Shown here: positions 1-52,875 of the stretch, one piece after another | How the letters are laid out: every line of letters begins with the position of its first letter | How positions within the stretch are numbered: position 1 is the first letter of the stretch | IMG/VR virus record: IMGVR_UViG_3300038393_001048 | Location: 1 to 52,875 of that record | DNA length: 52,875 nucleotides | DNA from: a virus | Taxonomy: Duplodnaviria > Caudoviricetes | Direction: 5' to 3' (one strand) | Translations under genes and position numbers: made by a program | The notes under the pieces: generated by a model | The model's input: only the letters and a program-made list of their open reading frames with translations | The model's database searches: none | What the model was told of the DNA's origin: nothing

Positions 1-2
1 TT

Positions 3-1178
3 CAGTATCCAGTCGCAAGCATCACATGCGTAGCTGGCCCAAGTTTCATTGACAGCGGTAACTTAATCTTCTCCACTCGTTCAAGCGGCTCCTCTCAAAC
101 CGAGAGGATGCGGATTGATCCGAATGGTAGTGTCGGCGTCAACGAGCAATCGCCTGGTGCTCAACTTCAAGTAACGGCCAAGACATCCTCAACCAAGGGG
201 CTGATTGTCAAGGCGGCAGCTTCGGCAACGGCGAACATCCAAGAGTGGCAGGATAGCACAGGTTCATCAATCGGCACCTTCGGAGCAAATGGAGCACTCA
301 TTGCAAAGAGCCTCCAGTGTTCAGGAACGGGCGGACAGTTCTCCGTTGGTCGGCGTGACACTGGTGCTGCCGATTGGGCGATCTATTCGGGTTCTGGCGA
401 TCTCCAGTTCTACAACAGCGGTGATAAGGTCGTCTTCAAGGGGGATGGCAAGGTTGGTATCAATGAGGGAAATCCAGGTGCTCAGCTTCAGGTTGACACT
501 ATGGCGGCGGCAACCAAAGGATTGATTGTTAAAGGATTCACAAGCCAGTCTGCCAACCTCCAAGAGTGGCAGAGTAGTGTTGGTACGGTACTCTCGTATA
601 TCGATGCGGGTGGAGCACTCATAGTTAAAGGAATTCAACTTGGCTCTGCTGGCAACACTGGCATTGGAGATGCATCCAACGGATCAGCCATCGCGTTTAA
701 TGCCGGACTAGTAGGAGTTAACACGGTCTCAGCGGCGGCACAACTTCATGTGGTGGTCTCTTCAGCATCTACAAAGGGGTTGATTGTAAAGGCGGCTGCA
801 AGCCAAACCGCTAACATCTTCGAGGCTCAGGATAGTTCGGCAGCACTACTAGCCGCCGTGTATCCCACTGGCGAAGTCAAGGCCAAAGGCTTAATCACAT
901 CGATCGTATCTAAGACATCAGCTTACACCTTGACAACTTCTGATGATATGGTGATCGCTGATGCGACCTCTGGTGCCTTCACGGTGACCCTGCCGAATGC
1001 GACTACGGTCGGAGATGGCCGCGAGTTCACGGTGAAGAAGATCGATAGCTCGGCGAATGCCGTCACAATCGGGACCACATCCAGTCAGACGATCGATGGG
1101 GCAACCACGAAGGCACTCAGTGCCCAGTGGACGTCCATCACCGTTAAGGCACTTAGCGGAGCCTGGTACATCAAATGA
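3..1178 (+). CDS. Tail fibre-like protein, 5'-truncated by the window edge
   Basis: Frame is open from base 3 (QYPVASITC...TERMRID). Three ~45-aa repeats (GxVG[V/I]N...AQLxV...TKGLIVK...AN[I/L]xExQ). C-terminal domain TLPNATTVGDGREFTVKKIDSSANAVTI...TIDG resembles phage fibre tips. Confidence 0.75.
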   Translation, partial: QYPVASITCVAGPSFIDSGNLIFSTRSSGSSQTERMRIDPNGSVGVNEQSPGAQLQVTAKTSSTKGLIVKAAASATANIQEWQDSTGSSIGTFGANGALIAKSLQCSGTGGQFSVGRRDTGAADWAIYSGSGDLQFYNSGDKVVFKGDGKVGINEGNPGAQLQVDTMAAATKGLIVKGFTSQSANLQEWQSSVGTVLSYIDAGGALIVKGIQLGSAGNTGIGDASNGSAIAFNAGLVGVNTVSAAAQLHVVVSSASTKGLIVKAAASQTANIFEAQDSSAALLAAVYPTGEVKAKGLITSIVSKTSAYTLTTSDDMVIADATSGAFTVTLPNATTVGDGREFTVKKIDSSANAVTIGTTSSQTIDGATTKALSAQWTSITVKALSGAWYIK

Positions 1179-1504
1179 CCTATATACCAGTCACTAGTAG
1201 TAGTGGTGGTCGGCTAGAGGTAGGCGGGCTGGAAGTCTTTCTGGCCTCCACCGACCCCCTCTACATCGTTGTCACCGGCATAGCCAACTTCATGGATATC
1301 TACTTGCCCGCTGCCAATTCTGTGGCGGCGGGTAAGACCTTCATCATCAAGGACGAGAGCGGCAATAATGCGGCCTTCGGCCCAATCAACGTGCGTCGTA
1401 GCGGCTCAGATACAATCGATGGAAATAGCATCGTGACGATTTCCACCGACTATGGATCGCTTACCGTCTATTCCAACGGCTCCAACCAGTGGCTAATACC
1501 ATGA
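1175..1504 (+). CDS. Small fibre-tip domain paralog 1
   Basis: ATGA overlap with the upstream stop. Starts MTYIP; LPAANSVAAGKTFIIKDESGN...GSDTIDG...YSNGSNQW is similar to the fibre C-terminus. Confidence 0.7.
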   Translation: MTYIPVTSSSGGRLEVGGLEVFLASTDPLYIVVTGIANFMDIYLPAANSVAAGKTFIIKDESGNNAAFGPINVRRSGSDTIDGNSIVTISTDYGSLTVYSNGSNQWLIP

Positions 1505-1824
1505 CATATGTGCCAGTAACGGCGGTTAACGATGGACGTCAATCCATCTCGTCCAGTACGACGCTCACCGCCGCCTCTCCGAAGTACATCGGGGTCAACA
1601 CCGTGTCGGCCCCCACCACCGTCACCCTGCCCGCCGCTAGTGCCGTAGCAGCGGGCTTCATCTTCGTCATCAACGATGAGAATGGGGTGGCGGGGACCAA
1701 CGCGATCACAGTGTCGCGGGCGGGCTCGGATACGATCGAGGGGTCCACGACCAAGACGATCAATACGGCCCGTGGCTCCCTTCGAATCTATTCGAACGGC
1801 GTTGACCAATGGTTCCTCATATGA
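1501..1824 (+). CDS. Small fibre-tip domain paralog 2
   Basis: Start moved to the ATGA overlap at 1501 (MTYVP). Motifs LPAASAVAAGFIFVINDENG...GSDTIEG...YSNGVDQW. Confidence 0.7.
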   Translation: MTYVPVTAVNDGRQSISSSTTLTAASPKYIGVNTVSAPTTVTLPAASAVAAGFIFVINDENGVAGTNAITVSRAGSDTIEGSTTKTINTARGSLRIYSNGVDQWFLI

Positions 1825-2138
1825 CATACATACCGGCTACGTCGTCCGGAGGTCGTAAGTTCCTTAATACGGATACCACGCTAACCGCGAGCGACTCCCA
1901 AATCATTGCCTTTGGCACCCGTGCCTTCACGTTAACCATCACGCTGCCCTTGGCAGCCTCCGTGCCGGGCGGCTTCACCTTCTTCTTCAAGGACGAGAAC
2001 GCCCCCAGCATGTATACGAGCATCACGATTCAGGCTCAAGGGAGCGATACGATCCAGGGAGGCTCCTACACCTTCAGCACCAACCTGGAGACCTATCGCG
2101 TCTACTCGAACGGCTCCAACAAATGGTTTATCATATGA
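1821..2138 (+). CDS. Small fibre-tip domain paralog 3
   Basis: Start moved to the ATGA overlap at 1821 (MTYIP). Motifs LPLAASVPGGFTFFFKDEN...GSDTIQG...YSNGSNKW. Confidence 0.7.
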   Translation: MTYIPATSSGGRKFLNTDTTLTASDSQIIAFGTRAFTLTITLPLAASVPGGFTFFFKDENAPSMYTSITIQAQGSDTIQGGSYTFSTNLETYRVYSNGSNKWFII

Positions 2139-2158
2139 GTGAGGGCTTACGCCCTCGC
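2139..2158 (+). terminator. Short GC hairpin after the fibre-tip array (pause, terminator or processing site)
   Basis: GTGAGGGC-TTAC-GCCCTCGC stem-loop directly after the stop. The tail is pyrimidine-rich but has no clean U-tract. Confidence 0.35.
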
Positions 2159-2207
2159 CCACCCTTCCCTTCCCTGCACCGTGGCCGAAGGCCACATGGA
2201 GACTTCA

Positions 2208-2573
2208 ATGTATTTGAGCAGTCCTGAATGGCCCACGAACTTCAGCAAGTCGCAACCCCTCGAAGATGTCCTCGTCTTCATCATCGGCCTGGCCGTCGAC
2301 TTCAACTCGATGTCCGGCACCGTCACGACGGGCGTCTACATGAATGGGGCCTCTGCCCAAGACGGGTCCAACCCGGTGGACACTTGGGTTGTGTCCTGTG
2401 GTCAGATGTTCCAGTTCAAGGATGAGAACAATGAGGATGTCGTTGTCACATTCCCCACCTTGCAGAAGATCATCGAGGACAATGCCGAACACTTCAATGC
2501 CATCAAGACTTATCTCTACGATAAGCTGAAGTGGATGCCAGCCTTCAAGAATTCGACGGTCGTAGCCCCCTAA
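2208..2573 (+). CDS. Hypothetical protein, possibly a fibre assembly chaperone
   Basis: GGAG lies upstream of the ATG at 2208. The function is suggested only by its position after the fibre genes. Confidence 0.5.
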   Translation: MYLSSPEWPTNFSKSQPLEDVLVFIIGLAVDFNSMSGTVTTGVYMNGASAQDGSNPVDTWVVSCGQMFQFKDENNEDVVVTFPTLQKIIEDNAEHFNAIKTYLYDKLKWMPAFKNSTVVAP

Positions 2574-2585
2574 AGGAGTCCACTC

Positions 2586-3713
2586 ATGGCATGGACTGAA
2601 CGGTTCGTAAGAGCCGACGCAGACGGAGCAGGGGACGGCACGACCGATGGTACTGCGTGGACACTGACACAAGCGGTGACGAATGAAGCGGCTGGGATGA
2701 GGATCAATGTGAAGGCTGGCACTTATGCCAGTGCGACGACGGTGAGAACGCTGGCGGCGGTCGGGACGACGACCGCCCCCATCTGGTGGCGGGGCTACAA
2801 CACGACGCCAGGCGACCTTGATACCTCACACGCCCTTTCCCTGCCCCTTCTGACCTTCACGTCGGGACAGGTTACTGTGTCCGGAGCCCACCACATATTG
2901 AGCAACCTGTACATTTCTGGGGCCGTTACCACGTCTGCCCAATTATCTTGGAGTGGAGCACAGGGCACACTCCTTCGGAGTCGGGTGGAGAACACGGGGA
3001 CAAACGCTCTTAGCAGGGCGTTGACGCTCTCTAGTGGCTCCGGTTTCAACTTGCTGGGGTGCTGGCTCTCTGCCAGCCCATCCGCAGCTATAGTAGCCGC
3101 TATGGCGACCGCCAACTTCAATGCAATTGGAACGGTTTTCCACGGCGGCGGTGTTGGTGTGTCGGCTACCAACACTGGTAGTCTTCTCTTCTGCGTCTTT
3201 GATAACAACGGCGGTAATGCGGTGAGTGTCTCCGCAGTCGTCCAGATAATTGGGTGTTCAATCTATTCTCCAGGCGGGAACGGGGTTGAATTCACTTCGC
3301 TGGGTGCGAGTACATCACTGCTTGCCAATAACCTCTTCGTGGAATGTGCGGCGTACGGTGTAAACAACAGTACGGGCACGAACACCAATTTCATCCGCCT
3401 CATGTCCAATGGGTTCTTTGGGAATGTCAGCGGGAACGTCAACGGGATCACTGAGGGGATATCGCTCACAGATAGTATACCTGCCGTACTCCTCAACGTT
3501 CAGCTTGATACGACGCCGTTCACGAACGCCTTGCTCCACGACTTATCCGTGACCTCGGTCGCCAAGGCTTTGGGGTTTCCCGGCACTTTCGAGGGCGAGA
3601 CCTACATCGGCTACATGGATCTAGGAGCAACCCAACGTCGGGAAGTGGGCGATCTTATCGTCTCCCTCCCTCATTCTCCCATCACCGCTCGGGGCTGGGA
3701 ATTCATCGGCTAA
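2586..3713 (+). CDS. Right-handed parallel beta-helix protein (tailspike / pectate-lyase-like fold)
   Basis: AAGGAG RBS. N-terminus GDGT...AWTLTQA...INVKAGTY and C-terminal DLGA are typical of beta-helix proteins; Asn/Gly/Ser ladder (FDNNGGNAV, NNLFVECAAYGV). Confidence 0.65.
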   Translation: MAWTERFVRADADGAGDGTTDGTAWTLTQAVTNEAAGMRINVKAGTYASATTVRTLAAVGTTTAPIWWRGYNTTPGDLDTSHALSLPLLTFTSGQVTVSGAHHILSNLYISGAVTTSAQLSWSGAQGTLLRSRVENTGTNALSRALTLSSGSGFNLLGCWLSASPSAAIVAAMATANFNAIGTVFHGGGVGVSATNTGSLLFCVFDNNGGNAVSVSAVVQIIGCSIYSPGGNGVEFTSLGASTSLLANNLFVECAAYGVNNSTGTNTNFIRLMSNGFFGNVSGNVNGITEGISLTDSIPAVLLNVQLDTTPFTNALLHDLSVTSVAKALGFPGTFEGETYIGYMDLGATQRREVGDLIVSLPHSPITARGWEFIG

Positions 3714-3733
3714 CCATCGAAAGGTAGAATACC

Positions 3734-4192
3734 ATGTCTGCACTCGTTTGTCATGTAAATTCGGGCGAAGTGGCTCTAGTCGCCGCCACCGCAAAGAGCG
3801 TTCTTCAGATCAAGGCCCCTGCCAATCAGCGGGTGCTACTGAAGGCCATCAAATTGTTCGGCAAGCAGCCAGCGGGCGGTACGGACGTTCCCGTCAAGAT
3901 CCGCCTCACGCGATCAACAGCAAACTTCGGCACGTTCAGTTCAGCCACGGCGAACAAGAATAATCCGTCCAACGGGGAGACGATCCAGACGACTTGCGGG
4001 GCCAACGCCTCGGCCGAACCAACCGCTCCAACGGACGGCGGCTTGTGGTGGGAGGTCCAGCCGCAGTCGGGTGTCATCGAATTCTTGCCGCCCGGCCTCG
4101 AAGTTCAGATTCCCGGTGGCCAAGCCATCAATATCGAATGCACATCTCCCGGCACTCCAACCGTGATGGTGACTGCAACATTTGAGGAATAA
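3734..4192 (+). CDS. Putative virion protein (small beta-sandwich)
   Basis: 152-aa beta-rich ORF with RBS inside the structural operon. Confidence 0.5.
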   Translation: MSALVCHVNSGEVALVAATAKSVLQIKAPANQRVLLKAIKLFGKQPAGGTDVPVKIRLTRSTANFGTFSSATANKNNPSNGETIQTTCGANASAEPTAPTDGGLWWEVQPQSGVIEFLPPGLEVQIPGGQAINIECTSPGTPTVMVTATFEE

Positions 4193-4194
4193 TC

Positions 4195-4767
4195 ATGATG
4201 CCGATTGTCGCGGTACGGCCACGATCACCGCTAGTCGGCTCACCGTTTAGCCCACAGCCGAGTCGGCTACCCTTAGGTGTCATAGTGGCGGGCGGAAACA
4301 ATGAGCAATCATTTCCGTCCCAGCCCACTGTGCTACAGGTGCCGACTTGGTTAAGTCGGCTACCGATCAACATTATTGTTGCGGGCGGGAACCCTGAGCG
4401 GTCGTCGATAGCACAACCGACTGTATTGCCATTGCCGCCTCGGCTGTTTACTAACCCGATACCTGTCAATGTGGTGAGCGGCGGGAGCTTTGAGATATAC
4501 CCGCCGACGCAACCAACGATTTTGGGGATACCGACACAACGCCTCCATTCTCTCCCTATCGGGGTGATGGTGGCTGGCGGAAATTTCGAGCAACTACTAC
4601 AACAGCCCGTAGTGTTGCCGCATCCCTTCAGGCCAGCCACCCCACAAATACCGGGCGATGGTATCCTCATCTTTGTTGGTACTTTGATGGTGACTATGTC
4701 CGTGACGAATCGTTTGATGGTCACATCAAGGATAACAGCAACCCAAAAGGTCACGACACTCTTATAA
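4195..4767 (+). CDS. Pro-rich repeat protein, putative virion component
   Basis: Four ~31-aa repeats (LPxxxxVAGGNxE....QPTVL). Starts 2 nt after the upstream stop. Confidence 0.55.
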   Translation: MMPIVAVRPRSPLVGSPFSPQPSRLPLGVIVAGGNNEQSFPSQPTVLQVPTWLSRLPINIIVAGGNPERSSIAQPTVLPLPPRLFTNPIPVNVVSGGSFEIYPPTQPTILGIPTQRLHSLPIGVMVAGGNFEQLLQQPVVLPHPFRPATPQIPGDGILIFVGTLMVTMSVTNRLMVTSRITATQKVTTLL

Positions 4768-4780
4768 CTGAGGCTCAGAT

Positions 4781-5098
4781 ATGGCTATCTCACAAGTACA
4801 ACAAAATGACGTCGGTGTGATCTTCAGGCTGACGATCATCGACCAAGATGAGGTCGTTGTAGATCTATCGGAAGCCACAGTCATGAGATTCATCTTCCAG
4901 AAGCCCGATGGGACGCTACTCACAGGTAACGCCACCAGAATGACTGACGGGAAAGATGGGGTAATCGAGTACGTGGCACTGGCGGGCGACCTAGCACTTA
5001 CGGGGACGTGGCGATACCAAGGCTACGTCGAAGTCGCAGGTTCCGTCCTATATACGACCGTAGGCAAGTTCAAGGTCGTCCAGAACCTACCAATCTAA
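4781..5098 (+). CDS. BppU N-terminal-like (baseplate upper / fibre attachment) protein
   Basis: NDVG..FRLTI.D....VDLSEAT..FIF.KPDG...DG.IEY....GDL...GTW pattern matches my recollection of BppU_N/DUF2479. Confidence 0.7.
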   Translation: MAISQVQQNDVGVIFRLTIIDQDEVVVDLSEATVMRFIFQKPDGTLLTGNATRMTDGKDGVIEYVALAGDLALTGTWRYQGYVEVAGSVLYTTVGKFKVVQNLPI

Positions 5099-5109
5099 AG
5101 GAGAGCGTC

Positions 5110-5709
5110 ATGGCATGGGACGAAGAGATGGTCCTTATCGTTCGCGGTCTGATCAACGATTTTGAAGATCCGGATACGGGCGATGCCCCGACTTATTCGG
5201 ACGATCGACTCGCCCAGGCCATACTCATCGCCGGGCAAAGTGTGAAGACGAGGGTCCCCTTCCCGATCAACTTCGTGATCAACATTGTCAATGGGACGAT
5301 CACGCCCGACCCCACCATCCGTGGGGTCTCTCGGGATGAGAACTTCATCAACCTGACCACATTGAAGACCGCATGTATGCTCGTCAGTGGCGAGATCAGG
5401 CAGTATACGGGGCAGGGAATCTCCATCAGGGACGGCTCCTCGGCCATCTCCCTGTCGAGGAACCCGGCAGCCCTCAAGCTCATGAAAGATTCGTACTGTG
5501 ATGAGTATGAGAATGCCCTCTACATGTTCGTCACGAGCGGCGGCTACGCCTCGGTGGGCGAAGCCATCGTGGGCCCAGTGAAAGCCTGGTACATGGGCGG
5601 CTGTGGAGCGTACGACCAGATGGACTGGGGCACGGGCTACAATCCTCCACGCATTGGTCGTGAGGGGAATGGCGGCGGTCCCGGCTGGTGGGGAGGAGGT
5701 TGCTGCTAA
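5110..5709 (+). CDS. Putative head-tail adaptor / neck protein
   Basis: AAGGAG RBS before ATG 5110. VRGLIND....TYSDDRL N-terminus resembles head-tail connectors; gene order fits. Confidence 0.5.
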   Translation: MAWDEEMVLIVRGLINDFEDPDTGDAPTYSDDRLAQAILIAGQSVKTRVPFPINFVINIVNGTITPDPTIRGVSRDENFINLTTLKTACMLVSGEIRQYTGQGISIRDGSSAISLSRNPAALKLMKDSYCDEYENALYMFVTSGGYASVGEAIVGPVKAWYMGGCGAYDQMDWGTGYNPPRIGREGNGGGPGWWGGGCC

Positions 5710-6239
5710 TGGCAAAGTTATTCACCATCACGCCTGCTATTCGTAGGCTGGCCAGGGACGCCAACGACACGATGATCGAGCAATTGGGGAAAGAGTGCCT
5801 GTTGGCCTTCGAGCCCACAGCCCTTCCCTGCCCCAATTGTATTTACGATCCCATCATCAAGGCGTCTACCGGCATCTACAATGGGACGGGGACGACACCA
5901 TTCAGTCATCCGCCCTGCCCGGTCTGCAAGGGGGCCGGTGTCCTGAAGCCCACGGGCGACTTGTTCACCGAGAACATCTTCCTGATCGACTGGCAGCCCA
6001 AGCCCTGGCTCTTCGTGGACACGACCCAGATCAAGGTCCCGCAGGGCATCGTGCAAACCAAAGGTTTCATCACCGACATGGCCGAGGTCATCGAGGCCAA
6101 GTACATCATCATTGACCATCTGAATACCAACTTCAGGGACAACCGTTTTGTCTTGTGGGGGGAGCCGATCCCTCAGGGGAACATTGTTCCTGGCCGCTAC
6201 TTCATCGCGTTCTGGACGAGATTGGGTGCGGCCCAGTGA
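5709..6239 (+). CDS. Putative head-closure / neck protein with Zn-ribbon
   Basis: TAATG overlap. CPNC...CPVCKGAG cysteine pairs; located in the neck region. Confidence 0.5.
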   Translation: MAKLFTITPAIRRLARDANDTMIEQLGKECLLAFEPTALPCPNCIYDPIIKASTGIYNGTGTTPFSHPPCPVCKGAGVLKPTGDLFTENIFLIDWQPKPWLFVDTTQIKVPQGIVQTKGFITDMAEVIEAKYIIIDHLNTNFRDNRFVLWGEPIPQGNIVPGRYFIAFWTRLGAAQ

Positions 6240-6892
6240 ACATCTCCTTCAACATTACCGATTCGTATGGCGACATCGAGAAGAAGATACTCGCACTCTT
6301 TCGTGACCGCATCAACGATGCCTTTCGGCGGGCTACGCCAGCCATCAAGAAGAGGATACAGGGGGTGTGCGATTCCCTGATCAAGGGGAGTGATGAGTAC
6401 GATTCGTTACGAAGTGGCCGGTTGCTAGGCGAACTCGGTATTCCCGACGTGGAGAGTCGGCTCCAATCGATCCTCTCTACGATCAGGAAGAATGTCGCCG
6501 TGACGACGACGCCAGTCAGGATCGCGGGCAACAAATTGAAGGGAGGTATGAATGTGGGCATCCTCAAGGATTCCTTCGATGATATTCTGGGGCTGCCCGC
6601 CTCCTCCTACATCTCGAACGGCCGCTACCTCATCCCCTGGCTCAAATGGCTCTTGATCGACGGGGACCAGATCCTCATCTACACGCACGAGGTCACCTTC
6701 GACCTGAATGCGGCACAGCAGGCCAGGTCACGCACGGGAATGGCCCTCATGCGTCCAGGAGAGGGCTGGCGGGTCCCGCCCCAGTATTCGGGCACGATCG
6801 AGGACAATCTGCTCACACGGGCGTTTAGCGGCCCTGCCGTGGGCGACATGTTGGCCAACATCATCCAAGAAGAAATACGGAGGAGAGTGTAA
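6236..6892 (+). CDS. Putative neck / tail-completion protein
   Basis: GTGA overlap start at 6236. Contains IPWLKWLL and SRTGMALM..G..WRVPPQYSGT; the call rests on gene order. Confidence 0.45.
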   Translation: MNISFNITDSYGDIEKKILALFRDRINDAFRRATPAIKKRIQGVCDSLIKGSDEYDSLRSGRLLGELGIPDVESRLQSILSTIRKNVAVTTTPVRIAGNKLKGGMNVGILKDSFDDILGLPASSYISNGRYLIPWLKWLLIDGDQILIYTHEVTFDLNAAQQARSRTGMALMRPGEGWRVPPQYSGTIEDNLLTRAFSGPAVGDMLANIIQEEIRRRV

Positions 6893-6893
6893 G

Positions 6894-7829
6894 GTGCCAC
6901 TACTAGGGGTAAGCTCCATCAATGATAAGCTGCTGACGGAGGCTCTAGTCGAGAATGTAAAGGAGTATTTCGACTGGAATCTGCTGGAAGTAGGGGGGTT
7001 CGGAAATGTTGGGCTGACGCCCCTGGTCGACGTCACGTCGACCTCGGAGGATAAGCTCCACATGATCCACTCGCAGGGCCTTGTTGATGGCCGAGCGTGG
7101 GAGACGAATCGGTCCAACTGGGTCTGGGAGACGGGCGTTCCAGGCGATACACCGCCCATCAATTCGAGTGGTGTATATGTCAATGGAACTTTCTATCCGA
7201 CAGCAACGACAACAGGACAGTATAAGCACTACGTGAACTTTCCGGAAGGGAGGGTCGTCTTCGACGCCCCTATTGCCCCGACATCCATTGTCCAGGCGGA
7301 ATACGCATACCGTTGGGCCACCTTCTATGATCAAAGTGTGCCCTGGTTCAAGGACGTAGTGTTCGACGCATTTCTCATCGACCAACAGCCGATGGGATCA
7401 GGTTTCGTCAATCTACTGAACGACAATGACATCCGGCTTCCCGCCGTGATCGTCGAGCCCGTGATGCGGAGGGAGCAGGAAGGCTACCAGTTGGGTTCAA
7501 GAGCGAAATGGGTCCGACAAGACGTCCTCTTCCACATCATCGCGGAGCGATCAGTAGATCGCAATAACCTGATGGATGCGATCACCTTGCAGAAGGACAA
7601 CAGCTTCGCACTTTACGACGTGAATGCGAGGAGGAGGGCGAATGACTTCGCTCTGGACTGGAGGGGGTCGCCGCGAAGCGGTGCCACCATGTATCCAGGG
7701 TTGATCGACGCATATCGTTGGAACACATGCACGTTTACTCGTATGGAAGGCCAAGAAGTTACCCTGAAGCTGCCCCTCTTCCGTGGAGTTGTACGCTCCT
7801 CGTTGGAAGTGGTTTACGCATCAATGTAA
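6894..7829 (+). CDS. Putative tail terminator protein
   Basis: GTG start after GGAGGAG. RLPAVIVE...GYQLGS....QDVLFHIIAE....RN.L.D pattern, located just before the tail tube. Confidence 0.5.
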   Translation: MPLLGVSSINDKLLTEALVENVKEYFDWNLLEVGGFGNVGLTPLVDVTSTSEDKLHMIHSQGLVDGRAWETNRSNWVWETGVPGDTPPINSSGVYVNGTFYPTATTTGQYKHYVNFPEGRVVFDAPIAPTSIVQAEYAYRWATFYDQSVPWFKDVVFDAFLIDQQPMGSGFVNLLNDNDIRLPAVIVEPVMRREQEGYQLGSRAKWVRQDVLFHIIAERSVDRNNLMDAITLQKDNSFALYDVNARRRANDFALDWRGSPRSGATMYPGLIDAYRWNTCTFTRMEGQEVTLKLPLFRGVVRSSLEVVYASM

Positions 7830-7853
7830 CTTCGATCTGATTCTCTTCTGTTA

Positions 7854-7946
7854 GGTGTATTTTACCTAAGACATAGCTCCTGTAGGTGATAAGCCACGGG
7901 AAAGAAGAGCATCACCATCAGGGTAGACGTAAATCCTTACAGGGAG
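7854..7946 (+). promoter_or_regulatory. Candidate late promoter (GGTGTAT) and structured 5' leader of the tail tube gene
   Basis: GGTGTAT at 7854-7860 recurs at 27350 in another intergenic gap. Inverted repeats GGTGAT/ATCACC and CTCCTGTA/TACAGGGAG, the latter covering the RBS. Confidence 0.45.
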
Positions 7947-7953
7947 TACAGTA

Positions 7954-9060
7954 ATGGCCAATAAGCGGATCTTTTACGCCATCCACCAGGTCGGTTTCGC
8001 CCTCGATGGCACAACGACCTTCATCGCGGCCCACGGCGTGCAGTCAGTCGGTATCACGACTAACTTCAACCTCGAACAGGTGTTCGAGTTGGGTCAGCTA
8101 TCCATTTACCAGAATATCGAGAACATTCCAGACATCGAAGTGACGATGGAGAAGGTTCTCGACGGATATCCTCTCCTCTACCACCTGGCAACCAATGGTT
8201 CCACGAGCGGGACCCTCACGGGACGCTCCAATGTGAAGACGACGGTCGGCCTCTCGATCTTCGCCGACACCTTCGAGTCCGCATCGGGTGCTCCAATCGC
8301 CGAAGTGCGTATGAGCGGCATGTTCGTGTCCTCGCTCTCCTACACCTTCCCTGTCGACGGAAGCTGCACCGAGTCGGTCACTTTGGTGGGCAACTCGAAG
8401 CTGTGGGTCGACGTTGAGGGTGGTGGTACAGCGGCCTTCTCCGGTGCCTTCAACAACAATGACTTGCCGTACGCGATCAACGGGTCGGGCGGCGTTCAGC
8501 AACGATACAACGTCATGTTCACGCCTGCTACGGGTCCTGGCACACCGCCAGCCCCAGCCCTGGATGCGAACGGTATGACGAATCAGTGGATGACGGTCCT
8601 CCCGACCGACATCTTCGGTGTCACAAGCTCGGGTACGAACCCAACCGCAGCCGATGGCACCCTCACGGTGCCGGTTCAGTCGATCACGATCTCGGCCGAC
8701 CTTGGCCGCGAGCAGATCTTCGAACTCGGACGCAAGTCCCCTTACTTCCGCTACATCACCTTCCCGGTTGAAGTGCGGACGGAAATCGAAGTCCTGGCTT
8801 GCAAGTGGGACGGCATCTCCGCTACCGAAGCCGGTGGCAACAACGGTGCCCCTGCTGGCTCCAACCTGAAGAACCAGACCATCCGCGTTCGCATGATGGA
8901 CGGCACGATGGTCGACGTCGGCACGAAGAACAAGCTCTCTTCGGTCGCTTACAATGGTGGCGATGCCGGTGGTGGTGGTGGAAACGTAACTAACCGATAC
9001 TCATACATCACCTATAACGACTTGCTCGTCACTCACCCGATGGACCCGAGTGGCTTGTAA
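7954..9060 (+). CDS. Major tail tube protein
   Basis: Strong codon bias, own leader and downstream hairpin. Internally duplicated motif (GVQSVGITTNFNLEQVFELGQ / PVQSITISADLGREQIFELGR). Lies upstream of chaperone-like genes and the TMP. Confidence 0.7.
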   Translation: MANKRIFYAIHQVGFALDGTTTFIAAHGVQSVGITTNFNLEQVFELGQLSIYQNIENIPDIEVTMEKVLDGYPLLYHLATNGSTSGTLTGRSNVKTTVGLSIFADTFESASGAPIAEVRMSGMFVSSLSYTFPVDGSCTESVTLVGNSKLWVDVEGGGTAAFSGAFNNNDLPYAINGSGGVQQRYNVMFTPATGPGTPPAPALDANGMTNQWMTVLPTDIFGVTSSGTNPTAADGTLTVPVQSITISADLGREQIFELGRKSPYFRYITFPVEVRTEIEVLACKWDGISATEAGGNNGAPAGSNLKNQTIRVRMMDGTMVDVGTKNKLSSVAYNGGDAGGGGGNVTNRYSYITYNDLLVTHPMDPSGL

Positions 9061-9067
9061 TCAAATG

Positions 9068-9106
9068 GTGGGGAGGGGGAATGGATGCCCCCTCCCTCAC
9101 TCTCTC
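9068..9106 (+). terminator. Hairpin downstream of the tail tube gene, probable terminator/attenuator
   Basis: GGGAGGGGG-AATGGATG-CCCCCTCCC stem followed by pyrimidines. Confidence 0.55.
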
Positions 9107-9127
9107 AATGGACCATAGGACGGATCG

Positions 9128-9382
9128 ATGCCAGAACAAGCCCCCGTGGCGAAGCCACTCTCTGAAGACGACTATTGCCTCATCATCGGCAAAGTCTACC
9201 TTGATGCATACCTCCGTATCCAATCCCTCGAAAAGCAACTGGGCCCTATGCATGCGAGCTTCCGTTCGCAGGTAGAGACGCTCCGTAACCAGGTCACCAA
9301 GTACGAGGACGCCCTCAGAGAGAAGGACGCGGAGATCGCGTCCCTCAAGAAGGAGGGCTCCACTGGAGACATGGGAACTTGA
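9128..9382 (+). CDS. Small coiled-coil hypothetical protein
   Basis: 84 aa with a heptad-like C-terminus (LRNQVTKYEDALREKDAEIASLKK). Confidence 0.6.
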   Translation: MPEQAPVAKPLSEDDYCLIIGKVYLDAYLRIQSLEKQLGPMHASFRSQVETLRNQVTKYEDALREKDAEIASLKKEGSTGDMGT

Positions 9383-10427
9383 ACTACACGCACACAGGAT
9401 CGTGTCTGGTCGGACGCGATGTAAGGTAGGTAACGACCGCTATCTTGTCGGCTCCCCCTCGCGTGAAACGAGATATGATGCCAGCGAGATCTATCGAGAT
9501 GTCTGGCAGGAGGCCCACCTTGAAGGGGTCATGACGGACACCGACTTGCTCGTCCTCCTCCAGGAGCGTAAGCTCTGGACTCCCGAGATGCAGGCCGAGT
9601 TCGACCTCTTGAGGGAGAAGATCGAGGACATGAAGATCGGTCTCCTCGACACGTGGAGTCGGAGCAACGCCCAGTTGGCCATCCGCAATGCGTTGGCGAA
9701 GGGTAAGGACGAGATCGAGAGGCTCCTGAGCATTCGCCACTGCCTCGACCACATCACCTGTGAGGGGATCGCATCGGCGGCACGAGCCCGATACCTGACC
9801 GGCTATTCCCTGCTCCGTCCGGACGGGAGCCAATACTGGGATAGCCCGGCCGACTGGAATCGACCGGACGCCGTCCTCGACGACGTCATCGAATACCTGG
9901 TCAAGACCAGGTTGAATGAAGCCCAACTCCGCGAGATCGCCAGGAAGGACCCCTGGCACTCGATGTGGGCGTCCAGGAAGTTCGTAGGGAAGGGGCTCTT
10001 CGACGTCCCCGCAGTCGACCTCACCGATGATCAGCGTTACCTCATGATGTGGTCATCAATCTATGATTCGGTGCGTGAAAGTAGCGAGGCACCCAACGAT
10101 TCGGTACTGGAGGATGATGACATGCTCGACGGATGGCTCTTGAAGCAGAAGCGGGCCCGCGAGGCCCACATCGCAAACGTCGCGGCCGAGAAGATCGGCA
10201 ACGAGAAGATCAGGAACGCTGACGAAGTCTACGTTCCCGCAGAGACGGCCGAGGATGCCGCGAAGATTGCCAAGCTTAACGACATGCAGGCCAGCACGAT
10301 CAAGGCTCAGCGGCTCGCCCACCTGAAGAAGATGGGTAAGGCCAACGAGATGGAAATGCCAGACACCTGGCAACGCTTCCAAATGGAGGTCGCCAAACAG
10401 CAATCGGAGGCGATCAGGCAACGTTAA
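9363..10427 (+). CDS. Helical hypothetical protein in the tail-assembly region (ORF-track start GTG 9402; CTG 9363 proposed)
   Basis: Long ORF with good codon bias. A perfect AAGGAGG at 9350-9356 sits 6 nt before an in-frame CTG at 9363. Confidence 0.6.
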   Translation: METWELELHAHRIVSGRTRCKVGNDRYLVGSPSRETRYDASEIYRDVWQEAHLEGVMTDTDLLVLLQERKLWTPEMQAEFDLLREKIEDMKIGLLDTWSRSNAQLAIRNALAKGKDEIERLLSIRHCLDHITCEGIASAARARYLTGYSLLRPDGSQYWDSPADWNRPDAVLDDVIEYLVKTRLNEAQLREIARKDPWHSMWASRKFVGKGLFDVPAVDLTDDQRYLMMWSSIYDSVRESSEAPNDSVLEDDDMLDGWLLKQKRAREAHIANVAAEKIGNEKIRNADEVYVPAETAEDAAKIAKLNDMQASTIKAQRLAHLKKMGKANEMEMPDTWQRFQMEVAKQQSEAIRQR

Positions 10428-10437
10428 GGAGGAAAGA

Positions 10438-10812
10438 GTGGAAGACAGTACGAACAAGCTGCGTAGGATCACGCAACAGCGAGAAGCGGACAGACAAGAG
10501 GCAGCGAAACGCTACGCTCAGCAGAGCCGCGAACGCCTCCGCAAGAACATGGAGACCAAGATCCGGACCACGATGATCGGATCGCTTGCTCTCGTCGAGC
10601 AAAAATTCTCGTCTTTGTGGGGGCAGGGAAAGCCAAGGAATCAACTCACCGACGCCGAGTTAGCGTGGGAGACCATCAAGGATGAACTGAGGACGGAAAT
10701 CCTCAACAACGGCAATAACCAGTTGAGAGCGGCAATCGCCGAGATCAACCAATACGACGTCACCTGGAACAGGTTTCAATACGAGATAACGGAAGGACAT
10801 GAGAATGAGTAA
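10438..10812 (+). CDS. Hypothetical helical protein, possibly a tail assembly chaperone
   Basis: AAGGAGG RBS and GTG start; lies between the tube and TMP genes. Confidence 0.55.
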   Translation: MEDSTNKLRRITQQREADRQEAAKRYAQQSRERLRKNMETKIRTTMIGSLALVEQKFSSLWGQGKPRNQLTDAELAWETIKDELRTEILNNGNNQLRAAIAEINQYDVTWNRFQYEITEGHENE

Positions 10813-11776
10813 GGCTCTCAAAGAAGTCATCAAGGTCAAGATCAACGATGAGGACGGGAACGAGGTCGAGACGGCCCTAGCCATCAAGCCCCCCAGTGCC
10901 CAAGTCAAGCAGCAGGCACGACTGATCCACGCAAAGGCGTACCGCGAAGCGGTCGAGGCCGGTGCGATGCTCCGAGAGCAGTTGGACACCCAGCTTCGCA
11001 AGTCCGACCTCTGGGATGACCAGCGTCAGGCCGAGTTCGACAAGCTTCGCACGGCCATCTTGGAAGGCGAGCGTAAGCTCGCTAAGAAGGGCATCAAACT
11101 CAAGGAAGCCCGCCAGATCGCCATCGATATCTCCAAGCATCGCAATGACTTGCAAGACTTGCTTTCTCAGCGAAACCGTATCGACGTGAATACCGCCGAC
11201 GCCATCGCTGATCAGGCCCAGTTCAACTTCTTCGTAGCCGCTTGCACGGTGTATAATGATGGTAAGCGGGAGAATAAGCCCTTCTTCACGAAGGACGGCG
11301 AACATCCCAGCATCGACGCATACATCGACCAGAGCACCGAGGAAGTGGGCATCTCAGCGGCTACGAAGCTAGGCGAGATGATGTATGGCAGTGAGAAGGA
11401 GATGCTGGCGAAGCTCCCCGAGAACCAATTCCTCACCAAGTACAAGTTCGTGGATGGCGATTTCCACTTAATCAACGAGAATGGAGATCGGGTCGACGAA
11501 CACGGGCGACGGGTCGACAAGGACGGCCGATACGTCAACGAGAAGGGTGAGTACGTCGACTCTGACGGAAACCTCGTCGACAAGGACGGCCGCTACATCG
11601 AATCGGAGAACGACTTCTTCCTCGACGATGATGGTAACCCCATCAAGGACGAGCAGGAGAAGCCCCTCCCTGCTCCGGAACCGAAGGTTCCTGAGGAGCC
11701 GAAGGCTCCCTCTAAGCCAGAACGACCAAAGACGGTTGAGGTTGACCTAGCTAAAGGTGCAGTAGTCAAAGAGTGA
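10805..11776 (+). CDS. Putative tail assembly chaperone with 7-aa [D/N]xxGxxV repeats
   Basis: Immediately upstream of the TMP. Helical N-terminal part, then NENGDRVDEHGRRVDKDGRYVNEKGEYVDSDGNLVDKDGRY, then a Pro/Glu/Lys tail. Confidence 0.55.
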   Translation: MSKALKEVIKVKINDEDGNEVETALAIKPPSAQVKQQARLIHAKAYREAVEAGAMLREQLDTQLRKSDLWDDQRQAEFDKLRTAILEGERKLAKKGIKLKEARQIAIDISKHRNDLQDLLSQRNRIDVNTADAIADQAQFNFFVAACTVYNDGKRENKPFFTKDGEHPSIDAYIDQSTEEVGISAATKLGEMMYGSEKEMLAKLPENQFLTKYKFVDGDFHLINENGDRVDEHGRRVDKDGRYVNEKGEYVDSDGNLVDKDGRYIESENDFFLDDDGNPIKDEQEKPLPAPEPKVPEEPKAPSKPERPKTVEVDLAKGAVVKE

Positions 11777-11869
11777 GTCGGCGTAGCCGACGAACGTGGA
11801 TAGTGTGGCCATCCGGAGAGTACGTCGTTCAAATCGAACGTCATACTTTTCGTATGGCCACTTTTCTTT
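11777..11869 (+). terminator. Small hairpin plus long imperfect hairpin with U-tract upstream of the TMP
   Basis: GTCGGC-GTA-GCCGAC (11777-11791). Long stem 11805-11861 (GTGGCCAT.CGGAGAGTA...CGTTC/GAACG...TACTTTTCG.ATGGCCAC) followed by TTTTCTTT. Confidence 0.6.
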
Positions 11870-11881
11870 GGGGATGAACAC

Positions 11882-14800
11882 ATGGCTAATAGTTTCAACG
11901 TGACGATGATGTTGAACGTCCAGGGACCGAACAACCTTCGGCCCGTGGTGTCGGCACTTCAGAACCAACTCAAGAACGTTAAGGGTACGATCAACTTCCA
12001 GGTGTCGCCAACGACCAACCGGAACGTTGCCGCCCTCTCGTCGAATTTGAATGCCCTCAACGTCTCCCTCAAGGTAAGCCAGGGAGCAGCGGTGGCCACT
12101 GGCCAAGCGATCCAGGGCGTTGCCAACAACGTCGCCAAGGCTAGTGCCGGTGTTTCCTCCTTCGGCCAGAACATTGGTTTGGCCACTCGCCGCTTCCTCG
12201 CCTTCCAGATCGGTGCCGTGCTCGCGGTGAGCAAGGTCACGGATGCCATCAGGGATGGTGTCAATGAGGCCCTCCTCTTCCAGAAGACCCTCATCAACCT
12301 CTCCCAGGTCGGCACGAGTGCGAAGGGCATCACGGAGATAGCCGACTCGATCACGAGCCTCAGTAAGAACTTGGGGGTGTCCTCGAAGGGGCTTGCTGAA
12401 GTCTCCGTCACCTTGAAGCAGGCGGGTTTGTCGGCCGGTGAAGTTACGGTGGCTCTTGAGGCACTCGCCAAGACGAGCCTCGCTCCTACCTTCCGCGACA
12501 TCAACAAGACGACTGAAGGTCTCATCGCTATGAGGCAGCAGTTCGGCATCACATCGAAGGACTTCGAGCGGACGCTCGGTGCCATCAATACGGTGTCGGC
12601 CGCATTCGCCGTCGAATCTGAAGACCTTGTTGAGGCCGTCCGTCGCTCGGGTGCCGCCTTCAAGGCCGCATCTAGCGACATGCAGGGGTCGGAACAGACC
12701 TTCAACCAGTTCATCTCCCTCGTCTCGGCCGTCCGATCGACGACGCGAGAATCGGCCTCGGAAATCGGTACGGGTCTCCGAACCATCTTCGCCCGCTTGC
12801 AGAGCGGTCGCGTAGCTGAGAATCTGAAGGCACTCGGCATCGAGCTTCGCTATACGGGTGAGGAAGCAGCCCTCGCCGGTAAGCAAATTGAGGGTCAATT
12901 CGTCGGTGCGTGGGAGGCTGTCAGCCGCCTGAGTGCCGCCCTCAAGAATGTGCCCACGACTGATCCACGCTTCGCGGCGATCGTCGAGCAGGTGGGTGGC
13001 TTCCGCCAGATCTCCCGTGTGATCCCACTTATCCAACAGTTTGGACAGGCCCAAAAGGCTTACTCCATCGCTCAGGGCGGTGCCAACTCCCTGACGCTCG
13101 ACGCAGGCAAAGCCCAAGGAATCTTCCTGGTGCAGTTGACGAAGGTACGTGAAGAGTTCATGGACCTGATCCGCACCATCGGCAACAATAAGACGCTACA
13201 AACATTCGGAGCACTCTCGCTCGACTTGGCATCGAGCCTCATCAAGTTGACGAAGGCTCTTGAACCACTCGTGCCACTGCTCACTCTGTTTGCGGCCGTC
13301 AAGTTGGGCGGGACACTCAAGAGCGTAGCTAGTAACATCGGCACATTTGCTGGTAACGTAGGTCGTGGCCTTCAGGGACACGCCGCCGTTCGCCGTGCGT
13401 CCGGTGGCCCAGTACCGGGCAGCGGCTTCGGGGACAAGGTCCCCGCGATGCTGGAGCCTGGCGAATTCGTCATCAACAGGAAGTCGGCCGCTTCGATCGG
13501 CTATAACAGGTTGGGCGAGTGGAATCGGACGGGTATCGCGAAGATGGCTCGGGGTGGCCGTGTTACGGGCAGCCTCGCCCAGATCGCCGCCGCGATGTTC
13601 CCCGAAGTCAAGAATAAGAGGAAGAGGTTTGCCGCTCTCCAGTCCGAAATGGGTATGGGCAAGCTATCCGCCAGCAGCAAGCTGGGTGGCAAGGATGATG
13701 AAGCTATCTACAACAAGTTGGTTGAGGTCGCCAATGCGAGGGGCTTCGACCTCTCCGCTGTGACACCCGCCGCAACCGGACGGGCTGGGTCGAAAGTACG
13801 TAAAGCGAATGTGGCCAAGATCGCAGAAAGGTCCACTGAGACGGGGGCTGTAGGTGACTATCTCAGAGAGATCGCCGAGGCTAACTCGGGCGATAGGCTT
13901 GATCAGATTCAGAAGGATGCCGCGAAGGTATTCAACCCAAATAACTTCGGAGGCACAGGACGGTTATCCAAGAAGGCGGCTGCTGACACTCTGAAGCAGA
14001 TTCGAACCGCCGCTGAGGAGCGATACAAGGCTGTGGCCGAAATGGTCAAGGCTGAGTTGACCAGCTCAAGCGGAGTCTTGAGCCCGAAGCAGGAGATTGA
14101 TCCCAAGACATTAAAGGATGCTGATGTCTTCAATCGGAACGACTATATTAACGAGATGAGGGGGCGTGGACGCGACGTCAACCCCTCTCAGTTGTCCGTG
14201 CCCAGTGGTATCGATGAGGATGCGGTCCTACCAGTCAGGAAGAAGCAAGTAGATATTGCCGACCCTTACAGGGTCGCTAATGCGGCTACGCCCGTCACCA
14301 CGAGAGTCGGCATCTCGCGAGTGCGTAGGGGTGCGTCTGCTGAATCTCCGAGCATTGAATTGCTGACTCCGTCCCTAGCGGCAAGAAGGGCTGCTCGCGG
14401 AGGCGGGCCAACCCCTCCTACCTTCAACACGGCCTCAGTCCCACTACCGGAGCCGCCAGCCGACTTCTCTCGCATCCTCGGCCTCATACGTGGGGTTTCC
14501 GAGCAGAAGGGTAGCTTGCTAGGTAGTGTTGTGGGTCAAGCTCAAGGTAATGACCCGCTCTCACGTCTCATGGGTCAGATACAGACCCTCGCAAGTGCCA
14601 CTAGGGAGAATACCAAGGAAACGAAGAAGGAGACTGTTGCTCGGACACGAGGTAGCAAGCTCTCGAAGGCTGAAAAGGCTGCGATTTTGGGGGTGCCCGC
14701 AGAACGACCGGATCTCTCACGAATCCTCGGCCAGGTTCGTGTCATCGGAAGCCATCCAAACCAGGCCCCCGTTGACCCGTCGACCTTCTTTCCTAAGCGA

Positions 14801-17800
14801 TCGGGGACCCCCGGAGGATTCATTAACTTCGCGGATAGGACGCCTGGAAGTAAGCTCTCAAAGGCTGAGAAAGATGCTATCATCAAGAGAAGTCGGCGAC
14901 GTATAGGTGACCCGGTTGTGCCGCCCGATCTAGGGGGGTACGTGCCCGATCTACCTGCTGGCGTCCCTTGGCTCTACGATATGGGGGCTGTAGGAACCGC
15001 ACAGCGTGGAGACCCCGCCTTCTTTACTGGTACTGTACGCCCGCCTGGCGGTACTGGCCTTCCAGTCGGCTTACAAGCTAAGCGTCGACAGGCCAGCACG
15101 TTTGGAAAGGTTGTTCCTTCTGGCGGTTCGCCGTACGCAATCGAACAAACGAATCAGGAATACTTTAGGGATCTTCAACGCCGATTCGAGGCCGAGAGGC
15201 TGATCAAGAGCCAGCGTGATTCCGTCGAGTATCCCTTCTTCAATGTGGGTGACGCACCCGATATTTCCGGATTGAGGAGAGGGGACTTCGAGAGGACCCC
15301 TCGCGACTTCCACAAGGTCCCAGGCAGCTACAATAATAGGATTGAAGCTAGGGCCCAGCGTGCCGCTCGTCGTAACCCAACAGCGAGTCACGAAGCCCTC
15401 TACAACTTCTTCCGTCAGGAAGGCCGTAATGATCTTCTCAAGAATGTCAATCGCCGCGTTCGCGGCAACGTTGATATTGGTGATGAGGCCGAGGACTTCC
15501 TGAGGAGTGCCGCTGCCAATAGGGCTCAGGACGCCATTGATAAGGGCGAACGTGTCTACTTCAACAGGCAGGGTGGTGTGCGGAGTGTGGGCCAGAGCCC
15601 GACTCGCCGCTTCTTCAGCCGAGTTGGAGCCGTCCTCAATCGCCCTCTAGGTTCGAACAAGCTAACGCCTGCCGGTCAGTTCGCCCCATTCACGGCTGTC
15701 AATCCGGCGAACCAGTTCTCCGCATTCGGGGTTGGCGGTGCCGCACGAGCGGAGAGCAGGATGTCCCGCTTCCGCAGTGGTCTCGGACGTTTCGGTTCGG
15801 GTATCGCTCAGAACGGCTTCCTAGCAGCCGCCTTTGTTCCTGGCCTTCTCCAGGCGGGTTTCGGTACGGTGGATCAACCCAAAGGTTCCCGCAACGCCGC
15901 TCGCCTTGCCCAAGGGGCTTCCGGTGCCATCACTGGAGCCGCCCTTGCCGGTCAGGCCGGATTCCTTGCTGGTGGCCCAATGGGAGCCGCCATCGGTGCC
16001 GTCGCTGGTGGCCTCATTGGTCTCTATACCTCACTACGTGACGCCCAGAATCGGATTGACGAGCTTGACTTTGAGAAGTCCTTCCGTCCATTCCAGAGCT
16101 TCCTTACGGATGTCGCCAACGGCCACACCCGCCTAGATGCTGCTGGTCGTGGGCGATTGGAAGGGGGTCTTGCTACTGCTGCTAGTGAGGCAAGGAGGCG
16201 AGTCGCTGTTGCTGGTAATGGCGGCACATACTTGGATAGGATTGGCGATTTTCTCGGCAATGGCAGCTTTGGACAGACCATCAAAGGCACAGGTGCCGCC
16301 GCCGCTTCCGTCACGGGACTCAGTACCATCAATCAGTTGCCCAAGCTGCTCGGCTTCGAGAAGACGATCACGGGCAACTTCACGTCGACCACGCGAGAGC
16401 GAAGGGCTGAGGCGGCTCGTCAGGCTGCCGAGGAGAGGATCAAGATCCTCACGCCTGAATTGCCCGCTCTCCAACAGATCGGCGAACAGATCGCCAAGGG
16501 CGTCAAGCTCAGCCCTCAGGACGTCTCTGTTGGTGCGGGCACAACTCAGCAGGATCTTGACGCCCGACGTCGAGGCCGTATCGAGTCCTTCAATAGGGCG
16601 GGCGGCGATTCGATCGCTCAAACGATTGCAGAAGTCAATAGGCTACCGATCAATCAGGTCTACGAACAGTTCGATCAGTTGATTGTGTCTGCGAATCGCC
16701 TGCGTCACACTCAGGAGAAGTCGGCTGAAGCCATCACGCAGATGAACGTGCAAGTTCACACGTTCGGCCATCTAACCGAAGCTTTCGGTGAGGCATCGGC
16801 AAGTTTGCATACGTTGGAGGCAAGTGCCGATCAGATCTCTTCTATCTTCGAGGGAAACATCGCGACGTCGAGGGTAAGCGGGTTTGCGGCTGGTGCTGGA
16901 CAGATCGGCGGTCTCGACAGAACCGCCTTCCAGCGAAGCCTCCAGTTCACCCAGGCGAACACGGGCGGGCCCGTCTCGGCCGACTTCGCCCGAGTCCTTA
17001 ACCAGGTCGATACGACCATGAGGGACCTGCCCTCGCTTCTTGCGGGAACGACTTTCGACTTCACGAACGCGGACAGCGTCCAGGCGACGGTCGACAAGCT
17101 GCTCACCAACAACCTGAAGCTGGATAAGAGTGTCGCTGGCCCACTGAGTGCTTCCTTTGCCGGTACGGAACCGGAGAAGCTCTTCAAGGGATTGCAGAGC
17201 AACCCTCAGAAGCTTGTCAAAGATTTGATCGAAGAGACATTCGGACACCTGAAGAAAGAGATTGAAGACCAGACGAGGCAGTTGGAGGATCACTTCAACA
17301 AGTTCTCCCAAGGTCTTACAGCCTACTCTCAGAAGGTGCTCAACGCGGGCGACGACCTCGACAAGGTGAGCACGCTTCGCCTATCGGCCCAGCGTGCCTC
17401 TGCCGAACTACAAGGAGCACGACAAGGACGAAGCCCAGGAGGCTTCCTGTCCCTGGACGCCCTACGTCGTCCGTTCGCCGACAGGCAAGCAAGGTTGGCG
17501 GGCACGGCGGCTGGCAATCCCGAGGAAATCGGCCGTCGACTTCAAGATGCCATCAGTCGTCGTGGTGCCCTTCAGAGAGAACTAGACTCGCCCTCACTGG
17601 AACGTGGGGATCGGGCTCGCGTGCAGGAGTCCTTCCAGGGAGTCGCCCTTGAAATTACCAAGTTCCAGCAAGCCCTCCACCACCTGGTCGACGCTTCCGA
17701 GGAATCGGCGGCGATCCAGGAGAAGTTGAGCGACATCGAGAAGCAGCGAAGCGGACAACTCTCCTTCACGGAGAAGTTGCTCACTTCCAGCCCGAAGGAA

Positions 17801-20800
17801 CTCTTCGAGATCCAGAAGGCTTCCGCCCTCAGTGATGTGGCGGTCAAGCAGGGTAACTTCCAGGGCTTCCTCCCGAACCAGATTCGGGAAGTTCTCGATT
17901 ATCTGACCAGCCTTCAGGATGTGAAGTTGCCTGGATATGCTAATAGGACTGGCGGCGAGGTTGCCAACAACCTACTCAATCCGAGCAACCGGGCGATCTT
18001 CGGTCGCCAGGCGACCGGATTGGAGCAGGGAAGGGACGACCTTCTCAAGCAACAAGTGAAGGTGGCGGAACGATCCGTACAGGCCCAAGAGGTTCTGGCC
18101 AAGAGTCAGCAGACCCTTGCTACCGAGTTCCTCGCGAACCTGAAGGAGACCAACGCCCAGTTCTTCACGAAGCTCGACCAGTTGATCGCAACGGCTCGTG
18201 CCAGCGACCTGAGGGCAGCCGAGGACCGCTCGAAGGCCGCTCAGGGCAAGGTACAATCCCAGGTCAACTCTATCGGCAGCATCGAGGCTCTACCGGGCAT
18301 CGGCCAAGGTAACTTCGGCAAGGTCCGACAGATCCTCAATGCACCCGAGTTCAATGCCTTCAGGGCTGCTGGTATCAGGCAGGATGAACTTGCTAGGACG
18401 AACCAGAGTCTCTTCGGCAAGGGCCAACTCGCACAGGAGGCCCGTGGCCAGGTCTTCTTGGGACAGCGATTCTCCCCCGTCCAGGCCCACGGTTTCGACC
18501 CAGGCATTGAGGGGCGTATCGAAGGTCAGCTACAGGCGGCTACCAGTGAGATCATCAGGAGAACCGGCTTCACCCGCAATCAGGTGGAGCAGGAAGTCAT
18601 CCCTGATGTCCTCGGCAAGCTCAGCGACTACCAGGCCAAGCCCGAGTTCTCGCGGGGCACCTTCGACATCAATCAGGAGATCGTCAAGAGCATCAGTTCG
18701 GTCCTCACGAAGGCCCAGCAGACCGCTCTCGACGAGACGAATGCCGCCCGCAACGCTGTGACAACGGGTGTGTTGGGCTCCGAGCCCGCACGACCGGGCG
18801 AATTCCATCAGTTGATGTCGGCAGTTGCCCGCGAACAGCCCCTCATCGCCGGTAAGATCGGCAATGGGCTCAACGAGGTAGGCGACCCCGCCGATCTCGT
18901 GGCCACACTGAAGCGGCTCACGGAGGCTACCGAGGTACTCACGAAGCAGAGGCAGAATGCAGAGGAGCGGGCCCAGTTCAAGGCCAATGGTGGCGTAGCA
19001 TTCGCCCCACGCGGCACCGACACCGTTCCGGCTATGCTCTCGCCCGGCGAGTTCGTGGTCAACGCATCGGCAACCCGTGCGAACCTTTCCCTGCTCCAAT
19101 CCATCAACTCCGCTCGTGGACCACTCTATCGTGCGGCTGGTGGATATATCCAGACTCCGGAAGAGCGTAAGAAGATGCTGGCCGAGATGGAGGCCGAGAG
19201 CCTTCAGAAGGTCGACACCATCTTCGCAAGCAACACGACCAATGCGGGCGACCTGAGGAAGCTTGTCCAGCAGGGCCAGGAGACATTCCAGCAGGAATAT
19301 CTCAAGCCCAACGAGCAGGGCAATCGTCGTCTCCTCGCCCTCAAACGGCTCCAGGGTGAGGTATCTGGCTTCAAGGATGAAGACCAGTTGAACTCGGGAG
19401 CCGGTGTCCTCTACAACAAGTTGCTATCTGCCGACTCCAACGCACCCGAGTCGACCCAATTGAGCACGGCGTACAGCCCGCTCACTGCGATTGATAGATT
19501 TGCTGACAAGACGCTGAATGTGTTGGGCTTAGATGCTGGTGCCATGCAGCGGAACTCGCCGAGAGGCATTCTCACTGCTAACCAGATCGCCAATCCAGCA
19601 ACAGATGAAGAAGTATCTATCAGGGAAGAACAGAAGCGGCGACGTCGTCTCTCCGACCCTGAGAAGCAAGCCCTCAACATCAACGAGACTCCGCTTGGGC
19701 TCGGTCTCGATCCGAAGTATGCAGTAAGCCAGATCTCGGCCCCCTTTGTGGCTGCCAATCGGGCGATGCTTGCTCCGGTCGAAGCTGGTGTGGCTGGCCT
19801 CCAACAGAAGGTCAGTGCGGCACAGGCAGAGGGTGCGGCTTTCGCCGCATCGCCAGCGGCGGCACAGGCAGCTACGGCCAAAGGTCAAGTTGACGCACTC
19901 CTCAAGGCTCGTGCCGACAGGACCAGTCAACTGCAAGCGGATACGGCTCAACGGCAGGCGGCTAATGCGGCTGCCGAGCAGGCGAGGGCGGCGATCGAAG
20001 CAAGGACGGCCGAATCGAGGAAGCGACGGCTTAACCCCGCTGCTGCCCCTGTCGCGGCTGCCCCTGCTCCGAATCCGGCGTTGGCGGGCCTCCCAGCCGC
20101 CTTGGCGAACAATCCGAAGATCTCCGATGATGTGAAGCTTCGCATCGTTGCTCAGGAGAATGCAAGGAAGGGCAGGCGAGTAGCCGATCAGGCCAAACTT
20201 GCAGACTTCAACAAGCGAAGGGCGGAACAACAGGAACTCTTCAATGCTGACCTACTTCGTAGAGGTATCGATACGAGACCCGTCATCGGAGGAAGAGAGC
20301 CAGAAGCCCCGAAGATCAGCAAATCGCGATCACGTTACTATGACAAGGTCGCGAGTGCTACGCAGGATGTCAACAAGCAGGGTAGCGGGTTCACCAAGCG
20401 ACAGATCCTCAATGCTGCTCGTGCCCGTGCGAAACTGACGGCCGATTTGGGGGACAAGGGGCTGGCCCCAGAGGCACAAGAGAGGAATAAGAACCTCCTC
20501 TTGGAGTTGAAGGCCAGCAAGATCGGGCCACATATTGACTCTCTCAACTTTGCGAGGGAAAGGAAAGGGCAGGGTGCGATTGGTGCGACAGCAGCACAGC
20601 GAAAGCGTGTTGCGGACGCCTACCAAGAGAACCAGAAGGCTCTAAGACAGAAGGCAAGGAAGGACCGTCGCCAGAAGCCCTTCCACTTCGCAGAAGGCGG
20701 ATTGGTCCCAGCGATGCTCACCCCAGGTGAATTCGTGGTCAACGGGGCATCGGCGAGGGCTAATGGCCCGCTCCTCAACTCCATCAACTCGGGTCGCTCT

Positions 20801-21217
20801 CCGGTCTACAGGCAGGCGGGTGGTTCGGTTAGTGGCGGGGGCGGATCGGGAGCCAACTCCTTCGACGCCTTCGTGAAGGCAGCCGACTCGTTCGGCGAGC
20901 AGTTGCGGAGTGCAAGCGACGTCTTCGGGCGTGTGGGAGGCACCTTCGAGAGCCTGGCTTCTTCCATGACCAGCCTATCCGATAGGTTGGGACCCTTTAA
21001 TGATGCGGCCTCTTCACTAGCAAAGGCGTTGAGTAACGTGAACATCCCATCGAAGATCGAGGTTGCCACCCGTGGTGACTTCACGGTTACCTTGAACGGT
21101 GCAGCCATCATCGCCGCAATGAAGGGCGACATGGCCAGCGAAGTCCTCAAACAGGTGCAGGCTCAACTTGAGGGCCAGGTCCGCAAGGCCATTGAGTCGA
21201 TGCCTCCAAGGAGCTAA
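11882..21217 (+). CDS. Tail tape measure protein (3111 aa)
   Basis: TP901-type N-terminal domain (AINTVSAAFAVESEDL..A..RSG...TTRESASEIGTGLRTIFARL). Ala/Gly-rich helical body, a glycine-zipper segment and three VPAMLxPGEFV[V/I]N motifs. Confidence 0.92.
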   Translation: MANSFNVTMMLNVQGPNNLRPVVSALQNQLKNVKGTINFQVSPTTNRNVAALSSNLNALNVSLKVSQGAAVATGQAIQGVANNVAKASAGVSSFGQNIGLATRRFLAFQIGAVLAVSKVTDAIRDGVNEALLFQKTLINLSQVGTSAKGITEIADSITSLSKNLGVSSKGLAEVSVTLKQAGLSAGEVTVALEALAKTSLAPTFRDINKTTEGLIAMRQQFGITSKDFERTLGAINTVSAAFAVESEDLVEAVRRSGAAFKAASSDMQGSEQTFNQFISLVSAVRSTTRESASEIGTGLRTIFARLQSGRVAENLKALGIELRYTGEEAALAGKQIEGQFVGAWEAVSRLSAALKNVPTTDPRFAAIVEQVGGFRQISRVIPLIQQFGQAQKAYSIAQGGANSLTLDAGKAQGIFLVQLTKVREEFMDLIRTIGNNKTLQTFGALSLDLASSLIKLTKALEPLVPLLTLFAAVKLGGTLKSVASNIGTFAGNVGRGLQGHAAVRRASGGPVPGSGFGDKVPAMLEPGEFVINRKSAASIGYNRLGEWNRTGIAKMARGGRVTGSLAQIAAAMFPEVKNKRKRFAALQSEMGMGKLSASSKLGGKDDEAIYNKLVEVANARGFDLSAVTPAATGRAGSKVRKANVAKIAERSTETGAVGDYLREIAEANSGDRLDQIQKDAAKVFNPNNFGGTGRLSKKAAADTLKQIRTAAEERYKAVAEMVKAELTSSSGVLSPKQEIDPKTLKDADVFNRNDYINEMRGRGRDVNPSQLSVPSGIDEDAVLPVRKKQVDIADPYRVANAATPVTTRVGISRVRRGASAESPSIELLTPSLAARRAARGGGPTPPTFNTASVPLPEPPADFSRILGLIRGVSEQKGSLLGSVVGQAQGNDPLSRLMGQIQTLASATRENTKETKKETVARTRGSKLSKAEKAAILGVPAERPDLSRILGQVRVIGSHPNQAPVDPSTFFPKRSGTPGGFINFADRTPGSKLSKAEKDAIIKRSRRRIGDPVVPPDLGGYVPDLPAGVPWLYDMGAVGTAQRGDPAFFTGTVRPPGGTGLPVGLQAKRRQASTFGKVVPSGGSPYAIEQTNQEYFRDLQRRFEAERLIKSQRDSVEYPFFNVGDAPDISGLRRGDFERTPRDFHKVPGSYNNRIEARAQRAARRNPTASHEALYNFFRQEGRNDLLKNVNRRVRGNVDIGDEAEDFLRSAAANRAQDAIDKGERVYFNRQGGVRSVGQSPTRRFFSRVGAVLNRPLGSNKLTPAGQFAPFTAVNPANQFSAFGVGGAARAESRMSRFRSGLGRFGSGIAQNGFLAAAFVPGLLQAGFGTVDQPKGSRNAARLAQGASGAITGAALAGQAGFLAGGPMGAAIGAVAGGLIGLYTSLRDAQNRIDELDFEKSFRPFQSFLTDVANGHTRLDAAGRGRLEGGLATAASEARRRVAVAGNGGTYLDRIGDFLGNGSFGQTIKGTGAAAASVTGLSTINQLPKLLGFEKTITGNFTSTTRERRAEAARQAAEERIKILTPELPALQQIGEQIAKGVKLSPQDVSVGAGTTQQDLDARRRGRIESFNRAGGDSIAQTIAEVNRLPINQVYEQFDQLIVSANRLRHTQEKSAEAITQMNVQVHTFGHLTEAFGEASASLHTLEASADQISSIFEGNIATSRVSGFAAGAGQIGGLDRTAFQRSLQFTQANTGGPVSADFARVLNQVDTTMRDLPSLLAGTTFDFTNADSVQATVDKLLTNNLKLDKSVAGPLSASFAGTEPEKLFKGLQSNPQKLVKDLIEETFGHLKKEIEDQTRQLEDHFNKFSQGLTAYSQKVLNAGDDLDKVSTLRLSAQRASAELQGARQGRSPGGFLSLDALRRPFADRQARLAGTAAGNPEEIGRRLQDAISRRGALQRELDSPSLERGDRARVQESFQGVALEITKFQQALHHLVDASEESAAIQEKLSDIEKQRSGQLSFTEKLLTSSPKELFEIQKASALSDVAVKQGNFQGFLPNQIREVLDYLTSLQDVKLPGYANRTGGEVANNLLNPSNRAIFGRQATGLEQGRDDLLKQQVKVAERSVQAQEVLAKSQQTLATEFLANLKETNAQFFTKLDQLIATARASDLRAAEDRSKAAQGKVQSQVNSIGSIEALPGIGQGNFGKVRQILNAPEFNAFRAAGIRQDELARTNQSLFGKGQLAQEARGQVFLGQRFSPVQAHGFDPGIEGRIEGQLQAATSEIIRRTGFTRNQVEQEVIPDVLGKLSDYQAKPEFSRGTFDINQEIVKSISSVLTKAQQTALDETNAARNAVTTGVLGSEPARPGEFHQLMSAVAREQPLIAGKIGNGLNEVGDPADLVATLKRLTEATEVLTKQRQNAEERAQFKANGGVAFAPRGTDTVPAMLSPGEFVVNASATRANLSLLQSINSARGPLYRAAGGYIQTPEERKKMLAEMEAESLQKVDTIFASNTTNAGDLRKLVQQGQETFQQEYLKPNEQGNRRLLALKRLQGEVSGFKDEDQLNSGAGVLYNKLLSADSNAPESTQLSTAYSPLTAIDRFADKTLNVLGLDAGAMQRNSPRGILTANQIANPATDEEVSIREEQKRRRRLSDPEKQALNINETPLGLGLDPKYAVSQISAPFVAANRAMLAPVEAGVAGLQQKVSAAQAEGAAFAASPAAAQAATAKGQVDALLKARADRTSQLQADTAQRQAANAAAEQARAAIEARTAESRKRRLNPAAAPVAAAPAPNPALAGLPAALANNPKISDDVKLRIVAQENARKGRRVADQAKLADFNKRRAEQQELFNADLLRRGIDTRPVIGGREPEAPKISKSRSRYYDKVASATQDVNKQGSGFTKRQILNAARARAKLTADLGDKGLAPEAQERNKNLLLELKASKIGPHIDSLNFARERKGQGAIGATAAQRKRVADAYQENQKALRQKARKDRRQKPFHFAEGGLVPAMLTPGEFVVNGASARANGPLLNSINSGRSPVYRQAGGSVSGGGGSGANSFDAFVKAADSFGEQLRSASDVFGRVGGTFESLASSMTSLSDRLGPFNDAASSLAKALSNVNIPSKIEVATRGDFTVTLNGAAIIAAMKGDMASEVLKQVQAQLEGQVRKAIESMPPRS

Positions 21218-21220
21218 CGC

Positions 21221-22066
21221 ATGTTTGGAGTGCATCGTTTTGATAAGTTTCGTTTTCTGCAAGGGGGGACCGCCGATGGCGGTCTCTCCGCAGCAGGAAT
21301 CATGCCGTTGACGATGCGTGGTCGCGATACCTTCACTTCGAGTACCACGCTCTTCATCAGGGGCCTATCACCGAACGTTGGGGGTCTCGACCTCTTCATT
21401 CTAGGTGGTGGCTTACCATTCAACCGCTCCCTAACCCTCAACATCAAGACCGATCCCGCTCCCATCATGACGGGTATTCAACCACTCGTCATCATGGGTA
21501 GCAATCCGGGTGTCTCCGCAACCTCCTCGACGATGCCCCTCATCATGTGGGCACCACCACAGCCCCTTCCTGAAGACTTGAACCTCTTCATCAAGGGTAG
21601 TGACTCGGGCACAATCCCGGCGGTCATGAACTTGGTGCTCACTGGTGGGAATCCAGGCACGAATGGTGTGATGCCTCTCTTCCTCTGCAACGGGGCAGGG
21701 AGTCAGACGAAGGCGGTGAAGCTCTACATCAGTGGGCTTGGGGGGACGCCGGGTGCCGTCGCTATCGGCGATGACATGAACCTGCATATCGAGAGGGGCC
21801 CATACGCGGGCATGACCCTGGTGATGCAGAACAACGGGGCGACCTTGGAGGCCCCACTCTTCATCTCCGGACAACCCTTCTCGGTGGCCCAGTCCGACCT
21901 CTTCATCGAGGGCTTCGGCGGAACCACGACGGGTCAAGCCACACTCGTCATCCCGAACGTCAAGCAGCCGACTCCCTTCAACGGGCAGGCTACGCTTGTC
22001 ATTCCAAAGTCTACCGGACTAACGACCCAACTTCTTAGGCTCTACATCAATGGGTGGACACCATAA
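21221..22066 (+). CDS. Putative tail protein with short periodic repeats
   Basis: About 14-16-aa periodicity of [M/L]xL[F/Y/V]IxG; directly follows the TMP. Confidence 0.55.
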   Translation: MFGVHRFDKFRFLQGGTADGGLSAAGIMPLTMRGRDTFTSSTTLFIRGLSPNVGGLDLFILGGGLPFNRSLTLNIKTDPAPIMTGIQPLVIMGSNPGVSATSSTMPLIMWAPPQPLPEDLNLFIKGSDSGTIPAVMNLVLTGGNPGTNGVMPLFLCNGAGSQTKAVKLYISGLGGTPGAVAIGDDMNLHIERGPYAGMTLVMQNNGATLEAPLFISGQPFSVAQSDLFIEGFGGTTTGQATLVIPNVKQPTPFNGQATLVIPKSTGLTTQLLRLYINGWTP

Positions 22067-24066
22067 TGCCAGTAATCTACGGTGAGCAACCAATCCGACC
22101 GGGCCCTCAGGTAAGCATCTCGAAGGCCCCACAAGTCATGGGAGACGGACGACGTCTCTCGTGGACCGTCACGGCTCGTCTCACGGGGACGATCGTTTGC
22201 GAGAAGGTGGACGACACTTTTACGCCCATCTCTCTTGAACATAAGTTGGCAACTCTTCTCGCCAAGCAGGAGGAACTGAGGTCCATCTTCGCAGTCAACG
22301 GCCTCATGTTCCAGGTGCAGGGGTGGGATGGGACGGCACCCGTCCAGTTCCCCGCTATCGTAGAGAGCATCGACTTCTCCGAAGGTATCTGGACCGACAG
22401 GACCGATTATACGATCGTGCTCCGAGGCCCCGACTTCGAAGATGAGAAGAGTGCGGATGACACCAACTGTGAGTCGGCCAGCGAGACGTGGGCGTTCGAG
22501 GAGGGCGACCTCCCCCGAACCTGGAAGGCTACGCACTCGGTTTCCGCTAAGGGTAAGCTCGTCTATGATGGCACAGGGAACATTTCCCTGCTCCCTTGGC
22601 AGCATGCCAAGAACTTTGTCACCAGCAAGCTCGGGCTTGACTGGAATACGACGACTGAGCCGGACTGGTCGCCGCTCTCGGGTAATGACCTGGCGGCGTT
22701 GTCCGCGTCCGCCCCTCGTTCTACGAACCAGTGGAATAGGACGGTCGTCGAGAACGTCGATGAGACGGACGGCACCTACTCGGTCACCGAAACGTGGGTC
22801 CTCAACGAGCAATCGTATGTAGAAGAGTTCACCATTAGCCTGAGACGAGTCGAGGAGCCCAAAGTCACCACCCAGGTCTCCATCACCGGCTCGGTTCGCG
22901 GCCTCGCCAAGAATGTGGGCGACTTCGAGGGGAGATATGCGGCGGCACTAGCCCAGTGGCCCACCACCAAGGCGTTGCTACTGGTACGCTGTCAGGACCA
23001 GGTGAATACGGTCGGCGGGGGCACCTTGGGGGCCCACCCGACCGCGATGAGTGTCGATCACAACCCGTACGAGGGCTCGATCTCCTACAACTTCGAGTTC
23101 TCCGACCGGGTCATCGTCAATGACACGATCGAGACCTACACGCTCTCGCAATCCACATCTCTCGAAGACTACAAGACGGTTGTCAGGATCGATGGATCAA
23201 TAACTGGTGTTGTCTACCTGGATGATGGGCCGAGCACAACGATCAAGTTCACACGGGCCGAGCTTCAGTGGGAGGTCGTGAAAAACTTGATCTTTGCTCG
23301 GGTGGTGAGCGAATCCGGTGTATCAAACTTAAAGGCTTTCCCGGTCAGTGCCCAGTTCTCCTTCGATCAGACGAACGGGACGGTCAACTATAGCTACGAG
23401 TTCGATGACAGGGACCCCCAGAGCGTCCGCAACGAGTTCACGGTGACCTCCAGGACCAGCCGCGAAGACGGCAGGACGACGGTTACTGTCGAGGGGACTG
23501 TGACGGGCTTGAGGACGGCCAATGCGTCCGACCCATTCGGGCAGGGCAGTATGGTGGAGAGGTACAACAATGCGGTGGCCTACTACAATGGGATCGCGGG
23601 CAACCTCCTCGGCGTAGCCGCCACCTACGTGAACCTGGACTGTATCAACCCCACCCCCTTTTCGACCAGTGCCGCCTACAATCCCCTGGCGGGGACCGTG
23701 GCCTACAGTGCCGAGTTCACTTCCCAGATCGCACCCGTCATCCCCGGAGCGTTGACGGAATCCGTCAGCATCACGGACGATGCGGGCACGCCCGTATTTG
23801 CAGTTATTCCCGTCCCCGGTCTTGAGGACGGCCCGATCTTCCAGGACATCAAGACCAAGAAGGAGAAGCGGCGTTCGATCAATGTGGAAGTTGTCATGCC
23901 GCCACCGAAGTACGGATGCGGCGTCGTCTCGTATGACACACCCTCCTTCGACGTCTCCCAGTACACTCCACAGAACACCGCCAGCATCTTTTTGGAGCAG
24001 GACCAAGTCACTTGGTCCCCACAATCGGCCCGCTATACACGCTCAGTCGTGTGGGTCTACAAATAA
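22066..24066 (+). CDS. Putative distal tail / baseplate hub protein
   Basis: TAATG overlap. Three internal repeats (V.I.GS[V/I].G...NP..G.[I/V].Y..EF), beta-rich, downstream of the TMP. Confidence 0.55.
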   Translation: MPVIYGEQPIRPGPQVSISKAPQVMGDGRRLSWTVTARLTGTIVCEKVDDTFTPISLEHKLATLLAKQEELRSIFAVNGLMFQVQGWDGTAPVQFPAIVESIDFSEGIWTDRTDYTIVLRGPDFEDEKSADDTNCESASETWAFEEGDLPRTWKATHSVSAKGKLVYDGTGNISLLPWQHAKNFVTSKLGLDWNTTTEPDWSPLSGNDLAALSASAPRSTNQWNRTVVENVDETDGTYSVTETWVLNEQSYVEEFTISLRRVEEPKVTTQVSITGSVRGLAKNVGDFEGRYAAALAQWPTTKALLLVRCQDQVNTVGGGTLGAHPTAMSVDHNPYEGSISYNFEFSDRVIVNDTIETYTLSQSTSLEDYKTVVRIDGSITGVVYLDDGPSTTIKFTRAELQWEVVKNLIFARVVSESGVSNLKAFPVSAQFSFDQTNGTVNYSYEFDDRDPQSVRNEFTVTSRTSREDGRTTVTVEGTVTGLRTANASDPFGQGSMVERYNNAVAYYNGIAGNLLGVAATYVNLDCINPTPFSTSAAYNPLAGTVAYSAEFTSQIAPVIPGALTESVSITDDAGTPVFAVIPVPGLEDGPIFQDIKTKKEKRRSINVEVVMPPPKYGCGVVSYDTPSFDVSQYTPQNTASIFLEQDQVTWSPQSARYTRSVVWVYK

Positions 24067-24078
24067 GAGGAGCAGAGG

Positions 24079-27000
24079 ATGGCTGATATTTTTAGCTTGA
24101 CCAAGTTCATGGGAGCTACGGTCTACCGCTACAGTTCGTCAGTAGGATGGAATGAGCAGGTCAGCACAATGACCATCAGTTTGGTGGAGGACCCCAATGC
24201 GGGCGACAGCTTCTTCCCGCCAGCCGTGGGCGAGCCCGTATCCTTCACGTACGGGAACCACACATTCCAGGGGCTCTTGCAGCAGTACACGCAGACTGGT
24301 GACATCAACGGTAACCCGCTCTACGAAGTGATGCTCGTCGGGCCCTCTGAGATCCTCTCGGGGGCCCAAGTCATCCTTGGGTCCTTCCGAGGGGCCACGG
24401 GTGCGATGCCCAACCTTCTCAATGCCTATGGCTTCTGGGAAAATCGGATGGGGTTCGGCGGGGCCCTCACCAACAATTCAGGTATGCTCTGGAATGCACC
24501 CTTCGATGTATTGAAGGTTGACCCCGGCTCCGCTCCCGGTTCGATCGAAATCGTCCAGGAGGGGACGATCGGCATCAAGGCAGCCATCGAGTTCCTCACC
24601 AACTTCTCGGGCGACTACGGTGGCCCCCTCCAATTCAGGGGCCACTTCTACAACGTGGACTTGGGCAACCTCCCCATCCCTCCCGTCTACTACCGAGTCG
24701 GGGGGACCTCTCGGGACATCCTCAGCATCGTCTCGGAAATCTGCCAGGATGGCGGGCACGATTACATCTGCTATCTCGATGGACACACCATCAGATTCAA
24801 GACGGTCTCCCGCATCTACCAGCAGACGATTGGTGCGATCTCGACCTACGTCAACGCCCAGCCCGATGTGACCACGAAGTCGGTCGGTATCGAGCTTCGC
24901 AACGATGTGACGAATGCGGTCCTGTTGGGCGGTGACGTCCGTCAACTCTACCCGCTCTACAACTTCGCCAATGATGATATGATCTGGCCCTTCTGGGGCA
25001 TGAATGATCAGGGGCTCCCGATCGTTGGGCACGGAAATCCGGAGTCGGGCACCCATGAGTTCGATTTGAACTGTGCCCCGATCGCCGACATCATGGGCGG
25101 CACGACGTACCACTGCACCATTCCGGAGCTACGTCTCGCGGCCGTCAACTACGACAGTTGGGCCGCTTGGGTCATGCGACACGAACCGCAGAAGGCCGAG
25201 ATCATCAACTTGGTGGGGGCGATGGACTCCGACTCAGACCTCTTCGACATCTTCGGCGACCTCCTCATGCAGCGGGACCTGATCGCGGCCAGGGAAGCGG
25301 CGGCTAAGTCGTTCGGCAGCATGAACGACGAGGTTGAGGAGAACTATTGGACCAAGAGGGCCCAGCGAGTTTACAACTTCGTCTCTACCTATGCGAATGA
25401 GTATTACGGCCGCAAGTTCCTGGTCAAGATCCCCTTCTTCGTCTATTGGAAGGTCGTCGAGGGATCGACCGAGGTTGTCGCCTCGGAGGAGCCCTGTGAA
25501 TCGGCCTACCTACCAGAAGCTTCCCTGCCCCTCTCCCTCATGTACGGGAATGAGGACATGTTTCTGACTGAGGATGGTCAGTTCGAGTGCTTCGTCCTCT
25601 TCGACGCGGACGACAGGATTGATATCGAACAACTCGACCCCAACGCGACGGTCATCCAGGGGAACGGCGTATACGTCAGGGCGAGAGTGGATACTTCGCT
25701 CGGCGTGGTCTACCCGGCCCAAACCATCTTCCCCTACTGCGTGATCGAATTGGACCGCCCGGTTGTCCAGCGTATTCCGGACCCATTGGGAGGCGTCTCC
25801 GATCTAGCCGTCGTACTCGGCATGGAAGACAACCCCCAGATCCTCCAGCAGATGGTGGGCTTCCGCCAGGGCGACTTCCCCATCAGGATCGCCCCACCGG
25901 CTTACAGGCCGCGAGGGGTGGCACTCCCGATGAAGTCCAACCGGGACAGCTACGGCCCGTGGGGAACGTTCCCCCCGTTCGGCCCTATGGGCGTAGCAGG
26001 GAAGGTGTCGTTCGAGAGGGACGAGAGCCTGACCCCGTGGGAGTATGGCGGGTACGACTCGCTCCAGCAGGCAGCCGCCGCCAAGCTCGCTGGTGCCGCC
26101 AGCAACTTGCAGGAGGCCGAGATGGGCTCCCTTGAGCAGGTGGGCACGCCCATCATCTCTCTAGGTGATAGCCTGATAGCGGGTGGGCCGCAAGTGACGA
26201 GCATCGATTGCTCCGTGGGCGTGGATGGGGTGAAGACCTCATACCGGATGCAGACCTTCTCGCCCCGCTTCGGTGTCTTCAGCAAGACGAACGCCGACCG
26301 CATCCGCCAGATGGGGATAGCGGCTCAGCAAGTTCGCCGCTCGCTCCGCACCCTCTTCCACCAGCGTGAGGCCAATCAGAGGGTGACGAATGCCGCCCAG
26401 ATCGGCTTCATGCAGAACGCTTCGAGGGCGATTCAGCAGAGGACGCCACACGACATCCTCTATGGCCGAATGGCCTGGTCCGAGAAGCTCCAGAGGTATC
26501 GCACCGTAGTATCGTCCTCAACGCTCCCAGAGGCCGTAGCAAACGCCCGTGCGGACAATCCGGCCCTTTGGGAGGCAGCCGCCGCCATGAGCTTAGAGGG
26601 GCTTCTGAGGCCCTTCTCGACGAATGCCACCGATCCAGGTCCCGTGCCGGGTCGCGGGGACTACCCGCACTTCGGGGTGATCGAGAGCCATTTGAGCACT
26701 ACGATCCCATCGGTGAAGACGTTGGACCCGCTTGGGACCACGAATGACCTCGAAATCATGACGTGGGACCAGACGTATCCGGGTGAAATGCACACTTTGA
26801 AGGCAAAGGATGCTGCCGATAAGGGCGTTCAGTTGGCTGACGGCACGCCGATGCAGCCCGCCGACTTCACCAATGCGAGGTTGCTTGGACTCAGAGGGCC
26901 GATGGTCATGGTCGGGTGGGGCTACGACTACACGGGCAAGCCGATCCCCAATGAGGCGGTTGTCAACGGTGACCCCAACAACCCACCCCTCATCCACAAC

Positions 27001-27321
27001 TGGTCGGACAACTTCTCGACTGACCACCGCTTACACCCGGAATACTGGAAGGCGGGCCCCATCGACTTGCGATACGACATGTGGCGGCAGTGTTGGACAA
27101 TTCCAACTATCTTGATAGGTAAATTGGATGCGGCCCTAACCGCAGGGCCTACCAAGATGACGATCACGCTGGGAGGGGCATCGGCGACGGGACCGGCCGA
27201 CAAGATCGACGTCTACAACGTCCTCGGCGGTCCCTCGATCCCCGCAAACTCGGTGGTGATCGCGGGATACTACCCGCTGACCAACCGCTGGTACGCGGTC
27301 GCCGCCACCTGCCCGGCGTAA
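24079..27321 (+). CDS. Large tail-tip / hub (Tal-like) protein
   Basis: GAGGAG RBS, 1080 aa. N-terminus (SSVGWNEQ.STMTISLVED...F.GLLQ) resembles hub proteins; gene order fits. Confidence 0.6.
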   Translation: MADIFSLTKFMGATVYRYSSSVGWNEQVSTMTISLVEDPNAGDSFFPPAVGEPVSFTYGNHTFQGLLQQYTQTGDINGNPLYEVMLVGPSEILSGAQVILGSFRGATGAMPNLLNAYGFWENRMGFGGALTNNSGMLWNAPFDVLKVDPGSAPGSIEIVQEGTIGIKAAIEFLTNFSGDYGGPLQFRGHFYNVDLGNLPIPPVYYRVGGTSRDILSIVSEICQDGGHDYICYLDGHTIRFKTVSRIYQQTIGAISTYVNAQPDVTTKSVGIELRNDVTNAVLLGGDVRQLYPLYNFANDDMIWPFWGMNDQGLPIVGHGNPESGTHEFDLNCAPIADIMGGTTYHCTIPELRLAAVNYDSWAAWVMRHEPQKAEIINLVGAMDSDSDLFDIFGDLLMQRDLIAAREAAAKSFGSMNDEVEENYWTKRAQRVYNFVSTYANEYYGRKFLVKIPFFVYWKVVEGSTEVVASEEPCESAYLPEASLPLSLMYGNEDMFLTEDGQFECFVLFDADDRIDIEQLDPNATVIQGNGVYVRARVDTSLGVVYPAQTIFPYCVIELDRPVVQRIPDPLGGVSDLAVVLGMEDNPQILQQMVGFRQGDFPIRIAPPAYRPRGVALPMKSNRDSYGPWGTFPPFGPMGVAGKVSFERDESLTPWEYGGYDSLQQAAAAKLAGAASNLQEAEMGSLEQVGTPIISLGDSLIAGGPQVTSIDCSVGVDGVKTSYRMQTFSPRFGVFSKTNADRIRQMGIAAQQVRRSLRTLFHQREANQRVTNAAQIGFMQNASRAIQQRTPHDILYGRMAWSEKLQRYRTVVSSSTLPEAVANARADNPALWEAAAAMSLEGLLRPFSTNATDPGPVPGRGDYPHFGVIESHLSTTIPSVKTLDPLGTTNDLEIMTWDQTYPGEMHTLKAKDAADKGVQLADGTPMQPADFTNARLLGLRGPMVMVGWGYDYTGKPIPNEAVVNGDPNNPPLIHNWSDNFSTDHRLHPEYWKAGPIDLRYDMWRQCWTIPTILIGKLDAALTAGPTKMTITLGGASATGPADKIDVYNVLGGPSIPANSVVIAGYYPLTNRWYAVAATCPA

Positions 27322-27349
27322 AGTATCCGCACTTTCAAGCCACTTTTAC

Positions 27350-27386
27350 GGTGTATCTATAAGTAGGAATAGCTACTCCTACCTAC
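27350..27386 (+). promoter_or_regulatory. Candidate late promoter (GGTGTAT) followed by a hairpin
   Basis: GGTGTATCTATAA in an AT-rich gap, followed by the inverted repeat GTAGGA-ATAGCTAC-TCCTAC. Confidence 0.45.
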
Positions 27387-27402
27387 ATGCGAGGACAAAG
27401 AA

Positions 27403-28047
27403 ATGGCACAGATCAACTTCCTGTCCGGCTTCCAGTTCACGATCAACGATCTGGCTGGTTCCGGACTCGGGTTCTATGGTGCTGGCGGCTTCGGACAATC
27501 GGTCCAAGTCGGCCAGTACCAAGACAACACATACATCACGGACTCCACAGGAGCTATCAACGGCCCCAAAGTGAACAATGTGAAGTATGTGCATGCTAAC
27601 TCGGGGATGATTCCGACGAACGATACGCGGGTGCTCCGTGACATCCCCAACTATCTGTCGACGCTCAACATCCGCTTCACCCACACGTCTGCCGTCCAGA
27701 CGCAGAACGCAAAGCTCATCATCTTCGACAGGGTGAACATCAACAACCCGGCGAGCGGGGTGACGACCAAAGTCGCCCAGATCATCCACCCGTGGAATAC
27801 ACAGGCCCCTGCTGGATCGGGACAGACATCCTGGTCGACGCCTGGCGGCTCCGGTGGCACCTTCGGGGCACGAACCTACGATCCCCCGGTAAGCCTGGCA
27901 TCGTCGCCCGGCCTAAGCGGATGGTCGCCGAGCGGGGCAGGGACATTCGACACTCAACACGACTGGTATGTCGCGATCAGTGCGAGTGCTGACTCGATCG
28001 GTAGCAAGGTGCAGTACGGTTTGTACGTAAGTCTTGAGTATCTCTAA
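27403..28047 (+). CDS. Putative virion structural protein
   Basis: GAGGA RBS, 214 aa, Gly/Ser/Thr beta-rich; last gene of the + strand block. Confidence 0.6.
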   Translation: MAQINFLSGFQFTINDLAGSGLGFYGAGGFGQSVQVGQYQDNTYITDSTGAINGPKVNNVKYVHANSGMIPTNDTRVLRDIPNYLSTLNIRFTHTSAVQTQNAKLIIFDRVNINNPASGVTTKVAQIIHPWNTQAPAGSGQTSWSTPGGSGGTFGARTYDPPVSLASSPGLSGWSPSGAGTFDTQHDWYVAISASADSIGSKVQYGLYVSLEYL

Positions 28048-28049
28048 AC

Positions 28050-28089
28050 AAAAAAAAAGCCCCGGCCGTAAGGTCGGGGCTTTTCTTTT
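28050..28089. terminator. Bidirectional rho-independent terminator
   Basis: A-tract, GCCCCGGCC-GTAA-GGTCGGGGC stem with a GNRA loop, then TTTTCTTTT, exactly at the strand switch. Confidence 0.92.
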
Positions 28090-28339
28090 AGGTGTCCAGT
28101 AGGTGGAAGTGGAAGATGAGGAAGCAGAAGAGTTCTACGAGCGAGATGGCTATCGCCAAGAGCAAGTAGAAGAAGCGTTCCTGTTTGACCGGGAAGAGCC
28201 GGCCGATCGTCCACCAGGTCCCGAACATCCAGCCGACGAAGATGTGGCCCATCGCCGGGAATGGCATCGAGTGGTAGCCGTAGATCCTGAAGAGGGCTAG
28301 GCCAACCGCCAACACAAATAAGAAGATCTTACTCGTCAT
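28088..28339 (-). CDS. Small membrane protein (~3 TM segments)
   Basis: Start moved to MTSKIF (AGGAG upstream). Three hydrophobic stretches in 83 aa. Confidence 0.55.
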   Translation of the reverse strand: MTSKIFLFVLAVGLALFRIYGYHSMPFPAMGHIFVGWMFGTWWTIGRLFPVKQERFFYLLLAIAISLVELFCFLIFHFHLLDT

Positions 28340-28694
28340 CGTGCTCCTGATCGCCTCCAGTCCAGCGTCTCCATCCGCGTCCCTGCTTGTCGTACTCACC
28401 GTTGATCTTGCGATCGGGGAAGAGGGTTCCGCCCTCACGGTGCTGCCCGTAGGGCAGATAATGTCCGCATCCGCGACACAGCATCTCGAAGTAGGTGAAG
28501 GTCTTCCCCTTGTTCTTCCCTTCCTTCGCGGTTACCTTCCTCTTGCGGAAGTAGATATCCTCGCTCTCGCAGTGCCCACAGGTTGGCTCACCGAAGACTT
28601 CGTCTAGCTCGGCGAGTGCCCCGAAGAGGTCTGTGTGGCTCTGTCCCTCAATCTCGAATTCAATCTTGTCGTTCGGTCGATACCGTGCTTTCAT
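28329..28694 (-). CDS. Zn-ribbon hypothetical protein
   Basis: CGHC...CRGC cysteine pairs with a basic segment; ATGA overlap with the upstream gene. Confidence 0.65.
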   Translation of the reverse strand: MKARYRPNDKIEFEIEGQSHTDLFGALAELDEVFGEPTCGHCESEDIYFRKRKVTAKEGKNKGKTFTYFEMLCRGCGHYLPYGQHREGGTLFPDRKINGEYDKQGRGWRRWTGGDQEHDDE

Positions 28695-29458
28695 TTCTCT
28701 TTACGCCAGTCTGGGTTGTAACCCTTCAGGGCATCGGGGATCTTCCCCTTGTCCTGCTGATAGACATTGAGCCTTTCGATCATCTTCTTGGCTGTGGTGA
28801 ACGGCACATTGGAGATGTGCTTGTAACGAAAATCACCCATGCTAATGAACTTGTTCACGTCGATGTCTAGTTCGTTGCACTTGGCATCGATGAACCGCTG
28901 TTGCGTTAGCACAATCATCCCATCCAGCCCCGCCTCCGAGACTGGTGTATCCGTCATTTCCTCGGCCGCATAGACCTTGCGGAGCTTGAGGGCCGAACAG
29001 AGGGCCCTGCCCTCCGCTTTGGTCTTGGCAGAAGAGGGGGCGAAGCGGGCAAACTTCGGCGGCGTGTTGCCGCTGTACACGTCTGCCACATCTTCAAAGA
29101 TTCGAATATCTTCTCGGTCGCCGCCCCAAGCAAAGGCGACGGAGACCTCGACGGTCGCCCTGTACCCGTTCGAATCGTTGGGGGTCTGGACCGTTCTAAC
29201 GAGCGTCCTCGTGATCGGGCCAAGCAACTTCTCAGCAACGATCCTCAAGGAGTGGGCGTATGGGTTACCCTCGGAATCGAGGTCGGTCTCGGTGAAGTGA
29301 CTAAGGACGAAGTCCTGCCAACCGGGATCGGTCGGACCAGGCTCATCGGGGATCTTCGCTTCAACGACGGGCGAGGGGTCGACGGGGACGCCCTCCTCCT
29401 CAATCTTCGCTAGGTCGATCGCCTCTTCCACCGTCTTCTTCTTCGCTACTCGGGGCAT
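28691..29458 (-). CDS. Putative Rad52/Sak-like single-strand annealing protein
   Basis: RATVEVSV.F...FEDVADV...SAKTKAEGRAL..AL.L..V.AAEEM resembles the SSAP helix motif; small helical C-terminal domain. Confidence 0.5.
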   Translation of the reverse strand: MPRVAKKKTVEEAIDLAKIEEEGVPVDPSPVVEAKIPDEPGPTDPGWQDFVLSHFTETDLDSEGNPYAHSLRIVAEKLLGPITRTLVRTVQTPNDSNGYRATVEVSVAFAWGGDREDIRIFEDVADVYSGNTPPKFARFAPSSAKTKAEGRALCSALKLRKVYAAEEMTDTPVSEAGLDGMIVLTQQRFIDAKCNELDIDVNKFISMGDFRYKHISNVPFTTAKKMIERLNVYQQDKGKIPDALKGYNPDWRKEK

Positions 29459-29714
29459 CAGTCTTCCTCAAAAGTGATTCTCGGATCTTCTGTCTCGTCG
29501 TCTCTGAACGGGTCTTGCCTTTGGTCGGATGCTGGAGCCGCCCAGTCCGAATGGCGGCAGCCATCGACTCACCCTTGTCCCGCAAGCGGAAGCCAAGGTG
29601 CTTCAACTCTCTCCTGATCTTGTTGGGGTAGGTTCCCTGCTCCTCCGCGATCTGGCATACGCTCTTCTCCATCTCCTCGTATTCAAGGGCGTAGAACTCC
29701 TTACTTCTTTGCAC
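29400..29714 (-). CDS. HTH + NUMOD3-like DNA-binding protein, possibly a truncated homing endonuclease
   Basis: KSVCQIAEEQGTYPNKIRRELK (HTH-like) and HPTKGKTRSETTRQKIRES (NUMOD3-like). Its tail overlaps the next gene by 59 nt. Confidence 0.5.
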   Translation of the reverse strand: MQRSKEFYALEYEEMEKSVCQIAEEQGTYPNKIRRELKHLGFRLRDKGESMAAAIRTGRLQHPTKGKTRSETTRQKIRESLLRKTDAPSSEEEDGGRGDRPSED

Positions 29715-30186
29715 TGGACACCGCCTTGACCAGCGAGGCCAACTCGCAGTTGGGTATGACGGCTGACACCTTCCTATTCCAGCTTCGCTCGATCTGACGG
29801 GCGTGCGAATCGCTTCGTGCGATGAGGGAGATCTTGGGGTCCGTGTAGATGTCCCTCAGCGACTCGTAGCTCCTCTCGGTGCTACGTAACCATTCGAGGT
29901 CCCACACGTAGAAGTAGCGGCCTGACGGCCCCGGAAAGTGCTTCATCTTCTCGGCGGTAACGAGGTCGGTGGCCACTGCCACCCCGCTATAATTGAAGGC
30001 TTCGCTGATATTCATCATCGCGAAGGAGGGGTTCTTCCAGGTCTTGACGACGTTCTGATAGAAGACGATGATGTCGAGGTCTTTAGACCTCTGGACGTAT
30101 TCGTGGGCTTCGCGAAGCATGTGGTAGGCTAAGTCGGTAGCACCGAGGGAGCTAACCAAGAAGCCTAATCTCGTAGGCTCACTCAA
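29701..30186 (-). CDS. Glycosyltransferase-associated protein (GT-B N-terminal-like)
   Basis: Start moved to the TTGA overlap at 30186. Motifs VAVATDL.TA...YFYVWDLEW...LIARS.SH...VIPN. Confidence 0.5.
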   Translation of the reverse strand: MSEPTRLGFLVSSLGATDLAYHMLREAHEYVQRSKDLDIIVFYQNVVKTWKNPSFAMMNISEAFNYSGVAVATDLVTAEKMKHFPGPSGRYFYVWDLEWLRSTERSYESLRDIYTDPKISLIARSDSHARQIERSWNRKVSAVIPNCELASLVKAVSSAKK

Positions 30187-30860
30187 TGGTTCATCCCCTT
30201 GCTCTTGAAGTAGTCCGTGTAGTCCATCTCCTGGTAGGAGAGGTAGGAGTACCCAGGCTTCTGAATCGCGACGTTGGGCCACACGGCATAGCACTTGTGC
30301 GTGGGATGGATGGTGTCCGCAATCACCTTATCGATCACATGATAGGGTTGAAGACGGAGCAGGGAATTGAACATCCTTCTCTTGATGCCCAAGCAGTGGG
30401 TGGTATAGGAGCCGAAGCACTGCAAGACGTTCTCACTGATGATCCCCGTCCTGGCCCACGTGTGGTTGGCCCCGTAGTAGAGGATGTCCCAGTCGTGCCC
30501 GACTAGCTGTTGGGTTGCCGATTCAACGACGTCGTCAAACTCGTCCGTGAAGACACAATCGTCTTCGACGAAGAGGATGTGCTCGACGGAGCGATCGGCC
30601 TTGGCCCTCTCGATGATCGCCTGCATACCCATGAAGTGGGCATAGGCTCCCGGCCCGTGCTGCCAGGAAGAGGGCGGGGTCGGAGAGATCTGTTGGTAGT
30701 GGGCGGGGTGGAAGATCTTCCCAAGCCCGTCCATGAAGGGCTTGATCTTCTTCGACTCAACCCCCTTCTCGATCAGCATATCGAAGATGCGATCCTGCTC
30801 TTCCTTGATGCGACGGTCCACAAAGAGGCAGTGTACCTGATCATACTCCGATAATTTCAT
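30183..30860 (-). CDS. Glycosyltransferase, GT25-like
   Basis: ILFVEDDCVF, WDILYYG, YTTHCLGI, ID...YAVWPNVAIQ motifs. Confidence 0.8.
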   Translation of the reverse strand: MKLSEYDQVHCLFVDRRIKEEQDRIFDMLIEKGVESKKIKPFMDGLGKIFHPAHYQQISPTPPSSWQHGPGAYAHFMGMQAIIERAKADRSVEHILFVEDDCVFTDEFDDVVESATQQLVGHDWDILYYGANHTWARTGIISENVLQCFGSYTTHCLGIKRRMFNSLLRLQPYHVIDKVIADTIHPTHKCYAVWPNVAIQKPGYSYLSYQEMDYTDYFKSKGMNH

Positions 30861-31656
30861 GTCGAATCTCCGCTACCTTCTTGGCTTCCTGGAATTGACC
30901 GATCTCCAAGAACATCTCACCGACCCGGTCAAAGTAAGTGTGTTCGGCGAGCACCGCTTCGCGGCCCAGTCTTTGCATCTCCTTGAGCCTCTTCGTACCC
31001 GCCGAACTCTTCCGGGTGAAGCCAGTGACCTCGCTGAGGAAGTCCTTGGGAGAGCAGCCCATCGCGATTGGCAGGTTGCCGCAAGCAACCTGATTGGAGA
31101 CGCAGGCAGTTCCACATCCGAGGATCTGATAGACCCGCTCGCTCAGGCGATTGGTGTCGCTCGACACATTGACGCAGAGCTTCGCCGACCGATAGATGGA
31201 GACTAGCGTCTCGTCGCTCACCGGCCCCAGGTAATCGTTGTAGGGCCAGGGCTCACGCCCAAAGATCTTGACGTTGGCCCAGCCACACAAGGGCTCGATG
31301 TAGGCGTCAAGCAGCTTCGCCTTGTCCTCCCTGTAGTTGCCCACGAAGGCGACGTCACAGGCAAGGCTCGGCGATGCCTCACCTTGCCCGAAGAGGAGAC
31401 AGTCAAAGGCGGGCACTGGAGCGTGCTGACGGGCGACCAGGAGTCGCTTTCGCTCGCCGATGCACTTGGAGACGGCTCGCGACCTGAGCGAGGTCTCGAT
31501 GAAGAGGTCGGGGTTCGACTCATCGAACGAGTCGAAGACAGCCCTTCCCTGCTCCATGTATTCAAACGAGTGACCGGCGAGTTCGCAAACCCGCCTCCAC
31601 CCGTTGTAGATGGCCCGGTCTCGTTCGCGGGCGACTTGGCAGAGTATTCTCATCAC
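30841..31656 (-). CDS. CgeB-like glycosyltransferase (Glyco_trans_1_2)
   Basis: CDVAFVGN, IYRSAKLCVN, ERVYQILGCG and GREAVLAEHTYFDRV motifs. Confidence 0.8.
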   Translation of the reverse strand: MMRILCQVARERDRAIYNGWRRVCELAGHSFEYMEQGRAVFDSFDESNPDLFIETSLRSRAVSKCIGERKRLLVARQHAPVPAFDCLLFGQGEASPSLACDVAFVGNYREDKAKLLDAYIEPLCGWANVKIFGREPWPYNDYLGPVSDETLVSIYRSAKLCVNVSSDTNRLSERVYQILGCGTACVSNQVACGNLPIAMGCSPKDFLSEVTGFTRKSSAGTKRLKEMQRLGREAVLAEHTYFDRVGEMFLEIGQFQEAKKVAEIRHEIIGV

Positions 31657-31693
31657 CTACCCTTAGTATAGGACATGGATTGCAAAGTGTCAC
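31656..31693 (-). promoter_or_regulatory. Sigma70-like promoter with conserved phage motif, copy 1
   Basis: Minus strand GTGACA-17 nt-TATACT. CATGTCCTATACTAAGGGTAGG is 20/22 identical to the copy at 47352-47373. Confidence 0.7.
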
Positions 31694-32394
31694 TCGATAA
31701 TCGAGCGGGCCCGCTCGATATCTTTGGAGGAGTCGATCTCGGCCACCTTGACGCCTCGGGGCTCTATGGCCCTCAGGTGCCCCCCGTTGTCGATGACCAT
31801 GTTGAGGGCCTCGTAGCCGAACCACATCCTCCTGTCGGGGTTCCAGGCCATCCGCTTGAATAGGTCAAGCTCGCGACCAGTCAAGTACATGATTTGGGAC
31901 CACTTCGTATCCAACCCATAGCTCATGTTGGTTACCCGCCCGTCCACCACGGTCGCCCCGACTTCCTCCTCACCGATCTGCCCCTTCGTATCGACGAGCA
32001 GCGAGGAGCCATTGGATGAGGCCCACGTGATGGCCTCGCTATTGAATACGAGGTCGCCGTAGATGACCAGGGCGTTCGTCGTATTGATGACTCGCAGACC
32101 CATGCCGATGCTTCGCAACACGTTGGTCTCTTCGTGTCGCTCATTCTCCACCACCTTGAGACGCATCCCGAGCGGTAGCGTACGAATGACCCGGTCGGCC
32201 TCGTAGCCGACGACGACGACAATGTCGGCCTTGGGGAAGGCGGTGCGGAGCACCCTCAACTGTCTCCCAAGTACGGTTTCATATCCCGATAGCTCGATGA
32301 GGGGCTTCGGGCCATAGCTCTTCATGCGACGGCCCATTCCCGCTGCCGGGATGATGATGCTCAGGTCGCGAGCGTTACGTTGTGATCTTCCCAT
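31690..32394 (-). CDS. Sugar-/alcohol-phosphate nucleotidyltransferase (LicC/MobA-like NTP transferase)
   Basis: IIIPAAGMGRRMKSYGPKPL signature, YGDLVF, and C-terminal EIDSSKDIERA. Confidence 0.85.
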   Translation of the reverse strand: MGRSQRNARDLSIIIPAAGMGRRMKSYGPKPLIELSGYETVLGRQLRVLRTAFPKADIVVVVGYEADRVIRTLPLGMRLKVVENERHEETNVLRSIGMGLRVINTTNALVIYGDLVFNSEAITWASSNGSSLLVDTKGQIGEEEVGATVVDGRVTNMSYGLDTKWSQIMYLTGRELDLFKRMAWNPDRRMWFGYEALNMVIDNGGHLRAIEPRGVKVAEIDSSKDIERARSIIE

Positions 32395-33091
32395 ATTTGT
32401 TGGCCACTCTTCTGTTGAAGTGATCCCACTCGGCAGCCGGAACCGAATGTGATAGGGCCCGAGTGGTAATGCACCGATGAACTAATGGTTCTGGGATGTG
32501 TAGCAAGACGTACTTCTCCACCAGCTTTCTGGCCAGGTCGTAGTCCTCAGCCACCTTCATGGTCTCGTCGAAGCCCGCCATCTCCTTGATGGCATCCCGA
32601 GAGACCACGTAGTTGCCGCCCACGATGTTGTGGGTGGCTATCGCCTCCAATGAGAAGGGCTCCTTGTGGTAGATGGAGCCGGGGGCGTAGCCCCCGTCCC
32701 TGACCATCCCACCCTTATGCACTATCTCATCGCTGTAGACGAGCCCGATCTTCGCGTAGTCCTGCTTGAGCAGGGCGACCGACTTGGAAACCTTGTTGGG
32801 TGAGTAAGAGTCGTCCGCGTCCAGGAAGGCGAAGGCGTCCGACGTTTCCCAGCACGTCTGCATCGCCCAATTCTTGCACCAGGCGGGCCCCATCCTCTGG
32901 TCGGGGATGTGGACGGCCTGGAGATCGGGATGCCGCTTCGCGGCCTCCTGGATCTTCTCCCACGAATCGTCGTCCGATCCATCATCGATCACTATCACAT
33001 TGCACGGGTAGTCTTGGGCGAAGGCACTCATGATGGCACCTTGTACCAGGTCCCCGTAGTTGTAACAGGTGATTATGATTGAGACACGCAT
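32375..33091 (-). CDS. Glycosyltransferase family 2
   Basis: Start moved to MRVSIIITCYNYG. Motifs VIDDGSDD, FLDADD and GFDE...AEDYDL. Confidence 0.9.
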   Translation of the reverse strand: MRVSIIITCYNYGDLVQGAIMSAFAQDYPCNVIVIDDGSDDDSWEKIQEAAKRHPDLQAVHIPDQRMGPAWCKNWAMQTCWETSDAFAFLDADDSYSPNKVSKSVALLKQDYAKIGLVYSDEIVHKGGMVRDGGYAPGSIYHKEPFSLEAIATHNIVGGNYVVSRDAIKEMAGFDETMKVAEDYDLARKLVEKYVLLHIPEPLVHRCITTRALSHSVPAAEWDHFNRRVANKYGKITT

Positions 33092-33921
33092 GGAAGGTCC
33101 TCGAATCGCTTGATCATGTGGTGCGTCTTCTCCTCTTCGGCCACTTCCTGGAGTTTCTCCAGCAAGTCCTTGCCGACATAGCCATTGAGGAGCTTGGTGT
33201 GCAACCGCACGTCCATAAACAGGGCGTTGCCCTGATCGTCGGGGAGCAGGGAGACGAGGCGTATCATCTCGTAATTGATGGCGTAGTTGATCACCGAGAG
33301 GTAATCGGCGGGCCATTCGTAGCCAGCACGGGCCACCCCATAGTAGGTGACATTCTTGATGCCGCTGACGGCCAAGTCGAGCGACTCGCCGAAGGTTCGC
33401 CTAGTCCCGTCCTCGTGCGGGACGATCTCCCTCACTTCCCAAGGGATGCCGATGCCCAACGCCTGGATGAGGGCCACGTAATCCTTCGTCTCGCCGGGTG
33501 CCCCGTTGAGGATGACGACGACGCTACGCGGCTTGATACTCTGCCAGGTGGTGGCACTGTGCAACGTAGACTCCATCAAATCGATGTCGCTATCGGCATC
33601 ACAATAGATGATGAGAGTGGCCCCTAGCTCGAATTCCTTGGCAACGTCATTCGGCCACTCGTGTCGGGGGTGGGCGTCCCCCCACTGCTCGGTGCGATTG
33701 GCGTTGCAGAAGCGGCCCGCGATCAGCAGGTAGCGGCGGTAGCTGTCGTCCAGCCCGACGATCTCGGCTCCGTTGGCCTCGAACTTGTCGATCCGGCCCA
33801 ACGCACAGTCTTCCTGCTCGTTGCCCACGTTCTCAGCGAAGATACAGTCTCGGCAACTTGTGCTTATGCCACCATTAGCTTCTACGACCGCGTCTAGGTC
33901 GAATGGTTCGGGTTCGGACAT
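33073..33921 (-). CDS. Hypothetical protein: Cys-rich N-terminal domain plus possible degenerate GT-A-like domain
   Basis: TSCRDCIF...C.LGR...RFCN. TLHS...QSIKPRSVVVI resembles a GT2 N-terminus, but no DXD is evident. Confidence 0.5.
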   Translation of the reverse strand: MSEPEPFDLDAVVEANGGISTSCRDCIFAENVGNEQEDCALGRIDKFEANGAEIVGLDDSYRRYLLIAGRFCNANRTEQWGDAHPRHEWPNDVAKEFELGATLIIYCDADSDIDLMESTLHSATTWQSIKPRSVVVILNGAPGETKDYVALIQALGIGIPWEVREIVPHEDGTRRTFGESLDLAVSGIKNVTYYGVARAGYEWPADYLSVINYAINYEMIRLVSLLPDDQGNALFMDVRLHTKLLNGYVGKDLLEKLQEVAEEEKTHHMIKRFEDLPCVSQS

Positions 33922-34394
33922 CAGGGTCTCCTTGCGGTTACGTGATAGGTGAAGTTCTCGCTATGCTTCTTCAGGATCTCCATTCCCTGCCCCTGCAAAG
34001 CATTGATCAGGTGTTGGAGCGTCAACGTGGCCTTCTTATACTCCCACGGGGCACGCTGGGCTCCGTAGAGGAGGAAGTTGGCGTCCGTCAAGCTTAGCTG
34101 CTGATAGATGATTGCCTTTGATACGTCGCGGATGTCGACCCCGCCAATGGTGATGGTGCCGCCATGCCTCAGCTTCTTGATCCACCCAGCAATGATCTCG
34201 TTCGTTTCCGATGATGGCATGAAGTCGATCACATTGAGGGCGACAATATCGGTCGCCTCGGCATCATCGACGTACTCATCTAGGTTGACGATATCGCCGC
34301 TCGTGCGGTCGGGATCGCCGGGAGGGGCGAAGGGGTCTATGTTCGTGTATCCCGCCCTCACCATGTTGCTATTGTAAAGCAGGTTTAACTTCAT
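33921..34394 (-). CDS. Class I SAM-methyltransferase-like protein
   Basis: KLNL...GYTNID...GDI.NLD...I.A.NVIDF...W.KKL..GG.I.I pattern. The glycine-rich motif I is degenerate. Confidence 0.65.
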   Translation of the reverse strand: MKLNLLYNSNMVRAGYTNIDPFAPPGDPDRTSGDIVNLDEYVDDAEATDIVALNVIDFMPSSETNEIIAGWIKKLRHGGTITIGGVDIRDVSKAIIYQQLSLTDANFLLYGAQRAPWEYKKATLTLQHLINALQGQGMEILKKHSENFTYHVTARRP

Positions 34395-35407
34395 ACGTTC
34401 ACCACCTTGTTGGCGGTTGATAGGAGGACTTCGTTCCAGTTCGAAATGAAACTAGCAAGCGAGTAACGATCTTCGATCGTCTGTCGGGCCCGCTTCCCCA
34501 TCTCCGAGCATAGGCCGGGGTTTGCCAGGAGCCGCTCAAGCGACCCCCTCATCTTCACCTTATCGTTGGTGATGAAGCCGTTGACCCCGTCCTCGATCAC
34601 GTTGGCCGTCATCGGGTTCTCGGTGGATACCACCGCACACCCGCACGCCATCGCTTCGAGGAGGACGGTCGGGATGGGGCTCGCCGTCGCCGTGTTGATG
34701 AAGATGGAGGACTGCTGGTAGCGGAATACGAGTTCTGCTGTGTTCTGGGCGGGCCTCGACAAGTCGGGGGTGTCTCCCACAACGTAGCAGGGAAGCCCAT
34801 CGGTGACCTCTTTCCAGAGGTAGAAGCCACAGCACCAGTCCCGGTTGATCCAGTCGTTGACGACGGCCAGGATCACCGGCCTCCGGAAGAAGGAGGGCGG
34901 GGGTGGCTGGAAGAGGTTCGTGTCAACACCGTGGTCGATGACGACACTTCCCTGCTCCTCGAAGAGCCAGGCTTGCCTCGAATAATCGCTAATGAAGACG
35001 TTCGTGTCTCCGCTCATCTGCTTCATACGAAGGGTGACTCCGTCCCCCCAATCAGGGTGTGGGAGCGTATGCTCAAGGTTGATGAGCGGGATGTGCAACT
35101 TAGATGCTAGTTGCTTGGCAATTGGAAATTGCCCCATCTTGTTCTGCGAGAGCACCAGATCATAGGCGACGTCGGGGAGCATCTGGGCTTCGCCGCCCTC
35201 GCCGTTGAGGAGGGTGTAGTTGGGGGGAACCGGGGCAAAGACCCGGTTCCAATCTTTGATGCCGGGGCCACGCCAAGCATAGAATTGGTGGCCAGTGTGT
35301 GCCAAGTTAGACTCATATCTTTCGTGGGTCGGGAAAGTGAGAATGTTCAGTGGCTCATCAGGTTGACGGCATGCTGCACGCAAGATCGAGCTTAGTATCT
35401 TAGCCAT
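34391..35407 (-). CDS. Glycosyltransferase family 4 (GT-B)
   Basis: Start moved to MAKILSS. Motifs VIDHGVDTNLF, LLEAMACGCAVVST, IEDGVNGF, MGKRARQ. Confidence 0.88.
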   Translation of the reverse strand: MAKILSSILRAACRQPDEPLNILTFPTHERYESNLAHTGHQFYAWRGPGIKDWNRVFAPVPPNYTLLNGEGGEAQMLPDVAYDLVLSQNKMGQFPIAKQLASKLHIPLINLEHTLPHPDWGDGVTLRMKQMSGDTNVFISDYSRQAWLFEEQGSVVIDHGVDTNLFQPPPPSFFRRPVILAVVNDWINRDWCCGFYLWKEVTDGLPCYVVGDTPDLSRPAQNTAELVFRYQQSSIFINTATASPIPTVLLEAMACGCAVVSTENPMTANVIEDGVNGFITNDKVKMRGSLERLLANPGLCSEMGKRARQTIEDRYSLASFISNWNEVLLSTANKVVNV

Positions 35408-35912
35408 GATCCTCTTCCGGAAAGTTGAGCCTGACGAAGTCGCCAAAGAGTTCCTTAGCTTTCTGGTCATACGCTCTGGCTGCTTCGATCTCAGTGTCGA
35501 AACGTCCTACTAAGAGAGCCTTGTAGTTATGTCCTATGCTTGCTCTCCACTTCTTACGAAACTTGTCCCATGACACCCCCTTGAAACGCGATGTGCATGT
35601 GTTAAGTGATCTCTTTCTAGCTCTTGCTATATTCTGTTGATGAGTACATGCTACGAGGTTACGTCGAGTGTTATTGAGTGGGTCGTCGTCTTGATGATCA
35701 ACGTCCACCAATGGATCTGAAACTCCAAGAATGTATCGATGTAGCAGTATCACATGATCCTTCTTGGTTTCATTATCTCGACGCTTAACCTGGACGTATC
35801 CGTTCATACCCAAGATCCAATCAAAACGTGAGACGCGATCAGCATCGATCGCGTCAATAACGGCCATTCTACCTTGTGCATGCTTGCCACGCAGTGGAAT
35901 GAGAACATCCAT
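35400..35912 (-). mobile_element. Free-standing HNH-AP2 homing endonuclease gene
   Basis: LLHRYIL...VDHQDDDPLNNTRRNL...HQQN (HNH) and SRFKGVSW...KWRASI...GRFDTEIEAARAYD (AP2). Visibly more AT-rich than its neighbours. Confidence 0.88.
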
Positions 35913-36250
35913 TACTGGGTGGGCCTGTAGACGAAGAAGAGGACGGTGACTACGCCGCTCGGGGACCAGTTGGCCCCGTAGGCATTCTCCATTGCTACCT
36001 TCAAGCCATCGAAGTTCTGGGCACTCGCATCGTGCTCCAACTTCAGGATTTCCTCAGGGATGCTCTGGAATGGGATCACCATCTTGCCGATGATCTTCCC
36101 CCTGCCAATCGCTTCCCCAGCCTCATTTTCGATGACGACATCTTTGGGAAGCTGATCGACCAGCATATCCCACTTGGAACCGTCTCGCACAGTGACATTG
36201 ACGCCGGGCTGGAAGACGGGACTCTTGAACTTGAGTGGTTCGGACATCAC
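35912..36250 (-). CDS. Hypothetical protein, ASCH/PUA-like
   Basis: G.NVTVR.G and L...MENAYG...VTVLFF resemble ASCH-like domains. Confidence 0.45.
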   Translation of the reverse strand: MMSEPLKFKSPVFQPGVNVTVRDGSKWDMLVDQLPKDVVIENEAGEAIGRGKIIGKMVIPFQSIPEEILKLEHDASAQNFDGLKVAMENAYGANWSPSGVVTVLFFVYRPTQ

Positions 36251-36786
36251 TTGTTTCTCCGTTGCAAGATTGATTGTCGGACTTCTTGGATGGTCTTCTC
36301 AATACCGTAGGAACGTAGCTCCTCAAGTTGCTGGTGGCAACGTTCGATCACGGGTAAGAGGTCTGGTTGGTTGGTAAGGACGGCACGCTGGAGGCATACA
36401 TCCTTCGGCGTATTGATTACGAAGGGACGTGCGTTGATGTCCACTTCAAGAATTCTCTTGATGCTGGGGCGGGTTGTATTCGTCCCGTCCACCAGCACAT
36501 CGTGGCCACGGGCCAGCAAGGCTTCGACCATGTAGCCGTTAATGGCCCACACCATCGGCTCCCCTTCATGACGATAGCGTTCGCCGTAGAGGGCCAGCCG
36601 GATGTCGTCGGAGCAGACGAGGGCTCTCGGGCGACCATTCAGGAGGACGGCCCTCACCCACTCGGTGGCAAACGTGGACTTGCCGCTTCGCTGCACTCCC
36701 ATCATGAAGAAGAGGTTGCCGCGACCCATCGGCTCCCCGTGGGGGAAGTTCGTCCCGTCAATCTCAATGATTTCGGTATCACTCAC
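36247..36786 (-). CDS. P-loop kinase (polynucleotide-kinase / AAA_33-like)
   Basis: GVQRSGKSTFA Walker A, CSDDIR, VLVDGTN, TPKDVCLQR. No phosphatase domain. Confidence 0.8.
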   Translation of the reverse strand: MSDTEIIEIDGTNFPHGEPMGRGNLFFMMGVQRSGKSTFATEWVRAVLLNGRPRALVCSDDIRLALYGERYRHEGEPMVWAINGYMVEALLARGHDVLVDGTNTTRPSIKRILEVDINARPFVINTPKDVCLQRAVLTNQPDLLPVIERCHQQLEELRSYGIEKTIQEVRQSILQRRNK

Positions 36787-37916
36787 TGTAACGCCTCCTT
36801 CATTAGTTTTCCGATCTTGGCAAAGCTGAAGTCGAAGGCCCGTGCGGTGCCCGCCATCGCCTTCTGCTTGCGTAGCTCAGCATTCGTATAGGCTTCCCGC
36901 ATTGCAGCACGGAGCAGGGACACTTCGATACTGTCCCACTCTTCGAACGAAGTATGCAAGTTCTGGAAGGTGTCCAACTGTGTGGCGTAGACCGCTTCGC
37001 GATGGGCGGGAACCATCCATCCGCACTCGTTGTTGAGGTACTGGCGGAATCCGCTGGAATCGGTCACGATCGGGGTCTTGCCGAGGCCCATCGCGTCGAA
37101 GGCCGGGACCGACCAGGCTTCGCCGTAGGACGGGAAGACACCACAGTCGCACGAGGCGTGCAAGCGGAGGATCTCCTCCTCGCTGAATCGACCCGCGATC
37201 ACAATCTCCTCCTTGTAATGCTCCACCTTCTCATAGATCTTCAACCCCTCCTTGATGTGCTTGCAGAAGTCAACCGTATCAGCGTGGGTCTGCTGCTCAT
37301 CCTTGTCGCCCTTCGGCGTCGTCTTGATCAGGAGGCTGACCGACTCGTTGACATCGAACTCAAGGTGGAAGGCTTTCAGGAGGGCGACCAGGTTCTTCCG
37401 CCTGACGGATTCCCCGATCGTGTAGAAGATGAAGTTACCCGCCAACCTCTTCGTGATGCTCAGTGGCTCATAGGTACGACCGTACCTCGACACGTCGCAG
37501 GGGATCGGGAGCACGGACATCGGGATTGTGACCCCGCTGTCCTTAGCCGCTTGCAGATTGTGCTCACAGCACACCCACCCCTCGTCCATGCAGTTCAACT
37601 TCTCGGGCCAGTCAGTCATGCAGAAGTGGCTTGTCTCCGCAAAGAAGAGGCCGATGTTGCGTTTGAGTCGGCCCTCGTACTCCATCTGATGCGGGAGCAC
37701 GTGCTGAATGACTGCGTCGTAGGAGCCATGTTGCTTCGACTCCAATTCAACTATGCGAGGGGGAACCTCCCCCTTCACGTCATTCAATTTGATGGGCCGA
37801 CAGACTACGTCAACGCCAGCGGCGTCGAGGGCTTGGATGTAGTTGAGAGCGGCGTGCCCCCAACCCGTTCCGTCACGATAATTCGAGATGTAAAGCACTC
37901 TAATAGGCTTAGTCAT
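36783..37916 (-). CDS. Glycosyltransferase family 4 (GT-B)
   Basis: Start moved to MTKPIRVLYI. Motifs RKNLVALLKAF and PSYGEAWSVPAFDAMGLGKTPIVT. Confidence 0.85.
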   Translation of the reverse strand: MTKPIRVLYISNYRDGTGWGHAALNYIQALDAAGVDVVCRPIKLNDVKGEVPPRIVELESKQHGSYDAVIQHVLPHQMEYEGRLKRNIGLFFAETSHFCMTDWPEKLNCMDEGWVCCEHNLQAAKDSGVTIPMSVLPIPCDVSRYGRTYEPLSITKRLAGNFIFYTIGESVRRKNLVALLKAFHLEFDVNESVSLLIKTTPKGDKDEQQTHADTVDFCKHIKEGLKIYEKVEHYKEEIVIAGRFSEEEILRLHASCDCGVFPSYGEAWSVPAFDAMGLGKTPIVTDSSGFRQYLNNECGWMVPAHREAVYATQLDTFQNLHTSFEEWDSIEVSLLRAAMREAYTNAELRKQKAMAGTARAFDFSFAKIGKLMKEALQ

Positions 37917-39561
37917 GTTTGGAGCACCGCTTCTTTTCCCACAGGTTGTTGTACTCACACATGGAGCGAAGCTCATGGTAGGCGTGGCCGGTTCCGAACT
38001 CACGAACTCGGGCCCTGTACCCGTGCTCAAATGAATCCTCATTGAAGTAGGACGATCCCAACCCCTGCGTGGTGGCACCCCAATTCAAGTCGCGGATGAG
38101 ACGGAGAGCCAAGTAGGAGTTGACGAGTTCGGGCCTGCCCAGCACATTGGTGATGGCCCACTTCACGTAAGCCTCATTCGAGGGCATCTCGGCCGGTGCG
38201 GCTTGAGGTATGTGAATACGCGGGGGCGAATCCCAGGTCGCCTTCGGCTCTCGGAGGGGCAGGGAATCGAACACCTTCATCCACGTTTCCGTCGTCTTAT
38301 CCCAACTGTAGCTCTTCTCAGTGCAGGTGCGTGCCTTCTGATTGGCCAGGCGTCGGAGCGATTCGGGCTTGCTGAAGTAGCTGCCCAGCTTGGCTATGAA
38401 GTCATCGCCATCGGGGCGAGCCCTGAGACACCCACTTCCCTGCTCCTCATCAAGGCTGAGCACCCTGATGGGCACGCCACCAATCTTCCTCACAACGTCG
38501 GACATGGCCGAATAGTCGGTGGAGTAGACGGGCACCCCGCATGAGGACGCTTCAACTTGGGGCATGCCGAACCCCTCGCTGTTGGCATACTGGACGTAGA
38601 GGTCGAATAGGTTGATGATCTTGGAGAGGGTGGGCCTGTCGACACCGTCAGCGACGTTGGGCATGACGGCCGCATTCGAACCACACTTGACGCAGGCACC
38701 CCGACAGTCCTGGAAGAGGGCGGGGAAGATCAGATGGCAGAGTTTGCACCGATAGGTGACGATGATCTTGTGGGCCACGCCGCTCTGCTTGATGAGGCGG
38801 GGGATGTCCCAGCCATTCTTGTCGGGATAGCTCGTATGCAGATAGAGGTATGTCTTGAGAGCTATGTTGGGGGGAGCCGTCTTGATGAAGCGGGCAAAGT
38901 CCTTGATAAGCTGAGGGTACAGCTTGCGGGGCTGGTTCCGCATGACGGTGCCGACGATGAAGATGTCCTCGCGGAATGAGAAACGCCTTCGAAGATCGGC
39001 CTTGTCGACTGGGACGAATACCTCCATGTCGGCACAGGGCGGGGCTGAGCCTCGCGTCTTGATGAGACCCCCACCTTCCTGCTCCAGTACCTTCAGCCCC
39101 CAATCCGAGTAGGTGAGCACCGCATCCGCGTTCATGTAGGTAGATAGCCATGCTTCATTCTGAGGCATCGCATCAACCGTTGGCATGATGCACCAGTGGT
39201 AGAAGGGGCGGAACGGGCTCCGCTCGGCGAACTCCATCATCCAGTGATCGCGAATGTCCCAGACGATGTCGGGGCGATACTTGAGGCAAACCTCGTTGAA
39301 GGTGAAGTCGCCGAACTCGTAGCTGGATCGGGTGTCGTATTCCGCTCGTTGAGGGGAACCTTCGGGGGGCATATTACCGAAATAAGCCCACGGCAACTCG
39401 TGTTGACGTGGGTCATCTGGTGTTCCGTATATGGCAAGCTCGGCTAACTCGTACTTGCCGGTCGCATGGAGCCTCTTCATCACTTCCATGCCGTAGGTCG
39501 AATAGCCGGTTGAAAGAAAGCTGGCTTCGTTGACCAGCAGGAGGCGTGGTTTTCGGCTCAT
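37909..39561 (-). CDS. Glycosyltransferase family 4 with Zn-ribbon insertion
   Basis: TGYSTYG, VMRNQPRK, SEGFGMPQVEASSCGVPV; inserted CKLC...CVKC. Confidence 0.88.
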   Translation of the reverse strand: MSRKPRLLLVNEASFLSTGYSTYGMEVMKRLHATGKYELAELAIYGTPDDPRQHELPWAYFGNMPPEGSPQRAEYDTRSSYEFGDFTFNEVCLKYRPDIVWDIRDHWMMEFAERSPFRPFYHWCIMPTVDAMPQNEAWLSTYMNADAVLTYSDWGLKVLEQEGGGLIKTRGSAPPCADMEVFVPVDKADLRRRFSFREDIFIVGTVMRNQPRKLYPQLIKDFARFIKTAPPNIALKTYLYLHTSYPDKNGWDIPRLIKQSGVAHKIIVTYRCKLCHLIFPALFQDCRGACVKCGSNAAVMPNVADGVDRPTLSKIINLFDLYVQYANSEGFGMPQVEASSCGVPVYSTDYSAMSDVVRKIGGVPIRVLSLDEEQGSGCLRARPDGDDFIAKLGSYFSKPESLRRLANQKARTCTEKSYSWDKTTETWMKVFDSLPLREPKATWDSPPRIHIPQAAPAEMPSNEAYVKWAITNVLGRPELVNSYLALRLIRDLNWGATTQGLGSSYFNEDSFEHGYRARVREFGTGHAYHELRSMCEYNNLWEKKRCSKHD

Positions 39562-39583
39562 GTACTACTGTTTCCTCATTGAA

Positions 39584-39608
39584 GAGGGGGCGGGTTACCC
39601 CGCCCCTC
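39584..39608 (-). terminator. GC-rich hairpin downstream of ssb
   Basis: Minus strand GAGGGGCGGG-GTAA-CCCGCCCCCTC with a weak U-tract. Confidence 0.55.
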
Positions 39609-39616
39609 GGTCTACA

Positions 39617-40168
39617 TCAGAAGGGCACTTTCTCGTCTTCGTCCTCACCGTCCCCCGCGTCATCCTCATCATCGACTTCGGCGGGTGCCTCGGCCTTGGG
39701 CCTGGTCGCCGGGGCCGTTACCGGCTTCCCGCTCTTCTTCTTGTCTTTGGCGGTCGACTTGGGGGCCCGCTTGGGGGCCTCTTCGGGAGCTTCCTGCTCC
39801 TCCTCATCCCCCTCAGCCTCCTCGTTACCGTCCGTGTCGTCCGTGCTGGGAGCCTTGCGGGCCTCCACGAACTCGAAACGCTCGACCCGGAACTTGTCCC
39901 GATACTTCGTCTCGCCGGTCTGCTTGTCGGGCCACGAGTCCGTCACCAGCGAGCAGTAGACCCGGATGAGATCACCCGTCCTGAAGTGCTCGCAGATCAT
40001 CTCAGCCCCCTTGCCCCAGGCTTCGCAGTAGGGGAAGGTCGACTCGTTCCGCTGCCTGTTGTTGACACCGATCTTGAACTTGGTCACCGAGACGTCCCCG
40101 TTCTTGCCCTTGATGCTTTCGAGTTGGGGGGTCTTGACCACGTTGCCGACGAAAATGCAATGATTCAT
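39617..40168 (-). CDS. ssb: Single-stranded DNA-binding protein
   Basis: MNHCIFVGN...CEAWGKGAE...GD.I.V OB fold and an acidic tail ending DEKVPF. Confidence 0.93.
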   Translation of the reverse strand: MNHCIFVGNVVKTPQLESIKGKNGDVSVTKFKIGVNNRQRNESTFPYCEAWGKGAEMICEHFRTGDLIRVYCSLVTDSWPDKQTGETKYRDKFRVERFEFVEARKAPSTDDTDGNEEAEGDEEEQEAPEEAPKRAPKSTAKDKKKSGKPVTAPATRPKAEAPAEVDDEDDAGDGEDEDEKVPF

Positions 40169-40170
40169 GT

Positions 40171-40683
40171 TCACCCTTCGAAAAATGCTTTCACGAGTCG
40201 GTAGCCGTCATGCACGCCATGAACGATCGCTACCTCCTCAAAGTTAGGAGGGAACCCTTCCCCCCTGGAATCGAAGAAGAGGCCCTTGAGGAACCCCTCC
40301 TTTGCCTGCTCCTCGTCGGAGGAAGGTGGATCAATAATCTCTTCCATTGCTGAAAGAGGTTCACCACCTTCCCCGACATAGTGGACGAGGTCTACACTGA
40401 TGGGGAGCCGCTTACAGCGACTCACGATATCCACCATCACGAGTAGTCTTATCGCATATTCAGGCACCGACATGAACTTCTCTGTCGGGCTGAGCGATGT
40501 GTTGTAGTAGATGCCCGTGTCCCCATCCCTCTTGATCGCGTAGCCTTGGGTGAGGCGGGGGATGAGCGGGGTGATGAGCACGGGATGAGGCAGCGTGAAG
40601 ATGCAGCCGTCGCCCACCCGTTGAACGATGGGCACATAGTCACTCTCACGCAAGAGATTCTTGATTTCAGCGATTCTGTACAT
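40171..40683 (-). CDS. Hypothetical protein
   Basis: ORF fills the gap between dnaE-C and ssb. ATG at 40683 (alternative TTG at 40713). No motif recognised. Confidence 0.55.
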   Translation of the reverse strand: MYRIAEIKNLLRESDYVPIVQRVGDGCIFTLPHPVLITPLIPRLTQGYAIKRDGDTGIYYNTSLSPTEKFMSVPEYAIRLLVMVDIVSRCKRLPISVDLVHYVGEGGEPLSAMEEIIDPPSSDEEQAKEGFLKGLFFDSRGEGFPPNFEEVAIVHGVHDGYRLVKAFFEG

Positions 40684-40713
40684 TGTGATAAACCGGCCAA
40701 CGCCTTTTGTCAA

Positions 40714-42747
40714 TCAGATTTCCCAGACTTTGTCGACAATGAAGGAACCTCTCTGTTGGTCCTTCCTGCCTTGGAGGGCAGCCACCGTTTTCTCCCGTGC
40801 GAGGAGATGTCCGTACTCTGCCCAAGCCTCTGAGAAGACCGTTACATCGTCCAGTGCCCCCGTCTCGTCCGAGACGCAGAGGTACGCCATCTTGCGTCCC
40901 CTGTTCTTGCCGTTCTTGACGGCGATCTCGCGGACTTCCTGGATCTCGACGCCGATCGTCATCTCGTACAGATCCTTGCCCTCGCGAAGCTCCTTGCAGG
41001 TGGTGTCGATCATGCTCTTATCAGCGGCATCAACGTGTGTGAAGGTGATTGGAAGTCCGAGGGCTTCCTCCTCCTTCTTGGCGATCCAGTAGGGCTTGTC
41101 CTCCAAGGGGGTCGGGGGACGGAGCAGGAGGTCGCGTATCGCCTCCACCTTCTCCCGGCGACCCGTGGTCACCGCGTCTGGACGCTCCAGGAGTTGGCCA
41201 ATGGCCTCGATGAGGTTGGTCGCCTTGCGGGCGTCGTCCAGAACGATGGGCTCGTCATTCTCGTCGAGCACTTCTCGATAGATGACATTGCCCTCCTCGT
41301 CCCTCGCCGACACCTTCTTCTTGACCATCTTCTTGCCGATCGCGGACGGGTGTTCGGGCTTCTCCTCCCCGTTCTTCTTGCACTCCTTGCAGAGGGCACG
41401 GTACGCCTTCATCTCGTCCTTGTCGTACTCGTCGACCTCGACCTCGACCGTCTCCTTGACCGCCTCCATCTGATAGAGGGGCTTGCCCAGCGAGGCGATT
41501 TGCTCACGCTCCTTGACTGTGAGGCGGGTCCATGCGTCGTACTCGGCGAGTAGGCGAAGCCGATCGAGCTTGAAGTTGCGGAGAGCCCCGACCTCGATCA
41601 TCTTCTTGATCATCGCCGCATTGCTGTGCTCGGAAAAGTAGACGAGGAATTCGAACCACGTCCACTGGATAGAGGGCCTTCCGACCTCCTGCTCCACGCC
41701 GCCAATGGCGGCGATCGTCTTCGCCACGTTCTTGACGCCGATACCCTTGACGTCGCTCAAGCCGAATGTGATCACCACCCTGTCGGTGGAGAAGTGCGGA
41801 TCGAAGTCATGGAAGCGGGGCGGCTGAACCTCAATGTTGAAGGTCTTGGCATCGTTGATGAGGGCCCTGATCTCCTTCAAGGGGTCCTGCTTCTCCTTCG
41901 CGAAGCGGAGGTAGGACGTGAAGAAGTAGATCGGGATGTGGGCCTTCTGGTGGGCCGTCCAATAGGAGTCGATCGCATAGCAGACGGAGTGGCTCTTGTT
42001 GAAGGAGTACCGACCGCTCTTCTGGATGTTGGCGAAGAGGCGTTCCGCCTCCTCCCTCGTGATGACCCCAAGCTTAGCAGCCTTCTCCACGAAGATGACG
42101 CCCACTTCCGTCATCAACTTCTGGTCCTTCTTACCAGCCGCCTTCCTCAGCTTGTCGACCTCGACGGGGGTGAAGGCCGCGACGATCTGAGCGATCTGCA
42201 TCATCTGCTCTTGATAGCAGAGAACATCGTAGGTCGGAGCCAAGATGTGCTCGATAGCAGGGATGTCGATCTCGACCGGCTCCTCCCCATTCTTGCGACG
42301 GCAGTACAACTCGGTCATCGAGACCCCGCGTTCGTCGCGGGCCTTGAGACAGCCGGGACGGAGCAGGGCGACGAGGGCAGACAGGTGTTCGAGGTTTCTG
42401 GGGCGAAGCCGCCTCGCCCAAGCCTTACCGAGCGAACTCTCCAACTGGAAGACGCCCTTCGTGCGTCCGGCACTGATGAGGTCCCAGGTCGCTTCGCAGT
42501 CCAGTGGTGCGTCTTCGACGCGATACCTGATGCTCGGGTATCCGTGAACCAGGGGCCGACTAGCATCGATCTCGAAGGAACAGCCACAGGAGAACTCGTA
42601 ACGGAGCCCGTCATCACTAACCTTCCCGCGAGGCACGTGGAACTGGACACCCTCACTCTCCCGAGTGATGTGACGGCCTTCGCCCTTACCCTTCTTCTTC
42701 CTCTTCTTTTTCCATTCGCCGGAGCCCCACCATTCTTCTTCACGCAC
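40714..42747 (-). CDS. dnaE: DNA polymerase III alpha, C-terminal part (fingers, HhH, OB)
   Basis: TKGVFQLES, ALLRPG, YQEQMMQIA, LRKAAGKK, YSFNKSHSVCY, FGLSDVKGIG; OB domain KMAYL.V.DETG...VF. Confidence 0.93.
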   Translation of the reverse strand: MREEEWWGSGEWKKKRKKKGKGEGRHITRESEGVQFHVPRGKVSDDGLRYEFSCGCSFEIDASRPLVHGYPSIRYRVEDAPLDCEATWDLISAGRTKGVFQLESSLGKAWARRLRPRNLEHLSALVALLRPGCLKARDERGVSMTELYCRRKNGEEPVEIDIPAIEHILAPTYDVLCYQEQMMQIAQIVAAFTPVEVDKLRKAAGKKDQKLMTEVGVIFVEKAAKLGVITREEAERLFANIQKSGRYSFNKSHSVCYAIDSYWTAHQKAHIPIYFFTSYLRFAKEKQDPLKEIRALINDAKTFNIEVQPPRFHDFDPHFSTDRVVITFGLSDVKGIGVKNVAKTIAAIGGVEQEVGRPSIQWTWFEFLVYFSEHSNAAMIKKMIEVGALRNFKLDRLRLLAEYDAWTRLTVKEREQIASLGKPLYQMEAVKETVEVEVDEYDKDEMKAYRALCKECKKNGEEKPEHPSAIGKKMVKKKVSARDEEGNVIYREVLDENDEPIVLDDARKATNLIEAIGQLLERPDAVTTGRREKVEAIRDLLLRPPTPLEDKPYWIAKKEEEALGLPITFTHVDAADKSMIDTTCKELREGKDLYEMTIGVEIQEVREIAVKNGKNRGRKMAYLCVSDETGALDDVTVFSEAWAEYGHLLAREKTVAALQGRKDQQRGSFIVDKVWEI

Positions 42748-43495
42748 TCTTCTTCCTCCTCTTTGGCTTGGCCTCCTCGTCGGGAGCTTCCGCTCCCGAC
42801 TTCTCGGCCTCGCGGTCCCTCTCCATCGCCTCCAGGTCGAAGCAATTCTTGAAGCGGACTTTCCGGCCGAAGTGGCGGGATAGCATGAGGAGCTTCTGGA
42901 GGATCGCGGCAGTGTCCTTGACGTCCTGCAAGGCGTCGTGGGCCCCGTCCTTGGATGCCTGAGGCATGCCGAAGTAGACGCGGAGGTTGTCCAGGGACAA
43001 GCTTCGCGGGTCCTTCAGATTCTCTGTCCAGTACCCCAACAACTGGATCGTGTCATAATGTTTCAAGTTGTTGAAGATGCCGGGCACCTTCTTCTTGAGG
43101 AACTTGTCGGGCTTGAGGGTCCCGTACTTGTGGGAGTAACGCTCGTAGAGCGTCATATCGAAGTTGACTATGTTGTGGCCCGCCATCACGGGGGCCGCAA
43201 ACAAATCGGTCTTGCCACCCAGGTTGAATTGGGAGCACCAGTCGGCGAACTTGTGCCAGACCTCTTGCGGGTGCGGTGCCCTTAGCAACTCCTCCTTGGT
43301 GAGCTTGGTCAGCTTGAGAGACTCGGGGTCAAGCTTGTCGGGCTCAAGAGGACGCATCTTCATGTTGAAGTGCGTGTCGTACAGCTTGAGGTCTCGGGGC
43401 CGCATCGCTACGGCACCGATCTGGGTGATCTCGCAGAGGGAGGGGTCTCGCCCTCCCGTCTCGAAGTCCATAACGATGATCGTGTTGTATAGGAT
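42740..43495 (-). CDS. DEDDh 3'-5' exonuclease (DnaQ/epsilon-like); start uncertain
   Basis: DFETGG (ExoI), GHNIVNFD (ExoII), AHDALQDV (ExoIII). GAGGAG sits 7 nt before an in-frame ATC at 43495. Confidence 0.85.
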   Translation of the reverse strand: MLYNTIIVMDFETGGRDPSLCEITQIGAVAMRPRDLKLYDTHFNMKMRPLEPDKLDPESLKLTKLTKEELLRAPHPQEVWHKFADWCSQFNLGGKTDLFAAPVMAGHNIVNFDMTLYERYSHKYGTLKPDKFLKKKVPGIFNNLKHYDTIQLLGYWTENLKDPRSLSLDNLRVYFGMPQASKDGAHDALQDVKDTAAILQKLLMLSRHFGRKVRFKNCFDLEAMERDREAEKSGAEAPDEEAKPKRRKKSA

Positions 43496-43508
43496 GACTA
43501 GGCTCCTC

Positions 43509-44144
43509 TTAACATCTGGGGACCTCGTACTTCTTATGGACCTTGTCCGGATCGGCATCCATAAGGATGTTGAGATCGAACTCCGGAGCCTTCTCCAACT
43601 TCTTCCTGATCAGTCGCACGACGAGGCGGGCGTCAGCGAGTGCTTGGTGCTGATCGACAATCTCGATCCCGGCCCGCTTCGCACACACTTCGGTGCTCGG
43701 CACGCGATCATCCTCAAGTTCCAGGTACATGGAACCGGGGTCGATGCTCCGGTGGGCCAGACGAAGGTACTTCGAGAAGTCGGGCAACCGCTCAAGGAAC
43801 TGCCGATCGAAGGACCCAAAGTTCTTCCCGGCACACTTGATGGGGCTGGTCACGTCGACCCCATTCTGGCCGAGCCAACTGCCGAAGGCAGTTACCACAT
43901 GTTCGGGGAAGCAGAAGAGCTTGTCGGGGTGTGCATCGGGGTTACTGATGATGCGGAGGATCTCCGCATTCATGAAGAGGGCGTACGGCTCCCCAAGGAT
44001 CTGGGGGTGGACCACGTAGCAGTGGAAGGTGGGCAGCGTATCGATGTCCGATGTTCCGTCGTCGATCACCGCACCGATTTCCAACACCTGGCACCAAGAG
44101 GGCTGTAAGCCCGTCGTCTCGATGTCGATAGACACGTACTGCAT
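43509..44144 (-). CDS. Second DEDDh 3'-5' exonuclease (oligoribonuclease/DnaQ-like)
   Basis: YVSIDIETTGL, GKNFGSFDRQFL, HRSID, HQALADA. Confidence 0.88.
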   Translation of the reverse strand: MQYVSIDIETTGLQPSWCQVLEIGAVIDDGTSDIDTLPTFHCYVVHPQILGEPYALFMNAEILRIISNPDAHPDKLFCFPEHVVTAFGSWLGQNGVDVTSPIKCAGKNFGSFDRQFLERLPDFSKYLRLAHRSIDPGSMYLELEDDRVPSTEVCAKRAGIEIVDQHQALADARLVVRLIRKKLEKAPEFDLNILMDADPDKVHKKYEVPRC

Positions 44145-44848
44145 CAGAAGCTCCCTAGTATCAACCGCTCGTAATTGAGGACGGCTAAGCCGCCATCGGA
44201 CCTGTGTCGCTGCGTATCGAAGTCGTAGTAGATCGACTGTTCCAATGTTGCTCCGTCGCCATCCTCGTTGATGACGGGGATGGTCCTCACGAAGGAGTAA
44301 CAGTCACGCTGGACGCCGATTACTACGTCGGCATCTCCACCAGCCAACGTACCCTGACAATTATCCAAGAAGACCTTGAGCACTCGCTCGTACCGATCTA
44401 CCGGGATCGGGTGTACGCGAATGCCATCCAGCCAGTTGAAGATCTCGATCGTCGTCGGCTGGTCTGCACTGATATAGATGTCCGTTAAGTCCTTGCCGCC
44501 ATACTTAATGTGGCTGGCTCGCATGAGACGCAGGAGACGAGAGGTCAAGACGCCCGGCTTCGCATGCTCATCAAAGCAGACCATATTACGATCGGCGGCA
44601 GCGGAGATGATGCAATCCATCGCCTGGTCGTCCAACTCACGCCACACTTCGAAGGTGGAATGGCCGGAAACTGAGAGGGTGGGGATGATCACATCATCAT
44701 TGAAGGATCGTTGGGTGCTCTGGTCATCCTTGGGCACATAGACGATAGCTGGACCCTTACTGAAAGGGTCCTTCTGCATTAGACAGTTGCCCATATGACG
44801 GCTGGGCTTAAACTTCTTCGCCTCGAAGAGACTGATGAACTCGTTCAT
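44144..44848 (-). CDS. Hypothetical protein resembling a shortened HK97-fold major capsid protein
   Basis: Blocks AAADRNMVCFDEHAKPGVLTSRLLRLMR, LTDIYIS, GTLAGGDADVVIGV...SFV and terminal GLAVLNYERLILGSF recall MCP C-terminal halves. This is recalled similarity, not a search result. Confidence 0.55.
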   Translation of the reverse strand: MNEFISLFEAKKFKPSRHMGNCLMQKDPFSKGPAIVYVPKDDQSTQRSFNDDVIIPTLSVSGHSTFEVWRELDDQAMDCIISAAADRNMVCFDEHAKPGVLTSRLLRLMRASHIKYGGKDLTDIYISADQPTTIEIFNWLDGIRVHPIPVDRYERVLKVFLDNCQGTLAGGDADVVIGVQRDCYSFVRTIPVINEDGDGATLEQSIYYDFDTQRHRSDGGLAVLNYERLILGSF

Positions 44849-45401
44849 TGATGTAGTTCCTGGCCTTAATAAGGACCTTGACCATCTCCTTCACCTTATC
44901 ATTGCTCCCTCGGAGCAGGAAGGAGGGGTGGTACATGGGGAGGATGATGCCGCCTTCGCGGAGAAAGGAGGCTTTGTGGGGTTTGCCTACGGCAGCGGAG
45001 ATTCTGAAGGTGCTCTTGCCCTTCAAGAGGAGGCGGGCTGGGGTATTCCCGAGCGGGATGACGACGAGAGGATCTACGATCCTCATCTCTTTCCAGAGCC
45101 ACCCTTTGCAAGCCTGGATCTCCTCGGGGAGCGGGGCCCGATTCTTCGGGGGGCGACAGCGACAGACGTTGGTGACGAAGACCGCTTCGCGGTCCATCTT
45201 GGCTTCGCCCAGCATCTTGTTGAGGAGCTTGCCAGAGGCCCCCACGAATGGGAGCCCCTGATCGTCCTCCTCAGCACCGGGAGCTTCGCCGACGAACATC
45301 AGAGGGGCAGGGAAGGGTCCGTCCCCTGGAACCACTTGCTTGCAGGTTGCCCTCAGGTCGCACTTGTGACAAGCCCGCTCCAGCGACTTAAGCTGCATCA
45401 T
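44808..45401 (-). CDS. udg: Uracil-DNA glycosylase family 4
   Basis: CHKCDL...C Fe-S cysteines, VGEAPG..ED..G.PFVG.SG, TNVCRCRPP.NR.P, MYHPSF. Confidence 0.93.
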   Translation of the reverse strand: MMQLKSLERACHKCDLRATCKQVVPGDGPFPAPLMFVGEAPGAEEDDQGLPFVGASGKLLNKMLGEAKMDREAVFVTNVCRCRPPKNRAPLPEEIQACKGWLWKEMRIVDPLVVIPLGNTPARLLLKGKSTFRISAAVGKPHKASFLREGGIILPMYHPSFLLRGSNDKVKEMVKVLIKARNYINERVHQSLRGEEV

Positions 45402-47343
45402 GATCGATTCTCCCGGTAAGGGCGAGGCTCCTGTAAGCCATCGCCTTGTCGAGGAAGGCAACACGAAGCACGTCAATCTTGCATCCGCCCATCTTCTCGA
45501 CGGAGTTCATTTCCATAGCGGCGATGTTGCTCTTGGACGTCTCGTCCCACTTGAGGGGCACGAACGTGTGGAGGGGCTCGGCACCGATGAGCACGCCAGC
45601 GGCGTGCGTGCCGATGTGCTTCTTCACACCTTCCAGGCGGATCGCTTGGGCGAAGCGGGCCCCATACTCGCCACTGATGGACTTGATCCTGCCGTCGTCG
45701 TCAAACTCGGCACGGGCCCAGTCGGACAGGTCGTCAGCCAACACGTCGAGCGAGTAGGCGATGATGGAGGGTTCCCCACCCGCCTTCCTCATCTCTTCGA
45801 GTTCTTCGGAGATGCGGGCCTTGTCGGGCAACGTCTTGGTGATCCGCTTGATCAGTTCGTGGTCTTCCTCGTGTGCCCGCATCACTTCGGTGAGGGCGGA
45901 ACGCCCCTGCATGCTATTGAAGGTGGCAATCTTGGCGACGTAATCCTCACCGTACATGGTGCCAAGGTATGCAAAGATCTCGTCAGCCTTCTCCTTCGGA
46001 ATGTCGCTGTCGATGTCAGGGAGGCTGGCGACACCGTTGGAGACACGACCCTCATTGTAGAAACGTTCGAAGATCAATCCATACTTGATCGGGTCCACTC
46101 CCGTGATCCCGGTCAACCAGGAGATGATGCAGCCCGCACCCGATCCACGACCGGGCCCGAGAATCCACCCCTTCCGCCTCCCATAATTCATGAAGTCCTG
46201 GACGATAAGGAAGTAGGCCGAAAGACCCACCCCCTTGATCACGTCCAATTCCATCTTGAGACGTTGCTCGTAGACCTCGATGGGCTCTGAGAGCAACCTT
46301 CCCTGCACCTTATCCCTCCACCCCTGATCGCACAACTCTTTCAGGTAGGTGTCAGCATTCATGCCATCGGGGCAGGGAAAGTGAGGAAGCATCGGAGAGT
46401 GGAGGATGTCATAGTCCTCGCACATGTCGGCGATCCTGACCGACTGCTCCAACTCCTCCTTGGGGTGGTTCTCCAGCAACTCCTCTTCCGAAGGAAGGTA
46501 GAAGGCGGAACTTCTGAAGAAGTTCCCCATCGTGAGGTCGGGCTGAAGGAAGGCTTTCCCCCTGTTGAGGGCGGCGTTCAAGGTGGTCTTCATATGCGAA
46601 CAGAGGACCACCCTCTGGTCGTCCGCATCCATCGATTCCGGATAGTGGACGTCGGGCGTGGCAACGCAGGGGATGCCGAATCGCTTCGCGATCACCCTCA
46701 TCGTGATGGCGACCGCCTTCGAAGCGGGTATCACGTCGGGGTCAACAACCTGCGTCTGGATGAAGAAGTTCTCCTTGCCGAAGATCGAGATGTATTGTTC
46801 GACGATCGCCGAGAGTCGCTTGGACCAGTCGGGGTGGACCAACTTCCTGACCTCGTCGAGCGAGGCCGACTGGTAGGCGACCTTGGGGTCGACGAAGAGG
46901 GCATTGGCCAGGTCCGACCCCATGTGACCGCTCATCGCGATCAGGTTGTGGCCTACTGTGAAATCGGCGAGCGATTCCAGGCTGAGGCGTGGCCCCTGAT
47001 ACGAGTGCTCCCTGTTGCTTGAGCGGCTGACGGCCCCGATCAACTGCTTCCAGCCCGCCAAATTCTTGGCGAGCAGCACGACGTGCGAGTAGGGGCGACC
47101 GTTGTCCGACGTCTTGATGGTCGGATCATCCCTGCATAGGTTGAACTCGCAACCAAGAAGGGGCTTCAGCTTCGCCGCCCTCATCGCAGAGACGAACTCA
47201 ACGGCCGCTCCCAAGTTCCCGTGATCGGTCATGGCGACTGCCGAATAGCCAAAGTTCGCAGCCCGCTTGGCGAGAGCGTCTGGCTTGGCAATCGCGTCGA
47301 GCAAGCTGTAGTGCGTGTGGTTGACTAGCGGACAGAACGCCAT
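45388..47343 (-). CDS. dnaE: DNA polymerase III alpha, N-terminal part (PHP + palm)
   Basis: HTHYSLLD, MTDHGN, DVHY (PHP); GPGRGSGAG, FERF, LPDIDSD, GTHAAGV and KIDVL palm motifs. AGGAGG RBS. Confidence 0.95.
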   Translation of the reverse strand: MAFCPLVNHTHYSLLDAIAKPDALAKRAANFGYSAVAMTDHGNLGAAVEFVSAMRAAKLKPLLGCEFNLCRDDPTIKTSDNGRPYSHVVLLAKNLAGWKQLIGAVSRSSNREHSYQGPRLSLESLADFTVGHNLIAMSGHMGSDLANALFVDPKVAYQSASLDEVRKLVHPDWSKRLSAIVEQYISIFGKENFFIQTQVVDPDVIPASKAVAITMRVIAKRFGIPCVATPDVHYPESMDADDQRVVLCSHMKTTLNAALNRGKAFLQPDLTMGNFFRSSAFYLPSEEELLENHPKEELEQSVRIADMCEDYDILHSPMLPHFPCPDGMNADTYLKELCDQGWRDKVQGRLLSEPIEVYEQRLKMELDVIKGVGLSAYFLIVQDFMNYGRRKGWILGPGRGSGAGCIISWLTGITGVDPIKYGLIFERFYNEGRVSNGVASLPDIDSDIPKEKADEIFAYLGTMYGEDYVAKIATFNSMQGRSALTEVMRAHEEDHELIKRITKTLPDKARISEELEEMRKAGGEPSIIAYSLDVLADDLSDWARAEFDDDGRIKSISGEYGARFAQAIRLEGVKKHIGTHAAGVLIGAEPLHTFVPLKWDETSKSNIAAMEMNSVEKMGGCKIDVLRVAFLDKAMAYRSLALTGRIDHDAA

Positions 47344-47351
47344 TTTATCCT

Positions 47352-47388
47352 CCTACCTATAGTATAGGACATGAATCGGGAACGACAA
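47352..47388 (-). promoter_or_regulatory. Sigma70-like promoter with conserved phage motif, copy 2
   Basis: Minus strand TTGTCG-16 nt-TATACT; CATGTCCTATACTATAGGTAGG runs into the dnaE-N RBS. Confidence 0.7.
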
Positions 47389-47390
47389 CT

Positions 47391-47804
47391 TTATCTGTTG
47401 TCCCCGCTCCCCTTGAGCACGCCGCGACCCTGGCGATCGTGAAGTTTCCTCACGTTGATGACGGCGATCTCTCCGAGGTCGAAACCGATCTGGGTGGAAA
47501 GTTCTGCGAGATACCAGGCCACATCGCTCAGTTCCTTCGCGATAGCCTGCCTCTTCTCCTCGCTCATCACGCCGCCGTCGTCCCGCATGATCTTCTTGAC
47601 CTTCTCGGCGACCTCACCGGCTTCGCCGCAAAGGCCGAGGGCGACGTACTGGAGGCCCGCATCCGTGCCCCTCCCCGGATAAACGGCGGTTTTCGCCGAG
47701 TCCTGCTGGTATTGGTTGAGAGTGTAACTCTCAGAGTTCCTTTGGAGCCTTTCGTCCACCACCGTCTCCGTATTCGTTGTATGCACCTGTGCGTCCAAAC
47801 TCAT
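47391..47804 (-). CDS. mazG: MazG-like nucleoside triphosphate pyrophosphohydrolase (start uncertain)
   Basis: LGLCGEAGEVAEKVKK, KELSDVAWY, N..KL.DR..RG...GSGDNR. Confidence 0.9.
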   Translation of the reverse strand: MSLDAQVHTTNTETVVDERLQRNSESYTLNQYQQDSAKTAVYPGRGTDAGLQYVALGLCGEAGEVAEKVKKIMRDDGGVMSEEKRQAIAKELSDVAWYLAELSTQIGFDLGEIAVINVRKLHDRQGRGVLKGSGDNR

Positions 47805-48750
47805 GGGTTGTTGCCTCGATTCCTTTGGTGCGAACCTGGTCCGCGAAGAATTGACAGACCGTCTTCGACGGGTCCTGTGTTGACATGGTTTTGCCGAAGT
47901 GGCAGAAGCCGGTACATTTTCGCCCCACGTTTAGGAAGGGCACCGTCGTATCGCGGATCTCGTTGAACTTCTTGCTCAGCATCTTCTCCGTGTAGGCGAG
48001 ATCCTCCTTGCAGAAACAGACCGAGTATGGACCACCATCATTGATGTAGTAGATGGTAATCCATATCTCTTCGGCATCAGGGTAGAGGCGGCAAGCCGCA
48101 TAGTGGTATAAGCATAGTTGTGGGTCATGACATATATCCTCATATGTCTTCTTCTCCCACCCCTCCTTGGACCAATCCTTTCTCTGCCCCGTCTTCCAGT
48201 CGATGATCTCGACGATGCCCTGCCCGTACTTATTCCTGGTGATGAGGTCGATGGTCCCCTTAATGCCAAGCTGGCCGACGAGTCTCGTCCCGTCGTCCAA
48301 CGTATAGTCATAATGGGCCCACGGCTCATCGATCTCGAAGTTGAACCGCTGTTCCTGAGCGATGATGTCGAGGTTGCGAGGGTCGTATCGCCCATCATTG
48401 AAGGTGATGGCCTTGTTGGTCCACTTGAGGCAGTCATCTAGATCCTTCTTCTCCCATTCGATATGGGGCGAGTCCGGCGTGTAGAAGTCCCAGGCCGCTT
48501 GCGTGGCCCAGTCTGGAGTCACCTGATTGATGTCGACGAGGCCGAATGCTTCGTCGACATATGAGGTAGCCCCGCTAGCACGACACAAGCTCACCTGAGC
48601 CAAGACTTCCAGAGCCTTGTGAACGATGGTGCCCTTGTCGGCGGCTTTGCCCGAGGGAGGGCGGATGCCGAGCACATACTCAAGGTAATACTTATGGGGG
48701 CATATGGAGTGGGTCCCGTAAGAGGAACTCCGAACGAAGGTAATAATCAT
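47731..48750 (-). CDS. PD-(D/E)XK nuclease, Cas4/RecB/AddB-like with probable Fe-S cysteines
   Basis: CPHKYYL, GTIVHKALE, GTIDL, IIDWKTG, QLCLY, and C-terminal C...C.F...C. Confidence 0.85.
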   Translation of the reverse strand: MIITFVRSSSYGTHSICPHKYYLEYVLGIRPPSGKAADKGTIVHKALEVLAQVSLCRASGATSYVDEAFGLVDINQVTPDWATQAAWDFYTPDSPHIEWEKKDLDDCLKWTNKAITFNDGRYDPRNLDIIAQEQRFNFEIDEPWAHYDYTLDDGTRLVGQLGIKGTIDLITRNKYGQGIVEIIDWKTGQRKDWSKEGWEKKTYEDICHDPQLCLYHYAACRLYPDAEEIWITIYYINDGGPYSVCFCKEDLAYTEKMLSKKFNEIRDTTVPFLNVGRKCTGFCHFGKTMSTQDPSKTVCQFFADQVRTKGIEATTHEFGRTGAYNEYGDGGGRKAPKEL

Positions 48751-49607
48751 GCAGCAGCTTTCTCAGCGTATTGGACGAAGTCCTTGAAGGAAAGGGGGCC
48801 AGCGTACCACTGGTTGTCCATGAGGAACTTGAGGATTCGCAGACATGTACCGTTTATCCCGATGTCCTCATTGTAGATGACGTGATCGAAGTTCGACCAG
48901 TCGTAGCGATCGATATCGAGAGCCGTCTCGCTCGCGTGGGCATCCCCAGGAAAGATGTTGCGGGTGAGGCGAATGACCTTGCCGCCCTCGGCCTTGGCCA
49001 CATCGACCTCATTGGGGAACCGACAATCGGTGATGACGGCAAACTCACAGCCATCCTTGCGGATGGCACGAATGCAGGCGTCGGCCCACACGTTGTGGTA
49101 AGCCTTGCGGAAGACCTCGGTGCCCCAGTATTGGAGCACTTCGCGGACGGACATGGGCCCCGTCAGGGGATTCACCACGTCTCCGTCGTGGAAGCGGATA
49201 GGTGCTACTTGCGTAGGGGTGATCGGTAGCTCCATCTCCGCTTCGAAGTTGATCTCAGGGAGCTTCCCCTTGAATTGAATGCCGTCAGTGTGGATTAGAA
49301 ATTCTGGTGGCTCAGCGACCGCAAGCTTGAAGTTCCCATTGGGGATACCTGTGAAGACCGAGCCGTTAGAACGCTTATAGGATGGTACGGGGAAATTCTC
49401 CCAGAGAAGGTGGGGCACTAGCTCGTTCTTATCGGCATCGGTCCCATAGACCTTCTCTTCGGGACACCCAAGGATGTCGATGCACATCCGCTTGAGCGGA
49501 TCGGCAAAGTAGAAGTGGCGGGCCTCCGGAATCAACTGCTTGATGAACTTGAAGCAAGTGTCTTTGCCACTTTGCTTCCTCCCCGATATTGCAAGGATCT
49601 TCTGCAT
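48747..49607 (-). CDS. Deoxynucleoside monophosphate kinase (T4 gp1-like)
   Basis: ISGRKQSGKDT, FADPLK, REVLQYWGTEVFR, ITDCRFPNE, HASE. Confidence 0.9.
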   Translation of the reverse strand: MQKILAISGRKQSGKDTCFKFIKQLIPEARHFYFADPLKRMCIDILGCPEEKVYGTDADKNELVPHLLWENFPVPSYKRSNGSVFTGIPNGNFKLAVAEPPEFLIHTDGIQFKGKLPEINFEAEMELPITPTQVAPIRFHDGDVVNPLTGPMSVREVLQYWGTEVFRKAYHNVWADACIRAIRKDGCEFAVITDCRFPNEVDVAKAEGGKVIRLTRNIFPGDAHASETALDIDRYDWSNFDHVIYNEDIGINGTCLRILKFLMDNQWYAGPLSFKDFVQYAEKAAA

Positions 49608-49609
49608 CG

Positions 49610-50794
49610 TTACCTCAATGACTTGGCTTCGACGAGTGGTAAAATGAGTTCACGAACTTGATCTACGGTCATCTCCCCCACATCCTTGGTGGGCGGCTCG
49701 ACGACCTGGAAGGAGCCGTAGCGAGTCAAGACGGCCCTCGCCTGCTCCGCGAAAGCCGCCCCACCCTGGTCCTGATCGCGAACCAGGATGAAGTGAAGGG
49801 CACGGCTGCACTGGATCTCAATCCGTTGAGCATCGGTGATCTTGTTGCCGAACGTCGCCACGGCGATGTTGATCCCGGCCTCTTCGAGTCGCCAGACGTC
49901 GCCTGGACCCTCGACCAGGACCATGCAGCGGGACTTACTGATGGGACCGCGAGACCTCCAGAAGTTGTAGAAGTGGTTCTTGTCGGTGAAACCGTCAGAG
50001 CATCTCCATTTGCAAGCCTGGAGATAGTCTCCTTTGGAGACGGGGCAGGGAAGCGTGGGTTCGTGGTAGTAGTCGCACTTGGGACACTGGGGGGCCGTCG
50101 TGCGGCCGATCGTCCCGACGACCATGTGGTAGTCGCGATCGTATACGGGGACTATCACACGTCCATACATGGGGCTTCGTCGGTTGGTGCAAAGGCCGAC
50201 ATCGAAGAGGTCTAGGATGTCGGGAGAGTAGCCACGACCGACGTAGTAGTCGGCTGGCATCTTGAGGTAAGAGCGTAGCTCATCCCTCGTGCAGAGGCCG
50301 ACCTTCTTGGCCTTGTCCCTCTTCTTGAAGAACTTGGCATCGGCGACGAAGCGGTGGCGGGCGATCTTGACGGGGTCGGGCTTGGCCTCCTCGATCTTGA
50401 TGCCGAGGAAGTCGAGGACGTACTGGACGGCTTCGCGGTGGGAGACGATATCATCCCCCTTCTGCGACCAGCCGTACTTCTGATGGGAGAGGACCCCACG
50501 GACGAAACCGATGGGGCTCCGATGGTAGAAGACCTCCTCACACTCGCCGCTGCGACACTTCCAGTTCCCCTTGGCGGAATCGCCATCAGGAAAGATGTTG
50601 AAGCCGTTAGCACTCGTCCCACCGTGGATGGGACAAGTACCAACGAACATTTTGCCCGACCTCCTCAGGTCGACTTCTAGGGCGTCGAAGAGATCCTCGA
50701 AGCCTCGGTTAGCGAGCCGATTTCCGAGTTCTCTTAGGACGTCGCTGTTCTGGTACAACTCGAAATTCGTCTTCGGCGAAGGTGTGTTCGGCAT
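49610..50794 (-). CDS. dnaG: DNA primase (DnaG-type)
   Basis: CPIH...WKC.S..C Zn finger, RVIVPV...GR, VLVEGPGDV and DQDQGG TOPRIM. GAGGA lies upstream of ATG 50794. Confidence 0.88.
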   Translation of the reverse strand: MPNTPSPKTNFELYQNSDVLRELGNRLANRGFEDLFDALEVDLRRSGKMFVGTCPIHGGTSANGFNIFPDGDSAKGNWKCRSGECEEVFYHRSPIGFVRGVLSHQKYGWSQKGDDIVSHREAVQYVLDFLGIKIEEAKPDPVKIARHRFVADAKFFKKRDKAKKVGLCTRDELRSYLKMPADYYVGRGYSPDILDLFDVGLCTNRRSPMYGRVIVPVYDRDYHMVVGTIGRTTAPQCPKCDYYHEPTLPCPVSKGDYLQACKWRCSDGFTDKNHFYNFWRSRGPISKSRCMVLVEGPGDVWRLEEAGINIAVATFGNKITDAQRIEIQCSRALHFILVRDQDQGGAAFAEQARAVLTRYGSFQVVEPPTKDVGEMTVDQVRELILPLVEAKSLR

Positions 50795-52193
50795 CGGTAT
50801 CGTCCTCGACAATCATGCCCTGCTTAGCCACTTGTCGCTCTCGCTCCAGTTCGAAGCGAGTCTTCCCCTCAACCATCCGTGCGGTCGCCCCGTCGAAGTG
50901 AATGTTGATGTGGTCGCCATCGATGGACCCACCACCATTACGGGAAGCCTCGACGACGAGCTTTAGGCAGTTCATGTCGCCCTCTCCCTCTACCTTCCTG
51001 GCGAGGGTGGAATACGAGGAGCAGAACCAGGTGATGCGGTCGGAGGCGGCGATGCCCCCTTCCCGATTCAACTGGACCATGCTCAGTACGGGAATATCAC
51101 AGCGGCTCGCCATCGCGTGCATGGCGATCATGTTGTAGCCGAGCTTCTCATACTCGGCGAACTTCCCCGACGACTCCTCATCCATCATCTTGAGGTAGTC
51201 GTGGACAACGAGACAGTCTTTCCGCTTGCCGGAATCATCAACGCCGACCGTCTTGATTGACCATCGTCGCATCGCGGCGACCTGCTCCTCGAAGCTCCGT
51301 CCCACCACGCAGTGGTAGGTGTAGGGGATCGATTCGAGGACATCCATCGCTCGGCGGCAATCGTCGGCCTGGCTGCTCGTAAGCTTGCCCTTAGAGATCT
51401 GCAAGGAGTTGATGTTCGTCATGTGGGCCAAGATGCGGGCAAGGTGCTGCTCCCGATTCATCTCGGTGTCGATGTTGAGGACCGGGATACCCAGTTCCTT
51501 AGCAACGTGAAGGCATACGTTGTCGCACCAGATTGTCTTGCCCGTCTTGCGGCGGGCACCCACGATGGCGATCTCACCCCGCCGATAGCCGCCACCGATC
51601 AACTCGTTGTAGCGGGGGAAGGGGCTAGGTATACCAATACTCTCGCGTGGGTTCGCGATCAGGTCTTCAAGCCACTCCCGCCCTCCGAGGGCGATGTGGG
51701 TGGGTCCCTGCTCCACCCCATCATTGATCTTGGTCGTGAACTCGAAGATCGGATTCTCGACGATGCCGACGATCTCGTTGAGCGACTCGTCGCCCGTGAC
51801 CCGCTCCAGGCGGCGACGGGCCTCAACCAACTTCCTGTCAAGCTCCTTGGTGATCGATAGCTTGAATATCTTCTCGGCTTGGGTGCGGACGGTCGGCAAC
51901 GCTATGTCGAGATCGAGGACCGTCTGAAAGTATCGCTTCTCATCAATGTCATCGAGGAACCCGGCGAACCCCAGCTTGTTAGCCGTGGAGAGGAGCGAGG
52001 GAACGTCCAACTTCTTCTGATGGCTGTCCGCAAAGAACTCTTGAGCACATCTGTACAACTTCTGATTGGTTAGGTCAGTGAAGTGTTCGGCATCAATAAG
52101 GTCATCGCAATCGATGAAAGCGTCCCCGCCGTACTCGAAGATACCGGCAAGAACCGCTCGCTCTGCTGCCACATCTTCGAATACCTGTCCCAT
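50709..52193 (-). CDS. dnaB: Replicative DNA helicase (DnaB family)
   Basis: AERAVLAG N-terminus, GARRKTGKT Walker A, DTEM, DYLK, QLNR. Confidence 0.92.
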   Translation of the reverse strand: MGQVFEDVAAERAVLAGIFEYGGDAFIDCDDLIDAEHFTDLTNQKLYRCAQEFFADSHQKKLDVPSLLSTANKLGFAGFLDDIDEKRYFQTVLDLDIALPTVRTQAEKIFKLSITKELDRKLVEARRRLERVTGDESLNEIVGIVENPIFEFTTKINDGVEQGPTHIALGGREWLEDLIANPRESIGIPSPFPRYNELIGGGYRRGEIAIVGARRKTGKTIWCDNVCLHVAKELGIPVLNIDTEMNREQHLARILAHMTNINSLQISKGKLTSSQADDCRRAMDVLESIPYTYHCVVGRSFEEQVAAMRRWSIKTVGVDDSGKRKDCLVVHDYLKMMDEESSGKFAEYEKLGYNMIAMHAMASRCDIPVLSMVQLNREGGIAASDRITWFCSSYSTLARKVEGEGDMNCLKLVVEASRNGGGSIDGDHINIHFDGATARMVEGKTRFELERERQVAKQGMIVEDDTDAEHTFAEDEFRVVPEQRRPKRTRKSAR

Positions 52194-52874
52194 TTACCTT
52201 CTTCCCCGCTTGACACATCTGTCGCATATGTAGACGATGTAGGGGCGACCATTATCTTCATGAGTCTGTGTTAGCTCACTCGGATAGACGTCGAAGGGGC
52301 GACCACACCCATCGCAGTTGATGTGGGTCTTCTGAGCCGGTGGTCGCATTGCCCCTCTCTGCCCCGGTCTTGGGGTCACGGGAGAGTTGGCGATAGCCTT
52401 CTCCATCTTCTTCTCGCGGGCCGACAGCTTGTCGGCACCCTGTCCCCCGTCATGCATCCAATCATCAAAGAGGTTGATGTGGTGACGACCCGCCATCGAG
52501 ACCTTGCGGGCCTCGACCCGATCCGTCCCGCCACGGTTGCCGAAGCCGCCCGGCCGCATAGTGGTCGCTTGCCAGGACGAATCGTCCCCATACCCCCTAG
52601 ATTGCCCAGCCGTAGGGGCATTGTAGTTGAAGTCGCCGGGCAGGACGAGCGAGGACGCTCGGGAATGGCTCTGGCGGCTCGCAGGAGGCACGAAGACGTC
52701 GTTGAGGTCATCTGGACCCTCCGTCTCTGGGAAGTCGTCCTCGGGCACGCTGGGTGCCTTCTTGGGCGTGGCCTTCTTCTTGGGTGGCGTAGCCACCTTC
52801 TTCTTGGGCGGTGCCGCCTTCTTCTTGGGGGCCTTGGCCCCCTCTATCTTCGCCGCGTAGAGCTTCGCCGCTTC
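52194..52874 (-). CDS. Hypothetical protein with PKKK repeats and C-terminal Zn-ribbon, 5'-truncated by the window edge
   Basis: Frame is open to the window end (...AKAPKKKAAPPKKKVATPPKKKATPKKAP...). C-terminal CDGC...CDRC. Ends adjacent to the dnaB start. Confidence 0.65.
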   Translation of the reverse strand, partial: EAAKLYAAKIEGAKAPKKKAAPPKKKVATPPKKKATPKKAPSVPEDDFPETEGPDDLNDVFVPPASRQSHSRASSLVLPGDFNYNAPTAGQSRGYGDDSSWQATTMRPGGFGNRGGTDRVEARKVSMAGRHHINLFDDWMHDGGQGADKLSAREKKMEKAIANSPVTPRPGQRGAMRPPAQKTHINCDGCGRPFDVYPSELTQTHEDNGRPYIVYICDRCVKRGRR

Positions 52875-52875
52875 G

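What the first reader, a model, noticed from the sequence alone, without database searches (positions are those of the whole stretch)
44144..44848. Apparent capsid-protein paralog inside the DNA polymerase operon
Seen: a 234-aa gene overlaps UDG by 41 nt, is TGATG-coupled to an exonuclease, and sits between the two dnaE halves on the replication strand, far from the virion genes. Recalled, not searched: its blocks (DRNMVCFD..A..GVLTSRLLRLMR; LTDIYIS; GDADVVIGV...SFV; GLAVLNYERLILGSF) look like a shortened, diverged C-terminal half of the HK97-fold major capsid proteins of large environmental phages. Inference: an early/middle-expressed capsid copy could be a decoy for capsid-sensing immunity (CapRel and Lit are established capsid-triggered systems). 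It could instead be an assembly modulator or a scaffold for the replication enzymes around it.
Basis: partly seen in the sequence, partly recalled or inferred. Interest (0 to 1): 0.8.

Follow-up and report, generated by a model that had tools for sequence, protein, structure and literature searches.

The report
Trimmed capsid-protein copy among replication genes
An uncultured phage carries, inside its DNA-polymerase operon, a shortened and fast-diverging copy of its own shell protein that selection keeps intact but that is probably not a shell part, pointing to a non-structural use of capsid proteins.

Summary
ORF 44144-44848 (-) encodes 234 aa, overlaps the UDG gene by 41 nt, shares TGATG with an exonuclease gene and lies between the two dnaE halves.

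The capsid reading also holds. The AlphaFold2 model (pLDDT 87) matches HK97-fold capsids and encapsulins: 113 PDB and 111 BFVD hits at E<=1e-3. Profile comparison ties it to the ~335-aa major capsid protein (MCP) of its own phage clade (hhalign probability 100%, E 1.7e-43). It is the whole fold, trimmed of the N-arm, part of the E-loop/spine region and an A-domain loop, not a C-terminal half.

A relative keeps it at the same locus (dN/dS 0.16), yet it is the most diverged gene of the module. It is accessory: 1 of 23 MCP-bearing records has an extra copy. It belongs to an undescribed, diverse paralog family that includes forms with Tat-like signals and ~120-aa minis.

Function is untested. My best guess (0.35) is a non-virion MCP mimic used in phage-host or phage-phage conflict. 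The main rival is a structural partner of the coupled exonuclease.

The parts
44144..44848 (-). The finding itself: a 234-aa trimmed HK97-fold paralog of the clade's major capsid protein (P0001)
   Evidence: ORF and translation. AF2 model pLDDT 87.3, pTM 0.84. Foldseek against HK97 capsids and encapsulins. hhalign against clade MCPs, probability 100%, E 1.7e-43 (family) and 99.6%, E 5e-24 (own trio). dN/dS 0.16.
44808..45476 (-). Uracil-DNA glycosylase superfamily gene. Its 3' end overlaps the paralog's start by 41 nt. The likely start is the internal ATG near 45401.
   Evidence: PF03167, E 1.7e-35. 91% identical ortholog in L002.
43509..44144 (-). DEDD (RNase_T-type) exonuclease 1, start-stop coupled (TGATG) to the paralog. 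Specific to this lineage.
   Evidence: PF00929 E 3e-8 and phrog_192 E 3e-21. The same coupling occurs in L002 (8001-8699 / 8699-9298). No homolog at E<=1e-3 in 0 of 5 related records. Only 26% identical to exonuclease 2.
42740..43558 (-). DEDD exonuclease 2, the clade-wide exonuclease that sits between the dnaE halves
   Evidence: PF00929, E 5e-18. Homologs at the same place in G001, G002, G005 and G010.
45388..47343 (-). DNA polymerase III alpha, N-terminal half (PHP + NTPase/palm)
   Evidence: PF07733 E 2.6e-63 and PF02811 E 2.3e-32.
40714..42747 (-). DNA polymerase III alpha, C-terminal half (fingers + HhH)
   Evidence: PF17657 E 5.9e-38.

Best explanation
SHOWN. [quoted passage not shown] Relative to that MCP it has lost three things: the N-terminal ~50 residues (N-arm), ~30 residues at the E-loop/spine-helix junction, and ~20 residues of an A-domain loop. 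It sits in one tightly overlapping operon with the split DnaE, a UDG and two exonucleases, on the strand opposite to the virion genes. It is kept under purifying selection but is the most diverged gene of the module, and most relatives lack it.

INFERRED. It is made together with the replication enzymes, before or apart from the late head genes. It is not a building block of the shell, because the parts it lost are the ones that lace HK97 capsomers together, and the only self-contact the model proposes is a two-fold strand-to-strand dimer at the remodelled A-domain tip.

MOST LIKELY MECHANISM (guess). It works as a soluble mimic of the capsid protein in a conflict.
For: Fold: AF2 pLDDT 87.3, pTM 0.84. 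There are 113 PDB hits at E<=1e-3, and the listed rows (49 shown) are HK97 capsids or encapsulins. There are 111 BFVD hits at E<=1e-3, and the listed rows that carry a name are mostly capsid proteins.

Homology to the clade MCP: hhalign probability 100%, E 1.7e-43, and 99.6%, E 5e-24 with the three close orthologs alone. The long form is the real MCP. In G002 it lies in a head module of protease, TerL, 700 aa, 505 aa, 154 aa, MCP (phrog_2522, E 3e-5), 255 aa and a head protein.

Operon: overlaps and start-stop coupling. No terminator-like site lies between the dnaE halves on the - strand apart from one weak site (5-pair stem, 3 G-C pairs) at 40762-40745, inside the 3' end of the DnaE C-half.

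Selection: dN/dS 0.16 with dN 0.19, against 0.013-0.12 for 13 neighbours. Nucleotide identity to L002 is 0.65-0.79 across the whole ORF, against mostly 0.83-0.98 elsewhere; the other low stretches are short dips. Contigs of two further DNA runs join across 44158-44618 without matching it at 80% likeness (table 5).

Accessory status: of 23 MCP-bearing records searched whole, 1 has an extra copy; of the 5 complete ones, 1 does.

Recurrent placement beside replication genes: G005 between MazG and DnaE; G010 next to a RecA-like gene and DnaB.

Self-association model: ipSAE 0.65 against a best of 3 controls of 0.07. That mark was reached by 20 of 30 proteins solved as pairs of one chain and 1 of 23 solved as single chains. 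The runs agree in at least 48% of contacts and partner pLDDT is at least 69. My own alignment and four copies were used, unlike the calibration. The contacts are residues 126-138 and 145-147 on both copies, with i+j near 263, which I read as an antiparallel, two-fold interface.

MCP-sensing immunity exists: Avs7 and Dsr1 recognise MCPs (10.64898/2026.01.04.697583, passages read).
Against: No result here touches binding to any immune sensor or to the MCP. The host and its defences are unknown.

A faithful mimic of a trigger could set off an abortive system rather than block it.

dN/dS is well below 1, and dS is also raised (1.18, near saturation). The excess divergence may therefore reflect allele exchange rather than an arms race. 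No site-level test was possible with three orthologs.

About a third of the wider family carries Tat-like export signals. Those members cannot be cytoplasmic decoys, so the family has no single obvious role.

The paralog and the coupled exonuclease 1 are both specific to this lineage, which fits the rival reading of an enzyme partner.

Expression timing is inferred from gene order only. No RNA data were available.

The AF2 alignment contained true MCPs, which favours an HK97 outcome, although homology is shown independently.
Confidence: 0.35

Rival explanations
1. Enzyme-associated structural partner. The trimmed HK97 protein binds the product of the gene it is coupled to (exonuclease 1, or UDG or the split polymerase) and stabilises, tethers or organises it. 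This is what has been proposed for the truncated Family 4 'A-domain encapsulins', which sit in two-gene operons with enzymes.
For: TGATG coupling to exonuclease 1 occurs in the window and in L002. Exonuclease 1 is as lineage-specific as the paralog, with 0 of 5 related records matching at E<=1e-3, so the two look like one inserted cassette together with UDG. Paralogs in G005 and G010 also lie in replication or recombination modules. Precedent: Family 4 encapsulins are truncated HK97 proteins in conserved operons with enzymes, one of them forms a complex with GAPDH, and one operon type involves nucleotide metabolism (DeoC) (PMC8346489, passages read).
Against: The neighbour is not conserved. 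In G005 the paralog is followed by an unknown 160-aa protein and a glycosyltransferase, and in G010 by three small ORFs. Relatives replicate without it: G001 and G002 have DnaE_N-exonuclease-DnaE_C with no paralog. There is no Pfam DUF1884 or encapsulin match. Fast divergence is unusual for a partner of conserved enzymes. No binding prediction was run for this pair.
Confidence: 0.2
2. Head-assembly role for the phage itself. It would be a minor capsid subunit (a specialised vertex or penton protein, like T4 gp24, which I recall as a paralog of gp23) or an assembly chaperone or regulator of the MCP that happens to be encoded away from the head module.
For: It is an MCP homolog that keeps the P- and A-domain core and the conserved C-terminal strand. 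MCP homologs that take the pentamer positions are known: SaPIbov5 Ccm (PMC8569155, abstract read). The model predicts self-association.
Against: It lies in the replication operon, on the strand opposite to the virion genes. It is absent from 4 of 5 complete genomes of the clade. The N-arm and part of the E-loop are deleted. The predicted contact is two-fold, not ring-like. It diverges far faster than the MCPs, which form a tight short-branched clade.
Confidence: 0.12
3. Decaying or neutral duplicate with no function.
For: It is the most diverged gene of the module and is missing in most relatives.
Against: The frame is intact in all three orthologs at 71-76% identity. dN/dS is 0.16. The predicted fold is confident. 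The family persists across phages whose helicases are only ~35% identical.
Confidence: 0.03

Closest known systems
The ~335-aa major capsid protein of the same phage clade (matches phrog_2522 'major head protein'; weak PF25209 Phage_capsid_4)
   Same: Homologous over the whole fold, with shared motifs (DRNxxVYD, TxRLxxLM, LTDxF, GDxxLxIG...SFV, and a C-terminal VLLGS[FY] end).
   Different: It lacks the N-terminal ~50 residues, ~30 residues at the E-loop/spine junction and ~20 residues of an A-domain loop. It is encoded in the replication operon, not the head module. It is accessory and long-branched, whereas the MCPs are universal and slow-evolving.
SaPIbov5 Ccm, a satellite-encoded homolog of the helper phage capsid protein that occupies the pentamers and redirects capsid shape (PMC8569155, abstract read)
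   Same: An HK97 MCP homolog that is not the main shell protein and that acts by mimicking it in assembly. It is a precedent for the 'assembly interference' version of my reading.
   Different: Ccm is encoded by a satellite against its helper and is incorporated into capsids. Here the gene is in the phage's own replication operon and lacks the lacing elements. Incorporation was not tested.
Family 4 'A-domain' encapsulins (DUF1884; PMC8346489, passages read)
   Same: A truncated HK97 fold, encoded in an operon with enzymes rather than with virion genes. A non-shell, possibly oligomeric helper role has been proposed, and one member crystallised as a dimer.
   Different: Those proteins are ~100 aa, A-domain only, cellular (hyperthermophilic archaea and two genera of Bacteroidetes), and lie downstream of their enzyme. 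This one is 234 aa, keeps the P-domain, is phage-encoded and lies upstream of the exonuclease. There is no sequence-family match. The ~120-aa 'mini' relatives resemble them more in layout, but the fold search was inconclusive.
Classical encapsulins (T. maritima 7kq5 is the top PDB fold hit, E 7e-6)
   Same: Compact HK97 fold of similar size (234 against ~265 aa).
   Different: No sequence relationship was detected. No cargo gene with a targeting peptide was identified. The N-terminal helix and full E-loop of encapsulins are not present. The sequence evidence puts the gene's origin in the phage MCP family.
T4 gp24 vertex protein (recalled, not searched)
   Same: An intragenomic paralog of the major capsid protein.
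   Different: As recalled, gp24 is full-length, lies next to gp23 in the late head cluster and is a virion component. None of these holds or is shown here.

Membership tests
HK97-fold major capsid proteins (Duplodnaviria) | HK97 fold: A-domain sheet and helices, and a P-domain with a spine helix | tested here: met
   AF2 pLDDT 87.3. Foldseek gives 113 PDB and 111 BFVD hits at E<=1e-3, with listed rows that are capsids and encapsulins, probability up to 1.00, and TM by query 0.29-0.55.
HK97-fold major capsid proteins (Duplodnaviria) | Sequence homology to a bona fide MCP family | tested here: met
   hhalign against 13 clade MCPs gives probability 100%, E 1.7e-43 and 99.6%, E 5e-24. The MCP identity of the long form rests on head-module context and phrog_2522.
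HK97-fold major capsid proteins (Duplodnaviria) | N-arm and full E-loop, which lace subunits and capsomers together | tested here: not met
   The alignment begins at MCP residue ~53, and ~30 residues after the VPTY strand are missing. The spine helix is only 22 residues long (65-86). Residues 18-25 have pLDDT below 50, and the 10-residue blocks covering 11-50 average 47-67.
HK97-fold major capsid proteins (Duplodnaviria) | Encoded in the head-morphogenesis module and present in every member of the clade | tested here: not met
   It lies in the DnaE operon. Only 1 of 23 MCP-bearing records, and 1 of 5 complete genomes, has any second copy.
HK97-fold major capsid proteins (Duplodnaviria) | Assembles into pentameric or hexameric capsomers and a closed shell; present in virions | not testable with these tools
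   The only hint is the four-copy model, which proposes a two-fold contact at residues 126-138 and 145-147 rather than a ring. This is a model, not a measurement.
Encapsulins, Families 1-3 | Membership of the encapsulin shell-protein families, with an adjacent cargo enzyme carrying a targeting peptide | tested here: not met
   No Pfam family at E<=0.1, so no PF04454. No PDB sequence hit to encapsulins. Neighbours were not examined for targeting peptides.
Family 4 A-domain encapsulins (DUF1884) | ~100-aa A-domain-only protein of the DUF1884 family, in a two-gene operon downstream of an enzyme | tested here: not met
   It is 234 aa with P-domain strands retained. There is no Pfam hit. It lies upstream of the coupled exonuclease. 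Only the operon-with-enzymes layout resembles this family.
Tat-exported members of its own paralog family | N-terminal twin-arginine motif followed by a hydrophobic stretch | tested here: not met
   P0001, P0002 and P0003 start MNEFI.. with no RR motif and no hydrophobic stretch. In relatives, 16 of 58 were flagged by my script. TIGR01409 lists 3 of 10 tested, and 1 passes its cut-off.
Capsid-mimic immune decoy (no described family) | Binds a capsid-sensing defence protein and blocks its activation | not testable with these tools
   The host and its defence systems are unknown, and no binding test was run.

The most novel reading that the evidence does not exclude
A clade of large soil and water phages has repeatedly exapted its own major capsid protein into a family of trimmed, fast-evolving, non-virion proteins. 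One kind is cytoplasmic and dimeric, wired into replication operons (this gene). A second kind is exported through the Tat pathway. A third is ~120-aa A-domain-like minis.

The cytoplasmic form would be the first natural 'capsid decoy': it would be made early to blind host sensors of the HK97 fold (CapRel-, Lit-, Avs7- or Dsr1-type) before the real MCP appears. Alternatively it would be a phage-borne counterpart of the encapsulin-type enzyme scaffold, acting on the replisome.
Probability: 0.2. Interest if true: 0.85.

Novelty: new variant of a known kind. Interest (0 to 1): 0.68.

Why it matters
HK97-fold proteins are known as shells: capsids and encapsulins. There are two known side branches, the satellite protein Ccm and the A-domain encapsulins.

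This case differs in three ways. A phage keeps, under selection, a stripped-down copy of its own capsid protein inside its polymerase operon. Relatives carry versions with export signals. The whole family has no Pfam, PHROG or literature description that my searches could find.

If the protein is a mimic used against capsid-sensing immunity or against rival phages, it would be a new class of counter-defence and would give a direct handle on how phages cope with immunity aimed at an indispensable structural fold. If it is an enzyme scaffold, it would show the capsid-to-encapsulin type of exaptation happening inside a virus.

Either way the family is a ready set of natural minimal HK97 folds for structural work.

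Tried and rejected
**Searches with P0001 that gave nothing**
- Pfam and PHROGs: no family at E<=0.1.
- tblastn against 50,697 phage records: no match.
- Profile search of PDB sequences: only chance-level hits at E>=0.1.
- ESM Atlas: no usable feature hit, and the Atlas's own model is poor (pLDDT 0.33).
- Earlier findings of this scan: none.

**Looking for contexts of distant family members**
- Alignments A3 and A5 were too divergent for the search for related loci (errors).
- Single-protein scans found nothing for P0008, P0042, P0004 and P0011 in viral contigs, nor for P0011 and A1 in genome contigs.
- Metagenome records could not be searched whole.
- As a result, the large contigs that hold P0012, P0014 and P0063 (180-205 kb) were never seen. 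P0002's contig (20.9 kb) was not fetched either.

**Other checks**
- A second copy or the MCP in the window: none at E<=10.
- Promoter and terminator scan: counts not above shuffles.
- tRNAs: none.
- Expression: no RNA holder listed.
- Fold search of the ~120-aa 'mini' relative (model pLDDT 83.7): 0 hits at E<=1e-3. Capsids were only among weak hits at E 0.3-2, and no A-domain encapsulin appeared among the listed rows.

**Rows dropped**
- Two giant proteins (P0017, 2341 aa; P0024, 1680 aa) matched only short repeated stretches and were left out of alignment A2.
- P0005 was replaced by its identical locus copy in the tree.

**Literature**
- Searches for MCP paralogs, non-capsid HK97 proteins, capsid decoys, Tat signals with capsid proteins, and early capsid homologs found no description of such a gene. 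I saw search listings only, except for the papers named elsewhere in this report. Supplements were not available.

**Readings rejected**
- That it is this phage's real MCP in an odd place: rejected on the deletions, on rarity in the clade and on synteny with G001 and G002.
- That it is a gene-call fragment of an MCP: rejected because the N-terminus is conserved and the ORF lies inside a 52.9-kb contig.
Full report
**Observation**

The window is a whole 52,875-base viral record, estimated 35% complete.

ORF 44144..44848 on the minus strand encodes 234 residues (P0001).
- Its first 41 nt overlap the end of a UDG-superfamily gene (PF03167, E 1.7e-35).
- Its stop shares one base with the start of an RNase_T-type exonuclease gene (TGATG).
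- A second exonuclease follows.
- The block is bracketed by the N-half (PHP + NTPase) and the C-half (finger + HhH) of a split DnaE.

Upstream on the same strand lie MazG, a PD-(D/E)XK nuclease, a dNMP kinase, a Toprim primase and DnaB. Downstream lie an unknown 180-aa gene and SSB.

No terminator-like site above chance breaks the run.

**Fold**

P0001 has no Pfam or PHROG family, no tblastn match in 50,697 phage records and no PDB sequence relative.

A full HMMER search of 1.84 billion representatives, using the profile of P0001 and its two close orthologs, found 58 proteins at E<=1e-3. I aligned 58 sequences: the three orthologs plus 55 hits. Two giant repetitive proteins were dropped.

With that alignment AlphaFold2 gave a confident model (pLDDT 87.3, pTM 0.84). 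Foldseek placed it among HK97-fold proteins:
- 113 PDB hits at E<=1e-3. The best are T. maritima encapsulin (7e-6), mycobacteriophage Douge, HFTV1 and T5 capsid proteins.
- 111 BFVD hits at E<=1e-3, and the listed rows that carry a name are mostly major capsid proteins.

TM-scores are modest (0.29-0.55). From my own knowledge this is usual for this flexible fold.

**Relation to the true capsid protein**

The hits of ~330 aa are real MCPs:
- Two of the 58 match phrog_2522 'major head protein' (best E 1.5e-10).
- Three of 10 tested match PF25209 weakly, below its cut-off.
- In record G002 the 334-aa member sits in a head module. The order is maturation protease, large terminase, 700-, 505- and 154-aa genes, the MCP (phrog_2522, E 3e-5), a 255-aa gene and a head protein.

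G002 (105.8 kb) and G001 (74.7 kb) are colinear, distant relatives of the window's phage. They show 25-45% identity over both the structural and the replication genes. In them the single MCP gene lies about 10 kb upstream of the homologs of window genes from 4781 onward. The window's own MCP should therefore lie just beyond its 5' end. The window has no second copy.

Profile-profile comparison of 27 short family members against 13 clade MCPs gives probability 100%, E 1.7e-43. The three close orthologs alone give 99.6%, E 5e-24.

The alignment runs from MCP residue ~53 to the shared C-terminal ..LLGS[FY] end. It shows three losses:
- the N-terminal ~50 residues;
- ~30 residues after the VPTY strand, at the E-loop/spine-helix junction;
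- ~20 residues in an A-domain loop.

So this is a trimmed whole fold, not a C-terminal half. I use the domain names as given in the abstract of PMC5701804 (search listing).

**Conservation and rate**

Record G004 (locus L002) keeps the same gene order, from DnaB through to the glycosyltransferases, including the overlap with UDG and the start-stop coupling.

Thirteen neighbouring genes are 82-98% identical in protein. The paralog is 71-72% identical.

| Measure (Nei-Gojobori) | Paralog | 13 neighbours |
|---|---|---|
| dN | 0.19 | 0.013-0.12 |
| dS | 1.18 | 0.20-0.77 |
| dN/dS | 0.16 | 0.036-0.158 |

The gene is under purifying selection, yet it is more diverged at both kinds of site.

A 150-nt sliding comparison shows the whole ORF at 0.65-0.79 identity, against 0.83-0.98 for most of the module. 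Other low windows are short: three dips to 0.50-0.63 at gene junctions or insertions, and scattered single bins at 0.75-0.82.

Contigs of two further DNA runs join across 44158-44618 without matching it at 80% likeness, while matching both flanks (table 5). The sides are only 26-34 letters, so this is weak support.

L003's copy gave dS = 0 against L002's, so it is not an independent data point. P0002 (76% identical) was not seen in its context.

**Distribution**

I searched 23 MCP-bearing records of the clade whole with the family profile. Only G010 has extra copies; that is 1 of the 5 complete genomes. G010 is a complete 130.8-kb genome.

G001 and G002 have DnaE_N-exonuclease-DnaE_C with no paralog and no room for one in G002 (a gap of 230 nt). 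The coupled exonuclease 1 is likewise absent from 0 of 5 related records at E<=1e-3 and is only 26% identical to exonuclease 2. UDG + paralog + exonuclease 1 therefore looks like a lineage-specific insertion into an ancestral split-dnaE arrangement.

Paralogs nevertheless recur near replication genes:
- In G005, whose helicase is 35% identical, a 199-aa member lies between MazG and DnaE. It is followed by an unknown 160-aa gene and a glycosyltransferase.
- In G010, a 343-aa member lies between a RecA-like gene and three small ORFs that precede DnaB.
- One exception is a 117-aa mini copy in L111, which lies upstream of the terminase.

**The family**

By length and N-terminus, the 58 aligned proteins fall into:
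- 12 minis of under 150 aa. One of them, P0047, is nearly identical to the G010 MCP in the tree and is probably an MCP fragment.
- 33 short forms of 150-275 aa.
- 13 long forms.

Sixteen were flagged by my script as having a twin-arginine motif followed by a hydrophobic stretch. I judge one a false positive and three others near misses.

TIGR01409 (Tat signal) lists 3 of 10 tested, and one is at its cut-off. 'Tat-like' is therefore a reading of the sequences, not a curated call. P0001 has no such signal.

In a quick ML tree (67 rows, 214 columns, weak backbone), the MCPs form one starred clade with short branches. All paralogs sit on long branches. P0001 with its two orthologs is a starred trio, and its nearest other rows are short forms at path lengths of 2.6-2.8. 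So this is an old or very fast-evolving paralog family, not a recent copy.

**Self-association**

A four-copy prediction supports binding without showing it:
- Score 0.65; best of 3 controls 0.07.
- That mark was reached by 20 of 30 proteins solved as pairs of one chain, and by 1 of 23 solved as single chains.
- The runs agree in at least 48% of contacts, and partner pLDDT is at least 69.
- My own alignment and four copies were used, unlike the calibration.

The confident contacts are residues 126-138 and 145-147 on both copies, with residue numbers summing to about 263. I read this as an antiparallel two-fold strand pairing at the remodelled A-domain tip, not the head-to-tail contact of a capsomer. 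This is inference from a model.

**Mechanism**

What is shown is the identity, the context, the selection and the patchiness of the gene. What it does is inferred.

Four observations point to an accessory, non-virion protein made with the replication enzymes:
- the loss of the lacing elements;
- the placement in an early-type operon;
- the rarity within the clade;
- the high divergence.

The property most likely to have been kept is resemblance to the MCP. I therefore favour a mimic used in conflict (confidence 0.35). One version is a non-activating binder of host sensors of the MCP. The other version is a capsomer cap against rival phages, by analogy with Ccm (abstract read).

Against this reading:
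- there are no binding data;
- dN/dS is far below 1;
- a faithful mimic could trigger rather than block a sensor;
- the export-signal relatives cannot be cytoplasmic decoys.

The main rival (0.2) is an enzyme partner of the coupled, equally lineage-specific exonuclease, by analogy with Family 4 A-domain encapsulins (passages read). It is weakened by the changing neighbours in G005 and G010. A virion or assembly role (0.12) and a neutral relic (0.03) fit worse.

**Novelty**

The fold and the idea of MCP homologs with other jobs are known: encapsulins, A-domain encapsulins and Ccm.

A trimmed MCP paralog kept in a phage's own polymerase operon, and a family of such paralogs with Tat-like and mini forms, did not turn up in five literature searches or in Pfam or PHROGs. 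I rate it a new variant of a known kind.

Supplementary files of the papers were not available and might list such genes.

**Limits**
- All records of the paralog's own lineage are fragments.
- The cognate MCP was not seen.
- The contexts of most family members could not be fetched.
- Expression timing rests on gene order alone.
- The AlphaFold alignment included true MCPs.

Noticed in passing
L156:9426-10457 (-) = G010:108426-109457; also P0007, P0008, P0011, P0020, P0022, P0029, P0043-P0045, P0049, P0053, P0054, P0056, P0060: About a third of the paralog family (16 of 58 flagged) starts with a twin-arginine motif plus a hydrophobic stretch, which looks like a Tat export signal. One such copy (P0061, 343 aa) lies in a complete 130.8-kb phage genome beside a RecA-like gene and DnaB. 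An exported capsid-protein derivative has no explanation so far. TIGR01409 supports the signal for only 1 of 10 at its cut-off.
   Followed up: partly
L111:1336-1689 (+); P0021, P0025, P0027, P0030, P0034, P0037, P0048, P0058, P0059: There are 'mini' relatives of ~115-145 aa. They keep only the end of the spine helix, the A-domain elements and the C-terminal LLGSY strand. The layout recalls A-domain encapsulins. The AF2 model is confident (pLDDT 83.7), but the fold search gave no hit at E<=1e-3.
   Followed up: partly
window 30841-39561 (-): Directly downstream of SSB lies a block of five glycosyltransferase genes (four GT1-like, one GT2), a MobA-like nucleotidyltransferase and an AAA_33 kinase. 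Together with the dNMP kinase, MazG and UDG upstream, this suggests sugar-modified DNA or virion glycosylation. The block is conserved in L002/G004 and partly in G001 and G002.
   Followed up: no
window 11882-21217 (+): A 3111-aa ORF lies in the structural module, with no family assigned here. Partial homologs of 3555 aa (G002) and 1995 aa (G001) lie at the same place. None of the 10 + strand proteins tested between 108 and 11776 has a PHROG family.
   Followed up: no
window 40714-47343 (-); G001, G002, G005, G010: The dnaE gene is split into two ORFs with a DEDD exonuclease gene between them in all four distant relatives examined. The split is therefore ancestral to the clade. UDG, the capsid paralog and exonuclease 1 are later insertions.
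   Followed up: partly
G010:48257-48496 (+): There is a third, weak family match (E 9e-5) in a 95-aa frame with an in-frame TAA. It may be a decayed mini copy.
   Followed up: no
window 43494-43643, 42594-42743, 49194-49343: Three short dips of nucleotide identity to L002 (0.50, 0.58, 0.63). They lie at the exonuclease 1/2 junction, at the start of the DnaE C-half, and inside the dNMP kinase gene. These may be linkers or indels.
   Followed up: no
P0017 (2341 aa), P0024 (1680 aa): Two giant proteins match residues ~28-83 of the profile, in 4 and 6 separate stretches. This could be a repeat related to the N-terminal beta region, or it could be noise. They were left out of all alignments.
   Followed up: no
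window 42700-47400: All ten listed holders of this stretch are DNA runs labelled soil or rhizosphere metagenome. Four runs of four studies, when laid, carry related strains at 80-99% likeness. The two best holders may be the source sample.
   Followed up: partly
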